Source of the DNA: Scyliorhinus canicula
Taxonomy: Eukaryota
Assembly: GCF_902713615.1 (NCBI RefSeq)
Contig: NW_024055458.1
Coordinates: 1 to 64,000, forward strand
Length of the DNA stretch: 64,000 nucleotides
Direction: 5' to 3'
Shown here: in pieces, positions 1 through 64,000 of the stretch
Layout of the letters: every line of letters begins with the position of its first letter
Numbering within the stretch: the first letter of the stretch is position 1
Made by a program: the position numbers and the translations under genes
The notes under the pieces: generated by a model
Told to the model about the DNA's origin: nothing
The model's input: only the letters and a program-made list of their open reading frames with translations
The model's database searches: none

Positions 1-1430
1 TGCATCAACTATCTTTATTCGATTTTTTCTTAAGCCTGCTGTTTTCTCCGGACAATCGCCCTTCAAGCACTTCCAAATGCCTAAACCGTTTGCATTCAAC
101 CAGAAAGCGTGTAACCGCTCAGTGTCACCGAGTTTAAAACAATACAGAAACAATGCAGAAACGCTGAACCGTTTGACAGATCTGAATAATTTAAAGTCAC
201 TCAGATACACAATCTCCTCAACAGAACAAAACACTAAATCACAACCAATGAAGGACTGAACCCGGTTATGGAGAAGCAGCTCAACTCCACATCGAACAGG
301 ATCAAACTTAATATTGCAAGAAAAATATCAATATCCAGCAAACCAGCTAGTCACCAAATGTGTGAATTATTAAAGTAAACAGAAATGTTCCCGGATATTA
401 ATAACAAATAAAATATTGAAACTTAACCATGTTTTTCACACTGAGTCATTTTTCAAGCACATTTAAATGCTTTTAATGTTTACAGTTGATGGTAAAAGCT
501 GCAACCATCAGATGCCACCGAGATTAAACTTTGCACGAACGGCAAACTGTGATTGCAGCAACAACTTGTGCTCGGAAAGGCTTTGTGGTAAAACGTGCCT
601 TAGATTAATCTGCAATTTTCACTTTTTTTTCAAGATGCACTAACAGCCTCCCTGTTCTCTGCCTACAACCCTGCGACAGGCAGTTTCAAACACGTATACT
701 CTGCATTCAATCACAAACCGTGTAACCGCTCAGTGTCACCGAGTTGAATCAATACAGACACACCAAACCGTTTCACAAACTTCCCTACTCAAAGTCACCA
801 AAAACATTCCTCAGCAGGAAAACACCAAATCACATCACTGAAGGAGTGAAACATCATGGAGAAGCAGCTCAATTCTACAAACACTTCCAAAAGAATCAAA
901 TGTAACATTGCACGAAAATCTCAATTTAGAATGCACCAAACCCGCATGTCATCAAATGAATGAACAGGTAAACTAAACAGAAAACTTGATTAATATCATC
1001 AGCACTTTCAGTGAGCAGAACATGTTCAATAAGATGATACAGAAACTTTAGCACATTTTGTCAATATTGGGATCGATCTCATACACTTGTGCGGAAGACG
1101 GTGCAAACTGCAGACATTAGATAGAACCGAGATTAAACATCGTACAAACAGACGTTTTGTATTTAAAGTAACCCAGCCACACAGTATCCTCAGCAAATAA
1201 ACATCAAATCACAGCAAACAGGGACTGAATCCCTCAGCAGCATCTTTCTGTCAAGAAGCCGCGGGATTCTATATCCCCCTTTCAGCAGAATCAAATGAAA
1301 CATTGCAACAACATCTCAATACATGATCCACCAAAACACATTCCAGTGAATGAATGGATTTTGAAAATGCAGAAAAATATAAAACAAATACTCAAGTAAA
1401 ACAGTTGGTAAATGACGGAATGGTTCTTAC

Positions 1431-1478
1431 CTGCAGTCACCGTCACCATGGTGCCTTGTCCCCAGTAGCCGAAGTAGT
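1431..1478 (-). CDS. IGHJ: Ig heavy-chain JH segment (YFGYWGQGTMVTVTA)
   Basis: Minus strand reads AC TAC TTC GGC TAC TGG GGA CAA GGC ACC ATG GTG ACG GTG ACT GCA G|GTAAG. WGxG motif, phase-1 splice donor at 1430-1429, RSS directly upstream. Confidence 0.97.
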
Positions 1479-1517
1479 CACAGTGTCACATTCCCTGAGC
1501 TGCTCCATACAATAACC
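1479..1517 (-). other. JH 23-bp-spacer recombination signal sequence
   Basis: Plus strand: CACAGTG (1479-1485), 23 nt, ACAATAACC (1509-1517). Confidence 0.93.
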
Positions 1518-1839
1518 GGACCTGCACAAAATAGACAGAAATCCACCATTATTTTAAACATTCACAAACCAACGGCAAAGAAAATTCACGATTAATTTTC
1601 AGGAAATTATATTAATATTTGTGGATACCGTTCTCTCTTCGTAAATGACCGAATGTTTTACATTTCACAGACATGGAAATGTTATTGAAAACACCAACTG
1701 TGACTAACTAACGACCACCAAATTTCCATTTTCATTCTTATTATTTTGTCAGTGCTGGAAATAATTAATACTTCACTGTGAATAAAGTTGGATTGTAAAA
1801 GCGAGCACTGAGCCAGCCTCAGTTAATTAGTGCTGAGGG

Positions 1840-1907
1840 GCTTTTTGTATTGACAGTAACTGCTGTGCTACCCAGCTATCACAGTGAGACACAGCGTGTC
1901 AAATACT
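1840..1907 (-). other. IGHD: DH2 segment (ATAGCTGGGTAG, 1868-1879) flanked by 12/12 RSS
   Basis: Plus strand: GCTTTTTGT (1840-1848), 12 nt, TGCTGTG (1861-1867), 12-nt D, CACAGTG (1880-1886), 12 nt, TCAAATACT (1899-1907). The 12/12 arrangement is typical of shark IgM D2. Confidence 0.93.
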
Positions 1908-2219
1908 GCGGCAGACTGTTAACTGTAAAATACAGAGATTTAATTTCACTGCTCACACAAAAAACTAACTCTCTCTCTTCCAAGAGCGAATGGGTGAGTT
2001 ATTTCAGCTTGTCCTGATCATTACATTTATAAAGAGGGTCGGAACATTTTTAAAACCTCTGTGCAGATTTAGCGAGTCGGTCAACAGAGATAAAGTGGAA
2101 GATTTTTATACCTTTTTGTAAATTAATATTACTTCCAAACTTTGTTTTATTTAAAACTCATTTACATTGACGATCCTGTTGTGGCGCTGATCACCAATTT
2201 GAACAAACTCTTTCACTGA

Positions 2220-2297
2220 GGTTTTTGTATGAGGATGTCGCTGTGCACAGCACTGTGACCCACTGTAGTCACAGTGACAGATACCCGCACAAAAACT
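2220..2297 (-). other. IGHD: DH1 segment (ACTACAGTGGGT, 2258-2269) flanked by a 12-RSS (V side) and a 22-RSS (D2 side)
   Basis: Plus strand: GGTTTTTGT (2220-2228), 22 nt, CACTGTG (2251-2257), 12-nt D, CACAGTG (2270-2276), 12 nt, ACAAAAACT (2289-2297). Confidence 0.95.
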
Positions 2298-2667
2298 GCA
2301 CTCACTCTCTGTTCAATCCTGCTGCTCAATATTCACTTCAAATACACGTTTACTTCTGATCTAATTTACTATTTATACAGCAGTTTATCAAATCCAATGT
2401 ACATAGATTTTCCCAAGTATCAGAAATAATAAAACGATGATTATATTCAAGTCTGTATTTGCTGAAACTGTGAACAGTAAATATAAACAGACAAAAGCTC
2501 ATCCTATTAGATCGATTGGTTTGTTCGGGTTTACTGTTTAATTTTCTCTGTGTGAGTTATGTAAGAAGCAGCTTGTGTTTTGATTCTGATCACTGACATC
2601 AATATTACATTTGAATCAAGTGCTGACCTTCAGGTTAAGGTGCAAATTGCTGAATTCCCTCTCGAGC

Positions 2668-2706
2668 TGTTCTTGTGCGGGTCCAGCCCTGGTTCCTCTC
2701 GCTGTG
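2668..2706 (-). other. VH 23-bp-spacer RSS
   Basis: Minus strand: CACAGCG (2706-2700), 23 nt AGAGGAACCAGGGCTGGACCCGC, ACAAGAACA (2676-2668). Confidence 0.93.
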
Positions 2707-3011
2707 GCCTCTTGCACAGTAATAGATGGCGGTGTCTTCGGTCTTCAGGTTCGTCATGGCCAAAGAGAAGATGTTGTTTGAAGTGTCTTTGGACGCAGTG
2801 AATCGATCTTTAATGGCTGGGGCGTAGTTGCTGTTGGATGAAATATAGTAATATACCAACCACTCCAGCCCCTGGCCGGGAACCTGCCGGACCCAGTGCA
2901 TGTAAGCGGTGCCGAGATCGAAGCCGCTGGTTTTACAGGTCAGTGTCAGGGAGCCTCCGGGACGCCCGGTCCCTGCCTCTGGCTGAGTCAACACAACATC
3001 CGACTGGACAC
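2707..3011 (-). CDS. IGHV: Ig heavy-chain V exon, shark IgM-type VH, open frame
   Basis: TTTTTACAG acceptor, then [101 protein letters not shown]. Both canonical Cys, WVRQ and GLEW are present; sequence style matches elasmobranch IgM VH. Confidence 0.97.
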
Positions 3012-3129
3012 CTGTAAAAATATATCAAAAAGCCCGAGGATTAATGCTGGTGAAATGATTGGTGACTCTGGAGAGAGACTAACATTGAGACAGTAACAGT
3101 GAGAGACTTGGACAATAAAAACTACTCAC

Positions 3130-3175
3130 GGGATAAGAAAGTCAGCAACAAACTGAGAGAAATGGCCCACCTCAT
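3130..3175 (-). CDS. IGHV: VH leader exon (MRWAISLSLLLTFLS, phase 1)
   Basis: ATG at 3175-3173, 15 codons plus 1 nt, GTGAGT donor. Splices in frame to the V exon to give ...FLSRVQS. Confidence 0.93.
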
Positions 3176-3265
3176 CCTTCTGGTCATTTGGGGGAAATGG
3201 TTGTGTCAGGAACTCAGTGAAACAAACCAGCTCCCGGACTGTTGGATTCGGGTCCCAGTGAGCGG

Positions 3266-3340
3266 CATTTAAATACCCGGCAGAAGGGGGCGGCTTTCCA
3301 GGCGCCGCCTTTTGATTCCCTGGTGGAGGCGGCGCCTGGA
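3266..3340 (-). promoter_or_regulatory. Putative VH promoter: TATTTAAAT TATA-like box and GC-rich inverted repeat
   Basis: Minus-strand TATTTAAAT about 95 nt upstream of the leader ATG; 14-bp inverted repeat at 3297-3310 and 3327-3340. Confidence 0.55.
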
Positions 3341-5082
3341 TCCACGTCCCACCTTCCACACCCCCAACAGAATGGACTCAGATATTTACTATAGGTTATT
3401 ATTAAAAAGTGACACTAGATCGGTATATTTGTTTGGCTGAATGGATTCATTGTAATGTCTATCCTCATCCGAATGGAAAATTATATTTGAGCATCTCTGA
3501 GTAAAATCTAATTCCATTATATATTAAGTCTCTTTATTTCTGCACTCCAATATAAAGGGATGAACATAAACAGAATAAATTACATTTTCAGGGTATAAAT
3601 CGTCTGTCTATCCAATTACAACAGCAAAGTATAATTTATCAGACGAAATGTAACTAAATGAGGGAATGAATGACGTGATTACATTTGCAGTGCGGATGGC
3701 CATCACTGTACAATGTGGGTCTGTCGACAAGAAGAAACTCTCACATTACACAATGTCTCTCTTTACATTTCTCAAACTGTCCCTCAGCCTCAGACAGTCC
3801 TGTGAACATTAACGGTGAAAGAAGCCGCTTGCCTGATAATTCAGCAGTGAGTTGACAGAGAAACATAAAATTCAGACCAGCTTTTGACAGAGAAGTTAAT
3901 GAATCAGAACGGACGCGGCGATCAGCAAAGTTATCCTTTAGCATCCAAATCGTTGCCGCTAATTTTACTGACCAGCGGCTGTCTAACATTCACTGGGGTT
4001 GGGAACACAGGATATCAGGACTTTGCGGCATATTACACAATATCACAGGAATAAATGTTTTATTCTCCACGAAAGCAGGTCATGAACTGGTCATTTCTCC
4101 ACTCATTGGCAGCAATGAGAGGGACTGTTAAACAATTGAAATCCAGACAAATTAAACTGTACATAACACGGTGTTAATCGGGTATAAGAGATCAAGGAGA
4201 TCAAGAATTCGGAGAATATTCTAGGAATCCCCGCGAGTTTAATGCAGTTTATTTACTTTAAATTCATTTTATTTTATTTTTTGTAATTGAAGTCATCTTA
4301 TTGAATTTGTGGATTGGGTCCATCAACACCACTCACTCTCACTTCATTAGGCTCTTAACAAACGGACTTTAATAACTAGAGTGACCTTTCCTCGGAACTA
4401 ATATAAATTAAATAGCATCTGGTCAGTTAACTATTTTCCCATTGTGTTTAATCTCATAGTGAACAAAACATTCAGTGAATATGTTTCTTTGCATGGATCA
4501 CCATTTAAAACGGTTACTTCATGTGAGACTGAAACATTTATTGATTGAATGGATAAATCCCATTTTATCCATTCATATTCAGGCTAATCTGCCCCACACT
4601 GTATTTGGCAGCAATCCAGCCGCCTGCAGTCAGGGAGGCTCGAATGTTCGATGTTGTTTACAGGAAGCATCTGGATTTGTTTTTCAAAGATCTGTTTCCT
4701 CAGTACTGACCGCTTGGCTGCAAGCCAACTTCAAATTCTTAACATTGTCAATGAGGACTATTTATAAACAAATCTACCCAGCAACAGTACTGGAGATCAT
4801 TTTATGTTTTAAATTGCGAATTTATTTGAACTGTTCCCATCTCTAAGGAAAGGAGAGTTATCCAGCTATTCTAGCCTCTCTTAACAACACTAACCGGCTG
4901 GAGGATCTCTCCCACACCTCATAACATTGTGATGATGGATAGAAATACAAACAGACTATCAGACAGAGGGTACATTTTGTAATAGATAAACACGTAATTC
5001 ATGTGGATGGATAGATGGTCTGAAAGATGTTGTTCCACATTCTCAATTTTGCGCTTGATAAATTAAAGCAGGTCCTTCATAA

Positions 5083-5424
5083 TTTGTGGATAGCACAATT
5101 GCTTCACAGCTCCAGGGTCCCAGGTTCGATTCCGGCTTCGGTCACTGTCTGTGCGGAGTCTGCACATCCTCCCCGTGTGTGTGTGGGTTTCCTCCGGGTG
5201 CTCCGGTTTCCTCCCACAGTCCAAAGATGTGCAGGTTAGTTGCATTGGCCATGATAAATTGCCCTTAGTGTCCAAAATTGTCCTTAGTGTTGGGTGGGGT
5301 TACTGGGTTATGGGGATAAGGTGGAGGTGTTGACTTTGGGTAAGGTGCTCTTTCCAAGAGCTGGTGCAGACACGATGGGCCGAATGGCCTCCTTCTGCAC
5401 TGTAAATTCTATGATACTCTATGA
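5083..5424 (+). mobile_element. tRNA-derived SINE (HE1/V-SINE-like) with CR1-type tail
   Basis: B-box-like GGTTCGATTCC, core GGGTTTCCTCCGGGTGCTCCGGTTTCCTCCCACAGTCCAAAGA, TTCTATGA-type tail; many near-copies elsewhere in the window. Confidence 0.9.
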
Positions 5425-6319
5425 ATATGATAATTAGTGCCAGACTAATACATTCGGTGGCTGAAGCTTTTCTGGGTGAATTCCATCCCCAGACTATCGG
5501 GAACTGACGAGCTGGACTTCACTAAGAGGAAAGTAGAGATATTCCTGCGGTTCTAGCGATTCTTCTCTGCTGATGACGAATCTTCATTTCAAAGACAGAA
5601 AGCGGGAACATGATTACATTGAGGAGGGACGGTTGTAATATTGTGTGTATGTGGTCATTTCATGTACAAAAGTCACTCCAGATGTCCCGACACAACTTAA
5701 TGAAGACACCAGACTGAAAACAGAAATCCTGTGAAACTCAGTGGACAGATGCGGACGTTGAATTGCTTTCCAAAACAGTGTAATAACAAATCGGGATTTA
5801 AAGATTCATTAACGTCACATCAGGTACAGGTATTTTCATTTCTACCGACACTTTAAAAATCATCTCACCCTCCAGTCTGGCGATTCTGTGTGAGGATGAG
5901 GTGAATACTGACCAATACAGCGCAGAGGCTGCTGGGAGGCTGCACATTATCCTCGGTGTGGTTTAATTCCATTTCACATTGAATTCTGACGCAGATGTTA
6001 CTTGTTGGTGACAGAATGGTCAATGCTATCTCAATGAAGTTTAATCTCAATAAATTATGTTAAACATAGGAATTAGGAGCAGAAGTCGGAGTTTCAGACA
6101 TTGGAGCCTGCTCCGCCGTTCAATCATCATGGCTGATCTCTTCCTGGTCTCAAATCCACCTCCCTTAAATGAATTGCATTTACATTTTGTAAAACCAAAT
6201 GCGGAAAATAATAGGTGAATGTAACTATTTATGTTGTGAGTTGATCATAATTGATTAATATAAGTATTTAACTTTGTGAGTTGTGATAATTGGTAACATT
6301 CGCCACGGAAGTGCTGAAG

Positions 6320-7135
6320 AATGACCATCTCCGCCAAAATAGAATCTAACAATCTCTCCTTGACATTCAATGATATTGTCATCGCTGAATCCCCAATTAT
6401 CAATACCCTGGGGTTACCATTGACCAGAAACTGTCCTGGACTGACCATATAAATGCTGAGGTGACATGATCCGATCAGGGTCTAGGAAATCTGTGGCGAG
6501 TAACTCACTCATGACTCCCAAAGCCTGTTCACCATCTATGAGGCATAAGTCAGGAGTGTAATTGAATACTCTCCAGTTGCCTGGCTGGGTGCAGCTCCAA
6601 CAACATTGAAGAAGCTTGACACCATCCAGGTCAAAGCAGCCCGCTTGATTGTCACCCTATGTGCAAACACTCTTATGATGGACATGGCTAGAATGGATGG
6701 CAGGAACTCATTCCCAGGGTGGCAAGGTCAGTCACCAGGTAGCATAGGATTAAGGTCCGTGCGGCAAAGTTTAGAGGAGATTTAGTGGGAGGCAAGGTTC
6801 CATCCACCACCGTTGAACAATGACAATAATTTACCATCCGCAAGATGCACCACAGAAACCCATCAAGTCTCCTTTGAAACACCTTCTAAATCCAGGCCCA
6901 TTGCCTTCTAGAAGGAAAAGGCAGCTGACACATGGAAAGATCACCACCTGGAAATTCCTCTCCAAATCACTCACTATCCTGACTTGGAAATATATCGCAG
7001 CATCTTCGGTGTCGCTGGTTCGAACGACTATAACTCCCTCCCTAACAGCGCCGTCAGTGTACCGACACCAGAGTGACTGCGGAGGTTCAAATAGGTAGCA
7101 CATCACCACTTTGTTAAAGACAATTAGCGATGGTC
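6320..7135 (+). mobile_element. Decayed 3' part of a CR1/L2-group (Jockey superclade) LINE
   Basis: Broken frames give ILGVTIDQKL..W..HIN and IYEA*VRSVIEYSP-like RT C-terminal motifs; homologous to 11660-12628 and 44925-47110. Confidence 0.75.
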
Positions 7136-7429
7136 AATAAATCATGGCCCAACTAGCGACACCCGCACCATATAACTTAATTTAAAACTGTATTAATTTT
7201 TGTGAAACGACGGTAATTGGTGAATTCAATTATTTATATTCATAATTGAATGAAGATTGATGAATATAATTACTGTGTTTCTGAACATTTGTGGCCTTCT
7301 CCTTCTCTGATGGAAGATATAAACCATCCCACAGGAGATTCATGATGCAAAATCATAACCAATATCTGAAAACAAAGTGGACAGAGGAAACTGCAGCAAC
7401 TATTGACCTATCTCACGCATAGCAGCACT

Positions 7430-8110
7430 GGGAAGGCCATTGCTAGCTTCACACTTTAAATACATCATCTGCTTGCAGGCTGAATGTAGCTGGATGCAAG
7501 GTGCGGTGTCTGTGTCGCAAGATTTACTCTGGGCGTGATCTGTTCCCTATACCACAAGTCTACCTCTTCACCTTGCTTTCATCAACATCAATAAACATTC
7601 GTCAGCAGAGCAGAGACTATAGGTTTTGGGGATAATTGGCTGTCTGCTAAAGCTCCCCTGTCTCATTCACTTCTTCCATGGCAAAATGCACTGCATTGTA
7701 CAGATTGACGATTCCACTTCCGACAGATTCTAAGTGAATAATTGAGTGAAAGAGGACCGTGTGATTGACCCAACTCTATTCGGGAGCTTTCTCTTCAAGC
7801 TGCTGATCTTTGCCTTCCCTGAAGATATGAATGAAGTCCACTAGCACACCCGGTCAGGCTGCAACCTTTCAGTCATCAAAACGGAGACAAAATCACAATG
7901 CATCCGCATCAGAGAATTCCTCTAGGCTGAAAATTCTATCATCCAAACAAAACCTCATCCACAGAGACTCATGGACTCTGTCCCCAATGCCTGTAACTTG
8001 TTCTTCCTTGCCATAAGCATGAGGAAAACAGTGATCATGGACAAGGTGTTGCACTTTCAGCCTTGATGTAGAACATGATGCTGACATGGGGAAAGCAGGT
8101 ACTACCTTTG
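7430..8110 (+). mobile_element. Decayed RTE-clade LINE RT fragment
   Basis: Frame-hopping translation recovers RTE-like KIGC.PKLLSLIH, AFPEDM and CNLF.LAISMRKTVIM segments. Confidence 0.65.
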
Positions 8111-8204
8111 TTTGACTCATTAAAATGTCCATGGAATAACATCAAGCTTTGGAATGAGCTAATGGTTTATAAGGCCTGAACTCTCAGAACCTTAGGCCAG
8201 CAAG

Positions 8205-8537
8205 TTAGAACAGTGGCAAGCACAGTTGCTCCATAGCTTCAGGGTCACCGGTTCAATTTCTGCCTTGGGTCACTGTGCAGAGTCTGCAAATTCTCTCCGT
8301 GTCTGCGTGGGTTCCTCCGGGCGCTCCGGTTTCCTCCCACAGTCCTAAGATGTCCAGGATAGGTGGATTGGCTATGCTAAATTACTATTAGCATCCATAA
8401 AAGGTCAGATGGTATTACAGAGATAGGGTGGAGATGTGGGGATAGGGTGGAAGTACGGGTTAGGTAGGATGCTGTCTCCAAGGGACTTGATGGGCCGAAT
8501 AGCCTCCTTCTGCACTGTAAATTCTATGATTCTATGA
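8205..8537 (+). mobile_element. HE1/V-SINE-like SINE
   Basis: Same core and TTCTATGATTCTATG tail as 5083-5424. Confidence 0.85.
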
Positions 8538-9260
8538 ACCTTGTCGTATGTCTGTGAAACAAGGAACACTTGCAGCTGTCAAGAAAAATAGCTCAAAAAA
8601 TTTCATCTTTGTTGTCCGCAGTGCATTATGGATATTTACTGGCAGGACAAAATCAGAAATGCAGCAATTCTCTCAAAGACAGAGCTTCCTTCAAAACAAT
8701 GAAAAAAGGTGGTTTGCACGGTTCTAGTGTGGTCTCCAAATGGAAGATGGTCACATGAATTTCCACTTCGCGAAGCAGCTGGAGCCACGCATCCAGTGGG
8801 GAGCCAAATATTCCACTTCAAGGTTTCTTCTAAGTTTGACATAATGTCCCTAAACCGAGATATTGAGCATCGCAATTGGGTGTCACCAGCAGCAAACGGA
8901 AAACATGGCGGCACTTCCGGTGGGCTGGTGTGAGCCACCTGGACCAGTGGATTCAGCAGCTTTGACATTGACACAAACCGAGAATATGAAAACCCAGAAC
9001 GACAATTGGGAGCTTCATGTGCAACACTTGTCTCGAAATCAGTGGATATTTGTTGGTTATCTATTGGAAATTGAAGGATGCCTGTGACCTGAGTGACATT
9101 CAGTTGTACACAGCATGGGTGCTTTCGCACACACACACGAAACACAGATATACAGTTTCTCACACACGCCTTCTCTCTGTCTTACACGCACACCCACAAT
9201 TTCCCATTCAACTTAAGATCCCAGCTTAACTTCCTTGGAGGCTTTGGAGCCAATGACCCC

Positions 9261-11088
9261 ATATCAAACTAAGCTAGAGTCACAGACAGACTCTCGGCGG
9301 TTGTGGCAAGGACGAGGCAACATAACGGGCTACAAAGCGAAGCCGAGCAGTATCTCTGGCAGCAGTGCACCCCTCCCCGATGAACTTAACGCATTCTATG
9401 CTCGGTTTGAGCAGGTAACCAACAACCCGCTATCGAGTGCCCCAGCAACCCATAATTCACCCATACCCACCATCACAGTTTCCGAAGTCAGATCGGCCTT
9501 CCTGAAAGTGAACCCACGGAAGGCGATGGGTCCGGACGGGATCCCTGGTCGTGCACTCAGAACCTGCGCGGACCAGCTGGCAGAGGTTTTCACAGACATC
9601 TTTAACCTATCCCTACTCCACTCCGAGGTCCCCACCTGCTTCAAGAAGACCACCATCATACCGGTACCAAAGAAGAATGAGGCAACGTGCCTCAATGACT
9701 ACCGTCCGGTGGCCCTGACGTCAGTTGTAATGAAGTGCTTTGAGAGGCTGATCATGAAGCGCATCACCTCCATACTCCCGGAACGCCTTGACCCACTTCA
9801 ATTCACATACCGTCGTAACCGGTCCACATCAGACGCCATTTCCCTGGCCCTACACTCATCCCTAGAGCATCTCGAAAACAAGGACTCCTACATCAGACTC
9901 TTATTTATTGACTACAGCTCCGCCTTCAACACCATAATCCCAGCCAAGCTCATATCAAAGCTCCAAAACCTAGGACTTGGCTCTCCACTCTGCAACTGGA
10001 TCCTTGACTTTCTGACCAACAGACCACAGTCAGTAAGAATGAACACCAACACCTCCTCCACAATAGTCCTCAACACCGGTGCCCCGCAAGGCTGCGTACT
10101 TAGCCCCCTACTCTACTCCCTGTACACACACGACTGCATGGCAAAACTTGGTTCCAACTCCATCTACAAGTTTGCTGACGATACGACCATAGTGGGCCGG
10201 ATCTCGAACAACGACGAGTCTGAATACAGGAGGGAGATAGAGAACTTAGTGGAGTGGTGCAACGACAACAATCTCTCCCTTAATGCCAGCAAAACTAAAG
10301 AGCTGGTCATCGACTTCAGGAAGCATAGTACTGTACACACCCCTGTCAGCATCAACGGAGCCGAGGTAGAGATGGTGAGCAGTTTCAAATTCCTAGGGGT
10401 GCACATCACCAAAAATCTATCCTGGTCCACTCATGTCGACGCTATCACCAAGAAAGCACAACAGCGCCTTTACTTCCTCAGGAAACTAAGGAAATTTGTC
10501 ATGTCCACATTAACCCTTACCAACTTTTACAGATACACTATAGAGAGCATCCTCTCGGGCTGCATCACAGCCTGGTATGGCAACTGCTCGGCCCAGGACC
10601 GCAAGGAACTTCAGAGAGTCGTGAATACCGCCCAGTCCATCACACGAACCTGCCTCCCATCCATTGATTCCATCTACACCTCCCGCTGCCGGGGGAAAGC
10701 AGGCAGCATAATCAAGGATCCCTCCCACCCGGCTTACTCACTTTTCCAACTTCTTCCATCGGGCAGGAGATTCAGAAGTCTGAGAACACGGACGAACAGA
10801 CTCAAAAACAGCTTCTTCCCCACTGTCACCAGACTCCTAAATGACCCTTTTATGGACTGTCCTCATTAACACTACACCCTGTCTGCTTCATCCGATGCCA
10901 ATGCTTATGTAGTTACATTGTATATCTTGTGTTGCCCTATTATGTATTCTCATGTATTTTCTTGAATTCTGTTCAATTCCCTTTTCTTCCCATGTACTGA
11001 ATGATCTGTTGAGCTGCTTGCAGAAAAATACTTTTCACTGTACCTCGGTACACGTGACAATAAACAAATCCAATCCAATCCAATCCAA
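9261..11088 (+). mobile_element. 5'-truncated Rex1/Babar-type LINE with uninterrupted RT frame and (AATCC)n tail
   Basis: ORF 9235-10869 contains [54 protein letters not shown] and KFADD; AATAAA and (AATCC)n at about 11058-11088. Confidence 0.9.
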
Positions 11089-11659
11089 CCGTCTTTCATC
11101 TGGTATAATGGACCAACAAATTCGCCCCAACATCATGTACGTTAAGTTGAATGTTACATTTCCTTTGGACTCCATACAGGGCCCACACTCCTCCATTTAA
11201 CAAACATGAACAAAAACGCGCGACCAGGGATTCAGCCGCTTTGCTCTGGCACTGACCTCACTGTGCAAGAATCAGCCACCAACACCTGCAATAAGTTAAA
11301 CCTGAGATTTTAGCAGCTCCGCAGAAGGCGATGTGATATTACATTTGTGGAAATGAATTATTGACCCATCAACATCAATGGATCACACCTGACAGCAACA
11401 TTTTCACAGTAACTGCAATTGCAAAGTTTGGCCAGCAGATGGAATTTAAATCGAGATGCTTTACATTACATGAAGCAGACATTGCCACAATAATTACTGC
11501 ACTAATCCCTGTCTCTTTTAATTTTAAATTGGGCTCTATCTGTTTTTTTTTTCGACTAGACTCAGTCTCTGTTTACATTACACGGCACTCTGTTTCAATT
11601 AATACTGCACCGGTACATGTCAATGTTTATATCACACAATCACTGTGATCCTATTTTTA

Positions 11660-12628
11660 ATGGATAGGATCTACCTTTGCAGTTCAGCAACATCCAGTCC
11701 TGAATAGTAATGAACTAGCCGGAGCAGGAGCCTCAACAAAATTCCCCTCTTCAATGATGGGGGATCCAAGCACATCAGTGCAAAAAACAAGGCTGAAAGT
11801 TTCTGCCAGAGGTGCCGAGAAGATGGTACATCTCGGCCTCCTCCAGTGGTCTGCATCATCGTGGATGTCAGTCTTCAGGAAGTTAGATCCCTCCACACCA
11901 TATCAAGAAATGGCTGACAGCGCTGCAAACGTCATTAGCCCTGGCAACATTATAGCAACAATACTGAAGGTTTGTGCTCCAGAACTGGCTCGCCCCAAGA
12001 AACTTCCTCCAGTGCAGATACAGCACTGGCATGTACCCAACAATGTGCAACATTGCTAAACATGACCCGTTCATGAAACGCAGGATAAATCCAACCCAGC
12101 CAATTATGTCCCTATCACTCCGCATTTGATCATCAGCCACTTTATAAAAAGTGTCAACGATCACCCAGTAACACATAGTGTCCGTGGATAGTGTCCCCGG
12201 TCCAAGCTTCACCCTTCATCATAAGGCCAGAACTGGGGATGATCGCTGATGATTACCCAATGTTCTGCACCATATTCGACTCCTCAAATACTGAAGTAGT
12301 TTGTCTTCAAGTGCAGCAAGACTTGGACAACATTCCGGCTTGGGCTGACAAGTGTCAGGCAATGACCATCCCAAAAAGCGAGATTCTAACCGTCTCTCCT
12401 AGATTTAAAATTATACCACCGTGATTGAATCCCCCACTATCAATATCCTAGGGATTATCATTGCTCAAAAACTGAACACTTAAAAAATGTGGCTACAAGA
12501 GCATGTCAGTGGCTGGACATTCTGCGGTGTGCAACTCACCTCGCGACTTCCCAACCTCTATTCATCATCTATACGGCAGAAGTCAGGTGTTTGACTGAAT
12601 ATCTACATTGGTCTCACGTGTGCCCCTT
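11660..12628 (+). mobile_element. Old CR1/L2-group LINE, left part, interrupted by the provirus
   Basis: Homologous to 6320-7135; the sequence resumes at 22541 after the provirus. Confidence 0.75.
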
Positions 12629-12632
12629 AAGC

Positions 12633-13577
12633 TGTTGCACGTTTTGCTATGGGCGTAAAACGCGTTTATTGGGGTGTATTAACTTCCAAGTGCTTAACAC
12701 CACTAGGCTCTGTCTTATGTATTTATTCAGCTTTAGGAGTCGCCAGTTGCCGTATAGACAACGTCACTAGTATTCCAAGGTCAAGTTCAAAGTAATAAAG
12801 ACGATACACCGATTAGTAAGGTCCAAACGATAATATTTATTATACAGTTATAATAAGTATTCATGCACACACTAAGAGACTAAGCTATGACTAAACTAAA
12901 GTAATCAGAATACTTATCTAACAGGAACAGCCAAGGTCAGGGAGCGAGGCCTTCGTCCTGGTCTTGGGCTGCAACCTTCAGCAAGCGTTCTGGTCACTGG
13001 GGGTTCTAGCGGGCTTAGTTCGCGTAGCGAGCGTCGTACTGGCACTTACGGTTCGGCGGCTGGTGCTCGACGGCTGGAGTCAGAGTGGATCTTCAAGTTC
13101 TTGGTCAGGGCCGGAGCACGGAATAACAGACCGGACAACACGAGGTCCCTATCTTTTATAGGGGTTCCATTGTCCTTCCCTCTTCTCGGGCGGGCTCTAC
13201 CTATTGGATCAATTTCTTATCGATACTGGATTAATTCCCCAATGCGAGGGGGTCTCCGTGATGGAGGGGGCGTTTCTTATGCCCTTTTGTTTGGAGGTTT
13301 CTGGTGCCTCGATGTCTGGGCCTTGATTAGAATGTGTCCATTCAGAACCAAATGTATCTATTGTGTGGGTGTTCAAGTCTGATCGCGTCATTAGCATGCA
13401 AAGCGTTTTGCCATTTGCACCTAGTTAAGGTCTTCTCACCTGAGCCCAAACTGGTTTCTGCTGCTGCAGAATGCAAACTGCTCTTTGCAGACTGCTGTTC
13501 TGGCTAAACTGTCTGTTTCCCAGCAGTCTTAGCGCTTGACCTATTTTGTAGCTCAGCATCCATTTTAGGTGGCTACA
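12633..13577 (-). repeat. 3' LTR
   Basis: TG...CA ends; TATAAAA at 13160-13154 with CCAAT about 45 nt upstream; several AATAAA (e.g. 12841-12836, 12670-12665). Confidence 0.97.
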
Positions 13578-13587
13578 TTCCCTCCTT
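13578..13587 (-). other. Polypurine tract
   Basis: AAGGAGGGAA abuts the TG of the 3' LTR. Confidence 0.85.
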
Positions 13588-13944
13588 GTGATCCTCACAA
13601 TCAAAATATTGTGAAGGATCACAATGTACATCGCCTTGAGTGCATCTGGGTTGCCTTCTTTGTGTCCCCTGACCTCTTGCCAGTTCCTGGGCTACTCTAT
13701 CTTAAACTATGGGAAGAAAATTTTTTTACCTAACATCTCTACTTGGCGCTATGTCAAAGGGGACATGCATTACCATAAACTGGGAACCTCTACCTATCAC
13801 AATTATCCCTAACTTTACTTAAACATTTCCTCACACTCTAAAACCTTAACCATTCACACCACAACATCACATTTCCTAACTCGGCAGTCGAGTATAGGAC
13901 AATACAATACAGGGTCGAATTTTATTCATTCTTTACACAGTGCT

Positions 13945-14286
13945 TTATTCATCATGGGGCAGAGGGGATTGATGAAATCGGAAAATCGGAGATCGAACTC
14001 CATAGACGGAAGGGCAAGAACGGGAGGCTCTCCTCTTCCACTTCCTCAACCTGAGGGTCTGTACAAGGATAACGAGGATCGCAATCACCAGTAGTGATTC
14101 GATTACGTATGACATGGAGTACCATGTCATAAATTTAGTGCACCAGGTCTGAACCTCACTGATCAGAGCTGAGCACTGGGGAGTGGTTGTAAGGGAAACA
14201 TTTACGGTGGGGGTTGTGGGGGAAACGTGTCTTGTTTCCACACAAACAAATACAACAGTTAACAACAGTAGGTGAGCTTCCATCAT
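13945..14286 (-). CDS. 113-aa predicted type I membrane protein in the env position
   Basis: Hydrophobic N-terminus (aa 5-16), T/P-rich ectodomain with NVS sequon and two Cys, hydrophobic aa ~60-78, then RLRKWKRR; splice-acceptor-like site at 14385-14384. Confidence 0.7.
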   Translation of the reverse strand: MMEAHLLLLTVVFVCVETRHVSPTTPTVNVSLTTTPQCSALISEVQTWCTKFMTWYSMSYVIESLLVIAILVILVQTLRLRKWKRRASRSCPSVYGVRSPIFRFHQSPLPHDE

Positions 14287-15425
14287 CTTTATCTAGGTTT
14301 TCTTCTTTCTTCCTCCTGTATTGGACAATCCTTGCTTCGATCCCTGTCTCGACCTTCGAAAGCTATGGGATCAAGCACAGTATCTGTCAATACACAGTTT
14401 AAGATCTTTACTTGTTATTGCATCTGTCTTTTATATTCCGATTGACCCTTTAAAAATGACTGGCCAAGTCACTCCCTGTGACTCCCCTCATTTTTTCTTT
14501 TTCAAAAGCGAATTTGAAGACCAGAATACACCTAACAATCCTTCTCCTGCGAGCCGTCTTGCAGGCTTTGCTAGTTTACCATCCGAATGTTCCTGGATGT
14601 AAATAGCATGTGGGATGGCGGCCGAAGGGCTGCCTAACGAAAAATGAAAACAAAATTTTGAAAGAAACGTCCGAATGAGTTGCGTATGGGTCGCTACGGG
14701 TACGAGTTGGATGGGATCCCCGGGTAGGGCGTGCTGTGCCATACCCGAGCTTGGCTGACCAAAGTGGGTTCTCAGACAGGGCGGGTCCTCAGTGCCGTTT
14801 GTCCACTGCCTGAGTAACCTGGAGAAAACGGGTACGAATGTGGTTACCGTGACTTGCAGCCTCTATTCGCCGAATAGAGGGGCACCTAAAAACAATGGAG
14901 CCAAGATGCTCCGTTCTGAAAACAGGGCACAAGTCGTGAACCGTGTCGGTTCACCAGAGGATACAACTGAAGTTCTCAGATGTTTCGGCAGAGAAACTAT
15001 TGGGTGTGTAAGGCTGTCACAAGTCTTACAACTTTGAAAAGATATCCAATCAAACTGGGTGTTTGGAACCGAAGTTCTCAAAGGTTTCGGCAGAGAAACT
15101 ATTGTGTATGTGAGGTGGTCACAATCTTTTCAGCTGAAAAGAAGATGTCCATCCTCCAGCTGAACCATTTACATTCCTGAAACGAAACAAACATAAAACG
15201 ATAGACAAACATACGTGCAGGTTCCATCAGAAAGGACATCGTTTCCCTCAAACGATTCCTATTTTACATCATCTGGACACCTCACTTTTCCTCTGTCTCT
15301 GTGAACAGGGTCACAAAGGGGTTGCCGTGTCGGGAGTCAGACACCGTGTCGTTCTGCTCTCCCGGATCCCACACCCTTGTGTGGATCAGGCATGCTATTT
15401 TCGAATTGTGTGACCGGGGGTCACT

Positions 15426-17042
15426 TTAGTCATTTCGGACAAGTCTGTATGAATTGTCCCTGTGCCATAGTGTTGTGTCAAGTGTGTTGTCGGGGTAGTC
15501 GGGGTCGGGTGGTGGTTCTGGGTTTTTAAGGTAAGTGACTTCCATGGGGTCACTGGAGTCGGGGTCGTAGTTGGTGCAGTGTGGGCTGTATGGCTGTGTG
15601 CTGTCGCTGTCCTCAGAGTCAGTGTCTGTCCTGCTGTCTCTGCTGTGGCAGCTTGTGGGCGTTTCGGGGCGTGGTCTGTTGTGGTCTGTGGGCGGAGTCG
15701 TGGGCGAGTCCTTTGATAAACTGGTCTGTGAGGGGGATGGTGGAAAAGTGTCTCTAGTGGGCGGGGTGAAGTGTTCTGCTGCATCTAGCAGTACATGATG
15801 AGCATGGTTAGACTGTGTTCCATATGCCTTTAACTGGTTGATATGGAACCACGCGGTCTTCCCATTAGGATATTTTACCCTGTAAACTGAGGGGCTAATT
15901 TTATCCGAAATTGAGTATGGACCGGAATATTTTGGAGCCAAAAAACTGCTGGGGTTGTAAACAGATAACATTACCTGTTGCCCAACCTGGAATTCTGTGG
16001 GGTGTACGGTCTTATTAAAACAAGCTGTGCGTTGTTGACGGCGTTTTCCAAGCTGAACTGCGGCTGCAATCTGTGCAGACCTCACAGTCTCAACCAAGTC
16101 TTTAACCGTCTTTTCGTGTGTGAGGGCTGTCACCTCGGGGCTGGTCATGTCCAGTCCTAAAAGGAATTCTGTTGCTTTCATAGGGCGTCCGGTCATGAGT
16201 GTGTGTGGTGTGTAGCCTGTGGAAGTGGAAACAGTGTTCCTTATGAACATGAGTGCAAATGGGAGCACTGAATCCCATGTGGAGCTGTTCTCCTGAACCA
16301 TTTTTCTAAGGGTAGTTTTTAGAGTCCGATTCATGCGCTCCACAATCCCGCTGGACTGTGGATGATACGCAATATGGAAATTTTGTTTTATCCCAAATAT
16401 TGTCAGGACGTTCCTCATGACCCGCCCTGTAAAGTGAGATCCCTGGTCCGAATCGATACTTCGGGATAAACCCCATCTCGTGAAGATGTGGTGGGTCAGG
16501 ATCTTTGCAGCTGTCTTTGCAGTATTTGTTCTAGAGGGGAATGCCTCTACCCATTTGGTAAAGGTGTCGATGACCACCAGAACGTATTTATAGCCATTCC
16601 TGCAAGGGGGCAATGGTCCTATGAAATCGATCTGGAGGTTTGTCCAGGGGCCGTTTACTGGGCGAGTATGCCGAAGTTGTGCCTTCTTAGAATACCGCTC
16701 CGGGTTATTCTGTGCACAAATAAGGCAATTCTCTATATAATGTGTGACATCAGTCCTGAGATTAGGCCACCAACAGAGTTGCCTGAGGTGCCTCGTTGTT
16801 GCATCAATTCCCTGATGCCCGTGGTTATCATGGAATAAAGCAATCATTGCATTCCTGTCCTGCTGCGGGACCACATAAAGTTGTTCCTTAATGATCACAC
16901 CCTCATGTGTGGTCAGTGCGTTTTTAAATCTCTCGTACTCTGGCACAAAATTGCCTTTAAAAACCTCCCTGAGGTCCTTATCCTGCTTTTGTGCTGCTAC
17001 AAGATCTTTAATATCTGTCTGTGAGATATGGACTGCGCTCAC
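15426..17042 (-). CDS. pol: Integrase domain of pol (HHCC, DDE, GPY/F) with long low-complexity tail
   Basis: HDNHGH...CLIC; LQIDFIGP, IDSDQGSHF, YHPQSSGIVERMNRTLK; KYSGPY. Confidence 0.95.
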   Translation of the reverse strand: MSAVHISQTDIKDLVAAQKQDKDLREVFKGNFVPEYERFKNALTTHEGVIIKEQLYVVPQQDRNAMIALFHDNHGHQGIDATTRHLRQLCWWPNLRTDVTHYIENCLICAQNNPERYSKKAQLRHTRPVNGPWTNLQIDFIGPLPPCRNGYKYVLVVIDTFTKWVEAFPSRTNTAKTAAKILTHHIFTRWGLSRSIDSDQGSHFTGRVMRNVLTIFGIKQNFHIAYHPQSSGIVERMNRTLKTTLRKMVQENSSTWDSVLPFALMFIRNTVSTSTGYTPHTLMTGRPMKATEFLLGLDMTSPEVTALTHEKTVKDLVETVRSAQIAAAVQLGKRRQQRTACFNKTVHPTEFQVGQQVMLSVYNPSSFLAPKYSGPYSISDKISPSVYRVKYPNGKTAWFHINQLKAYGTQSNHAHHVLLDAAEHFTPPTRDTFPPSPSQTSLSKDSPTTPPTDHNRPRPETPTSCHSRDSRTDTDSEDSDSTQPYSPHCTNYDPDSSDPMEVTYLKNPEPPPDPDYPDNTLDTTLWHRDNSYRLVRND

Positions 17043-17061
17043 AGGGGCGCTAGCTGGTGCG

Positions 17062-19509
17062 CTAGCTGGGGGGGGTCCATAAGTGTCCTCGCCTGGAACC
17101 TGCCTTAGCCAGTGCGTCGGCTTTTACATTCCCAGGGGGGGATGACCTATGGTGACTTCTTACTTTTATTATGCCGAAGGTCCTGTCCTTCGCTTTTCCT
17201 AAAATATGCCGGAGTAGAGGGGCTGATGGAAGGGGTTTCCCGTCTGCGGAGACAAAACCTCGTGTCCTCCACAGGGGTAGAAAATCGGTCAAACTGTTAC
17301 AGACATATAAGCTGTCTGAATATATGTCTGCTGGGCTGGGGAAAGAAGCGGCGTGGTCCACTATATACGCTATGGCCGCGAGCTCTGCTGCCTGCGCGCC
17401 TAAGTGACCTGGTAACTTAAGAGCGATTTCTTCGAGAGCGCGCCCCTGCGCGTCCTCTACATAGATGCCGCATCCTGTGATACGCTCACCATTTAAAACT
17501 GTGGAGGAACCGTCTACATAAATCCTCAAGGGTCCACACGTGTCTGTGGGTTGGGGGCTTTGTTTTGGGTTCCCTATCTTCCTGGGGGGTGTTTTTGCTA
17601 TAAAGGGTCCTGTGTTATGCAGGGGAGCTACAATTTCACAGTCATGGGGCTGTCCTGGGTATTGGAGGTTGTCTGCTAAATATGTGTGTGTGCGGGTCCG
17701 TTTTACTGTAATGTCCCGTCCTTGTAAAAGTAGTGTCCATCTAGCTACCCTAATCTGGCTAACTGAACCGTCCTTCAGCCGACCGTCTAGGAGTAGCTGT
17801 GTGGGTGTGTGTTCGGTCAGAATAGTAATGGGGTTGAGTCCGGTGATGTATGAGAAATACTGCACTGCCCAGAAGACAGCAAGGAGGTGCCTCTCACAGG
17901 CAGAGAATCCTTGTTCTACCGGGTCTAACAGTCGGGAGGCATAAGCCACTGGCCTTAGCTGCTCGTGCCGTTCCTGAAGCAACACGGCCGAGAGGGTCAG
18001 ATCGGTGCTCGCTACCTCTATTGCATAGGGTGAAAGTTGGTCTGGGACTAGCAGCGCGGGTGCTGCACCAAGGGCTCGTTTTAACTCCTCCACAGCGCCT
18101 GTATGCTGCGGAAGCCATTCCCAGGGGGCTCCTTTCTTAAGGAGGTCTGAGAGTGGGGCGGCTTTTGTCGCGAATCCGTCGATGTGGTTCCGACAATAAC
18201 CAACCAGTCCTAAAAACGACCGGAGGGCTGATACATTCTGGGGAAGGGGCAATTTGACAATCGAATCAATTCTCTTGAATTCGATCTCGCGTTTGCCGTG
18301 TGTGATGATTGTTCCCAAATACATCACTTTAGTTTCCAAAATCTGGGCCTTTCTTGGGTTAACTTTACATCCAATTGAAGTCAACAGTTCCAGGAGTTCG
18401 GCCAGAAGCGTAATGTGCTCTGCCTTTGTGTCTGTCTGCAGTAGTAGGTCGTCTACATACTGTACCAGACATTCGGGGCGGGAGAATTTCTCTAAACCAC
18501 TTGCCAACTGTCGGTGGAAAATGGAGGGGGAATTGTGGAATCCTTGTGGAAGGCATGTCCACGTATACTGCTGTGTTTTAAAAGTGAAGGCAAATTTGTA
18601 CTGGCACGCTTTTGCCAATGGTATTGACCAGAATCCGTTACTGATGTCCAATACCGTGAAGTATTTGGAGTTGAGTCCCTGTTTGAGCATGGTCTCGGGA
18701 CTAGTAGCTACCGTTGGGGCTACTGCGGGAGTGACTTTGTTGAGTTCCCGATAATCGATGGTCAGACGCCATGATCCATCGGGCTTCCTCACTGGCCAAA
18801 TAGGGGCATTATTGGTCGAGGCTACCGATCTGAGCACACCTTGCTCCAATAAGCTTTCTATCACCTTTTCTATTTCCACCTCTGCTTCCAGGGGAAATCT
18901 ATACTGTTTCTGTGGTCGGGGGTCCTGTCCGGTAACGTGAACTGGTCCAGTCATTCTGCCACAGTCATGACGGTGACTTGCAAATGCTGTCCTGTGTTTG
19001 TTCAGTAGGGCTTTTATTTGTCTGTCGGTGTGGAGTGTAGTCAGGTCGAATGAGTACTCTCCCACTGCGCTAATCCGATTAGCGTAGTCTCCTACTGTGA
19101 GGGTGGCTGGTGCTCTGTCTGATCTAGCCATTCGCCAGACACACTGGTTCACTGGGTCGAACGACAAGCTATGAGCGTTCATAAAGTCTATCCCCAGGAT
19201 GTGTTCTGCTGTCCGGGGAAGATTTACTAGAACTACGGAGTGCTTGGTTGTGATGTTCCCTAGCTGGATCGCTACGGGTGCTGTGATGTGTCCCTGCTGC
19301 GAGTGTCCGGTGAACCCGCTAAGTGTAATGGTGGAGGTGGTCGGCCACGTGTCTGCGTGTGCCGTGATGGTAGAGTTAATGGTGGTGCGGGAGCCTCCTG
19401 TGTCCCACAGTAACTCTATGGGCTTCCCTTTTACTCTGGCTGTGACTACGGGTCTCCCTGATGAGTCCCATAGTGTGTCACAGACCCAAGTGGGGGAGCC
19501 CGAACACCG
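17062..19509 (-). CDS. pol: Protease-RT-tether-RNase H part of pol, in frame with gag after a single TGA
   Basis: 109 open codons (19509-19183) with LLWDTGGS and HILGIDF (aspartic protease). RT motifs LDISNGFW, PQGFHNSP and YVDD (18459-18448). RNase H motifs IYVDGSS, AQAAELAAI, IYSDS and GNVKADALAK. Confidence 0.95.
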   Translation of the reverse strand, partial: RCSGSPTWVCDTLWDSSGRPVVTARVKGKPIELLWDTGGSRTTINSTITAHADTWPTTSTITLSGFTGHSQQGHITAPVAIQLGNITTKHSVVLVNLPRTAEHILGIDFMNAHSLSFDPVNQCVWRMARSDRAPATLTVGDYANRISAVGEYSFDLTTLHTDRQIKALLNKHRTAFASHRHDCGRMTGPVHVTGQDPRPQKQYRFPLEAEVEIEKVIESLLEQGVLRSVASTNNAPIWPVRKPDGSWRLTIDYRELNKVTPAVAPTVATSPETMLKQGLNSKYFTVLDISNGFWSIPLAKACQYKFAFTFKTQQYTWTCLPQGFHNSPSIFHRQLASGLEKFSRPECLVQYVDDLLLQTDTKAEHITLLAELLELLTSIGCKVNPRKAQILETKVMYLGTIITHGKREIEFKRIDSIVKLPLPQNVSALRSFLGLVGYCRNHIDGFATKAAPLSDLLKKGAPWEWLPQHTGAVEELKRALGAAPALLVPDQLSPYAIEVASTDLTLSAVLLQERHEQLRPVAYASRLLDPVEQGFSACERHLLAVFWAVQYFSYITGLNPITILTEHTPTQLLLDGRLKDGSVSQIRVARWTLLLQGRDITVKRTRTHTYLADNLQYPGQPHDCEIVAPLHNTGPFIAKTPPRKIGNPKQSPQPTDTCGPLRIYVDGSSTVLNGERITGCGIYVEDAQGRALEEIALKLPGHLGAQAAELAAIAYIVDHAASFPSPADIYSDSLYVCNSLTDFLPLWRTRGFVSADGKPLPSAPLLRHILGKAKDRTFGIIKVRSHHRSSPPGNVKADALAKAGSRRGHLWTPPS

Positions 19510-21258
19510 TCAGTTCGTCTCGTCCACATTGGTGGGTCCTGACTGTACTGCTACATTGTGGATGGGTTTTGCCTTACTGCGGTTCAGAGTGCCTGTCTGC
19601 TGGCCTCTCTGAGATCGCTGGGGTGCATTGCATTCTTTTGCCCAATGCCCTAACTGTCCACAGTTATAGCATTCCTGGCCTTTCTGTTGTGGGCTGCTCT
19701 TCCCTTCATTTACCCATGCGGGTTTCTGATGCTCTCTCACTGCCTGAATATCTGCTGCAGCCTGAGCCTCTTCTGGGGATTGAACCTTACTCTTTGCCTG
19801 AATTGATTGCTCCCAAGCGCGGGACAACCTTTTCAGGACCCATTTCTCATTATGGGCCTCTTCTGAGGGGTCATAATTGTTGCAAGCGCTCTGCCCTGCC
19901 TCTGTTGCGTGTGAGATTAGGGTGCGCGTCCATTTGACCATATTTTCCCGGTTCAAATGCGCTCTATTTAACTCGCCGAAAACTGCGTTGAAATGAATCC
20001 ACAGCCTTCCTGCGAATGCTGTGGGGTGTTCGGATCTTTTCTGCCGGCACTTATTAAGTCCTTCTACGGGGTCACCTCGATTATACCCTATGGCATCTAA
20101 AATGGAGGTGTGCATCTCTTCTAGGGTGCCTCCGGCAACGTTCTGTGGGTCGGGGAGGGCTGCTACTACTGATTGGTCTAAGCTCAGAACTGTGAGCTTA
20201 ACCTGCTCTCTCTCATCCAGGCCGTACATGGTAGCCTGCTGTTTTACTTTAGCGAAGAACTGGTGGGGGTCTGCGGTGGGGAGGAACGGAGTGATCTTCT
20301 CACATGCGTCCCTGAGCTGGGTTACAGTTAAGGGGGTGGTGTAGGTTATATCTGGTGCGCCTTCTGTTATAGCTTTTCTCTGCGTGGTTACGGGGTTCAT
20401 GGGTGCGGATATGATCTGATCTGTGGGGGGTGGGGGTGCCTGCCTTTTCTGTTGCGCGGCTGGCGCACATGTTCCCTGAACATATCGCTGCGCTGTTTCC
20501 CTTAATTCTTGCCAATCTGGGGCATTTTCTCCATCTAACTGGGTTCCAAAGGTGCTTTGGAACCCGTTTTGCACCGAAAGCAGCGATTGCAGCTCTGCAA
20601 TCTGTTTCCTGCATTTCGCGTGATCCACAGTACTTTGCCTTTGCTCTGTGGTTGCAGCATGGAGTGCTCTCAAAGCTGCTTTGAGATCAGAGCATTGCCT
20701 CTGCAACGCCTCCACCTGCTTGTCTGATTCCTCTCTTATCAGAACGGCACTTTGCACGTCCTGATAAGCCTTTTCGTACTGGGTCTGGGAACTGCTGAGA
20801 TGGGCTAGACAAGACTGATGTGCCCTCTTGGCATCATCCACCTCTCTACCTTTCTCTATCAACTTCCCTCTTAGATCCAGATTCTCTTTCTCAATGTCCC
20901 TGACATCGACCTTACTCATGCGGTTCCTTTCCTCTAATTCTGCCCGGAGCGTCCTGACGACCTCCTCTGTGCCTCGCAATTGTGCCAAACAGGACACAAT
21001 CGCCATCGGCTTACGTGCTTTACTGAGGGTCTTTTTGTGAATTTGAGAGAGGTTCTCCCACCAAGTATGTCCTATACTTCCGGGACCTGTCTCCTCATTC
21101 AAACAAAACTCTTTCCAAAGGGGCCATCCCTTTCCTTGTAAATATTTGCGGAGTTCCAGCTCCCACGTGGGACACTGGCCTACCCTGCTACTGCTGCTGG
21201 TCGCTGCGACCACAAACTTTTCTGGATCCATCAGACGTTCCATTGCCTGCATGGCCAT
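19510..21258 (-). CDS. gag: Gag (582 aa) with long coiled coil and one CCHC zinc knuckle
   Basis: AAAATGGCC start; CYNCGQLGHWAKEC at 19671-19630; position 5' of pro/pol. Confidence 0.92.
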   Translation of the reverse strand: MAMQAMERLMDPEKFVVAATSSSSRVGQCPTWELELRKYLQGKGWPLWKEFCLNEETGPGSIGHTWWENLSQIHKKTLSKARKPMAIVSCLAQLRGTEEVVRTLRAELEERNRMSKVDVRDIEKENLDLRGKLIEKGREVDDAKRAHQSCLAHLSSSQTQYEKAYQDVQSAVLIREESDKQVEALQRQCSDLKAALRALHAATTEQRQSTVDHAKCRKQIAELQSLLSVQNGFQSTFGTQLDGENAPDWQELRETAQRYVQGTCAPAAQQKRQAPPPPTDQIISAPMNPVTTQRKAITEGAPDITYTTPLTVTQLRDACEKITPFLPTADPHQFFAKVKQQATMYGLDEREQVKLTVLSLDQSVVAALPDPQNVAGGTLEEMHTSILDAIGYNRGDPVEGLNKCRQKRSEHPTAFAGRLWIHFNAVFGELNRAHLNRENMVKWTRTLISHATEAGQSACNNYDPSEEAHNEKWVLKRLSRAWEQSIQAKSKVQSPEEAQAAADIQAVREHQKPAWVNEGKSSPQQKGQECYNCGQLGHWAKECNAPQRSQRGQQTGTLNRSKAKPIHNVAVQSGPTNVDETN

Positions 21259-21568
21259 TTTCTCTGACTCTCTTTTAGTTAATTTGGAACAGGGGGTTGC
21301 TGGGGTTGTGTTTCAAGAAACGGGTACGGCTTACACTATGTTCCGTTCACAAAACTACCGAATGTTTGTCGCAACAAAAATGCTTTCAGTTTTACCTTAC
21401 AGCCCTGTTAGTACGCATGCACTAAAACACACTTCCGAATTACGCTTATTAGTTTGAACACCTTGAATACTCGTGATTTTCTTTACTTTCTTACTTTCTC
21501 TGTAATTTGGAGTTCTAATTCAAATTTCAGGGTCCTGGACGGTGTGGGGTTTCCACTTACAACCGTGT

Positions 21569-21586
21569 CCCGTCAGGAAGTCGCCA
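21569..21586 (-). other. Primer-binding-site-like sequence TGGCGACTTCCTGACGGG
   Basis: TGG-starting motif 5 nt after the CA end of the 5' LTR; cognate tRNA not resolved. Confidence 0.6.
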
Positions 21587-21591
21587 CTAAA

Positions 21592-22536
21592 TGTTGCACG
21601 TTTTGCTATGGGCGTAAAACGCGTTTATTGGGGTGTATTAACTTCCAAGTGCTTAACACCACTAGGCTCTGTCTTATGTATTTATTCAGCTTTAGGAGTC
21701 GCCAGTTGCCGTATAGACAACGTCACTAGTATTCCAAGGTCAAGTTCAAAGTAATAAAGACGATACACCGATTAGTAAGGTCCAAACGATAATATTTATT
21801 ATACAGTTATAATAAATATTCATGCACACACTAAGAGACTAAGCTATGACTAAACTAAAGTAATCAGAATACTTATCTAACAGGAACAGGCAAGGTCAGG
21901 GAGCGAGTCCTTCGTCCTGGTCTTGGGCTGCAACCTTCAGCAAGCGTTCTGGTCACTGGGGGTTCTAGCGGGCTTAGTTCGCGTAGCGAGCGTCGTACTG
22001 GCACTTACGGTTCGGCCGCTGGTGCTCGACGGCTGGAGTCAGAGTGGATCTTCAAGTTCTTGGTCAGGGCCGGAGCACGGAATAACAGACCGGACAACAC
22101 GAGGTCCCTATCTTTTATAGGGGTTCCATTGTCCTTCCCTCTTCTCGGGCGGGCTCTACCTATTGGATCAATTTCTTATCGATACTGGATTAATTCCCCA
22201 ATGCGAGGGGGTCTCCGTGATGGAGGGGGCGTTTCTTATGCCCTTTTGTTTGGAGGTTTCTGGTGCCTCGATGTCTGGGCCTTGATTAGAATGTGTCCAT
22301 TCAGAACCAAATGTATCTATTGTGTGGGTGTTCAAGTCTGATCGGCTCATTAGCATGCAAAGCGTTTTGCCATTTGCACCTAGTTAAGGTCTTCTCACCT
22401 GAGCCCAAACTGGTTTCTGCTGCTGCAGAATGCAAACTGCTCTTTGCAGACTGCTGTTCTGGCTAAACTGTCTGTTTCCCAGCAGTCTTAGCGCTTGACC
22501 TATTTTGTAGCTCAGCATCCATTTTAGGTGGCTACA
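21592..22536 (-). repeat. 5' LTR
   Basis: 945 bp, about 6 substitutions relative to the 3' LTR; TATAAAA at 22119-22113. Confidence 0.97.
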
Positions 22537-22540
22537 AAGC

Positions 22541-22990
22541 AACACGTGAGATCTCGACGCCATCAAGGGCAAAGCAGCCGGCTGGACGAACACCCCACCC
22601 ACCAATTTAAACATTCACTCCCTGCATCACGGGTGCACAATTCTAGTAGATTGAAAGACGAGCAAGGATCTAATGCAGCAACTGCCTCCTTCTATAGCAC
22701 CTTCCAACACAGCAACTCAGCCGCCTAAAAGGACCAGGCCCGGCAGATGCATTGTAACAGCAGGACCTGCAAGTTACCCACCAGGCCTCACACCACCTTG
22801 ATGGGAACTATGTCTCTGTTCCTTCACTGTCACTGGTCAAAATCCTGGAACTCCCTTCCTGTCTGCTCTGTGGGTGTACGTACTCAGTATGGAGTGCAAT
22901 GGTTCAATAAGAGGGCTCAGCACCACATTCTCAAGGGAAATGAGGAATTGACAGCAAATGTTGACGTTACTGGCGACTCCAAGATCCCAT
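22541..22990 (+). mobile_element. Old CR1/L2-group LINE, right part
   Basis: Continues the 11660-12628 homology (GACGCCATCAAGGGCAAAGCAGCC...TAAACATTCACTCCCT). Confidence 0.75.
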
Positions 22991-23534
22991 TAAATCATTT
23001 CAAACATATCATTTCTCTGCTTACATTCACCTAGCCCCCGCCTCTGTTTACATTACACTCGGCCATGACTCGAACACATTACAGCAGGTCCTGCCTCAGT
23101 TTTCCTGCACTCGGCTGAATATCAGTTGTTAATATACGGGGCCCACACCCTGTTTATATTACAAATCCGTAATTATGACTGACCCATGTCTCGGTTAGTC
23201 TGGCAAGAAACACGTCACAATGGTTACAGCATCAGAACGTTTATCTGTGCACCGTAACTGGAACAACATTCTGTTTGCATCACAAGTTGTTCGGTCTCAG
23301 TTATTACGCGACTAGATAGTTAAATTCCAATAAACTCAATCCTGCTTTAGTTAATGCTGCACAAGTCCATACCCCTGTTTATATAATACTAGACCCTGCC
23401 TCTGTTATTCTGGTATTTTACGATATCCCTCTTATTGCTGCATTGATCATGTCTCGATTTGTATCAGACCACACTCCCCTCAACCAGAACGCAGATTATA
23501 TTGCACTAGACCCAATCTCTGCTTATGCCATCGG

Positions 23535-23835
23535 CGGCATGGTGGCACAGTGGGTAGCACTGCTGCCTCATAGCGCCGGGGTTCAATTCCTGACTATCTG
23601 TGTGGAGTTTTTACTTTTCCCCTGTGTCTGCGTGGCTTTCCTCCGTGTGCTCCGGTTTCCTCCCATAGTCCAAATATGTGCAGGTTAGGTGGATTGACCA
23701 TTCGAAATTGCACCTCAGTGTCCAAGGATGCACAGGTCATGGTGCAAGGGCGGGGGATTGAGGAGGGTTATATTTCAGAGGTTGGTGCAGATCCTATGGG
23801 CCGAGCGGCCTTCTGCCTTGTAGGGATTCTATATT
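23535..23835 (+). mobile_element. HE1/V-SINE-like SINE
   Basis: A/B-box-like GGTGGCACAGTGG...GGTTCAATTCC plus the SINE core. Confidence 0.8.
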
Positions 23836-25079
23836 TGATCCTGAATCTGCCTACTTTTTCCGAGACCTGCTCACTTTTATTAATCCACTGGATGATGCCT
23901 CTGCTTTTAACTGTGGGCGCATTATTCCACATGTCTTTGAGATGGAAAGATAATATGATACATATTTTGGACAAGAAATCAGTATATGGCAATAACCTGC
24001 AACGGATGTCCAGTGTGTACAGTGTATGCTATGCAGCATTTGATATTCATTTTCAGTGCAGTCAGCAGAATTAGATTTCAGTTATCATTTCTTCTTTGCC
24101 GGTACCCAAGACCAATTCCTACCCCAGAGAGCTGTATGTGTAGGAGGATGCAGAGTATTGTGTTCCCATGTGTTTGTTGCCCTTGTGATTCTCGGAGGTC
24201 TCGGGTATGGAAGATGCTGTTGAAGAAATCTTGGCGAGTTGCTGCAGTGCATCCCGTCGATGTTACACAATGCAGCTACTATGTGCCTGCTGTGAAGAGA
24301 ATTAATGTTGCTTTAACATTAGCTTCTGTCTCAGTTATTTATCTAATGGTCCTTTGTTTCTGTTACACAATTACAACTATTCCATTCCCTTAGTTTATTG
24401 CACTAGGCCCAGGCAATAGAAGTTCAGTTGTACAAGTTGAAGTGGCTGCAAGAAGATCAGGGAGATCTGCGCTTGTATGTAGGTGCGTCTAGGGCGCTGA
24501 CAAGACAGACTATGACGTGTATCTGGACATTGATCAGCATTGCTTGCTGAAGAGTTTTAGACTATCACTTTTCCCTCAGTTTTTTTTTAATCTTCACCAT
24601 TTCCAGCTAAGCTACTTTCCAAATTATTGTGCGTGGCCTTCCACAGCAATTACTGAGGCCGGGTCCAATGTAATATGAACAGAGATATGGTCCAGGGCAG
24701 AACTGAGGCTGTATCAAATGTAATACAGAGACAGGTTTAAATGAATAAAAACAGAGTCAGGTTCTAGGTTAATGTAAAGAGAGACAAACAGGGTCCATAA
24801 CATATAGGAGCAGAATTAGGCCATTCGACCCATCGTGACTGCTCCGCCATTAAACCATGGCCAATATGTTCCTAATCTTCATTCTCCTGCCTTCTCCCAA
24901 TAACTCCTGAACGCCTTATTGATCAAGACATGTCCTCTAATTGGTGGCCTAGTTTAATATGAACAAAGAGAAATAGGTCCTTATTTAATATAAACTGACA
25001 CAGGTACAAGGTAGTATAATATAAACAGATACGGACTCACGGCCTGGTACAATACAGAGCCAGGGACGACTGTCCCTTC

Positions 25080-25620
25080 AAACACTCGCAGGCCAGGTGC
25101 ATCACAGGTTGGAGACAAAGAGAAACTCCCTCACACTGTCCCCATCAAACATTCTCAGAGCAGCTGCAGACTGTTTAGATATATAATTAAATTCCCTCTA
25201 AATAACTCGCTCAAACACATTAACTGCCTGGAAACCAAGAGTTCGATACCAGGCAAAACCTCTTCTGCACTCTTCCTTCAGAGATCCCCAAGACAGGTTG
25301 ACAGTGGGGTTAGTTACTGGGTAAAGAAACCTCTGCATTTCCCCATCAAACTCACCCAGGTCAGGTCCAGCACAGTTCAGACACGGAGTAAATCTCCCTG
25401 TGCACAGTCATATCAAACACTCACAGGGCAGGTTCAGTGCAGGTTACATGCAAGTAAAGCTTGCTCTACACTGTTCAGTCAAATGCTCCAATATCCTGGC
25501 AGCTTGATTAAGTGCAAGGAAAGATTCTTCGGCCATGCCGCATCAAATCCTCAACCACCATGTGCATCCCAAATCAGATAAAAGAAGAAAATTGTCTCTA
25601 CAGTTCTCATTAAACACTCC
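25080..25620. repeat. Degenerate ~60-bp tandem repeat (…GGTTAGATACAGAGTAAAGCTCCCTCTACACTGTCCCCATCAAACACTC…-like)
   Basis: Recurrent CCCCATCAAACA and ACAGGT motifs; related tracts at about 32020-32140 and 40020-40530. Confidence 0.6.
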
Positions 25621-27121
25621 AAGGTCATTGAATGCTTCAACTTCATTTTAGCGTAAATCAGATTCGATCCATTTAGTTGGAAGCCAACGATGTGAGTTCG
25701 GGCTGAGAGACCTGGTTTAGCTTAGTGGGCTAGACAGCTGGTTAGTGATGCAGAACAAGACCAGCAGCGCAGGTTCATATTCCCGTTCCAGCTTACCTAA
25801 ACGAGGCGCCGGAATGTGGCGACTCGGAGCTTTTCACAGTAAAATTGTTATTAGTGTTGGCCACATGTCGATTAAAGACAATGACCCATCGTGGAGAGAC
25901 ATGCGATAAACCAGTTATGAGAAAGGCACAGAGAGAGATAGGATACAGGAAAATTCTACTAACTCACTTGGCATGTCCTTATATTTAGAGATTGGAGGGA
26001 ATCATTCCTAATTATGAACATGGGTAGCATAATGACATTTTTCTCATATAACCGATGAATAAAAAAATGTCGAAAAACAAACGTTTTTCAAAAAACAAAC
26101 GAATCCGTTGATCTGTTTGCAATTTTGGCTCTATTTCTGTGCTGTGTTGGTGGGGAAACATTTGTTTTGCTTTTCTCAGTCCGCAATCTAATCTGGAACT
26201 TCTATTTCTGAGTTTATTTACATAAAAACCTCACTGGTCACAATGAAATGTTCATGTCAGCAAAACGAGATAAACACAGTCACTTATTGATTAGTTTCAA
26301 CTGAAAATAGCGGTTTATTTTAAGAATATTGACAGTTGGTTAAATGAATAGAACAGATGTTACTTAATTGAAATAAAACATACTTTAAATTAAGTATTCA
26401 TTCTGAAAGTTCTGATACCTCAATTAATAATGCATCTTTAACCAGCTACATTTCCACTGAATGTTAAATTGACTGAAATATTAACCGATTTAAAGTAAAT
26501 AAATTGAAACATCAGGATTGATCTGTAGTCACATCAATCTCAGATCTTGCGAAATATTATAACTTGCATTTAAAATGTTAACATTTGGAAAGAGCTTGCT
26601 TTTGTAAAACGCTTTACCCGACCTCAGGTCACCCCAACGCCCTTAAAACTCACTGATATATTTTTGCTGAATTTAGTCTCTGCTCTAATGTTGGAAACAG
26701 AGCAGGGAATTTGTGCACAGCAAGCTCCCACAAACTGAGATGTGATAAGTGACCAGCTAATCTGTGATTTTAGATGAAGAACGGACATTGGTCCAAGATA
26801 CAGGGAAAAACAGCTCTGCTCTTTAGAATTATAACAATGAGGTAATCCACCTGAAATGTGAATCTGTTTCTCTCTCTGCTGATGCTCACTGACCTGCTGA
26901 GCAGCCTTTTTTGTTGGTTTTGTTTTAGATTTCCAGAACCTGCAGCACTTTGCACAGCTTTGGATTCATTCCCGCCACATAGCCATCAGTGACAAAGTCA
27001 GCATTAACTGTCCATCGGGATGGACAAGTGAACCACCTGTTTAATAAGGTGCACTTCGAGCGATTTTATTGACATTTGACTTTCTGCAGCATGACTTGCT
27101 TGCTCGGCAATATCAGAGATA

Positions 27122-27322
27122 GTTCTTTTTAAATTAAAATTAATATCCAATTCATTTTTTCCAATTAAGGGGCAATTTAACGTGGCCAATCCACCTAACC
27201 TGCACATCTTTGGGTTGTGGGGGTGAAACCCACGCAGACACGGGGAGAATGGCCGGGATTCAGAAGCCGGGTCCTCAGCGCCGTAGGCAGCAATGCTAAC
27301 CACTGTGCCACCGTGCCGCCCT
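27122..27322 (-). mobile_element. Short V-SINE-like SINE with A/T-rich tail
   Basis: Reverse complement of GGGCGGCACGGTGGCACAGTGG...GGATTGGCCACGTTAAATTGCCCC; similar copies at 31490-31715, 34183-34408, 35725-35895 and 50650-50855. Confidence 0.85.
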
Positions 27323-29609
27323 TATCAGAGATAGTTAACAGTCAACCTCTTCATTGCTGAACTAGAGTCACATATGGGCCAGACAGAGTAAGGAAGGAAG
27401 CTTTCTTCTCCTGAAGGACGTTGCTGAACCTGCTGGGCATTGCGAAAGTTCGATAGCTTCATAAGTATTATAAATGACACGTCGATTTTTTTTCCTGATT
27501 GATTAAGTCATTCAATTGAAAGTATCTACAGCTGCCATAAAACCATAAGATCTAGGAGCAGAAATTGGCCATTCGGCCCATGGAATCTGATCTGCCATTC
27601 AATGAGTTCGTGGCAAATCTGGTAAAATCCTCAACTCCACATTTCCACGTCATCCCCATAACCCTTGATTCCCTTACTGATGAAAAATCTGTCTGTCTGA
27701 GCCTTGAACATATTTATTGACCAGGCCAACTCTCTGTGGCAAAGAATTCTAGAGAATCACTACCCTCTGAGAGAAGAAATTCCTCCACATCCGCGTCTGA
27801 AATGAGTAGCACCTTACACTGAGATTGTGCCCTATGGTCCTAGACCCTCCCACAAGCCGAAACAACCTTTAACATCTACACTGTCAAGTGCCCTGAAAAC
27901 TATAAATCTCAGTAACTTCGCATCTCATTCTTCTAAACTCCAATGCGTGTAGTCCTAACCTACTTAGGCTCTCCTCATGTCAGTCTCTGTGGTGCAATTG
28001 GTCAGCGTGTTTGGCTGTTTACCGAAAGGTCTGTGATTCAAGGCCGGATTCTTCTTTATTTGCTGACAGAGTACTGATTGGCCGAAGAGCCTCTGTCTGT
28101 GCTGTGAAATGCTACCTACCTTTGAAAATCCCTCCATACTCGGGAATAACCTAAAAAGCCTTCTCAGGATTGCCCCCAAATATCTATCCTTACATAAGGA
28201 GACCAAAACCGTTCACAGCATTGCAATCTGCCCTGGTGGAATTTGAACTCCTGTGTCTGGAGTGTTCAGGCCTCCAGGTTACCAGTTTTGTAATAATCTT
28301 GCGAAACTACCCCTAAGACTGAAACAATCGCATCTCAACGATGGAACAACTGAACATAACACGCTCCTCCTGCATTGGATCACAGGTCTGGATCATGGGC
28401 TCAGGTATCTGTTGTGGGAGGTGATATGGATTCCACTGAGACAAGACTGCTAACCTATCATGGTTTGTATTTTGACATTCTGACATATTGCTCAGTGTAT
28501 CTAAAGTTCAAACTCTGGGTCCAGTCTTACTTGGGTCAATTTAATTTTCAGAGGCTGGTCTTTTATTCGTCTTGGTCTTATTCGGACACAATGGTAATGG
28601 TGAATGGGAATTCCACTGGATCCGTATAAAATATCAGTTACTCCAAAAATAGCATCTAAATGCAAGCAAGGCAGAAACATATGTACAACCTGATCTTCTC
28701 ACTGCATCAGCTGCACGGTTAGAGCGGTTGGAAGCTGGGATTGTTTTCCTTATAACCCAGCAGGTTATGGGAAGGCCTGGTGAAAATGGTCAAAATCGGA
28801 ATGGTTTTGTTTGATTAGTTAGGAAGAAACTTAATTCACTGGAAGAAGGGTCAGAAAACAGAGAACACTGATTAATGAGATATTAATTCATTTTCCGCTC
28901 TGATTATAAACCGATCAAATTGCAACAGGACTAGACAGGGTGGATGCAGAAAGGATGGTCCCGATGGCTGGCAAAGCTAGAACAAGGTGTCACAGTCTAA
29001 GGATACGGGGTCAACCATTTAGGACTGAGATGAGGAGCAATGTCTTCACCCTGAGATTTGTGAATCTGTGAATTCTATACAACAGAACGAAGTTGAGTCC
29101 AAAGTATTCTATGTTTTCAAGAAGGCGTTAGATAAAGCTCTTGGGGATCAAAGCTATAAAGGGACCAAATGACAGGGGGGAAAGTGGAAATAGGTTACTG
29201 ATGTGGATGACCAACCATGATCAGAATGAATAGCGGAGCAGGGACAGAATGGTTTACTCCTGCTCTATTTTCTATGTCACTGTATTACGTCAAATCTGTT
29301 TCTTCTCAAGTTGAATGAGACTCTGCCTTTATTATATTAAAGTAAATCCTGTCCCTGTCTATACTACACTGTCCACTCAATTATATTACACCTAAACCAT
29401 GGCATATATATTAATTACATTAAGTTCCACCTCTTTATATCTTCCACTGGAATGGTGTCTCTTTAACATACACACCAGGGCCTGTCTCGGTTAATATTAT
29501 ACCGAACCATGTTCCTGTTGTCTGTCGCGATATTATAGAATTATTTTATATATTTGCTTGTTGTCATGACTCGTGGTGTTCCGCCGGGACGCAGTGGTGG
29601 GACCTTGAT

Positions 29610-30382
29610 CTTGGTAGTATATATAATTACTTGACAGGAAACATGTAAGCTGATCTGATTAGTAAGTTGACGGGAGGGCGACACAAAGGTTGGTAGGGCG
29701 AAAGAGAAAATGTTGGAAAATCTCAGCAGGTCTGGCAGCATCTGTAGGGAGAGAAAAGTGCTGACGTTTCGAGTCCAATGACTCTCTCGCACACAAAGGT
29801 TGGTGGAATTGCAGATAGCGATGAGGACTGTCAGAGGACATAGCAGGATTTAGATCGTTTGGAGACTTGGGTGGAGAGATGGCAGATGGAGTTTAATCCG
29901 GACAAATGTGAGGTCATGCATTATGAAAGGTTTAATACAGGTGGAAAATATACAGTGAATGGTAGAACCCTCAAGAGTATTGACAGTCAGAGAGACCTAG
30001 GTGTACACGTCCACAGGTCACTGAAAGGGGCAATATTGGTGGAGAAGGCAGTCAAGAAGGCATACGGCATGCTTGCCTTCATTGGTCGGAGAATAGTGCT
30101 TAAAAATTGGCAAGTCATGTTGCAGATGTATAGAACCTTAGTTAGGCCACACTTGGAGTATAGTGTTCAATTCTGGTCGCCACACTACCAGAAGGATGTG
30201 GAGGCGTTTGAGAGTGTGCAGAAGAGGTTTACCGGAATGTTGCCTGGTATGGAGGGCATTAGCTACGAGAAGAGGTTGAATAAACTTGGTTTGTTCTCAC
30301 TGGAACGACGGAGGTTGAGCGGCTACCTGATAGAGGTCTACAAAATTATGAGGAGCATAGGCAGAGTGGATCGTCAGAACCT
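29610..30382 (+). mobile_element. CR1 LINE fragment carrying a 96-bp insertion
   Basis: ORF 29859-30401 has WQMEFNPDKCEVMH, RDLGV and LVRPHLEYSVQFWSPHYQKDV. Confidence 0.9.
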
Positions 30383-31741
30383 GATGCACTGGCAGTGTTA
30401 GACAGAACCGTGTCTCACAGTATCACCAGATTGGCACCCACAGGATAAATGTCTGGACAATCATAGAGCTCCCATCTGGTTAAGGAGAGCAATTGAAATC
30501 ACTGCAAAAACGTATTGACCGTTCGTGTCGGTGTGGAAAAAACATTGTTCAAAATGTTTGCAACTGTAATCAATCAAGACGTAATGCTATCTTCGGAATT
30601 AATTGTTTCACTTTGCCATGTCTTCATGCGTCTCGGCCCTAAGCTCTGGTACGCATTCCACACTCCTCTTTACCTCAATTCCCTTCATAAAAATCATCCC
30701 ATATAACTTGCCTCATCGACCAAGCTTTCAATCATCTGACCTAATAACTCTTTAGACATATATTAATCCAGACCCTGCAGCAGGAATGACCGAAATAGAC
30801 CCTACCTCAGTTTAGACTATTCCAGACTCTGAATCAATGGTCACTGCTCGACATCCTATATCATTTAAGGTGAATCAAACTTTGTATCAGTAATTTCCGC
30901 ACTAGAACCTGTCTCCGTTTATGTTAGTGTGGACTCTGTATCAGTAATCACTGCACTAGATCCAATCTCAGTGGCACTGTTGCTTCACAGCGCCGTGGTC
31001 CCAGGTTTGATTCCTGACTTGGGTCACTGTGCGGAGTCTGCACGTTCTCCCTGTGTTCTGTGTGGGTTTCCTCCTGGTGTTATGGTTTCCTCCCACGTGC
31101 CCCGAATGACGTGCTGTTAGGTAACTTTGACTTTCTGAGTTCTCCCTCTGTGTACCCGAACAGGCGCCTGAATCCTGCGACGAGTAGCTTTTGACAGTAG
31201 CTTAATTGCAGTGTTAATGTAAGCCTACTTGTGGCAATAAAGGTTTTTGGATTAGTTTAGGTTAATCTCCACCCTGTATGAGTGATAATCGTTTTAGACC
31301 TTGTCATAGAGCCATGGAGTCTTAGAGGTTTACAATACAGAATGACGCCCTTCCATCCATCGTATCGGCGATGGCAATCAAGCACCTATCTATTCTAAGA
31401 TCGTCCACAGATGGTCTTCGTACCATAAAACCATAAGACACATGAGCAGAACTAGACCATTAGGCCCATCGAGTGTGCTCCTCATTCAATCATTTTTAAA
31501 AATAAATTTAGAGTCAGCAATTCATTTTTTCCAATGAAGGGGCAACTTAGTGTGGCCAATCCACCTACCCTGCACATCTTTTGGGTTGTGGCGGCGAAAC
31601 CCGCGCAAACACGGGGAGAATGTGCAAACTCCACACGGACAGTGACCCAGGGACAGGATCGACCTCGGCACTGTGAGGCAGCTATGCTAGCCACTGCGCC
31701 ACTGCGCTGCCCCTCCTTATTCAATCATGACTGTTATTGAA

Positions 31742-31921
31742 ATTGAAAAATTGAAAATCGCTTATTGTCACGAGTCGGATTCAATGAAGTTACTGTGAAA
31801 AGCCCCTAGTCGCCACATTCCGGCGCCTGTCCGGGGAGGCTGGTACGGGAATCGAACCGTGCTGCTGGCCTGCTTGGTCTGCTTTAAAAGCGATTTAGCC
31901 GAGTGAGCTAAACCAGCCCCT
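31742..31921 (-). mobile_element. Second tRNA-derived SINE family with (ATTTC)n-type tail
   Basis: Reverse complement of GGGCTGGTTTAGCTCAC...GGTTCGATTCCCGTACC...GTGACAATAAGCGATTTTCA; plus-strand copies at 55078-55275 and 62336-62504. Confidence 0.85.
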
Positions 31922-34900
31922 TATTTTTTTCCAGTTATGTTTCTAATCGCCCATCTCCTGTTATCTCCCCATAACCCCTGATCCCCTTATTAATCAAGAA
32001 ACTATCTATGTCTGTCAGACTGGTTAGATATAGGGAAAGATCCTTCGGCACTGCCACATCAAATCCTCACCACTCTGTGCAGCTCAGGTTAGATACAGAG
32101 TAAAATTTTCTCTACAGTTCTCATGAAACACTACAAGGTAATTGAATGCTCCAACCACATTTGAGAAGAAAACTCTCTCTATGTATTCCAATTCATTGGA
32201 TTCGATCCATTTAGTTGGAAGCCAATGGGGTGTGATCGGGCTGAGAGAATATATTGGGCACATGTTGACTTCAATTTGTCGATTACAAACAATGACCCAT
32301 CATGGAGAGGCATGAGACAGAACCAATTGGGAGAAAGACACAGATATCAGATACATGAAAACTCTACGAACACATTTGGCATGTCATAATATTCGAGATT
32401 AAAGGGAAACTTTCCTCATTCTGAACATAGATATCATGATGACATTTTTCTCATATAACTGATGAAGAAACACATGTCCAAAAACAATTACTACTTGAAT
32501 CCGTTAATCTATTTACATCTTCATCTCTATTTCTGTGCTGTGTCGGCGGGGAAATAGTTGTTTTGTTTTTGTCAGCCTGCAATCTAAACTGGGCCTTCTA
32601 TTTCTGTGTTTATTTACATAAACACCTCACTGGCACAATGTCAGCAAAACGAGATAAACACAGCCACTTATTGATTAGTTTCAACTCAAAATAGCCGGTT
32701 ATTTTAAGACTATTAACAGTCTATTAAAATGTATAGAACCCTCCATTAGAACAGATGTTACTTAATTGAATTAAAGAATACAGTTGAATTAAGTATTAAT
32801 TCTGAAAGTTCTGATGTCTCAATTAATAAAGCATCTTTAACCAGGCTGTTATTCCACTGAATGCTAATTTGATTGAAATATTAACCGATTTAAAGTAGAT
32901 AAATTAAAACATCAGGCAGGGGAGTGACCGATAGTCACATTAATCTCAGATCTTTCAAAATCTTACAACCTGCATTTTAAAATGTTAGCATTTGGAAAGA
33001 GCTTGCTTTTGTGAAACGCTTTACCGACCTCAGGTCATCCCAACGCCCTGAAAACTCACTGATATATTTTTGCTGAATTTAGTCACTGCTGTAATGTTGG
33101 AAACATAGCAGGGAATTTGTGCACAGCAAGATCCCACAGCCTGAAATGTGATCAGTGACCAACCAATCTGTGATTTATGTTCAAGAACGGACATTGGTCC
33201 AGGATACTGGGAAAATCAGCTCTACTCTTTAGAATTATGTCAATGAGGCAATCCACTAGAAATGTGAATCTGTTTCTCTCTCTGCTGATGCTCACTGACC
33301 TGCTGAGCAGCCTTTATTATTTTGTTTTTGTTTTAGATTTCCGGATTCTGCAGCACTTTGCACTATTTTTAACATTCATTCCCGGCCTATGACCCTCACT
33401 GACAAAGTCAGCATTAACTGTCCATCCTGTGAAGCCGGATGAGAACCACCTTTTAGATAAGGTGCACTTTGCACAGTTGAATTCACATTTGACTTTATGT
33501 AGCAGATTCTCTTCGACTGACTGGCTTGCTCGGTAATATCAGAGGTAGTTAAGCGGCAACCACATCATTGCTGAACTAGTTACATATAGTCCAGACAGGG
33601 GATGGCGGGAAGATTTATTTTCCTGAAGGACATTGGTGAACCTGCTGAGCTTTGGGAAATGTCAAGAGCTTCATGAGCATTATGAATGACATGACGATTT
33701 TTATTGCTGATTTATTAATTCATTCAATTATAAAACTATAAGATGTAGGAGCAGAAGTTGGCCATTCGACCCATGTACCTTCTCTGGACGGCCTCCAAAA
33801 TATCTATCCTTAGGTAAGGAGACCAAAACTGCTCACATCATTGCAATATGCCCTGGTGGAATTTGTACTGCCTCTGGAGTAATAGTTCAGGCCTCCAGAT
33901 TGCCAGTCCAGTAATAATATTGCGAAGCAGCCCTAAGGCTGTAATAAAATCACATCTAAAAGATGGAACAACTGAAATATAAAATACTCCTGCATTGGAT
34001 CACAGGCTGTCGTGAGAGGTGATATTGATTCGCATGAAACAAGACCTATCATGCTTTGCATTTTGACATTACATTCTGAAATATTGCTCAGTGTATCTAA
34101 AGTTCTAATTCTGGGTGCAGCCTTACATGGGTCAATTTAATTTTCAGAGGCTAGTCTTTTATTAGTCTTGTGACTTATTCTTTTATAAATTTAGAGTACC
34201 CAATTATTTTTTCCTAATTAAGGGGTAATTTAGCATGGCCAATCCACCTACGCTGCACATCTTTGGGTTGTGGGAGCGAAACCCACGCAAACACGGGGAG
34301 AATGTGCAAACTCCACACGCCCAGGGACCCAAAGCCGGGATCCAACCTGGGACCTCAGCGCCGTGAGGCAGCAGTGCTAACAACTGCACCACCGTGCTGC
34401 CCCCGTCTTACATCTTGTTCTAACACGATGGTATTGGTCAATGGGAATTCCACTGGCTCCATATAAAATGTCAGTAATTCCAAGAATAGCATCTGAACAC
34501 AAGCAAGGCATAAAAACATATACAACTGGGTCTTCACACTGTATGAGCTGCACGGTCAGAGCGGTTGGAAGTTCGGATTGTTTTCCTCAGAACCGAGCAG
34601 GTTATGGGATGCGTGTAAAAATTGTCAAAATTATGATGGGTTTTGTTTGATTAATTAGGAAGAAACTTGATTGACTGGCAGGAGGGTCAGAAAACAGAAG
34701 ACACTAATTTATGAAATATTAAATCCACCCTCTGATTATAAGCCAATCAAATTGTAACAGGACGAGACAGGGCGGATGCAGAAAGGATGTGTCCGATGGC
34801 GGGAAAGGTAGAACCAGGTGTCACAGTCTAAGGATACGGGGTAAACCATTTAAAACGGAGATAAGGAGTAATACCTTCACCCTGGGAGTTGTGAACCTGT

Positions 34901-36208
34901 GGAATTCTCTACCATAGAGCGAAGTTGACTCCAAAGTATTGTATGTTTTCGAGGAGGAGTTAGATAAAGCTCTTGGGGATCAAAACTCTGGAGGGACCAA
35001 ATGATATGGGGGAAAGTGGGAACAGGTTATTTAGGTGGATGGTCAGCCATGATCAGAATGAATAGCGGAGCATCTCGAAGGACAGAATGGTCTACTCCTG
35101 CTCTATTTTCTATGCACTGTATTACATCAAAACTGTTTATTCTCATGTTACACGTGACCCTGTCTTTATTGCTATTAAAGTAATCCCTGTCCCTGTCTAT
35201 ACTACACTACCGTTTGTGCTACACTCAGTTAATAATACGCTACAATATGCATAGGATTATATTACATTAAGTTCCGTCTCTACTATATTCCACAGGAATT
35301 TGTTTCTTTACATCACACCAGGGCCTGTCTCTGTTGATATTACACCGGACCATGTTCCTGTTGTCACTCGATATTACAAATTATTGTACATGTTTGCTTG
35401 TTTCTCCAAGTACAATCATCATTGATTTTGAGATTATGTTAATTCCTGTTAATATCTATAAGTAGTTGTATTAGATGTGTACTTGCTCTGCTATCATGTG
35501 GGCAATACTGAGTTGAATATTTTACCAACATCCCAGGAATGAACTGGTCTTGGGAGACATGTCTACATGTGAACACCGGTGCACAGCAATTTCCAAAATT
35601 TAGAGGAAATCTCTGTTTTGTTCAAAATTATGAATTTACTTTTGTGTTATGCTCTATCGATTGGAAAGTTTTTTTTTCACGATGGTGATTATTTTCATGC
35701 CTCGATTTATATTAACCAATCAACTGTTCGAATCCCGGGCCCGGGTCACTGTCCGTGTGGATTTTGCACATTCTCCCCGTGTCTGCGTGGGTTTCACCCC
35801 CACAACCCAAAGACGTGCAGGGTAGGAGGATTGGCCACGCTAAATTGCCCCTTAACTGGAAAAAATAATTGGGTACTCTAAATTTATTTTAAAAATATAT
35901 TAACCCATCACCTAATGCACTGGCAGAGTTAGACAGAACCGTGTTCTCACAGTATCGCCACAATGGTAATGGTGGGCACTCATAGGAGAAATGCCCACCC
36001 AATCATACAACACTCATCTGGTTAAGAAGAACAACTAAAATCGCTGCAAAAACGTATTGACCGTTCGTGTAGGTGTGCATATGAAACATTTTTCTTATTT
36101 TTTGCAACTCCAATCGATCAAGATGTAATGTTATCTTCTGAATTATTTGGTTCACTTTTCGATGTCTTCATATGTCTCTGTCCTAAGCTCTGGTATTCAA
36201 TCCCTACA

Positions 36209-36603
36209 TGTTGAAGAAATTAATAGTCAGCACTTCGAGTTTTCGCCAAAGGTCTTTATTTAACACGAAGTTCGTGGGGGGATTAGATAGACCACAGTCA
36301 TTCCAAATGTCCCCGCTTTACAGAGATAAGGCAAGCAAGTTACAGTAAGCAATGTCTAGAACAGGCCTTGAGTTCCTCGCCTAAGAAAAAATAGTTGTCT
36401 GCTGTCAGCAAAACAGTGTGCAGCTGTATGCTTGTTTAAACTGACTGTTTCATACAGAACGTCTTGACGAAAAATAAGGCTAAATATCCATCATGCTTTG
36501 CCAAGTGCCTATTTCCATGAAATATAGTGAAGCAGCCAGTTAAAATGAATACAACTGATGTTGTATTCAGGCAACTAATCCGCAAACTAAAGTCCCTTCT
36601 ACA
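36209..36603 (-). mobile_element. Probable solo LTR (395 bp)
   Basis: Present only in duplication unit 2; TGTTGAAG...CTTCTACA termini (7/8 inverted match); CTACA/CTACT flanks; minus-strand AATAAA. Confidence 0.6.
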
Positions 36604-37066
36604 CTACTGTACTCCTCTTTACGTCAACTCCCTTATTAAAATCATCCCATAACCGGCCTCGTCGACCATGTTTTTACTCGTCTGGCCTATTAACTGTTTA
36701 CACATATATTAATCCAGACCCTGAGCAGGAATGACTGCAATAGGCCCTGCCTCAGTTTATAATATTCTAGATACTGTATGAATAATCACCGTTTTAGATG
36801 CTATCTCATTTAAGGTTAATCAAACTTTGTATCAGTAATCGCTGCACTACAACCTGTCTCGGTTTATGTTAATCTAGACCCTGTATCAGTCATCACTGCA
36901 CGAGATTCAATCTCAATTTAGGTTAATCTACACCCTGCATTAGTGATCATTGCTTTAGACCCTGTCATAGAGTCATGGAGTCTGAGAGTTTCACAGTATA
37001 GAAAGATGCCCTTCCACCCACCATATCTGTGACGGCAATCAAGCCGTCCATAGATGGTCTTCCTAC

Positions 37067-39230
37067 CATAAAATCATAAGACATAGGAGCGGAAACCAGC
37101 CTTTCAGTCCATTGAGTCTGCTCCGCATTCAATCATGACTGTTATGTTTATAATCCCCATTCTCCTGCCTTCTCTCCACAATCCCTGATCCCCTTATTAA
37201 TCAAGTACCTGTCTATCTATATCTTAAAGACACTCAGTGATTTGGCCTCCACAACCTTCTGCGGGAATGAGTTCCACAGATTCAAGACCCTCTGGCTGAA
37301 TAAATTGCTCCTCTTCTCAGTTTCGGAGGATCGTCCCTTAAATCTGAGGCTGTGCCCTCGGATTGTAGTTTCACCTAATAGGCCTCTCGCTGTTCTGTAA
37401 GTTTCAATGTGACCTCCCCCCCCCCCCCCCCCCCCCCCGCCAATCCCACACTCCGCGTCCCCTCCCCCCACAGCACTTCATCCTTCTAAACTCTATCCAG
37501 CACAGATACAGAGTCCTCAACCGCTCCTTTTATGAAAAGTCTGTCATTCCGAGGGTCAGTCTTGTGAATCTTCTCTGGAGCTTCTCCAAGGCCTTCTTTA
37601 GAAAAGGGGACCAAAACTGCTCACAATATTTCAAATGGAGTCTGACCAGAGCCTCATGGAGCCTCAACAGTTGCATCCCTGTTCCTGTAATCTAGCCCTC
37701 GCAACATGAATGCTAAAATTGCATTTGCCTTCCTTGCTGCCAACCGATCCTGCAAGTTAACCTTAAAATAATCCTCAACTAGAATTCCTAAGTCCATTTG
37801 AGCTTCTGATTTCCTCAGCCCTACCCCAATTAGAAAATACTCTATGTTTCCTCCAAATGCGGAACCTCAAACATTTCTACATTGTATTCCATCTGCTACT
37901 TCTTTGCCCACTCTCTTGGCCTGGCCAGGTCTTTCTACAGCCTCTCTGCTTCCTCAGCAAAACCTATTCCTCTACGTATCTTTGCATCGTCTGAAAACGT
38001 AGAAGCAGTACCCCCAGTTCAAAAGTAATAATAAAAATCTCTATTAGCTTTTACATTACATCAGCTTTTAAAGGCTTCCGTATGCTCTGGCATCCCATTA
38101 ATATTCGCCACATTGTCTGCTTATTCCTTTGCTTTTATGTTGTCCTTGACCTCCCTTGTCAACCATGGATGCCCTGTCCTCCCCTTAGCATGGTTCCTCC
38201 TCCTTGGGATTAATTTGTGTAGTGCCTCGCGGCGAATAATCCCCAAAACGTCCTGCCACTGCTGTCCCACTATCTTCCCTGCTTCCCATCAACTCTGGCC
38301 AGCTCCTCCCTTTATCTTTGTAGTTTCCTTTATTCAATTGTAATACCGTTACATTTGACTCCAGATTCTACCTCCAAATTGCAGGATGAATTCTATCATA
38401 TTGTGGTCACTGCCCCGTGAGGGTTCCTTCACCTTAAGTTCCCTATTCATGTCTAGCTCATTACACATCAGCAAATGCAGAATTGCCTGTTCTCGACTGA
38501 CCTCGATCACAAGCTGCTCCAAAAAACTTCTCATCGAAATTCCACACATTCAATTTCTTGGAATCTACTACCAACCTGATGTTTCCTGCCCTCCTGAATA
38601 TTGAAGTCCCCCATGATTATTGTAATATTGCCTCTCTTATATGCGTTTTTATATCTCCTGATTTATTTTGTGCCCCACATTCTCACTACGGCTAGGGGGC
38701 TGTACGTAACTCTCATCAGCGTCTTTTTTCCTTTGCGATTCGTCAACTCTGCCCACAGGGATTCTGTGCCTTCTGACCTTAAACTGCTTCTTGCTGTCGA
38801 GTTAATTTCATTAACACACAATGCAACCCCACCCTCTTTTCCCATCTGCCTGTCCTTTCGATAGGACACATATCCTAAGATATTTAGATTCCAGCCCTGA
38901 TCCCCTCGCAGCCACGTCTCTGTGATGTCCACAACACCGTACCGGCCAATTACAACGCGCACAATGAGTTCATTTACTTTGTTCGTATTCTGCGCACATT
39001 CAGGTACAACACCCGCAGCTCTGCGTTGACCACCCCTTCTCATCGTTCTCCACTTTTCTGCTGTGCCTGAAGTTGTATACCTGCCACTTTCCATACTCCC
39101 TACTCTAGTACGTGTTCTGTAAACTTTACTAACCCCTGAGCTCTCGGCCCGTTTTACTCGGTCAATATCCTGATAATTAACCTGCACTCTCGCCTTATCT
39201 TTTAACATTGGTTTTCTAATTTTGATACAA
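37067..39230 (-). mobile_element. Internally deleted CR1 LINE, including the APE endonuclease start
   Basis: ORF 38663-39208 has YGVVDITETWLRGDQGWNLNILGY..YRKDR..GKEGGVAL; CR1 3' end near 37067. Confidence 0.85.
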
Positions 39231-39319
39231 ACGACCCCCCCCCCCCCCCCTCAAAAATTTAGTTTTAATGCATCACTTCTCAGCATTGAATTTTGTCTGC
39301 CACCTATCTGCCTGTGTAC

Positions 39320-39750
39320 ATGAAGCAGTCAGCGATTGTTCTCGCTGGAGTTCAGAAGAATGAGCGGGGATCTAATAGAGACTTATAAAATTCTAACAGG
39401 ACTAGACAGTGTAGATGCAGGGAAGATGTTACAGATGATGGGTGTGTCCAGAACCAGGCCATAGTCTGAGGATTCAGTATTCATTTCGGACAGAGATGAG
39501 GAGTTATTTGTTCACCCAAAGAGTGGTGAGCCTGTGGAATTTATTAGCACAGGAAATAGTTAATCCTAAAACATTGAATATGTTCAAGAGGCGGCTAGAT
39601 ATAGCACGTGGGGAGAATGGGATCAAAGGCTGTGGGAAGAAAGCAGGATTAGGCTATTGAGTTGGATGATCAGCCATGATCGTGATAAATGGCAGAGCAG
39701 GCTCGAAGGGCCAAAACGCCTCCTCCTGCTCCTAACGTCTATGTATCGAT
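39320..39750 (+). mobile_element. CR1 3' fragment
   Basis: LEFRRM.GDLIETYKIL-like frame and FTQRVVSLWN motif with CR1 3' UTR. Confidence 0.8.
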
Positions 39751-41629
39751 GTTTGTCATCCTCTTCCCTGCTCACCACATTGTCAATTTGGGAGACAAAT
39801 GCAACTTTTCAATTATATCCTGTGAACCAGAGTCCCGAGTCCTGTCTATTAATATATAACAGAAAAAACAGTGCTGCTAATATTACCCACTGGAGAATAA
39901 CACTCTGCATCCCAACCAATCTGAAACAATTGTTAACATCTACACTGTATTCTGTCCATTAGTCACTGTTGTACACATTCTGCTCGTGCCCCTTTAATCA
40001 CCTGAGCATCAATTTCCCCCAGTTTTCAAATATGACACAGACATTAAGATATTTGTCCCCGACCTTTCCATTCCTCGTGTCCCATCAGAATTCCAAGGAC
40101 AGCTTTAGTAACGCTCTGCTTGTCTAAACTATTCCGTCAAATGCTCACAGGTCAGATACAGCACGGGGTTGCATACAGAGCAAAGCTTCCTGCAAACTGA
40201 ACCACCAAACACTCTCAGGCCAAATGCATCACAGGTTCCGATAAAGAATAAAACTTCCGAAAACCTGTCCCATTATATACTCCCAGGGCACTAACAATAA
40301 ACATTTAGTTACTGAATAAACTTCGCTTTACAATTTCCCCTCAAATACTCGAAGGACAGGTACAGTGCAGAGAAAAGCCCCCTCCACGACATCCGCCATC
40401 TAACATGTGCAGGACAGGTAAAGCAGTTGTGAGGAACAGAGTAAAGCTTCCTTTTTGGCGGACCATCAGATACTTGCAGAGCAGGAAAAACGCAGGGTAT
40501 GCGGAGAGTAAAGTTCCCCATACTCCGTCCCATTAATTGGTGTATAAAACAAAGGAATTATTTGTGCAGGAGCTTGGTGTGAAAATGTCCACACACACTA
40601 ACACTCAGAAAAAAACGCACATGTGTCTTAATGTATATAATCTCAAACGTGTAACGGTGAACATCACACTCGGCCCTACATTGATTAACATTAATCTTGG
40701 GCCGACACTGCAATCGACCCTATCTCGTTTTGTACGAATGTATACCCTGAATCAGTATTCACTGCATTAGACCTTATCTCAGGTTTCGTTAATCTAGACC
40801 CTGCATCAATAATTACGGCATTAGAATCTGTTTTACTTTATATTAATCTCGACGCTCTGTCAGCAATTAGTGCACGAGAACCCTGTCTAAATTCACATTA
40901 CTGAAGACCCCCCCCCCCATCAGAAATCACTGCACTCGACCTTGTGTCGGTTTATATTAATCTAGACCCTGTATCAGGAATTACTGTACTAGACCCTGTT
41001 TCAGATTATATTTAATTTAGGCTTTTTTACATCGAACAATAGAAGTGTAGAAGCATAGACAATAGGTGAAGGAATAGGCCGTTCGGCCCCTTGAACTTGC
41101 GCTTCCATTCATTCTGATCGTGGCTGATCATCCAACTCAGTAAACTGTTCTCGCTTTCCCTCCATATCCTATGATCCCTAAAGCCACAAGAGCTATATAT
41201 AATTCCTTCCAGTAAACATACAATGCTTTGGCCCCAACTGTGTTGTGTGGTAGAGAATTCCACTGGCTCACCACTCTAGGTCGATAAATTTCTCCTCATC
41301 TATATCCTTAGACTGTGTCCCTGATTCTGGACTCCCCTCCATTAATCATTGCTTCACACCCTGTCTCAGTTATTATGAATATTTACCCTGTAACAGTAAC
41401 CCCTGCATTAGAACCCTGCCCCAGTTATTGTGAATCCCGGTCTTTTCAAAGAATCATAGAATCCCGACAGCGCACAAGGAGGCCAGCCGGTCCATCGAGT
41501 CTGCACCGGCCCTCCAAAACGCCACCCCACTGAGAACCCCTCCTCCATCCTATCCCCATAACCCCACCTAACCTTTGCACACTCAGGGAAAATCTTTTAG
41601 AATCGCCAATCCACCTAACCTTGATTTGA

Positions 41630-42388
41630 TTCATTTTGGAAGGAATGACAGGAAGACAGAGTACTGGGCGAATGGTAAGATTCTTGGCAGTGAGGACGAG
41701 AGAGAGATCTCGGTGTCCATGTCCATAGATCCCTGAAAGTTGCCACCCAGGTTGAGAGGGTTGTTTAGAAGGCGTACGGTGTGTTAGCTTTTTTTGGTAG
41801 AGGAATTGAGTATCGGAGCCATGAGGTCATGTTGCAGTTGTACAAAACTCTGGTGCGGCCGCCTTTGGAGTATTGCATGCAGTTCTGGTCGCCACATTAG
41901 AGGAAGGATGTGGAAGCATTGGAAATGGTACAGAGGAGATTTACAAGGATGTTTCCTGGTATGGAGGGAAGATCTTACAAGGAAAGGCTGAAGGACTTGA
42001 GGCTGTTTTCGTTAGAGAGAACAAGGTTAAGAGGTGACTAAATTGAGGCATACAAGATGATCAGAGGATTAGATAGGGTGGACATTGAGATCCCTTTTCC
42101 TCGGATGGTGATTTCCAGCACGAGGGGACATAGATTTAAATTGAGGGGAGATAGATATAGGACAGATGTCAGAGGTAGATTCTTTACTCAGAGATGAGTA
42201 AGGGCGTGGAATGTTCTGCCTGCAACAGTAGTGGACTCGCCAACACTAAACGCATTCAAATGGTCATTGGATAGGCAGATGAACGATAAGGGAATAGTGT
42301 AGATGGGCTTTAGAGTGCTTTTACAGGTCGGCGCAACATCGAGGGTCGAAGGGCCTGTACTTCACTGTAATGTTCTATGTCCTATGTA
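41630..42388 (+). mobile_element. CR1 3' fragment
   Basis: LYKTLVRP.LEYC.QFWSP-like frame; TTCTATG-type tail. Confidence 0.85.
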
Positions 42389-42668
42389 ACCTGCGCATCT
42401 TTGGACTGTGTGAGGAAATTCTCGGTTTCTACTGCACTGCACTGTCTCCACTTGTATCCTTGTTTTAGTAATTCTGGTACACCGCCGGCTCTGTTTATTT
42501 AATGCCAGTTTCTGTATCTATAAATGATGCGCGTCTCTCTGTTTTAATTATTACTGTGTGAGACAATACCAATATTAATCATGATGTGGAGATGCCGGCG
42601 TTGGACTGGGGTGAGCACAGTAAGAAATCTTACAACACAAGATTGAAGTCCAACAGGTTTGCTTCAAA

Positions 42669-42703
42669 CACTAGCTTTCGGAGCACTGTTCCTTCCTCAG
42701 GTG
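42669..42703 (-). ncRNA. Minimal hammerhead ribozyme motif in the inverted pLTR
   Basis: CAC-CUGAGGA-A-GGAAC agu GCUCC-GAA-AGCU-A-GUG: core boxes, stem I CAC/GUG, palindromic stem III AGCU. Confidence 0.65.
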
Positions 42704-44071
42704 AAGAGGTATGTTCCAGAAACATATATATCGACAAAGTCAAAGATGCCAGACAATGCTTCGAATGCGAGCATTTGCAGGTAATTAAGTCTTTACAGAT
42801 GCAGAGATAGGGGTAACCCCAGGTTAAAGAGGTGTGAATTGTCTCACGCCAGGACAGTTTTTAGGATTTTGCAAACCCAGGCCAGATGGTGGGGGATGAA
42901 TGTAATGTGACACGAATCCCAGGCCCTGGTTGAGGCCGCACTCATGTAGGCGGAACTTGGCTATAAGTTCCTGCTCAGCGATTCTGCGTTGTTGCGGGTC
43001 ACCTCACAATGTTCCACTTCTCCACTTCCACCCTAAATATACTAAAGAATCCATCCCCTATGGACAAGCCCTCCGTATACACAGGATCTGCGCAGACGAG
43101 GGGGAGCGTAACAGACATCTACAGATGCTGAGTGATGACCTCGCACGAACGAGATATGGTGCTTGACTCATCGATCGACAGTTCCAACACGCCACAGCAA
43201 GAAAACGCACCAACCTCCTCAGAAGACAAACACGGGACACAACCGACAGAGTACCCTTCATCGTCCAGTACTTTCCCAGAGCGGGGAAACTACGATATCT
43301 TCTTTGCAGCATTCAACACATCATCGATGAAGATGAACATATTGCCAAGGTCATCCCCACACCCCCACTACTTGCCTTCAAACAACCACGCAACCTCAAA
43401 CAAACCATTGTTGGCAGCAAACTACCCAACCTTCAGAACAGCGACCACGACACCACACAACTTTGCCATGGCAATCGCTGCAAGACGTGCCAGATCATCG
43501 ACATGGATACCACCATTACACGTGAGAACACCACCCACTAGGTACATACTAGTGCAGCTCGGCCAATATTGTCTACCTCATACGCTGCAGGAAAGGATGT
43601 CCCGAAGTGTGGTACATTGGCGAGACCATGCAGACGCTGCAACAATGAATGAACGGACATCGCGCGATAATCACCAGGCAGAAATAGTCCCTTCCAGTCG
43701 GGGAACACTTCAGCAGTCGAGGGCATTCAGCCTCTGATCTCCGGGTAAGTGTTCTCCAAGGCGGCCTACAGGACACGCGATACCGCAGAATTGCCGAGCA
43801 GAAATTTATAGCCAAGTTCCGCACACATGAGTGTGGCCTCAATCGGGACCTGGGATTCATGTTGCATTACATTCATCCCCCCACCATCTGGCTGGGCTTG
43901 CAAAATCCTACCAACTGTCCTGGCTTGAGACAATTCACACCTCTTTAACCTGGGGTTACCCCTATCTCTAGATCTGTAAAAATTTAATTACCTGCAAATG
44001 CTCGCATTCTAAGCATTGTCTTGCATCTTTGAATTGTCTACATATATGTTTCTGGAACATACCTCTTCGTT

Positions 44072-44106
44072 CACCTGAGGAAGGAGCAGTGCTCCGAAAG
44101 TTAGGG
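44072..44106 (+). ncRNA. Minimal hammerhead ribozyme motif in the 3' pLTR
   Basis: CAC-CUGAGGA-A-GGAGC agu GCUCC-GAA-AGUU-A-GGG; stems I and III slightly decayed. Confidence 0.6.
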
Positions 44107-44924
44107 TTTGAAAAAAAACCGTTGGACTTTAACCTGGTGTTGTAAGACGTTTTATAATATTAATCGTGCAATGGGTTACATCTAATTTATTACCGCACCC
44201 CTCCATACCCCTGTTTAAAATAAAATAGGTCCTTTCTCAGTTCTCTCTAAATTTGACCCTCTCAGTGTTTTTATCTTTCGGTATTATTCTAGTTATTAAT
44301 ACATCAGATCATGCTTTTGTGGCCTGAATAATTTACACTAGTTGAGTTTTTACTTGTAGTTAGACCATGTATTTATTTATGTTTTACTGCACATTGTGTT
44401 TCGTAGTATTACATTAATCCCTGCTTCAGGTATCACTGTACTTAACCGTGTACCAAGTTTTATTACCCTGGGTCTTGTCTCTGGAATGATTGTACGGGAC
44501 CATGTTTCGTTTTACCTTTCCCTCAGCATTGTATCTGTGTATATAATTCTATCTACAGTTAAACATTTGAATAAGAAGGGCCATGTTTCTGTACATACTG
44601 CAATTCACCCATTCTCGGTTATGACTGCGCGAGACTGTGTTTACTGTTTTAACAAATAGGTGCAGTCACATTCAGAAATGAACTGAACAACGCCTCTCTC
44701 TACTGCAATTGACTCTTTTTTAAACATTGAATAAGACCTTATATCTATTAATATTACATTATGTGCGGATTAATTAATGGATGCATGAATCCATTAATGC
44801 ATGAATGCTGCTATACATGTTAGAAGTCACCATTTCGGAGCAGTTGTTCAACTGCAGCAAGTCTCCATTTATATTATGTTGAGCCCATTCTCTGATATTA
44901 TTTTGTTAGACTCGGTTTCATTCA

Positions 44925-47110
44925 GGGCTGAAGTCTTCCCCCACAGAGTAATGCGCCAGATTTATTTTCATTGATTACCGCACAATCAACATCCTGGGGT
45001 TGTCATTGGCCGGAAACTGAACTGGACAAGCCAGACGAATGCTGTGGCTGCCAGAGCCGTTCAAAGGGTAGAGATCCGGTGGCGAGTAATTCACATCCAG
45101 ATTGCCCAAAGCCTGTCCACCACCTGCGAGGCAAAAGTCTGAAGTGTAATGGGGCAGCACGGTAGCATGGTGGTTAGCATAAATGCTTCACAGCTCCAGG
45201 GTCCCAGGTTCGGTTCCCGGCTGGGTCACTGTCTGTGCGGAGTCTGCACGTCCTCCCCGTGTGTGCATGGGTTTCCTCCGGGTGCTCCGGTTTCCTCCCA
45301 CAGTCCAAAGATGTGCGAGTTAGGTGGATTGGCCATGCGAAATTGCCTTAGTGTCCTAAAAAATAAGGTTAATGGAGGGGTTGTTGGGTTACTGGTATAG
45401 GGTGGATACGTTGGCTTGAGTAGGGTGATCATTGCTCGGCACAACATCGAGGGCCGAAGGGCCTGTTCTGTTCTGTACTGTTCTAAGTTCTAAAAGCTCC
45501 ACTTCTCTGGAGTGCAGCTTCAACAAATCTCAAGAAGCTTTCCACCATCATGGAACTTCAGTAAATCATTTGATAAAGTTTCCCATGGCAGGTTGATGGA
45601 AAAAGTGAAGTCGTATGGGGTTCAGGGTGTACTAGCTAGATGGATAAAGAACTGGCTGGGCAACAGGAGACAGAGTGCAGTGGTGGAAGGGAGTGTCTCA
45701 AAATGGAGAAAGGTGACTAGTGGTCTTCCACAGGGATCCGTGCTCGGACCACTGTTGTTTGGGATATACATAAATGATCTGGACGAAGGTATAAGTGGTC
45801 TGTTGAGCAAGTTTGCAGATGATATTAAGATTGGTGGAGTTGCAGATAGCGAGGAGGACTGTCAGAGAATACAGTAAAATATAGATAGATTCGAGTGTTG
45901 GGCAGAGAAATGGCAGATGGAGTTCAATCCAGGCAAATGCGAGGTGATGCATTTTGGAAGATTTAACTCAAGAGCAGACTATATGGTCAATGGAAGAGTC
46001 CTGGGGAAAATTGATGTCCAGAGAGATCTGGGAGTCCAGGTCCATTGTACCCTGAAGGTGGCAAAGCAGGTTGATGGAGTGGTCAAGAGGCACACAGCAT
46101 GCTTGCCTTCATCGGATTGGGTATTGAGTACAAGTGTCAACAGGTCATGTTACAGTTGTATCGGACTTTGGTTAGGCCACATTTGGAATACTGTGTGCAG
46201 TTCTGGTCGCCACATTACCAGAAGGATGTGGATGTTTAGAGAGGGTGCAGAGGAGGTTCACCAGGACGTTACCTGGTATGGAGGGTTCTAGCTATGATGA
46301 AAGGTTGAGTAGATTAGGATTGTTTTCGTTGGAAAAATGGAGGTTGAGGAGAGACCTGAATGAGGTCTACAGAATTATGAGAGGTATGGCCAGGGTGGAT
46401 AGCAACAAGCTTTTTCCAAGAGTGGGGTGTCAGTTACAAGGGGTCACGATTTCAAGGTGAGAGGTGAAAAGTTTAAGGGAGATGTGCGTGGAAAGTTTTT
46501 TACGCAGAGGGTGGTGGGTGCCTGGAATGCTTTTCCAGCGGAGGTGGTAGAGGCGGGTACGATAGCATCATTTAAAATGCATCTGGGCAGATATATGTAC
46601 AGGTGGGGAACAGAGAGAAGTAGACCTTGGTAAATAGGCAACAGGTTTAGATAAAGGATCTGGATCGGCGGAGGCTGGGAGGGCCGAATGGCCTGTTCCT
46701 ATGCTGTAATTTTCTTTGTTCTTTGTACCATCCAGGACAAATCAGTCGCTTGATTGTTGCCATCCACAAGATTTACTGTTGGAACTAATGATGGTTTCAT
46801 ATTCAGCACCTACCAGACCCACGGCTACAACCATCAACAAGGACAAGAACAGCAGATAATTTGGAACACCTACACCTGGAGGTTCCTCTCCAAGTCACTC
46901 AACACTTTGACTTGGAAATATATCGCTGTTCCTTCACTGTGGCTGGGTGAAAATACTAGATTTCTCTCGCTAATACAGTATGGGTGTAACTGCATATGAG
47001 GGACTGCAGCGACTCAAACGGCAGCTCACCACCACCTTCTGAATGGCAACTTGCGATGGGCCATAATTGCTGACCCAATCAGTGGCGCCATATCGCGCAT
47101 ATGAATGAAA
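44925..47110 (+). mobile_element. Nested cluster: old CR1/L2-group LINE interrupted by a SINE (45151-45490) and a CR1 (45550-46726)
   Basis: The host LINE rejoins across both inserts; the CR1 is flanked by an ACCATC duplication (45544-45549, 46727-46732) and ends in TTCTTTG repeats. Confidence 0.85.
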
Positions 47111-47112
47111 AA

Positions 47113-47482
47113 NNNNNNNNNNNNNNNNNNNNNNNNNNNNNNNNNNNNNNNNNNNNNNNNNNNNNNNNNNNNNNNNNNNNNNNNNNNNNNNNNNNNNNNN
47201 NNNNNNNNNNNNNNNNNNNNNNNNNNNNNNNNNNNNNNNNNNNNNNNNNNNNNNNNNNNNNNNNNNNNNNNNNNNNNNNNNNNNNNNNNNNNNNNNNNNN
47301 NNNNNNNNNNNNNNNNNNNNNNNNNNNNNNNNNNNNNNNNNNNNNNNNNNNNNNNNNNNNNNNNNNNNNNNNNNNNNNNNNNNNNNNNNNNNNNNNNNNN
47401 NNNNNNNNNNNNNNNNNNNNNNNNNNNNNNNNNNNNNNNNNNNNNNNNNNNNNNNNNNNNNNNNNNNNNNNNNNNNNNNNNN
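47113..47482. other. Assembly gap (370 N)
   Basis: Run of N. Confidence 1.
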
Positions 47483-47698
47483 CAAGATACTAAATACTTT
47501 TTATTCGGTCACGGGATGTGGATGTCGCTGGCTGATTGTACCCATCCCTGAGGGCATTTCAGAGTCAACGACATTGCTGTGGGGTCATTTGGAGTCATAC
47601 GTGGGTCAGACTAGTTACGAAGGACATCAGTGAACAGATGAGTTTTGATTACACACGACAATGGTTTCATGCTCATCATTAGACTTTTAATTGCTACC

Positions 47699-48052
47699 GT
47701 GGGCAGCACGGTAGCATTGTGGATAGCACAATCGCTTCGCAGCTCCAGGTTCCCAGGGTCGATTCCGGCTTGGGTCACTGTCTGTGCGGAGTCTGCACGT
47801 CCTCCCCGTGTGTGCGTGGGTTTCCTCCGGGTGCTCTGGTTTCCTCCCACAGTCCACAGACGTGCAAGTTAGGTGGATTGGACATGATAAATTGCCCTTA
47901 GTGTCCAAAATTGCCTTAGTGTTGGGTGGGGTTACTGGGTTATGGGGATAGGGTGGAGGTGTTAACCTTGGGTAGGGTGCTCTTTCAAGGAGCCGGTGCA
48001 GACTCGATGGGCTGAATGGCCTCCTTCTGCACTGTAAATTCTATGATCTATG
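47699..48052 (+). mobile_element. Full-length HE1/V-SINE-like SINE
   Basis: GGGCAGCACGGTAGCATTGTGG...AATTCTATGATCTATG. Confidence 0.9.
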
Positions 48053-48699
48053 AATTCGAGATCTTTCTTGATTCAAATGTGAATTGCACCTGCCGTGGTG
48101 GGAGCCCGGGCCCCCAGAGCTTGACTCTGGGTCTCTGGATTACTAGTCCAGCGACAATACCGGTGCACCACGGACTTGTGTGTGGAAAGGGGAACTCACT
48201 TGTGTTTGGAAGAATACATTTTGGCGTGTCAATAAATATTAGCTGTTATGGACGTTCGTTGCAAAGGCAAATACGACTTTCAAACTCCTGCCGATCTGTT
48301 CTCATCTCTTTGTTAAAGACTGCACCTAGATTAATTAATGTCTCTGTTCTCTATCAGCCATAATTCACTGACAAAAGCATAATGAATAACTATTTGGTGT
48401 TGTGTGATTGGTCTGGTAATGGGTGTGTAATATTTTGCTGCAAGGTTGGAGCGAATCTTGTGACATTCACTTCATCACCAGGCTGAGGAACAGAAACACA
48501 GGAGCCATATTGAACGTCATATTGCACAACACAGTCATAAACTCCATTGTGTTAGATATGACTAATTCAGACTTGTGTTCATCTGTGGCAATTACCCACT
48601 GTTTCTATTCATGGTCCGAATTGTCCTTCACCCTTTTTGCTGAATGGATTTCTGTTTGCTTTTGGTGTGGCCACTGATTGTGAGAGACAGAGTCTGAAA

Positions 48700-48805
48700 C
48701 TGTGTATGTATGTATGTATGTGTGTGTGTATGTATGTGTGTGTATGTATGTGTGTATGTGTGTGTCTGTATGTGGATATGTGTGTCTATGTGTGTGCCTG
48801 TGTGT
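48700..48805. repeat. (TG)n/(TATG)n microsatellite
   Basis: Directly visible. Confidence 0.95.
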
Positions 48806-51210
48806 CCATAAGGGCCGTTTAGTCTGGAACACATCATTATTCATTGTTTGCAAAATGGCGTGGCCAATAATTGCAATTATGTTTCAGCACATGACGACAT
48901 TTGATTGAGATTACCTTCCACATCCTACGCTACACTCAATATGTACTTGTAATGTATTGTCCTGAGTGACCTAGACAGTAATATCATGCTGTCCATTCCA
49001 TTGAAAAGGCAAATGTATCTTTCAAATTACTTACAAATCGGTTCACCTCGCTTTCTCTGTCTGAGGCTGCATCTAAATCAGTTGAGCCCTCTTCTCTCTC
49101 TCAGACTTAACTCACTCACACAGGCACACAGCAGCCGAGTCTGGAACCTAGTGTTTAAATGGCACCTCGTGTTTAAATCTTTTTTGCTGAAGGCACTTCT
49201 GAAAATAATTAAGCACCAAAACGTCATCAGAGCAAAATTCTGTGCCGGAAAGGCACCAGCTCATTCACTTAACCGCTCTCCCTCCCACCCTCTCGCTCTC
49301 CCCTCTCTCTCTCTCTCTCTCGCTCTGACATCAAGTACCTTCAAACTTTCTACATTAGTATAACCTCTGTTAACAGATTGTTGCTTTAATTTCCCTTCAT
49401 CTCTCCAGATTATTATTTGTATTATGACCAGTGAAGATCATCTGTGCACCTCCCGATCGGTTACTGTGTTTTTAAACAAATGATATAACTTTTTCAAGGG
49501 AATGGGAATGGATGTGAATGTACTGTTGAGGCCGGCAGCAATCTGTGTGGGTGTTCTTGATGCTGTCAGAGTGAGTTCACCCTCACAGGCAGGAAGACTG
49601 TTCACGGTGATAACATGAAACTGACGCCTGCTGTTTCATTCTCAGGTAACACAACTTCCTGTTTCTCTGCTGCCGGTTCCAAACCACACATCTCACTTCT
49701 GAACAGAAAATAAATCCAGGGACCACAATCTGGTGAGAACATCTGTTAATGCGGCTTATATTTACCCACAGAGTCAGGGCAGATTCACACAGATCACTTT
49801 GCAGTGACATTTACAAATGAACCTGTTGTGATCGGTTCAAAGCTTCCATTCCAGGACATAACTGGATGGTCAGTGGATCAGTCACTGAGTTTCCCCGGTT
49901 CTCTGAAGCCAGGAAATAACATCTTGTTCCATTTCACCATGTTATCATTCTCCCTCTCCCTGTGTAATTTGTCTTTACTGTTTCTCAGATTTTATCTCTC
50001 AACCCCGCCTGTCTCTTTCTCATTTCTTCGCTCAGTTTCACTCTCTCTCTCTGTATCTTTCTCCATCTTTATATGTGTCTCTTTAATTAAACTTCTAAAA
50101 CAAAACCATCAAGGTTTGAATAGAGTAATTAAAGAGAGACTATTACAACTGGCAGGAGGGTCTGTAACCAGAGGACACAGATTTACTGTATTGAACAGGA
50201 GGATTGTTTTTACACAGAGAGTTGTTATAAACTGGAACACACAAGGGGCAATTATGATGGAATCAGATTTAACAGCAACGTTGGAAAATGACGGATAAAT
50301 ATTTGAAGGTATTAAGATCTGAAGGATGAGACGGAATGGGACCAGTTGGATGGTTCATCTCTAATCATTGTCCCAGCACCTTTTCTGTATCTACTTCTGT
50401 CCCCTCTTGTGCTGATCCTGTCTTTAGGCAGCGCCTGGGTGCGTGTAGAAAATTGCCACTAATCTTACAGAGGGTCGTTGCTGTTTGCAATCCATTACTT
50501 TGGACAAAGTAACAGTGAATAGCACTTGTTTCGAAAAAGAACAATTATCGTTAACATTTGAGGCACTGATTCGTCCTGTGATGGGGCGTTGGCTTTTAGT
50601 CTTTGTGTCATAATCTGATGATTTAAATCTAAGTGCCCATAATTTGAGACGGTACGTTGGTACAGTGGTTAGCACTGCGGCCTGCGCTTCTGAGGACCCG
50701 AGTTCGATCCCGGTCCTAGGTTACTGTCCGTGTGGAGGTTGCATATTCTCCCCGTGATTGCGTGTGATTCACCTCCAAAACTGTGAAGGGTCGGTGGATT
50801 GACCACGCTAAATTACCCTCTAATTGAAAATATAAATAAATGCGTACTCTAAATTTACAAAAGAAATGTAGTGTTCATAAGCTGCCTGGACCGGCTCTTG
50901 CGTGTCTGTGTAAATGGAGAACTGTTCGTAACAATAAGAAGAAACAGATGTTTTTGTTTCCCCCGACAGATGCACCATTATAGAGTCTGCCGTAATTGTC
51001 CTCCCATTGGGTATAAACGATCTGAGGTGGAGTCAATCACACGCACCTCACTCAATGAAGTTTCCAATCCGCTTTTCCCACACACATCCCTGTCACTCAG
51101 CATGATGCCTGGGCTGGGGCCCGGAGCATCATTGCTTTCTGCTAGATTCACTTCTTCTTAAAATCAGCTGTTCATGAGATCCCCTGCCTCCCTTCACCGA
51201 AGATTATCAC

Positions 51211-51834
51211 CAGTCTCTGTTATTGATACATTGGAGCCGGTCTCTGTGATTATTATTATACCAGACCCCAGTCTGACCCCGGGCCCGGCAGTCTCTGTTA
51301 TTGATACACTGGAGCCGGTCTCTGTGATTATTATTATACCAGACCCCAGTCTGACCCCGGGCCCGGCAGTCTCTGTTATTGATACACTGGAGCCGGTCTC
51401 TGTGATTATTATTATACCTGACCCCAGTCTGACCCCGGGCCCGGCAGTCTGTGTTATTGATACACTGGAGCCGGTCTCTGTGATTATTATTATACCAGAC
51501 CCCAGTCTGACCCCGGACCCGGCAGTCTCTGTTATTGGTGCACTGGAGCCGGTCTCTGTGATTATTATTATACCAGACCCCAGTCTGACCCCGGGCCCGG
51601 CAGTCTCTGTTATTGATACACTGGAGCCGGTCTCTGTGATTATTATTATACCTGACCCCAGTCTGACCCCGGGCCCTGCAGTCTCTGTTATTGATACACT
51701 GGAGCCGGTCTCTGTGATTATTATTATACCAGACCGCAGTCTGACCCCGGGTCCGGCAGTCTCTGTTATTGATACACTGGAGCCGGTCTCTGTGATTATT
51801 ATTATACCAGACCCCAGTCTTCCCCGGGAACCGG
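51211..51834. repeat. 78-bp minisatellite, 8 copies
   Basis: Unit CAGTCTCTGTTATTGATACACTGGAGCCGGTCTCTGTGATTATTATTATACCAGACCCCAGTCTGACCCCGGGCCCGG starts at 51211, 51289 ... 51757. Confidence 0.97.
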
Positions 51835-51914
51835 CAATTTTAAATCACTTCGCAAATCCAAGGGAAGATGTCTTTTTGTTTTCACAAGAAGGCGGAAACG
51901 TCAAAGCAGCAATG

Positions 51915-53774
51915 ATAAGAACATAAGAACATAAGAACATAAGAACTAGGAGCAGGAGTAGGCCATCTGGCCCCTCGAGCCTGCTCCGCCATTCAATTAG
52001 ATCATGGCTGATCTTTTGTGGACTCAGCTCCACTTTCCGGCCCGAACACCATAACCCTTAATCCCTTTATTCTTCAAAAAACTATCTATCTTTACCTTAA
52101 AAACATGTAATGAAGGAGCCTCAACTGCTTCACTGGGCAAGGAATTCCATAGATTCACAACCCTTTGGGTGAAGAAGTTCCTCCTAAACTCAGTCCTAAA
52201 TCTACTTCCCCTTATTTTGAGGCTATGCCCCCTAGTTCTGCTGTCACCCGCCAGTGGAAACAACCTGCCCGCATCTATCCTATCTATTCCCTTCATAATT
52301 TTTAATGTTTCTATAAGATCCCCCCTCATCCTTCTAAATTCCAACGAGTACAGTCCCAGTCTACTCAACCTCTCCTCATAATTCAACCCCTTCAGCTCTG
52401 GGATTAAACTAGTGAATCTCCTCTGCACACCCTCCAGCGCCAGTACGTCCTTTCTCAAGTAAGGAGACCAAAACTGAACACAATACTCCAGGTGTGGCCG
52501 CACTAACACCTTATACAATTGCAACATAACCTCCCTAGTCTTAAACTCCATCCCTCTAGCAATGAAGGACAAAATTCCATTTGCCTTCTTAATCACCTGT
52601 TGCACTTGTAAACCAACCTTCTGTGACTCATGCACTAGCACACCCAAGTCTCTCTGAACAGCGGCATGCTTTAATATTTTATCGTTTAAATAATAATCCC
52701 GATTGCTGTTATTCCTACCAAAATGGATAACCTCACATTTGTCAACATTGTATTCCATCTGCCAGACCCGAGCCCATTCACTTAACCTATCCAAATCCCT
52801 CTGCAGACTTCCAGTATCCTCTGCACTTTTCGCTTTACCACTCATCTTAGTGTTCTCTGCAAACTTGGACACATTGCCCTTGGTCCCCAACTCCAAATCA
52901 TCAATGTAAATTGTGAACAATTGTGGGCCCAACACGGATCCCTGAGGGACACCACTTGCTACTGATTGCCAACCAGAGAAACACCCATTAATCCCAACTC
53001 TTTGCTTTCTATTAATTAACCAATCCTCTATCCATGCTACTACTTTACCCTTAATGCCATGCATCTTTATCTTATGCAGCAACCTTTTGTGTGGCACCTT
53101 GTCAAAGGCTTTCTGGAAATCCAGATATACCACATCCATCGGCTCCCCGTTATCTACTGCACTGGTAATGTCCTCAAAACATTCCACTAAATTAGTTAGG
53201 CACGACCTGCCTTTTACGAACCCATGCTGCGTCTGCCCAATGGGACAATTTCTATCCAGATGCCTCGCAATTTCTTCCCTGATGATAGATTCCAGCATCT
53301 TCCCTATTACCGAAGTTAAACTCACTGGCCTATAATTTCCTGCTTTCTGCCTACCTCCTTTTTTAAACAGTGGCGTCACGTTTGCTAATTTCCAATCCAC
53401 CGGGACCACCCCAGAGTCTAGTGAATTTCGGTAAATTATCACTCGTGCATCTGCAATTTCCCTAGCCATCTCTTTTAGCACTCTGGGATGCATTCCATCA
53501 GGGCCAGGAGACTCGTCTACCTTTAGCCCCATTAGCTTGCCCATCACTCCCTCCTTAGTGATAACAATCCTCTCAAGGTCCTCACCTGTCATAGCCTCAT
53601 TTCTATCCGTCGCTGGCATGTTATTTGTGTCTTCCACTGTGAAGACCGACCCAAAAAACCTGTTCAGTTCCTCAGCCATTTCCTCATTTCCCATTATTAA
53701 AACTCCTTTCTCATCCTCTAAAGGACCAATATTTACCTTAGCCACTCTTTTTTGTCTAATATATTTGTAAAAGC
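51915..53774 (-). mobile_element. Young 5'-truncated CR1 LINE with uninterrupted RT frame
   Basis: ORF 52024-53940 from SFYKYIR onward has NYRPVSLTSVIGK, YLDFQKAFDKVPH and GVPQGSVLGP; (GTTCTTAT)4 tail at 51915-51946. Confidence 0.95.
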
Positions 53775-54014
53775 TGGCCTTGGTGGGAGTGTTCGTGCAA
53801 CTCAAACACGTTATGATGCCCCAGGAACAGGTTTTACTAAACGAGGAGATGGGCCAGAGTGCTGTGTCGTCATCTCCTCCATCTGATTTTTTGAAAATAA
53901 TGGATAAAAGAAACATAAAAATTTTAATGTAAAGTATCACCGGGAGAATTGCCTGGTATTGTGTAGTCGAGGCTTTCGACTGGTGCTTGCAGCATTACAA
54001 AGTTACCACACAGT

Positions 54015-54330
54015 GGACTGCACGGTAGCACAGTGGTTAGCACAGTTTCAGTTCCCGGATTTGGTCACCGCCTGTGCGGAGTCTGTACGTTCTCTCCGTG
54101 TTTGCGCGGGTTTCCTCGGGGTCTCCGGTTTCCTCCCACAGTCCAAAGAGGTGCAGGTTAGGTGGATTTGCCATGATAAATTGCCCTTAGTGTCTAAAAA
54201 GGTTAGGTGGGGTTACTGGGTTACAGGGATAGGGTGGTGGAGTGGGATTAAGTGGGGTACTCTTTCCAAGAGCCGGTGTAGACTCGATGGGCCGAATGGC
54301 CTCCTTCTGCAGTAAATGCTATGATCTATG
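54015..54330 (+). mobile_element. HE1/V-SINE-like SINE
   Basis: SINE core and CTATGATCTATG tail. Confidence 0.85.
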
Positions 54331-55589
54331 ACTAGATACACTAGAAATCTAAAGTAAATACATAAACTACTGGAAAGACTCAGCAGGTCAGAAAGCGGAT
54401 GGAAATCCGTTTGTTTTTGGTACATTAACATTATTTCCACCCTCACCGGAAGGAGCGGAGAGATTGAAGGATTTTGGAGGCTGATTAATAACGTGTTTGA
54501 GTTGCACGAACACTCCCACCATGGCCAACCAATCATGGAGTGCAATTTGAACCCAGGTCAAACAGCTCATAAACAGAAACGCAACCAAATGTGCTGCTCT
54601 GGCGGGTGCCATTTTCAGGTACAGTTAGTTGCAGGTGGATGGACCTGGCACTGTTGTAGGGGCTGCTTTAGCATAGTCGGATAAATAGCTGCCTTATACT
54701 GCAAAATAAAGTAGCAGTGCGGGTTCAATTCCCGGACCGGCCTCCCCGAACAGGTGCCGGTTTGTGGAGACTCAGGGCTTTTCACAGTAAATTCAATGAA
54801 TCCGACTTGTGACAATAAACAGTTATTATTATGTTCTGTCAGTGACATGAAACGTGAACGATTTTTCTCTCCTCAGATTCTGCAAGACAGGCCGAACAGT
54901 TACATCAATTTCAGTTTTATCTGCCTGACACTATCTTCATCCAATTCACATTGCACTGGTACTAATTCAACATGAGGAAAACCATTTGCTATTGTATCAA
55001 TAGGCAGTCTCTCACACAGACACGGTTATTTGAGACACAACTTTGATTGGCTGTAGTACATATTGATTGCATCATCGTCAGCTGGTTTAGCTCACTCAGC
55101 TAAATCGCTGGCTTTTAAAGCAGACTAAGCAGGCCAGCAGCACGGTTCGATTCCTGTACCATGCGCCGGAATGTAGCAACTAGGGGCTTTTCACAGTAAC
55201 TTCACTGAAGCCCACTCGTGACAATAAGCAATTTTCATTGAAGCCTACTCGTGACAATAAGCGATTTTCATTTCATCAGACTCGATCCTGAGATGTGTAA
55301 TACACTGAAGGTTGCAACTGTTAAAATTGCATCAAACCCTGTATTTTGTACATTCATAGTCAGCAATGACTTCGCTATTTTAGTTCCGTCTTATAAAATA
55401 CGAGTGGCAAAAACGCTACCTCGGTGTTGTATGTACAATAGCCCATCTGTCATTTATGCTTTAATGCTCTAATTCTCTATTTGGATTTCTGGAATCTGTG
55501 TTCCTGTCAGTTCGGAATTTGAGGCTGTTTCTTGTATTGTTATATTTGACCTATTCCGGTTATTATTGTTGAAAGAACTTCTACAATTA

Positions 55590-56170
55590 TGATCACACAA
55601 ATACACGCGCATTGTCGCATTGTCCTTCTAGATGGCAGTGGTCGTAGGTTTGGAAGGTGCTGCCTCTGTTGCCGTAGTAAGTTTCGAAAGTGCATCTTGG
55701 AAATATTACATAATCTCACTGTTTGTCGGTGGTTGAGGGATTGGATGTTTGTGGAAGTGATATCAAGCAAAGAGGCTGTTTTGTCCTGTGTTCCTAGACT
55801 TGACGTGCTCTGGCAGACACCGTACTTATTGGGCTATTCTATTTCAGTCTCTGGTCAATGGTCATCCCCAGGATATTTATGTTGGGGGATTCCGCGATGA
55901 TAATTCCATTGAATGTCAGGGGGTGATGGTTCGACCCTCTCTTGTAGGATGGACATTGCCTGTAATTGCCACTCGCTGGTCAAACCTGAATATCGTCCAG
56001 GTCTTGTTGAATTTAGTAATAGGCTGCTTCAGTATGTGAGGGGTCGAATGGGTGGTTTAAATTGTGCAATCATCAGAGAACATCCTTATTTCTGACTATA
56101 TGAGTTAAAGAAGATCATTGATGATGCAATGGTGACCATTGATGGTGGTTGTGCCTCGACCCCTACCCTG
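55590..56170 (-). mobile_element. Decayed CR1/L2-group LINE fragment
   Basis: Reverse-strand homology to 6320-7135; includes a degenerate PQG RT motif near 56170. Confidence 0.65.
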
Positions 56171-58184
56171 AGGAATGTGGCAGGTTATATTACAGTAATA
56201 ACTGAGACAGATCCTCATGTAATACAAACAGGAACATTTTCTGGTTTCGTATCAGTGAAGTAAGAATTGGGACACGAACCATTCTCATATTATCCGAGAG
56301 ATGATTCAATGCAGTTTTAACTTACGGAGTGCTGAGCGTAATATAAAGAGGACCTTGGTTCAACATGTTAACAGCTGGGATTGAGCCGAGTATGGTAACA
56401 ACTGAGACCTGCAGTCGTAAAATCAGAAACATGACCGAGCTTTATCGGTAGAGTCGCCATAGTCCCAGATGACCATAGGTTGCTTTCCTTTTTCAGGTGG
56501 TGATTTAACCTGAAGCTGGGGATAAGGTTGGGAAGGCAAGTCCTTCATGAATAACATTAGCCGGTATGCGAATTCACCCCGTGCTGTTGGCCTGGTTCTG
56601 GGTCAGAAACCAGCTGTCTAACCAACTGAGCTAGCCGAATATATTCAAAGACGGTGTCTCGTTTAATTTGAACACCGACAGAGTCCATTGTCGTAATAAT
56701 TGAGACAATCTCTGCTTCATGTAGTGTCAGCAATCACGGTGTCACTGATTGGGTCCAGGCCCACCCATCTTTCGCTGCAACACGGCCACCAACTGGCCAA
56801 AGTGTACTATTGCAGTTTCTGATTTAAACAGAAAGAAGTCATGCGATGTGGGCCTCAGTGGCGAGGCCAACATTTATTGACCATTTCTAAACCCATGAGC
56901 TGATTAGCTTATTGGGTCACTTGTTTGCATTTTACAATTCAATTTTCAGCTGTTGTAGGATTTGAACACAGGGCCTCAAAGGATTAGGTTGGGCATCTTA
57001 ATTACTGCCCAGTGACATCGCAGCTAACCCACTGCCGTCCCTTTAAAACAGTCTGAGAGTGTTTTCAATGCAGCAGAAGCCCTTCCACCCAGCATGCATG
57101 TGCTGACTAACGAAAGGGGCGGTTGATGCAATACTTCTAATTTCTCTGTAACCTAGCATTAGTTTTCCTTTTAAGAGAACAATTCAATTCCCCTATGAAA
57201 GCGTTAATTGACCCGACCTCTAACATACCCTCAAACAGTCCAGTCCACATCCTAACCACTCATTGGGTGAAAATGTTTCTCCTCATGTCTCCATGACTCT
57301 TTTCCCAATTACCTTCAACCTGTGCTCTCTGGTACTCGACCCTCCCACCGATGGGATCAATTCCTCCCATCTACTCTGTCTAGAACCCTCGTGATTTTTA
57401 ATACCTCTCTCAGGTCACTTTTTAACCTGCTCGTCAAGAGAAACAGTCGCAACTTCTCAAATCTATCTTCCTGAATAAAGTTCCTAATCTCTGGACCCAT
57501 TCCCGTAAATATTTTTGCATCCACCCGAATTCTCCCTATGTGCGAATCCCCCAATACCTCAGTTCAGTCCGAACCAGAGGCTCAGACAGGTTTAACGTAA
57601 CGTCCTTGCCTCTGTATGCTATATCCCCATTGATAATTACCTTAATTCGGTGCTATGCCAACCGTTCACTCAATCTGTCATGTTAACCATCAATAATGTA
57701 TCAACGCATAGGTCCCGCTACCCTGCACCATCCTGAGAATCATTCCGTTTATTTTATTTTGCCTTTCTGTATTCTGCCTCCCATATGAATTACTTCATAC
57801 TTCTCCGCATTAAATCAATCTGTCATGTTTTTGCCCTTTCCACCAACGTTGTACATTATCCGAATACTGGTTCACAACACCTTCAATTTTCGTAAAATCC
57901 ACAGATTTCGAAAATCTTCCCTCACAACCAAGGTCTAAGTTATTCATTTGTAATACATAGGGCCGTAATACCGATCCCTGGAAACTTCACTTCAAACCGC
58001 CTTTCACTCCGAAAAACAATGTTCAACGCTCCGAGTTGTTTCATAGCAATTTTGTATCCATATTGCAACTGTGCATTTCACCCCCGGATCTCCATTGCTG
58101 CTCACAAGTCAGTGGTGCAAAATTTGGAAGTTCAGCCGCACCATTACGGCATGGTGGAACAGTGTTTAGCACTGCAACCTTACA

Positions 58185-58730
58185 GAACCAAGGTAGCATT
58201 GTGGTTAGCATCAATGCTTCACAGCTCCAGGGTCCCAGGTTCGATTCCCGGCTGGGTCACTGTCTGTGTGGAGTCTGCACGTCCTCCCCGTGTGTGCGTG
58301 GGTTTCCTCCGGGTGCTCCGGTTTCCTCCCACAGTCCAAAGATGTGCGGGTTAGGTGGATTGGCCATGCTAAATTGCCCGTAGTGTAAGGTTAATGGGGG
58401 GGATTGTTGGGTTACGGGTATGTGGGTGATCATTGCTCGGCACAACATCGAGGGCCGAAGGGCCTGTTCAGTGCTGTACTGTTCTATGTTCTGGCCTTGA
58501 GCGTCTGTCTGTGTGGAGTTTGTACTTTCTCCCCGTTTTCTTCCGCTTTCCTCCCACAATCCAAAGCTGTGCAGATAGAGTGGATTGGACGTGCTAGATT
58601 TTCCCTTAGTGTCCAGGTTTATGCAGGTTACGAGCATAGGGTGGTGTAGTGGACCTGGGTACGGTGCTCTGCGCAGGGTTGGTGCAGACTTGATGGGCCG
58701 TCCTGCCTCCTCCCGCACTGTAGTGTTTCT
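58185..58730 (+). mobile_element. Two adjacent V-SINE-like SINEs
   Basis: SINE core at about 58190-58470 and a second 5'-truncated core at about 58490-58730. Confidence 0.8.
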
Positions 58731-59174
58731 ACGAAAGTTGGGATTCTGTAATACCGATGTCAACCACTGTACTGCTCATCAGAAAGCTCAAATAACGCAA
58801 TTAAACAAGATTTCCCGTTAACAAATCTTTGCTGGCTTAATTTATTAAGAAGCCATTTCCACTGATGTACTTTGAAATGTGATGATTTGTGCAAGTGAAT
58901 GGACCTAACAACCTAAACCTGATGTGAAGATGATCAGCCTTAAAATCCCGATTGATTACTTATCTCGCTTGAAAAGAAATTAAACACTTGCTCCACTCCA
59001 GCGTGTTTCACACTGATCTTGATTCCACATTGCCCCTGCTCACTGTGTTACCATCACCGTTTACTCCCCAACATCTTCCAATGTCCTTGGGTAAGGTCTG
59101 GTGCAGAAATAATAGAAAAATGGCTTAACATGACATATAAGGTGCCGTGCTCCATCGGAATATGAGAAACACAG

Positions 59175-59835
59175 AAACGTAGAAATATAGACAATAGGAG
59201 CAGGTGTCGGATATTCGGCCCTTCGAGCATGTTCCGCCATTCAGTAATATCTTGGCTGATCCTCTATCTCCGCACCCTGCTTTTACTCTCTCCCCACACC
59301 CCTTGTCCTCTTTAGAGTAGAGAAAATAATCGATTTGTTGTTAAATATATTCAGTGATTTCAGCAGCCTCTGCATGAAGACGTTTCTCTTTATCTCAGTC
59401 CTAAATGTTCTACCCTGAGACTGTGATCCCTTGTTCTAGACTCCTTATCCATAGGAAACATCATCCCTCCATCCAGTCTGTCCAACTCTATAAGAGTTTG
59501 ATTTGTTTCATAGAGAACCCCCTCATTCTTCTAAATTTCATTGAGTTCAGGCCTGGTCGAGTCAATCTTTCCACATAACCCTGCCATCCCAGAAATTTAT
59601 CTCATGAACCTTCGGTGCACTCCCTGATGGCAAATATTTCCACTCTGAGGTAAGGAGACAAACACTTCACACAATACTCCAGTTGCGGTATTACCAATGC
59701 TTTGAAGAGCCTTACTGTTGTTCTCAAGTCCTCTTGCAAAGAAGGCTAACAGACCACTTGCCCAATGCATCTGCATGCTTGTTTTCAATGATTGAAGTGC
59801 AATGATATCAAGGTCCCTTTGTACGTCACTATTTC
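59175..59835 (-). mobile_element. Decayed CR1 3' fragment
   Basis: Reverse-strand SDVQRDL and CR1 3' UTR similarity. Confidence 0.7.
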
Positions 59836-60083
59836 CTAATCTATCACTGTTTATGTAACACCCGGCCACTAAGTGAGGCAACTGGACAGTATTTAATCCA
59901 TTGCCATGTGTGAGAGGCGGCAACGGGCACAGAAAACCACCAAAAGACAATGCAGCAGTTAAAATAATGCTGGTACCTGCAAAATGAAATGCGGTGGGAT
60001 GCGCCACCTGGTGGTCGGCTTTCATGCATTTCCCATGAATGACCTCACAGAAACCCAGGTTAAATTCCGAAAGGTTTGCATCG

Positions 60084-60215
60084 AACTAGCTTTCGGAGCG
60101 CAACTCCTTCCTCAGGTGAATGACTTGAGGAAGAACCTGGGCTCCGAAATCGAGTGATTGGACACATACCTGTTGGACTTTAACCTGGCGTTGTAAGACT
60201 TCTTACTGTGCCTCC
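60084..60215. mobile_element. Mini Penelope pLTR remnant with back-to-back hammerhead motifs
   Basis: Minus CAC-CUGAGGA-A-GGAGU ugc GCUCC-GAA-AGCU-A at 60118-60084; decayed plus-strand copy at 60124-60157, followed by CCTGTTGGACTTTAACCTGG as in the PLE end at 44120. Confidence 0.7.
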
Positions 60216-62871
60216 GCAGGCCCACTCCGTCCATACCACGGTCACAGCAAACGGTACTGGATCGAGTTATTCCGGGGACTTTCTCAGTGTGTTGTCCCCA
60301 GCACACAGCAATAAACAGCGCTGTCAGTGAGCTGCAGCCGTTCAATGTGAAAATATTTACATTATTTGGCGTACCCATAATGAATGGAAAACAATTGTTA
60401 ACTTCATGATGAAGAGGCATCCAGACTCCAAACGTTAGCTCGGTTTTATCTCCACAGAGGCTGTCAGACCTAAAGAGAATATCCAGCATTTTCTGTTTTT
60501 GTTTCAGGTTCCAGCATTCGCAATAATTAGCTTTTTGTTAATTTCATTATTTGTTTCGCAATGTGGATGAAATACCAAAGCTGGAGCCATTTTCTGCTTC
60601 TGGTGATAAAAGCTGGGCAGAAAAACTCACATTGGAGATTGAATATTCAATTTATGCTCAGCGAGATTGAGCTTTTATTAGTTACTGCCCGACTGGTTCT
60701 CCAGAAATCACACCCGGAGTTTACATTATCCCACAGAGCAGAGTGAAGAATTAATATGAAGGCAGCTAATCTGTTTGATGTTTGTGTAGACAGATGGATG
60801 GTTGATTAGAGAGAATGAATATTAAAGCTGATAACAACGGACAGACGTATTGCTGGACAGATGGAATGAACATTAATGCTGCTAATATTATGCTCGTTTT
60901 TCATGGAATTCTTACTCTGCGCAAGGAAGCCATTTGGCCCGTCGAATCTGCACTGACCCTCCGAAAGAGCACGCTACCTAGGTCCACTCTCACGCCCTAT
61001 CCCCATAATCCAGTAACCTAACCTGTACCTCCCTCGGCTCTAACCGGCAAGGTAGTATGACCTGTCCACCTAACCTGCACATCTTTGGTCTGTGGGAGGA
61101 AACCGGAGCACCTGGAAGATTATCACACATACAGACGGAGACAGAATAGGAGACATTTTTGAAAGTTCGACAGGAGGATTGTGACATAGTGATATATAAA
61201 GAGTGGGATGGTTGAAGAGAATCTATCAAGCGATAACAACAGTAGGTTGGTAAATGGATAAGACTTGTATCGAGAGTGGAATGGAGAAACAGACAAAGGT
61301 ACAGAAATAAGTAAAACAACCAAATAACAATGCCAGAAGATTCCGAAATGCAAATGCAACAAAACCCAATTTGGCCGCATTGCCCTACAATGGGACACAA
61401 GCCGTTCATATTGTGCCTCCTCTCCGTTGAAACATTCGGATGGAGGGAGCAGAGTTTGATGGCTTTCCTTCGAAGCATGGAATCTCCGTAACTTTGAGCA
61501 TCAAAACAACGGTGAGCTTTCAATGAGTTGTCTGTGATGCTATCTGGGTGAACCACCCTCACCCGCCCCCACTGAAGCATTTGGCCCTGACTTCCGATCC
61601 AAGGCCCTCGAATGGGTGCAGATTTTATCTTATCCTCTCCAGCCCCACTCATGTCACGGAAACATTCAGAATGTACGTTTCTGAAAAACAGACAGTCATC
61701 CATTAACGCTTAGTAGAACCATAGAATCACTACAGCGCAGAAGGAGGGAATTCGACCCATTGAGTCTGTACCGACCCTCTGAAAGAGCACCCTGCCGAGG
61801 TCTACCCATAACCCTACCCAACCAGCGCATCTTTGGGCTGTGAGTGGAAACGGGGACATCCAGAAGAAATCCCCGCAGACAAAGGGAGAATATGCAACTC
61901 CCCACAGTCACACAAGGCCGGAATTGAACCCGAGTCACTGGCGTTGTGAGGCAGCAGTGCTAACCACTGTGCCACCGGCGCAGGCAAAGGGGTCGCTTTT
62001 ACAAAACAATTATTCCGATTAATGGGAAATACATTCCGGGTGTTAATACTGATGAAATGGACATTTCAATAGCAACGAATATCTAACACGATATTACCAC
62101 ACCGACACAACCTCAGGGAATTCTATTTCGGAAAGCTTACTCTGTCGAAGGTTTTTGGCAGCGTCTCTGACTGCATTGCTCTTTTCTGTGTCTATGGCTG
62201 TGATAATCTGTTTGTTTATCGGCTTCAGTGTTTGTCTGTGTGAGTAGATACGTTTCGGGATCTATCGTTGTGTTTCCTTGTCACTGGGTCTATGTTTGTG
62301 TTGTTTCTGTGCTGCATACGAGGCTTCTGCTGATCAGGGGCTGGGTTAGCTCACAAGGCTAAATCGCTGGCTTTTAAAGCAGACCAAGCAGGCCAGCAGC
62401 ACGGTTCCTGTACCAGCGGCGCCGGAATGTGGCGACTAGGGGCTTTTCACAGTAACTTCATTGAAGCCGACTCGTGACAATAAGCGATTTTCATTTCATT
62501 TCATCACGATAGGCGGACATAGTCACTTATTTTCGTCGTTCGCAGCTCAAACTAGTATGTGTCAAACATCTCCAGAACATTAGTAACTTTATGTGGACGC
62601 ACGTTGCAAGCTATTTTAGTTTCTGGGCATATATCTGTACTATTGTATATCGCTATCCGTGTTGGTCTTACCCTGTGACCGTCTCCGCCTCCAACACCTT
62701 CCGAGACCTAGTTCCAAAGTTGCTCAACCCTATGATAGAAAAAAATCTCATCTCTGTCCTAAATTATTAATGGCGTAAACGAGTGACTGAAAGCAGCAGT
62801 TCAGCGGGACATCAGTGAAACCAGTGGAACAGAATCAGTGTTTGGAGTTGGGTGAATAATAATTCACGGTG

Positions 62872-63065
62872 CAACTGGGCGACACGGCGCACAATGGTTA
62901 GCAGAGTGCCAGGGTCCCAGGTTCGATTCCCGGCTTGGGTCACTGTCTGTGCGAAGTCTGCACGTTCCCCCGTGTCTGCGTGGGTTTCCTCCTGGTGCTC
63001 CGGTTTTTTTGCACAAGTCCGAAAGACGTGCTGTTAGATAATTTGAACATTCTGAATTGTGAGTT
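62872..63065 (+). mobile_element. SINE immediately upstream of the TCR V promoter
   Basis: GGGCGACACGGCGCACAATGG...GGTTCGATTCCCGGCTTGGGTCACTG core; other SINEs at about 60905-61115 and 61715-61980 (minus). Confidence 0.8.
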
Positions 63066-63193
63066 AAAACGAGAAAGAGGCAGACTGATTGATAATTTGT
63101 GACAGAGCAAAGCAATGAGAAGGACAGACAAACACATCAAGGATGGAATGTGATTGGTGACAGAAAGCTTTATTTAATCTTCAACTAACGGCC

Positions 63194-63234
63194 ATTGGTC
63201 CACAGCTGACGTCATGTCTGAGAGATAAACCAAT
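63194..63234 (+). promoter_or_regulatory. TCR V promoter: palindromic CRE flanked by CCAAT boxes
   Basis: TGACGTCA at 63207-63214 about 130 nt upstream of the leader ATG; ATTGG at about 63194 and CCAAT at about 63230. CRE motifs are a known feature of TCR V promoters. Confidence 0.75.
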
Positions 63235-63341
63235 CGCGGGACTGAGAAACACCCCAATATTCCCAATAAGTGATCTTTGACATAAAACTCGAAACAACAA
63301 CATATTTCAAAGTGTCGCTATTTATTGTCCAATCAGGAACC

Positions 63342-63387
63342 ATGTGCTCCCTGTGTGCTTTACTTATGATAATGAGCTCGCTGACGG
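63342..63387 (+). CDS. TCR V leader exon (MCSLCALLMIMSSLT, phase 1)
   Basis: 15 codons plus 1 nt, then a GTGAGT donor; 85-nt intron ending TTGTTACAG at 63472. Confidence 0.9.
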
Positions 63388-63472
63388 GTGAGTCTGAGAT
63401 CAAATCCTCAGTCTGTTTTTCATGGGTTATGTTTGCTCCCAGATTTCTGACACCTTCTATATGTTGTTACAG

Positions 63473-63779
63473 GAACCAGTGGCCAAGATTCCGTTTCCCA
63501 GCATCCGCCTGAATTAATGGTTCTGGAAGGACAGGCGGTAATATTGAACTGTAATTACACAACTAAAAGCAGTATATCAACTCTCTTCTGGTACATCCAG
63601 TATCCCGGGGAAACTCCGAGATATTTGCTGAGGATCTACGGAAAGGGACAGGGGGATACTTCTCCAGAGTTCCCAGACCGGTTTTCTGCTGATTTGGACA
63701 AAGTCAAGAAAACCGTTCCGTTAAATATCACCGGAGTCCGTGTCTCTGACTCAGCTGTGTATCTCTGTGCTCTGAACCC
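63473..63779 (+). CDS. TRAV/TRDV: T-cell receptor alpha/delta V exon, open frame
   Basis: GTSG-QDSVSQHPPELMVLEGQAVILNCNYTTKSSISTLFWYIQYPGETPRYLLRIYGKGQGDTSPEFPDRFSADLDKVKKTVPLNITGVRVSDSAVYLCALNP. LFWY.Q.PG, SDSAVY.CAL and CNY are alpha/delta-type motifs. Confidence 0.93.
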
Positions 63780-63818
63780 CACACTGTTACAGAGACACAG
63801 TCAGTCCGTACAAAAACC
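63780..63818 (+). other. TCR V 23-bp-spacer RSS
   Basis: CACACTG (63780-63786), 23 nt, ACAAAAACC (63810-63818). Confidence 0.93.
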
Positions 63819-64000
63819 AACAAGGCATTCTCACCTCCTCTCACTGAATCAGATCTGTAACTTGGATTGTGAACTGTTAATATAACCAAAATCGCATCTA
63901 AACACCAGCTTGCCCGAACAATCCCTTTTAATGCTGCTGAATATGTGTAGGTCTATGTAAAATCCCATTATTTCGTAAGTTTAACTGTGACCGAACCACC

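What the first reader, a model, noticed from the sequence alone, without database searches (positions are those of the whole stretch)
12633..22536. Near-intact young retrovirus-like provirus of an unusual lineage inside the Ig/TCR region
Seen: LTRs about 99.4% identical, 4-bp TSD, and the interrupted host LINE rejoins cleanly. Domain order is PR-RT-tether-RNH-IN; RT motifs LDISNGFW, PQGFHNSP and YVDD look spuma-like; there is no classical env. Known: tether plus a second RNase H is the vertebrate retrovirus architecture, also shared by the sister lokiretrovirus and Odin lineages. As I recall, lokiretroviruses were reported from lampreys, bony fishes, amphibians and reptiles but not chondrichthyans. 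Inference: this may be a shark loki-like or new basal retrovirus lineage, recently or still active, that carries a mini membrane protein instead of a fusion-type Env.
Basis: partly seen in the sequence, partly recalled or inferred. Interest (0 to 1): 0.85.

Follow-up and report, generated by a model that had tools for sequence, protein, structure and literature searches.

The report
Env-less shark retrovirus with mini-membrane gene
This is a young copy of a shark endogenous retrovirus family with more than a thousand copies, related to snakehead retrovirus and not to lokiretroviruses, which has no envelope gene but keeps, under purifying selection, a small gene for a predicted membrane protein that likely helps the element copy or move.

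Summary
The provirus is real: minus strand, 945-bp LTRs with 6 mismatches, AAGC target duplication, gag-PR-RT-tether-RNaseH-IN, no env. This copy is frameshifted between RNase H and integrase. It is not loki-like: RT falls among canonical retroviruses (window+loki rejected, AU p=0.0005), and a whale-shark relative, Rh_ty_ERV2, is already listed beside snakehead retrovirus in clade Huo (PMC6001957). It is one of at least 1,100-1,900 copies in several subfamilies, so its place among Ig/TCR segments is likely incidental. Three features I did not find described: (1) none of 68 measured siblings has an env-sized ORF, yet a 113-aa ORF (predicted signal peptide, CX10C helix, transmembrane segment, basic tail) is under purifying selection (dN/dS 0.11, core 0.04) and has no detectable homolog; (2) gag and pol are separated by an in-frame UGA-CGG (70 of 71 readable copies) followed by a conserved stem, likely readthrough; (3) primer sites vary among likely tRNA-Arg types. 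Best reading: an env-less, self-copying clade-Huo ERV family with a membrane accessory protein. A FAST/sORF2-like cell-to-cell role is possible (about 0.25) but untested. New variant of a known kind; interest 0.5.

The parts
12629..12632 (.). target-site duplication AAGC, left copy
12633..13577 (-). 3' LTR, 945 bp
13578..13587 (-). polypurine tract next to the 3' LTR
13945..14286 (-). 113-aa ORF: predicted signal peptide (1-18), Thr/Pro-rich stalk with an N-glycosylation sequon, CX10C amphipathic helix, predicted TM (61-78), basic patch (7 K/R in 15 residues), short tail
   Evidence: open in 70 of 79 sibling loci; dN/dS 0.11; hydropathy and moment
14633..14652 (-). candidate splice acceptor 346 nt upstream of the small ORF (consensus match only; seen in the window's subfamily, not at this place in subfamily B)
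15426..17123 (-). integrase frame: H2C2 (16871-16701), rve core (16637-16359), SH3/GPY-type C-terminal domain (15956-15822), acidic/Pro-rich tail; out of frame with the rest of pol in this copy (break near 17070)
17062..19509 (-). pol, 5' part: protease (19446-19177), RT core (18792-18304), tether (18117-17722), RNase H (17526-17095)
19420..19512 (-). gag stop UGA-CGG in frame with pol, followed after 8 nt by a predicted extended stem
19510..21258 (-). gag, 582 aa: N-terminal helical region, capsid-like region, one CCHC zinc knuckle
21567..21586 (-). primer-binding site of tRNA-Arg type (an imperfect variant in this copy), 5 nt from the LTR
21592..22536 (-). 5' LTR, 945 bp, TATA-like box near 22119
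22537..22540 (.). target-site duplication AAGC, right copy

Best explanation
This is a young provirus of an env-less shark endogenous retrovirus family of more than a thousand copies, whose RT places it with snakehead-retrovirus-like (clade Huo) retroviruses; it likely multiplies inside germ-line cells with its own Gag and Pol, likely primes on tRNA-Arg, likely makes Gag-Pol by reading through a UGA stop, and keeps a 113-residue predicted membrane protein that likely serves as an accessory tying its particles to a cell membrane. Shown: the structure, copy counts, absence of env in siblings, RT placement outside loki and class I, purifying selection on gag, pol and the small ORF, the conserved UGA-CGG, and a host tRNA-Arg(TCT) gene complementary to one primer-site variant. 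Inferred: intracellular retrotransposition, readthrough, the priming tRNA, expression of the small ORF from a spliced RNA, and its role. This copy is frameshifted in pol and so could not supply its own integrase. Confidence in the identity alone is about 0.9; the figure below covers the whole mechanism.
For: RT: loki clade at UFBoot 100 excludes the window, which sits in canonical retroviruses (85) with frog, coelacanth and turtle ERVs (85) (71 sequences, 257 columns). AU test on 27 of those rows: window+loki p=0.0005, window+class I p=0.003, window+ERV-L p=0.051, window+SnRV p=0.30. Rh_ty_ERV2 is printed beside Snakehead_retrovirus under clade Huo in PMC6001957 S2 Fig, and its Gag matches the window's at 24 of 30 residues in one capsid stretch, counted by eye. 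Copy number: 1,117 exact junction-pattern hits and 1,943 small-ORF-pattern hits, 0 for reversed controls. No ORF over 210 codons between pol and the 3' LTR in 68 of 68 measurable loci, out of 79 fetched. dN/dS between subfamilies A and B: gag 0.09, PR-RT-RH 0.06, IN 0.08, small ORF 0.11, its core 0.04; Fisher p=2e-11 on mean counts. Indels inside the ORF sum to multiples of three, while flanks carry many 1-nt indels. TGA at the gag end in 100 of the first 100 listed hits and 70 of 71 readable loci; Gag relatives of another catshark end at the same place.
Against: No foamy-virus or class II RT was available for the tree, and SnRV attaches with only 34% support. Tether (39-45% to loki-type proteins, 28% to SnRV) and IN (42-45% versus 32%) resemble loki more than SnRV, and the IN tree is unresolved. 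The 40 dN/dS pairs are in effect one comparison of two subfamilies. The stem's z-score of -3.05 is reached by 2 of 19 other pol windows, other subfamilies score -0.6 to -2.7, and among 33 distinct copies its pairs are invariant or change on one side, with almost no two-sided changes. A conserved, predicted outward-facing, glycosylated domain is more than a purely intracellular element would be expected to need, which favours rival 1. Several upstream ATGs lie between the candidate acceptor and the ORF.
Confidence: 0.55

Rival explanations
1. The small protein works like a FAST/sORF2 protein: the element is expressed in somatic cells beside the oocyte and passes capsids cell to cell without an Env.
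For: Size, a TM segment, 7 K/R in the 15 residues after it, an amphipathic ectodomain helix (moment 0.59) and a mature ectodomain of about 42 aa fit the criteria in bioRxiv 2025.03.14.642691, where some sORF2 genes also lie downstream of pol. CX10C is kept in 70 of 70 open copies and recalls the cysteine-flanked 11-residue patch of p10 proteins (PMC12945298). The ectodomain helix and TM are the most constrained part (dN/dS 0.04).
Against: No MGxxxS/T myristoylation motif and no Tyr after the TM. It has a second, N-terminal hydrophobic segment like a cleavable signal peptide, which FAST proteins lack (recalled). The loop has 10 residues, not 11. No sequence or structure match was found. TM plus basic patch is common to many type I membrane proteins.
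Confidence: 0.25
2. The small ORF is the remnant of an env gene (signal peptide joined to the membrane-proximal helix, TM and tail), and copies spread by borrowing an Env in trans or the remnant blocks superinfection.
For: It sits at the env position with a candidate acceptor upstream; a Trp-bearing helix before the TM resembles Env membrane-proximal regions (recalled). Env-bearing ERVs exist in the same genome. Env-less SnRV-like elements are reported in a frog (PMC4131045).
Against: No similarity to the env regions of the 16 env-bearing loci fetched out of 78 matches; their RTs, where present, are 34-41% identical and class-I-like by motif. No longer form in any subfamily down to about 80% identity. 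Strong selection on gag and pol points to copying with the element's own proteins. Longer-protein homolog searches with the small ORF were not run.
Confidence: 0.15
3. It is a shark lokiretrovirus or a new basal lineage between loki and canonical retroviruses.
For: Dual RNase H; tether and IN closer to loki-type proteins than to SnRV; over RT plus tether loki-type hits score about 300 bits versus 310 for SnRV; the loki survey found none in 3 chondrichthyan genomes.
Against: RT topology test rejects it; loki RT motifs (LPFGY, DCAQGYW in Loki-Xtr) are not shared; no F-like Env; the IN similarity is shared by the whole frog/coelacanth/turtle group and sits on short branches, as expected of slow evolution; a published clade-Huo relative exists.
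Confidence: 0.05

Closest known systems
Rh_ty_ERV2, whale shark ERV of clade Huo (Xu et al. 2018, PMC6001957, S2 Data and S2 Fig)
   Same: Clearly homologous Gag capsid region and protease start (by eye); listed next to SnRV in the published tree.
   Different: A partial consensus used only as a tree tip; no genome plan, env status or small ORF described in the passages I read. Its printed translation runs from Gag into protease without a marked stop.
Snakehead retrovirus (SnRV); P0014 matches its RT motifs letter for letter
   Same: RT 47-50% identical, same motif set; small 3' accessory ORFs are a feature of SnRV too (PMC12193657); tRNA-Arg primer (recalled for SnRV).
   Different: SnRV has a full Env and is exogenous; its gag-pol is one ORF (recalled); tether 28% and IN 32% only; sister relationship unresolved (34%).
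CmiERV lineage I of elephant shark (PMC4422223) and frog/coelacanth 'NYNRIN-like' Pol proteins
   Same: SnRV-related ERVs of sharks and aquatic vertebrates; best database hits, 52-58% over RT.
   Different: CmiERVs were defined by a downstream Env homolog and dated to over 50 My; genomic context of the frog and coelacanth hits could not be seen.
Lokiretroviruses and Odin elements (PMC7947760, PMC9040795)
   Same: Tether plus second RNase H; similar tether and H2C2-type integrase; Odin also lacks env.
   Different: RT outside the loki clade; no Mononegavirales-F-like Env.
sORF2 of MDG1-group retrotransposons and reovirus FAST proteins (bioRxiv 2025.03.14.642691)
   Same: Small TM protein with an amphipathic ectodomain and a basic patch in an env-less LTR element.
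   Different: No myristoylation motif, has a predicted signal peptide and glycan site, no sequence similarity; host element is Retroviridae, not Metaviridae.
ERV-Spuma.0-Sca of small-spotted catshark (PMC10699275)
   Same: Shark ERV of similar length.
   Different: Different LTR start and length (866 nt), 2.3-kb gag and a 1.3-kb env ORF; three short window motifs were not found in the part of its supplement that is held, where sequence cells are cut at 400 characters: a different element.

Membership tests
Lokiretrovirus | RT within the loki clade, sister to canonical retroviruses | tested here: not met
   Loki clade UFBoot 100 without the window; AU p=0.0005. Loki rows were labelled by motif match to Loki-Xtr and host names, not by a database label.
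Lokiretrovirus | Tether plus second RNase H | tested here: met
   PF17917/PF17919 then PF00075; shared with all retroviruses, so not diagnostic.
Lokiretrovirus | Env related to Mononegavirales fusion glycoprotein | tested here: not met
   No ORF over 210 codons after pol in 68 of 68 measured loci.
Lokiretrovirus | Integrase closest to CGIN1/loki type | tested here: inconclusive
   42-45% to loki-type versus 32% to SnRV; tree unresolved, no CGIN1 row.
Clade Huo (SnRV-like, class III in the wide sense) | Pol/RT groups with SnRV-related ERVs | tested here: met
   nearest published relative Rh_ty_ERV2 printed beside SnRV under clade Huo (tip order from the PDF text, not the drawn tree).
Clade Huo (SnRV-like, class III in the wide sense) | Placement outside foamy viruses (clade Tu) | tested here: inconclusive
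   No foamy sequence in my trees; over RT plus tether foamy Pol scores 213 bits against 310 for SnRV.
Spumaretrovirinae | Gag without a Cys-His box; pol expressed apart from gag (recalled) | tested here: not met
   zf-CCHC present; pol in frame with gag behind a conserved TGA.
ERV4 (PMC4299795) | 5-bp TSD, no zinc finger, no GPF/Y motif, env present | tested here: not met
   4-bp TSD here and in 18 of 30 parsed siblings (5 bp in 2); CCHC and a GPY motif present; no env.
Class I ERV (gamma/epsilon) | RT monophyly with class I | tested here: not met
   AU p=0.003, although TSD length, zinc finger and GPY match the ERV1 column of PMC4299795 Table 1.
sORF2/FAST-like proteins | 60-210 aa with polybasic patch after the TM and an amphipathic ectodomain | tested here: met
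   113 aa; 7 K/R in residues 79-93; moment 0.59 at 42-52.
sORF2/FAST-like proteins | N-terminal myristoylation motif MGxxxS/T; Tyr just after the TM | tested here: not met
   Begins MMEAH; no Tyr after the TM.
sORF2/FAST-like proteins | Single TM, N-out topology, ectodomain of 10-50 aa | tested here: inconclusive
   Two hydrophobic segments; fits only if residues 1-18 are a cleaved signal peptide; no topology predictor was available.
sORF2/FAST-like proteins | Drives cell-cell fusion or capsid transfer | not testable with these tools
   Needs cell assays.

The most novel reading that the evidence does not exclude
A vertebrate retrovirus lineage replaced its Env with a 113-residue FAST/sORF2-like membrane protein and used it to pass capsids from somatic cells into the shark germ line, reaching about two thousand copies: a route so far shown only for insect Metaviridae, here in Retroviridae, coupled with alphavirus-type UGA readthrough.
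Probability: 0.25. Interest if true: 0.85.

Novelty: new variant of a known kind. Interest (0 to 1): 0.5.

Why it matters
The lineage is known, but only as tree tips. This family shows what a young clade-Huo element looks like in a shark. Env-less ERVs are usually taken to shed their surface gene and stay inside the cell (recalled). Here a small surface-type protein has been kept under selection as strong as that on gag and pol through several subfamilies, which makes Env-independent spread of a vertebrate retrovirus testable with one short ORF. The in-frame UGA-CGG differs from the UAG readthrough of gamma- and epsilonretroviruses (recalled) and can be tested with a reporter. With over a thousand copies and some identical LTR pairs, the family is also a likely source of insertion polymorphism in this genome.

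Tried and rejected
Homologs of the small protein: none at E<=10 among 14 candidates of 62-198 aa; ESM Atlas best score 0.87, generic TM proteins; Pfam nothing under E 0.03; single-sequence AlphaFold model is two helices, pTM 0.35, with no BFVD match under E 1.8. Longer proteins were not searched. Expression: no RNA holder listed; four runs only guessed to be RNA, held as contigs, cover the whole element and show no leader-to-3' splice joint among the 15 of 24 joints displayed; no conclusion drawn. The 124-codon frame at 14862-14488 was rejected as a gene: frameshifting indels between subfamilies. An RT/IN chimera with loki was considered and not supported by the IN tree. ERV-Spuma.0-Sca checked and rejected as the same element. 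The NYNRIN paper gave no placement. FastTree run was mis-rooted and used only to label clades; mis-oriented plus-strand loci and was redone. Enrichment in the Ig/TCR region was not tested: 1,943 copies in 4.22 Gb give about 0.03 per 64 kb, and one insertion says nothing. Earlier scan notes: nothing found. Ten literature searches found no description of this family's structure; Repbase and Dfam could not be searched, and PMC8278194 (frog class III ERV, 6 mentions of TGA), PMC13517186 and PMC2717909 were seen only as listings, so UGA readthrough in class III ERVs may already be in print. Supplements of PMC12440569 and of the bioRxiv preprint were not seen.
Full report
Observation. The element spans 12633-22536 on the minus strand. 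Its LTRs are 945 bp with 6 mismatches (99.37%), end TG...CA and are flanked by AAGC. A polypurine tract precedes the 3' LTR and a primer site follows the 5' LTR after 5 nt. Gag (582 aa, one CCHC knuckle) ends in TGA; in the same frame follow protease, RT, tether and RNase H; integrase lies in another frame because of a break near 17070. The capsid region has no Pfam hit but scores 0.94 to retrotransposon-Gag clusters in the ESM Atlas. The flanks are colinear with another LINE copy in the window. A VH with D-type and J-type RSS sites lies about 9.6 kb away, and a TCR-type V 41 kb away. LTR divergence gives about 6 My at the rate assumed in PMC10699275, 14 My at that of PMC4422223 and 1.4 My at the mammalian rate; these are rough.

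Family. Exact patterns find 1,117 gag/pol junctions, 1,943 small-ORF cores and 237 LTR starts of this copy's type, with 0 for reversed controls. I fetched 79 sibling loci: 12 picked by both RT and small-ORF hits, 27 by RT, 20 by the junction pattern and 20 by the small-ORF pattern. They fall into subfamilies about 80-98% identical with the same plan of roughly 9.9 kb. Among the first 59 loci, 52 LTR pairs of 700 bp or more have median identity 99.6%, 2 are identical and the lowest is 97.8%. Of 30 loci with both flanks parsed, 18 have a 4-bp TSD, 2 have 5 bp and 10 have 0-3; 25 could not be parsed and 4 had no LTR pair. In the 47 loci not picked by the small ORF, gag is open in 29, pol in 25 and the small ORF in 41; the last figure is helped by its short length. 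So the pol break in the window is a lesion of this copy, or an assembly error, and the TGA is a family trait.

Placement. The best Pol hits are frog, coelacanth and turtle proteins labelled NYNRIN-like. P0014 matches the SnRV row in the supplement of PMC7947760 motif for motif, and a clade of fish and frog proteins matches Loki-Xtr motifs. In an RT tree of 71 sequences, loki is monophyletic at 100 without the window; the window sits in canonical retroviruses (85), in a frog/coelacanth/turtle group (85) to which SnRV attaches weakly (34). On 27 of these rows, topology tests reject window+loki (AU p=0.0005) and window+class I (0.003) but not window+SnRV (0.30) or, narrowly, window+ERV-L (0.051); 5,000 resamplings, fewer than the program advises. 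No foamy or class II rows were available. Against this, tether and IN are closer to loki-type proteins than to SnRV; the IN tree (51 rows; 3 dropped as short, 13 without a hit) is unresolved and puts the window on a short branch, which I read as slow evolution. The supplement of PMC6001957 holds a whale-shark ERV, Rh_ty_ERV2, whose Gag and protease start are homologous by eye, and which is printed beside SnRV under clade Huo. Gag relatives at 72-79% occur in Scyliorhinus torazame, so the host is likely a catshark. The lineage is therefore known; ERV4 is excluded by TSD, zinc finger and GPY.

No env, but a selected small ORF. In 68 of 68 loci where pol end and polypurine tract were both found (11 of 79 not measurable), the gap is 1.1-2.2 kb and holds no ORF over 210 codons. 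The 113-aa ORF is open in 70 of 79, and all 70 keep CX10C and an N-glycosylation sequon. Between 5 copies of subfamily A and 8 of B, dN/dS is 0.11, and 0.04 over helix, TM and basic patch, against 0.06-0.09 for gag and pol (Fisher p=2e-11). It is thus a real gene of the element. It has no detectable homolog and no match to env regions of 16 of the 78 TLV_coat loci in the genome. It meets the size, basic-patch and amphipathic criteria for sORF2/FAST-like proteins but lacks the myristoylation motif and has a predicted signal peptide.

Gag-Pol and priming. TGA-CGG is present in 100 of the first 100 listed hits and 70 of 71 readable loci. The first 36 nt after the stop are nearly invariant across subfamilies and an extended stem is predicted from 8 nt after it. 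UGA-C with a 3' structure is the alphavirus readthrough signal (PMC3159437, listing only). The structure evidence is moderate: 2 of 19 control windows fold as well, and changes are mostly one-sided. By eye, the printed start of another whale-shark ERV (Rh_ty_ERV4) also has TGA-CGG in frame with its protease, so the trait may be wider. Primer sites come in 13 variants among 44 readable loci, all starting TGGCGAC; one is complementary to a host tRNA-Arg(TCT) gene (1 of 3 loci scanned was a tRNA gene).

Mechanism and verdict. Selection on gag and pol, no env and a very high copy number point to retrotransposition in cis, one of the three routes listed in PMC10435555. The small protein must help that copying; I judge a membrane-tethering accessory most likely, a FAST-like cell-to-cell role next (0.25) and an Env remnant third (0.15). 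Activity today and any effect on the Ig/TCR locus are not shown. New variant of a known kind; interest 0.5.

What I saw of each paper. PMC7947760: parts 1-3 of 4, two supplement searches and one supplement part. PMC6001957: passages, one section, three supplement searches and one part. PMC10699275: parts 1-3 of 4 and supplement pieces. PMC4422223: part 1 of 2. bioRxiv 2025.03.14.642691: passages and one section. Passages only: PMC9040795, PMC10435555, PMC11089739, PMC12945298, PMC12193657, PMC4131045, PMC9447858, PMC12440569, PMC8922424, PMC4299795. Listing only: PMC3159437, PMC13517186, PMC8278194, PMC2717909. Statements marked 'recalled' come from no call.

Noticed in passing
L079, L080, L097 (G000:C1): Pol-less derivatives in more than one subfamily: gag with a different C-terminal part (two CCHC knuckles in L097) plus the small ORF, about 6 kb in L079 and L097; L097 has identical LTRs. 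Likely non-autonomous copies moved in trans; one contig of run X18 skips nearly the same interval.
   Followed up: partly
window 1479-3000: Minus-strand VH with a 23-spacer RSS, a D-like segment between 22- and 12-spacer RSS sites (2257/2270) and a further 23-spacer RSS at 1479: looks like a shark IgH-type V-D-J cluster. The provirus lies about 9.6 kb upstream in the same orientation.
   Followed up: partly
window 63487-63804: TCR alpha/delta-like V segment with an open frame and a 23-spacer RSS, on the same contig as the VH cluster.
   Followed up: partly
L001-L059, primer-binding sites: Thirteen primer-site variants among 44 readable copies, suggesting priming by several tRNA-Arg species; one copy matches the tRNA beyond the usual 18 nt (C7:137070120).
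   Followed up: partly
L063-L078: The genome also holds env-bearing ERVs with class-I-like RT motifs (78 TLV_coat matches, several with open frames over 500 codons), unrelated to this family.
   Followed up: partly
window 15784-15395: A 129-codon frame overlapping the integrase tail is open in many siblings; probably a by-product of the integrase frame, not tested.
   Followed up: no
window 9217-10869 and 52024-53994: Two LINE reverse-transcriptase frames of 550 and 656 codons, of two different LINE types.
   Followed up: no
window 51162-51926: Tandem repeat of about 78 nt that is open in several frames.
   Followed up: no

Follow-up and report, generated by a model that had tools for sequence, protein, structure and literature searches.

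The window, meaning the whole 64,000-nucleotide stretch of Scyliorhinus canicula DNA analysed here, contains a 9.9 kb provirus on the minus strand with the order LTR-gag-pol-3' gene-LTR. The 5' LTR (21592..22536, minus strand) and the 3' LTR (12633..13577, minus strand) are 945 bp each and differ by 6 mismatches (99.4% alike), the element is bounded by a 4-bp target duplication (12629-12632 and 22537-22540), and the provirus is young. The 5' LTR holds a TATA box (22119-22113) and a conserved splice donor (GTAAGT, 22008-22003), and the 3' LTR holds the poly(A) signal AATAAA (12841-12836); a purine tract occupies 13587-13578. The primer binding site (PBS; 21567..21586, minus strand) is presumably that of tRNA-Arg, as in SnRV. 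The gag gene (19510..21258, minus strand) encodes 582 aa with one CCHC knuckle; Gag begins with M-A and has no Gly2, and none of the motifs PTAP, PPxY, and YPxL was found in the Gag of this provirus. The gag frame ends in a TGA that is in frame with pol. This single TGA, followed by CGG (19510-19512), is all that separates the two genes and suggests stop read-through, which has been proposed for XtERV-S, whose gag-pol TGA is also in frame (excerpts of PMC8278194). The pol region consists of a frame for protease, reverse transcriptase (RT), tether, and RNase H (17062..19509, minus strand) and an integrase frame with zinc finger, rve, and SH3 (15426..17123, minus strand), in the PR-RT-tether-RNase H-IN order of Retroviridae. 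The RT-RNase H and integrase frames differ at 17062-17123, and pol is broken in this copy; other copies differ in this respect.

Between the integrase and the splice acceptor of the 3' gene lies a conserved non-coding block (14520..14860, minus strand), which is 65-83% identical between subfamilies; no reading frame is common to them. Its conservation equals that of the 3' gene itself, RNA reads peak there, and the block is a candidate element for export or packaging; no unusual RNA fold was found in the window copy (z -0.9). The possibility of another small ORF within the block was dropped, as 56 loci have no common start or frame. Elsewhere in the window, a tandem array with a 78-bp period occupies 51055-51978, a diverged segmental duplication with a spacing of about 5.8-6.4 kb and pieces 83-90% identical extends over 26618-37000, and a run of 370 N lies at 47113-47482.

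The provirus is filed as a member of a class III, SnRV-like ERV family, the closer position of which is left unfixed by a quick tree, and the family has thousands of copies in the genome. Its RT matches foamy virus and MLV enzymes at E of about 1e-70, compared with 1e-38 for Ty3, and is thus closer to retroviral enzymes than to those of Ty3/Gypsy. It also lies outside the gamma/epsilon group. The pol relatives in amphibians and the coelacanth are 41-58% identical and group with the provirus (SH-aLRT 92 in the quick tree), and a turtle ERV is also among the best relatives. Among the references compared, the RT motifs are nearest to SnRV; the two share motifs, but their identity is only 39% and no supported clade contains both. 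The RT motif SNGFWS occurs three times in alignments of the PMC7947760 supplement, each time in SnRV. Names of the "NYNRIN-like" type had provided a lead to Lokiretrovirus, which was rejected because in those alignments SNGFWS is confined to SnRV and the single Lokiretrovirus RT compared differs. PF00523, a feature of the Lokiretrovirus Env, had no match in a strict first look at the genome or in nine Env fragments, which are fragments only. The end of one frog pol relative (residues 1190-1331) is a signal-like stretch with a weak match to Ig-like domains (E 0.012) and may be an unusual 3' gene of its own. The family also includes pol-less derivatives with the structure LTR-gag-stub-LTR (L119, L120, L126, and L133; LTRs 96-99% identical), in all four of which the 3' frame is open. 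A similar gag-to-env junction without pol was observed at the locus L285.

The env slot of the provirus is occupied by a short ORF (13945..14286, minus strand) that runs from ATG to TAA and encodes 113 aa, hereafter the stub. Comparison of 20 aligned copies, 42-86% identical to that of the window, revealed a common layout: a hydrophobic N-terminus, an N-x-S sequon, a transmembrane (TM) segment, and five to six basic residues after it were found in all of them, and sizes across copies range from 113 to 120 aa. The predicted signal peptide (aa 1-18; 14233..14286, minus strand) has a hydrophobic core in every one of the 20 copies and was called from hydrophobicity and an A-x-A-like motif present in most subfamilies; it shows a weak, graded likeness to the N-termini of the longer relatives, the long form and Env, introduced below. 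It is followed by a T/P-rich stalk with the sequon at aa 29-31 (14194..14202, minus strand), in which N29 and S31 are invariant (20/20), and the mature ectodomain would comprise about 38 residues. An aromatic membrane-proximal helix (aa 48-60; 14107..14145, minus strand), assigned from the alignment and a structure model, matches a W-W-x-x-x-W stretch ahead of the TM helix in the long form and Env, its conservation being partly built in by the search patterns. The TM helix was placed at about aa 57-75 (14062..14118, minus strand), the best 19-residue hydrophobic window, and 6 of the next 12 residues are K or R. The polybasic patch (aa 79-86) and cytoplasmic tail (together 13948..14052, minus strand) include the conserved residues Y95 and P100-I101. 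A Glu near the start of the TM helix and a Tyr in the tail are invariant, Gly2 is absent from all 20 copies, and the model predicts one helix over aa 39-90. The frame of 113 codons, the hydrophobic N-terminus, N-V-S at 29-31, the TM segment, and the polybasic patch are thus as the earlier note had described them. The C38-C49 pair that it had also pointed out is not a family trait, since C38 varies and occurs only in window-like subfamilies.

To trace the stub through the genome, we used degenerate patterns. A 9-codon pattern yielded 2730 genome matches compared with none for its reversed control, and three such patterns together yielded 2730, 315, and 1082 matches compared with 0, 0, and 2 for the controls. 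The ORF is full length in 27 of the best 29 sibling matches, a sample that favours intact copies; the other two carry one early stop and one frameshift. Among 85 pattern-fetched loci, 13 were duplicates and 6 lacked the motif, leaving 66. The frame is open in 38 of the 66; after removal of 4 with frame-shifted stretches inside and merging of identical rows, 34 sequences including that of the window remained. A codon model over these diverged copies gave an overall omega of 0.29-0.32, and the 94 codons outside the search-pattern region gave 0.35 (2dL 147 against omega = 1). The regional values were 0.45 for the signal peptide, 0.51 for the stalk, 0.22 for the TM helix and basic patch (aa 67-88), and 0.21 for the tail, with neutrality rejected for each. 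Pairwise dN/dS against the window copy was 0.13-0.33 in 8 of 10 pairs, and dS was saturated in the other 2. The stub is under purifying selection with the strongest constraint on its inner half, and is a constrained gene rather than dead debris. The sibling comparison, which the earlier note had proposed as a check, shows the ORF to be constrained, and a functional small membrane protein gains support from omega values of 0.2-0.5.

Analysis of the sequences around the stub indicated how it may be expressed. A GT(A/G)AGT donor in the R region of the LTR (22008-22003), about 110 nt after the conserved TATA box, is present in 11 of 12 aligned elements. Upstream of the ORF, a branch-point-like TRACAG (14389-14384, minus strand) that contains a first AG (14385-14384) is conserved in 64 of 67 loci, and a second AG 21 nt further on (14363..14364, minus strand; 62/67 loci) is the likely 3' splice site. 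Among the 38 open copies, splicing at the first AG would leave an upstream ATG in 16, and splicing at the second in 4. Public catshark gene models that end in the ORF, which are predictions and not reads, all lack the peptide encoded between the two AGs (11/11), and 5 of the 11 start exactly at the second AG (14364-14363). The TRACAG-type acceptor motif also lies upstream of one Env copy and of long-form copies. The earlier note had placed the donor at a GTAAGT just after the PBS (21560-21555) and the acceptor at the first AG. That GTAAGT exists, but in only 2 of 12 aligned elements as against 11 of 12 for the LTR donor; the first AG is present too, and in this copy no ATG lies between it and the start, but the gene models use the second. 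Both ends of its 21561-14383 splice are therefore probably wrong. In four RNA runs, 5453 raw reads lay on the element and may derive from any copy; 128 RNA reads whose loose ends are poly(T) fall at an LTR position that fits the poly(A) signal AATAAA. RNA depth on contigs was higher over the 3' part, which is a poor measure, and neither proposed splice junction was among the 15 of 18 read joints listed (four runs, both LTRs in the stretch). The stub is probably translated from a spliced RNA that joins the LTR donor at 22008 to the AG at 14363, as a glycosylated type I protein. A donor for env upstream of the PBS is likewise described for XtERV-S (excerpts of PMC8278194). Several catshark gene models, such as those of SUGCT, PTGER3, B3GAT1, CFAP36, and KIAA1958, end in a viral stub exon. 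Since host gene models end in this way, frequent exon trapping of host transcripts by intronic copies via the acceptor is suggested.

To elucidate the origin of the stub, we analysed loci of the family found by their integrase. An integrase pattern gave 3621 matches (control, 3), and the first 100 of these yielded 34 loci without a nearby stub motif in the earlier lists. A profile search found the gene in 22 of the 34, and the other 12 had neither the gene nor an Env core. In 2 of the 22, the ectodomain is longer, defining a long form of about 215-220 aa with an extra six-cysteine domain of about 100 residues; this domain has an omega of 0.51 (23 copies, 2dL 44). At two loci, the sequence beyond the six-cysteine domain continues as a long glycoprotein, and these loci pointed to an older Env family. 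First-look candidates, which are not copy numbers, amounted to 384 for Env, 571 for the long form, and 6193 for the stub. Open fragments of Env consist of a signal peptide, the six-cysteine domain, an R-x-K-R site with a hydrophobic peptide, and heptad-like segments, followed further C-terminally by a cysteine-rich core, a W-rich stretch, a TM segment, and a basic tail. The motif R-x-K-R-G-L-[VI] was found in 8 of 30 Env loci, with a variant in a ninth. From the match positions in a single locus, the length of Env is put at about 650 codons; none of the 30 copies retrieved is intact, their longest open frame having 335 codons. The parent was called Env from its position and motifs, and these (signal peptide, R-x-K-R with hydrophobic peptide, heptad-like segments, and TM segment) are the features of a class I fusion protein; the Env core had no significant match in Pfam, PHROGs, PDB, or Atlas, and the parent Env matched no Pfam family, TLV_coat included, and no solved structure. 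The six-cysteine domain, a candidate receptor-binding domain, had no significant match in Pfam, PHROGs, PDB, or Atlas, and its model has a mean pLDDT of 38.

Profile comparisons connect the three forms stepwise. The stub matches the long form (HMM E 5e-15, HH 99.4%) and the long form matches the Env C-terminus (E 2e-7, HH 96.6%), while the stub and Env match directly only below significance (HH 21%, HMM E above 5), so that the link between them needs the long form. The cysteine-rich domain was found in 30 of 30 long-form, 19 of 30 Env, and 0 of 20 stub loci, and the Env core profile in 30 of 30 Env and 0 of 30 long-form loci; one locus, L191, is intermediate between the classes. No furin site, fusion peptide, or heptad repeats were detected with the Env-core profile in the window element and 20 stub loci. 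Judged by these profiles, the stub is homologous to the two ends of the family's own Env, its derivation being indicated by the chain of matches together with the acceptor motif common to the three forms. The earlier note had listed an env remnant that kept only its signal peptide and TM segment among its readings and had asked whether any sibling carries a long env; the broken Env genes of about 650 codons and the form of about 215 aa in the same genome answer this and support the reading. Env families of the gamma/epsilon type (TLV_coat, 1386 candidates, loci L144-L173) coexist in the genome. They were rejected as a source of the stub, as they belong to other families and gave no stub match in the 30 of 78 scored loci that were examined.

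The order of events was very likely Env (about 650 aa), long form (about 215 aa), and stub (113-120 aa). A first deletion would have removed the furin site, fusion peptide, and heptad core, and a second would have removed the cysteine-rich N-terminal domain. The integrases of the three size classes form one catshark clade, within which the unrooted tree, with only five Env loci retaining enough integrase, is a ladder of Env, long form, old stub, and young stub. The median terminal branches are 0.21, 0.15, 0.21, and 0.06, respectively. The best integrase trees do not place the root next to Env; a root on the Env side is not rejected (p-AU 0.28). The direction from long to short is nevertheless likely on parsimony, on the broken state of the Env copies, and on the Env of SnRV, which is required for spread (excerpts of PMC12193657).

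Beyond the family, a single-sequence search restricted to proteins of 62-198 aa found no homologue even at an E of 10. Profile searches returned only Scyliorhinus gene models (seven proteins, and five among 1.84 billion), and nothing significant for the stub was found in Pfam, PHROGs, PDB, or Atlas (best Atlas score 0.89). We found no description of a stub-like envelope remnant among the open-access articles searched.

What the deletions left behind suggests a possible function. The parts kept would direct the protein into the secretory path and supply a short stalk with a glycan, an aromatic membrane-proximal helix, a TM helix, and a tail, whereas everything for receptor binding and class I fusion would have been removed and the inner, membrane side retained. 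We tentatively favour, while holding it somewhat short of even odds, the reading that the stub is a minimal membrane anchor for the budding or docking of Gag capsids and no receptor-binding fusion protein. Budding of foamy viruses depends on Env. In the catshark element, the tail and TM helix might recruit a Gag that has neither myristoylation nor a late-domain motif, and the aromatic helix might, like the engineered G-stem of VSV, perturb membranes; particles could then exit the producing cell or pass to an adjacent one, for instance a germ cell. We give this two-part route to exit or hand-over the same guarded preference. Since all four pol-less derivatives retain gag and an open stub, Gag and the stub are suggested to act together, to the benefit of their own RNA. 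Such an anchor is not obviously needed, because Env-less retroelements replicate without any stub (excerpts of PMC10536682).

Fusion by the stub itself is a less probable alternative. A stand-alone fusogen like the FAST and sORF2 proteins would open transient pores and let capsids move from the soma into the germ line, which PMC11952523 proposes for sORF2 of the Drosophila MDG1 group. The size, single TM segment, polybasic patch, amphipathic aromatic helix, and ectodomain of about 38 residues fit the layout given there, where some insect sORF2 genes also sit after pol; the G-stem can induce hemifusion (excerpts of PMC2823649), and strong selection and wide spread in the family fit as well. A length within about 60-200 aa, one TM segment, and a juxtamembrane polybasic patch are common to FAST proteins, sORF2, and all 20 stub copies. 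However, the stub has neither an N-terminal myristoylation motif (no Gly2, 20/20) nor a conserved cystine loop (C38 varies). The type III topology without a cleaved signal peptide is also not predicted, as a second, N-terminal hydrophobic segment is present in 20 of 20 copies and predicted to be a cleaved signal peptide; an invariant N-glycan site and deletion of the parent Env's fusion peptide speak further against such a fusogen, which we consider unlikely. The stub lies outside the FAST family and may work like the G-stem or like a FAST protein. A similarly low probability attaches to an accessory protein with a Vpu-like role, which would counter a membrane restriction factor or alter the trafficking of surface proteins via its TM helix and tail. 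The peak of constraint in exactly these parts, with the invariant Glu and Tyr, agrees with such a role, as do the small ORFs of complex SnRV-like viruses (excerpts of PMC12193657), but selection is purifying overall and not positive, and the stub has no known target and no likeness to any known accessory protein.

Two further explanations are less probable still. The frame might be kept solely for RNA reasons (acceptor, stability, or cis elements), with an inert protein; the 3' ORF of SnRV acts in cis with its protein nearly dispensable (excerpts of PMC12193657), and the nearby non-coding block is conserved like the ORF. Synonymous sites of the stub, however, saturate while its amino acids, its sequon, and the hydrophobicity of its signal-like and TM segments are kept, and omega largely refutes this explanation because RNA constraint lowers dS, not dN; we regard it as very unlikely. 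A captured host mini-receptor, as the earlier note had suggested, which might be a TMEM156-like decoy, scarcely deserves credence. Among weak Pfam matches, TMEM156 (PF15106) is indeed the most frequent, in 17 of 20 members (best E 0.0015), but the best score of 22.9 bits is under the cut-off of 27, and all matches are below the cut-off and confined to the TM helix and basic patch (mostly profile positions 170-220). The eight best TMEM156 matches in the genome are themselves stub copies, and the chain to the family's own Env accounts for both ends of the stub.

Loss of Env in an ERV is usually taken as a sign of decay, after which the element is confined to its cell. In this family, the steps of shrinkage stayed under selection (omega 0.51 for the long-form domain and 0.35 for the stub) while the family expanded, which implies that the anchor and tail of Env do something besides mediating entry. 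With three size classes in one genome, this role can be tested with natural open genes. The series also illustrates concretely how a large viral fusion protein could give rise to small single-pass proteins of unknown origin, such as FAST and sORF2. We doubt that a preserved deletion series turned the class I envelope of a vertebrate retrovirus into a FAST-like mini-fusogen for direct transfer of capsids from cell to cell; if it did, the stub would be a vertebrate equivalent of the insect sORF2 and the first small transmembrane fusogen with a traceable origin.

Several known systems share single traits with the catshark family. The env-less superspreader ERVs IAP and ERV-L and the gag-only Bhikhari elements of zebrafish resemble it in combining envelope loss with high copy number and pol-less derivatives, but the catshark family retains a selected env remnant, even in its pol-less copies. 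Fv4, Refrex-1, and suppressyn are functional env pieces that retain the receptor-binding part at single host loci, whereas the stub comes from the opposite end of Env and exists in thousands of mobile copies. XtERV-S resembles the provirus in its in-frame gag-pol TGA and its env donor upstream of the PBS (excerpts of PMC8278194). However, SnRV, XtERV-S, and lineage I of the elephant-shark CmiERV have full env genes, while env of the catshark family is cut to a 113-aa stub. The MDG1-group sORF2 and FAST proteins are, like the stub, small single-pass proteins with a polybasic patch, and sORF2 belongs to env-less retroelements (excerpts of PMC11952523 and PMC12945298); the stub differs in having no myristoylation motif, a predicted signal peptide, a probable expression by splicing, and an origin traceable to Env, that of sORF2 being open. 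The G-stem of VSV (the membrane-proximal 42 residues, TM segment, and tail), which is reported to aid assembly and potentiate fusion or hemifusion (excerpts of PMC2823649), represents the same cut of a viral glycoprotein as the stub. The G-stem, however, is a laboratory construct from a class III rhabdovirus protein with no homology to the stub, whereas the catshark cut arose and was kept in nature, together with a new T/P-rich glycosylated stalk.
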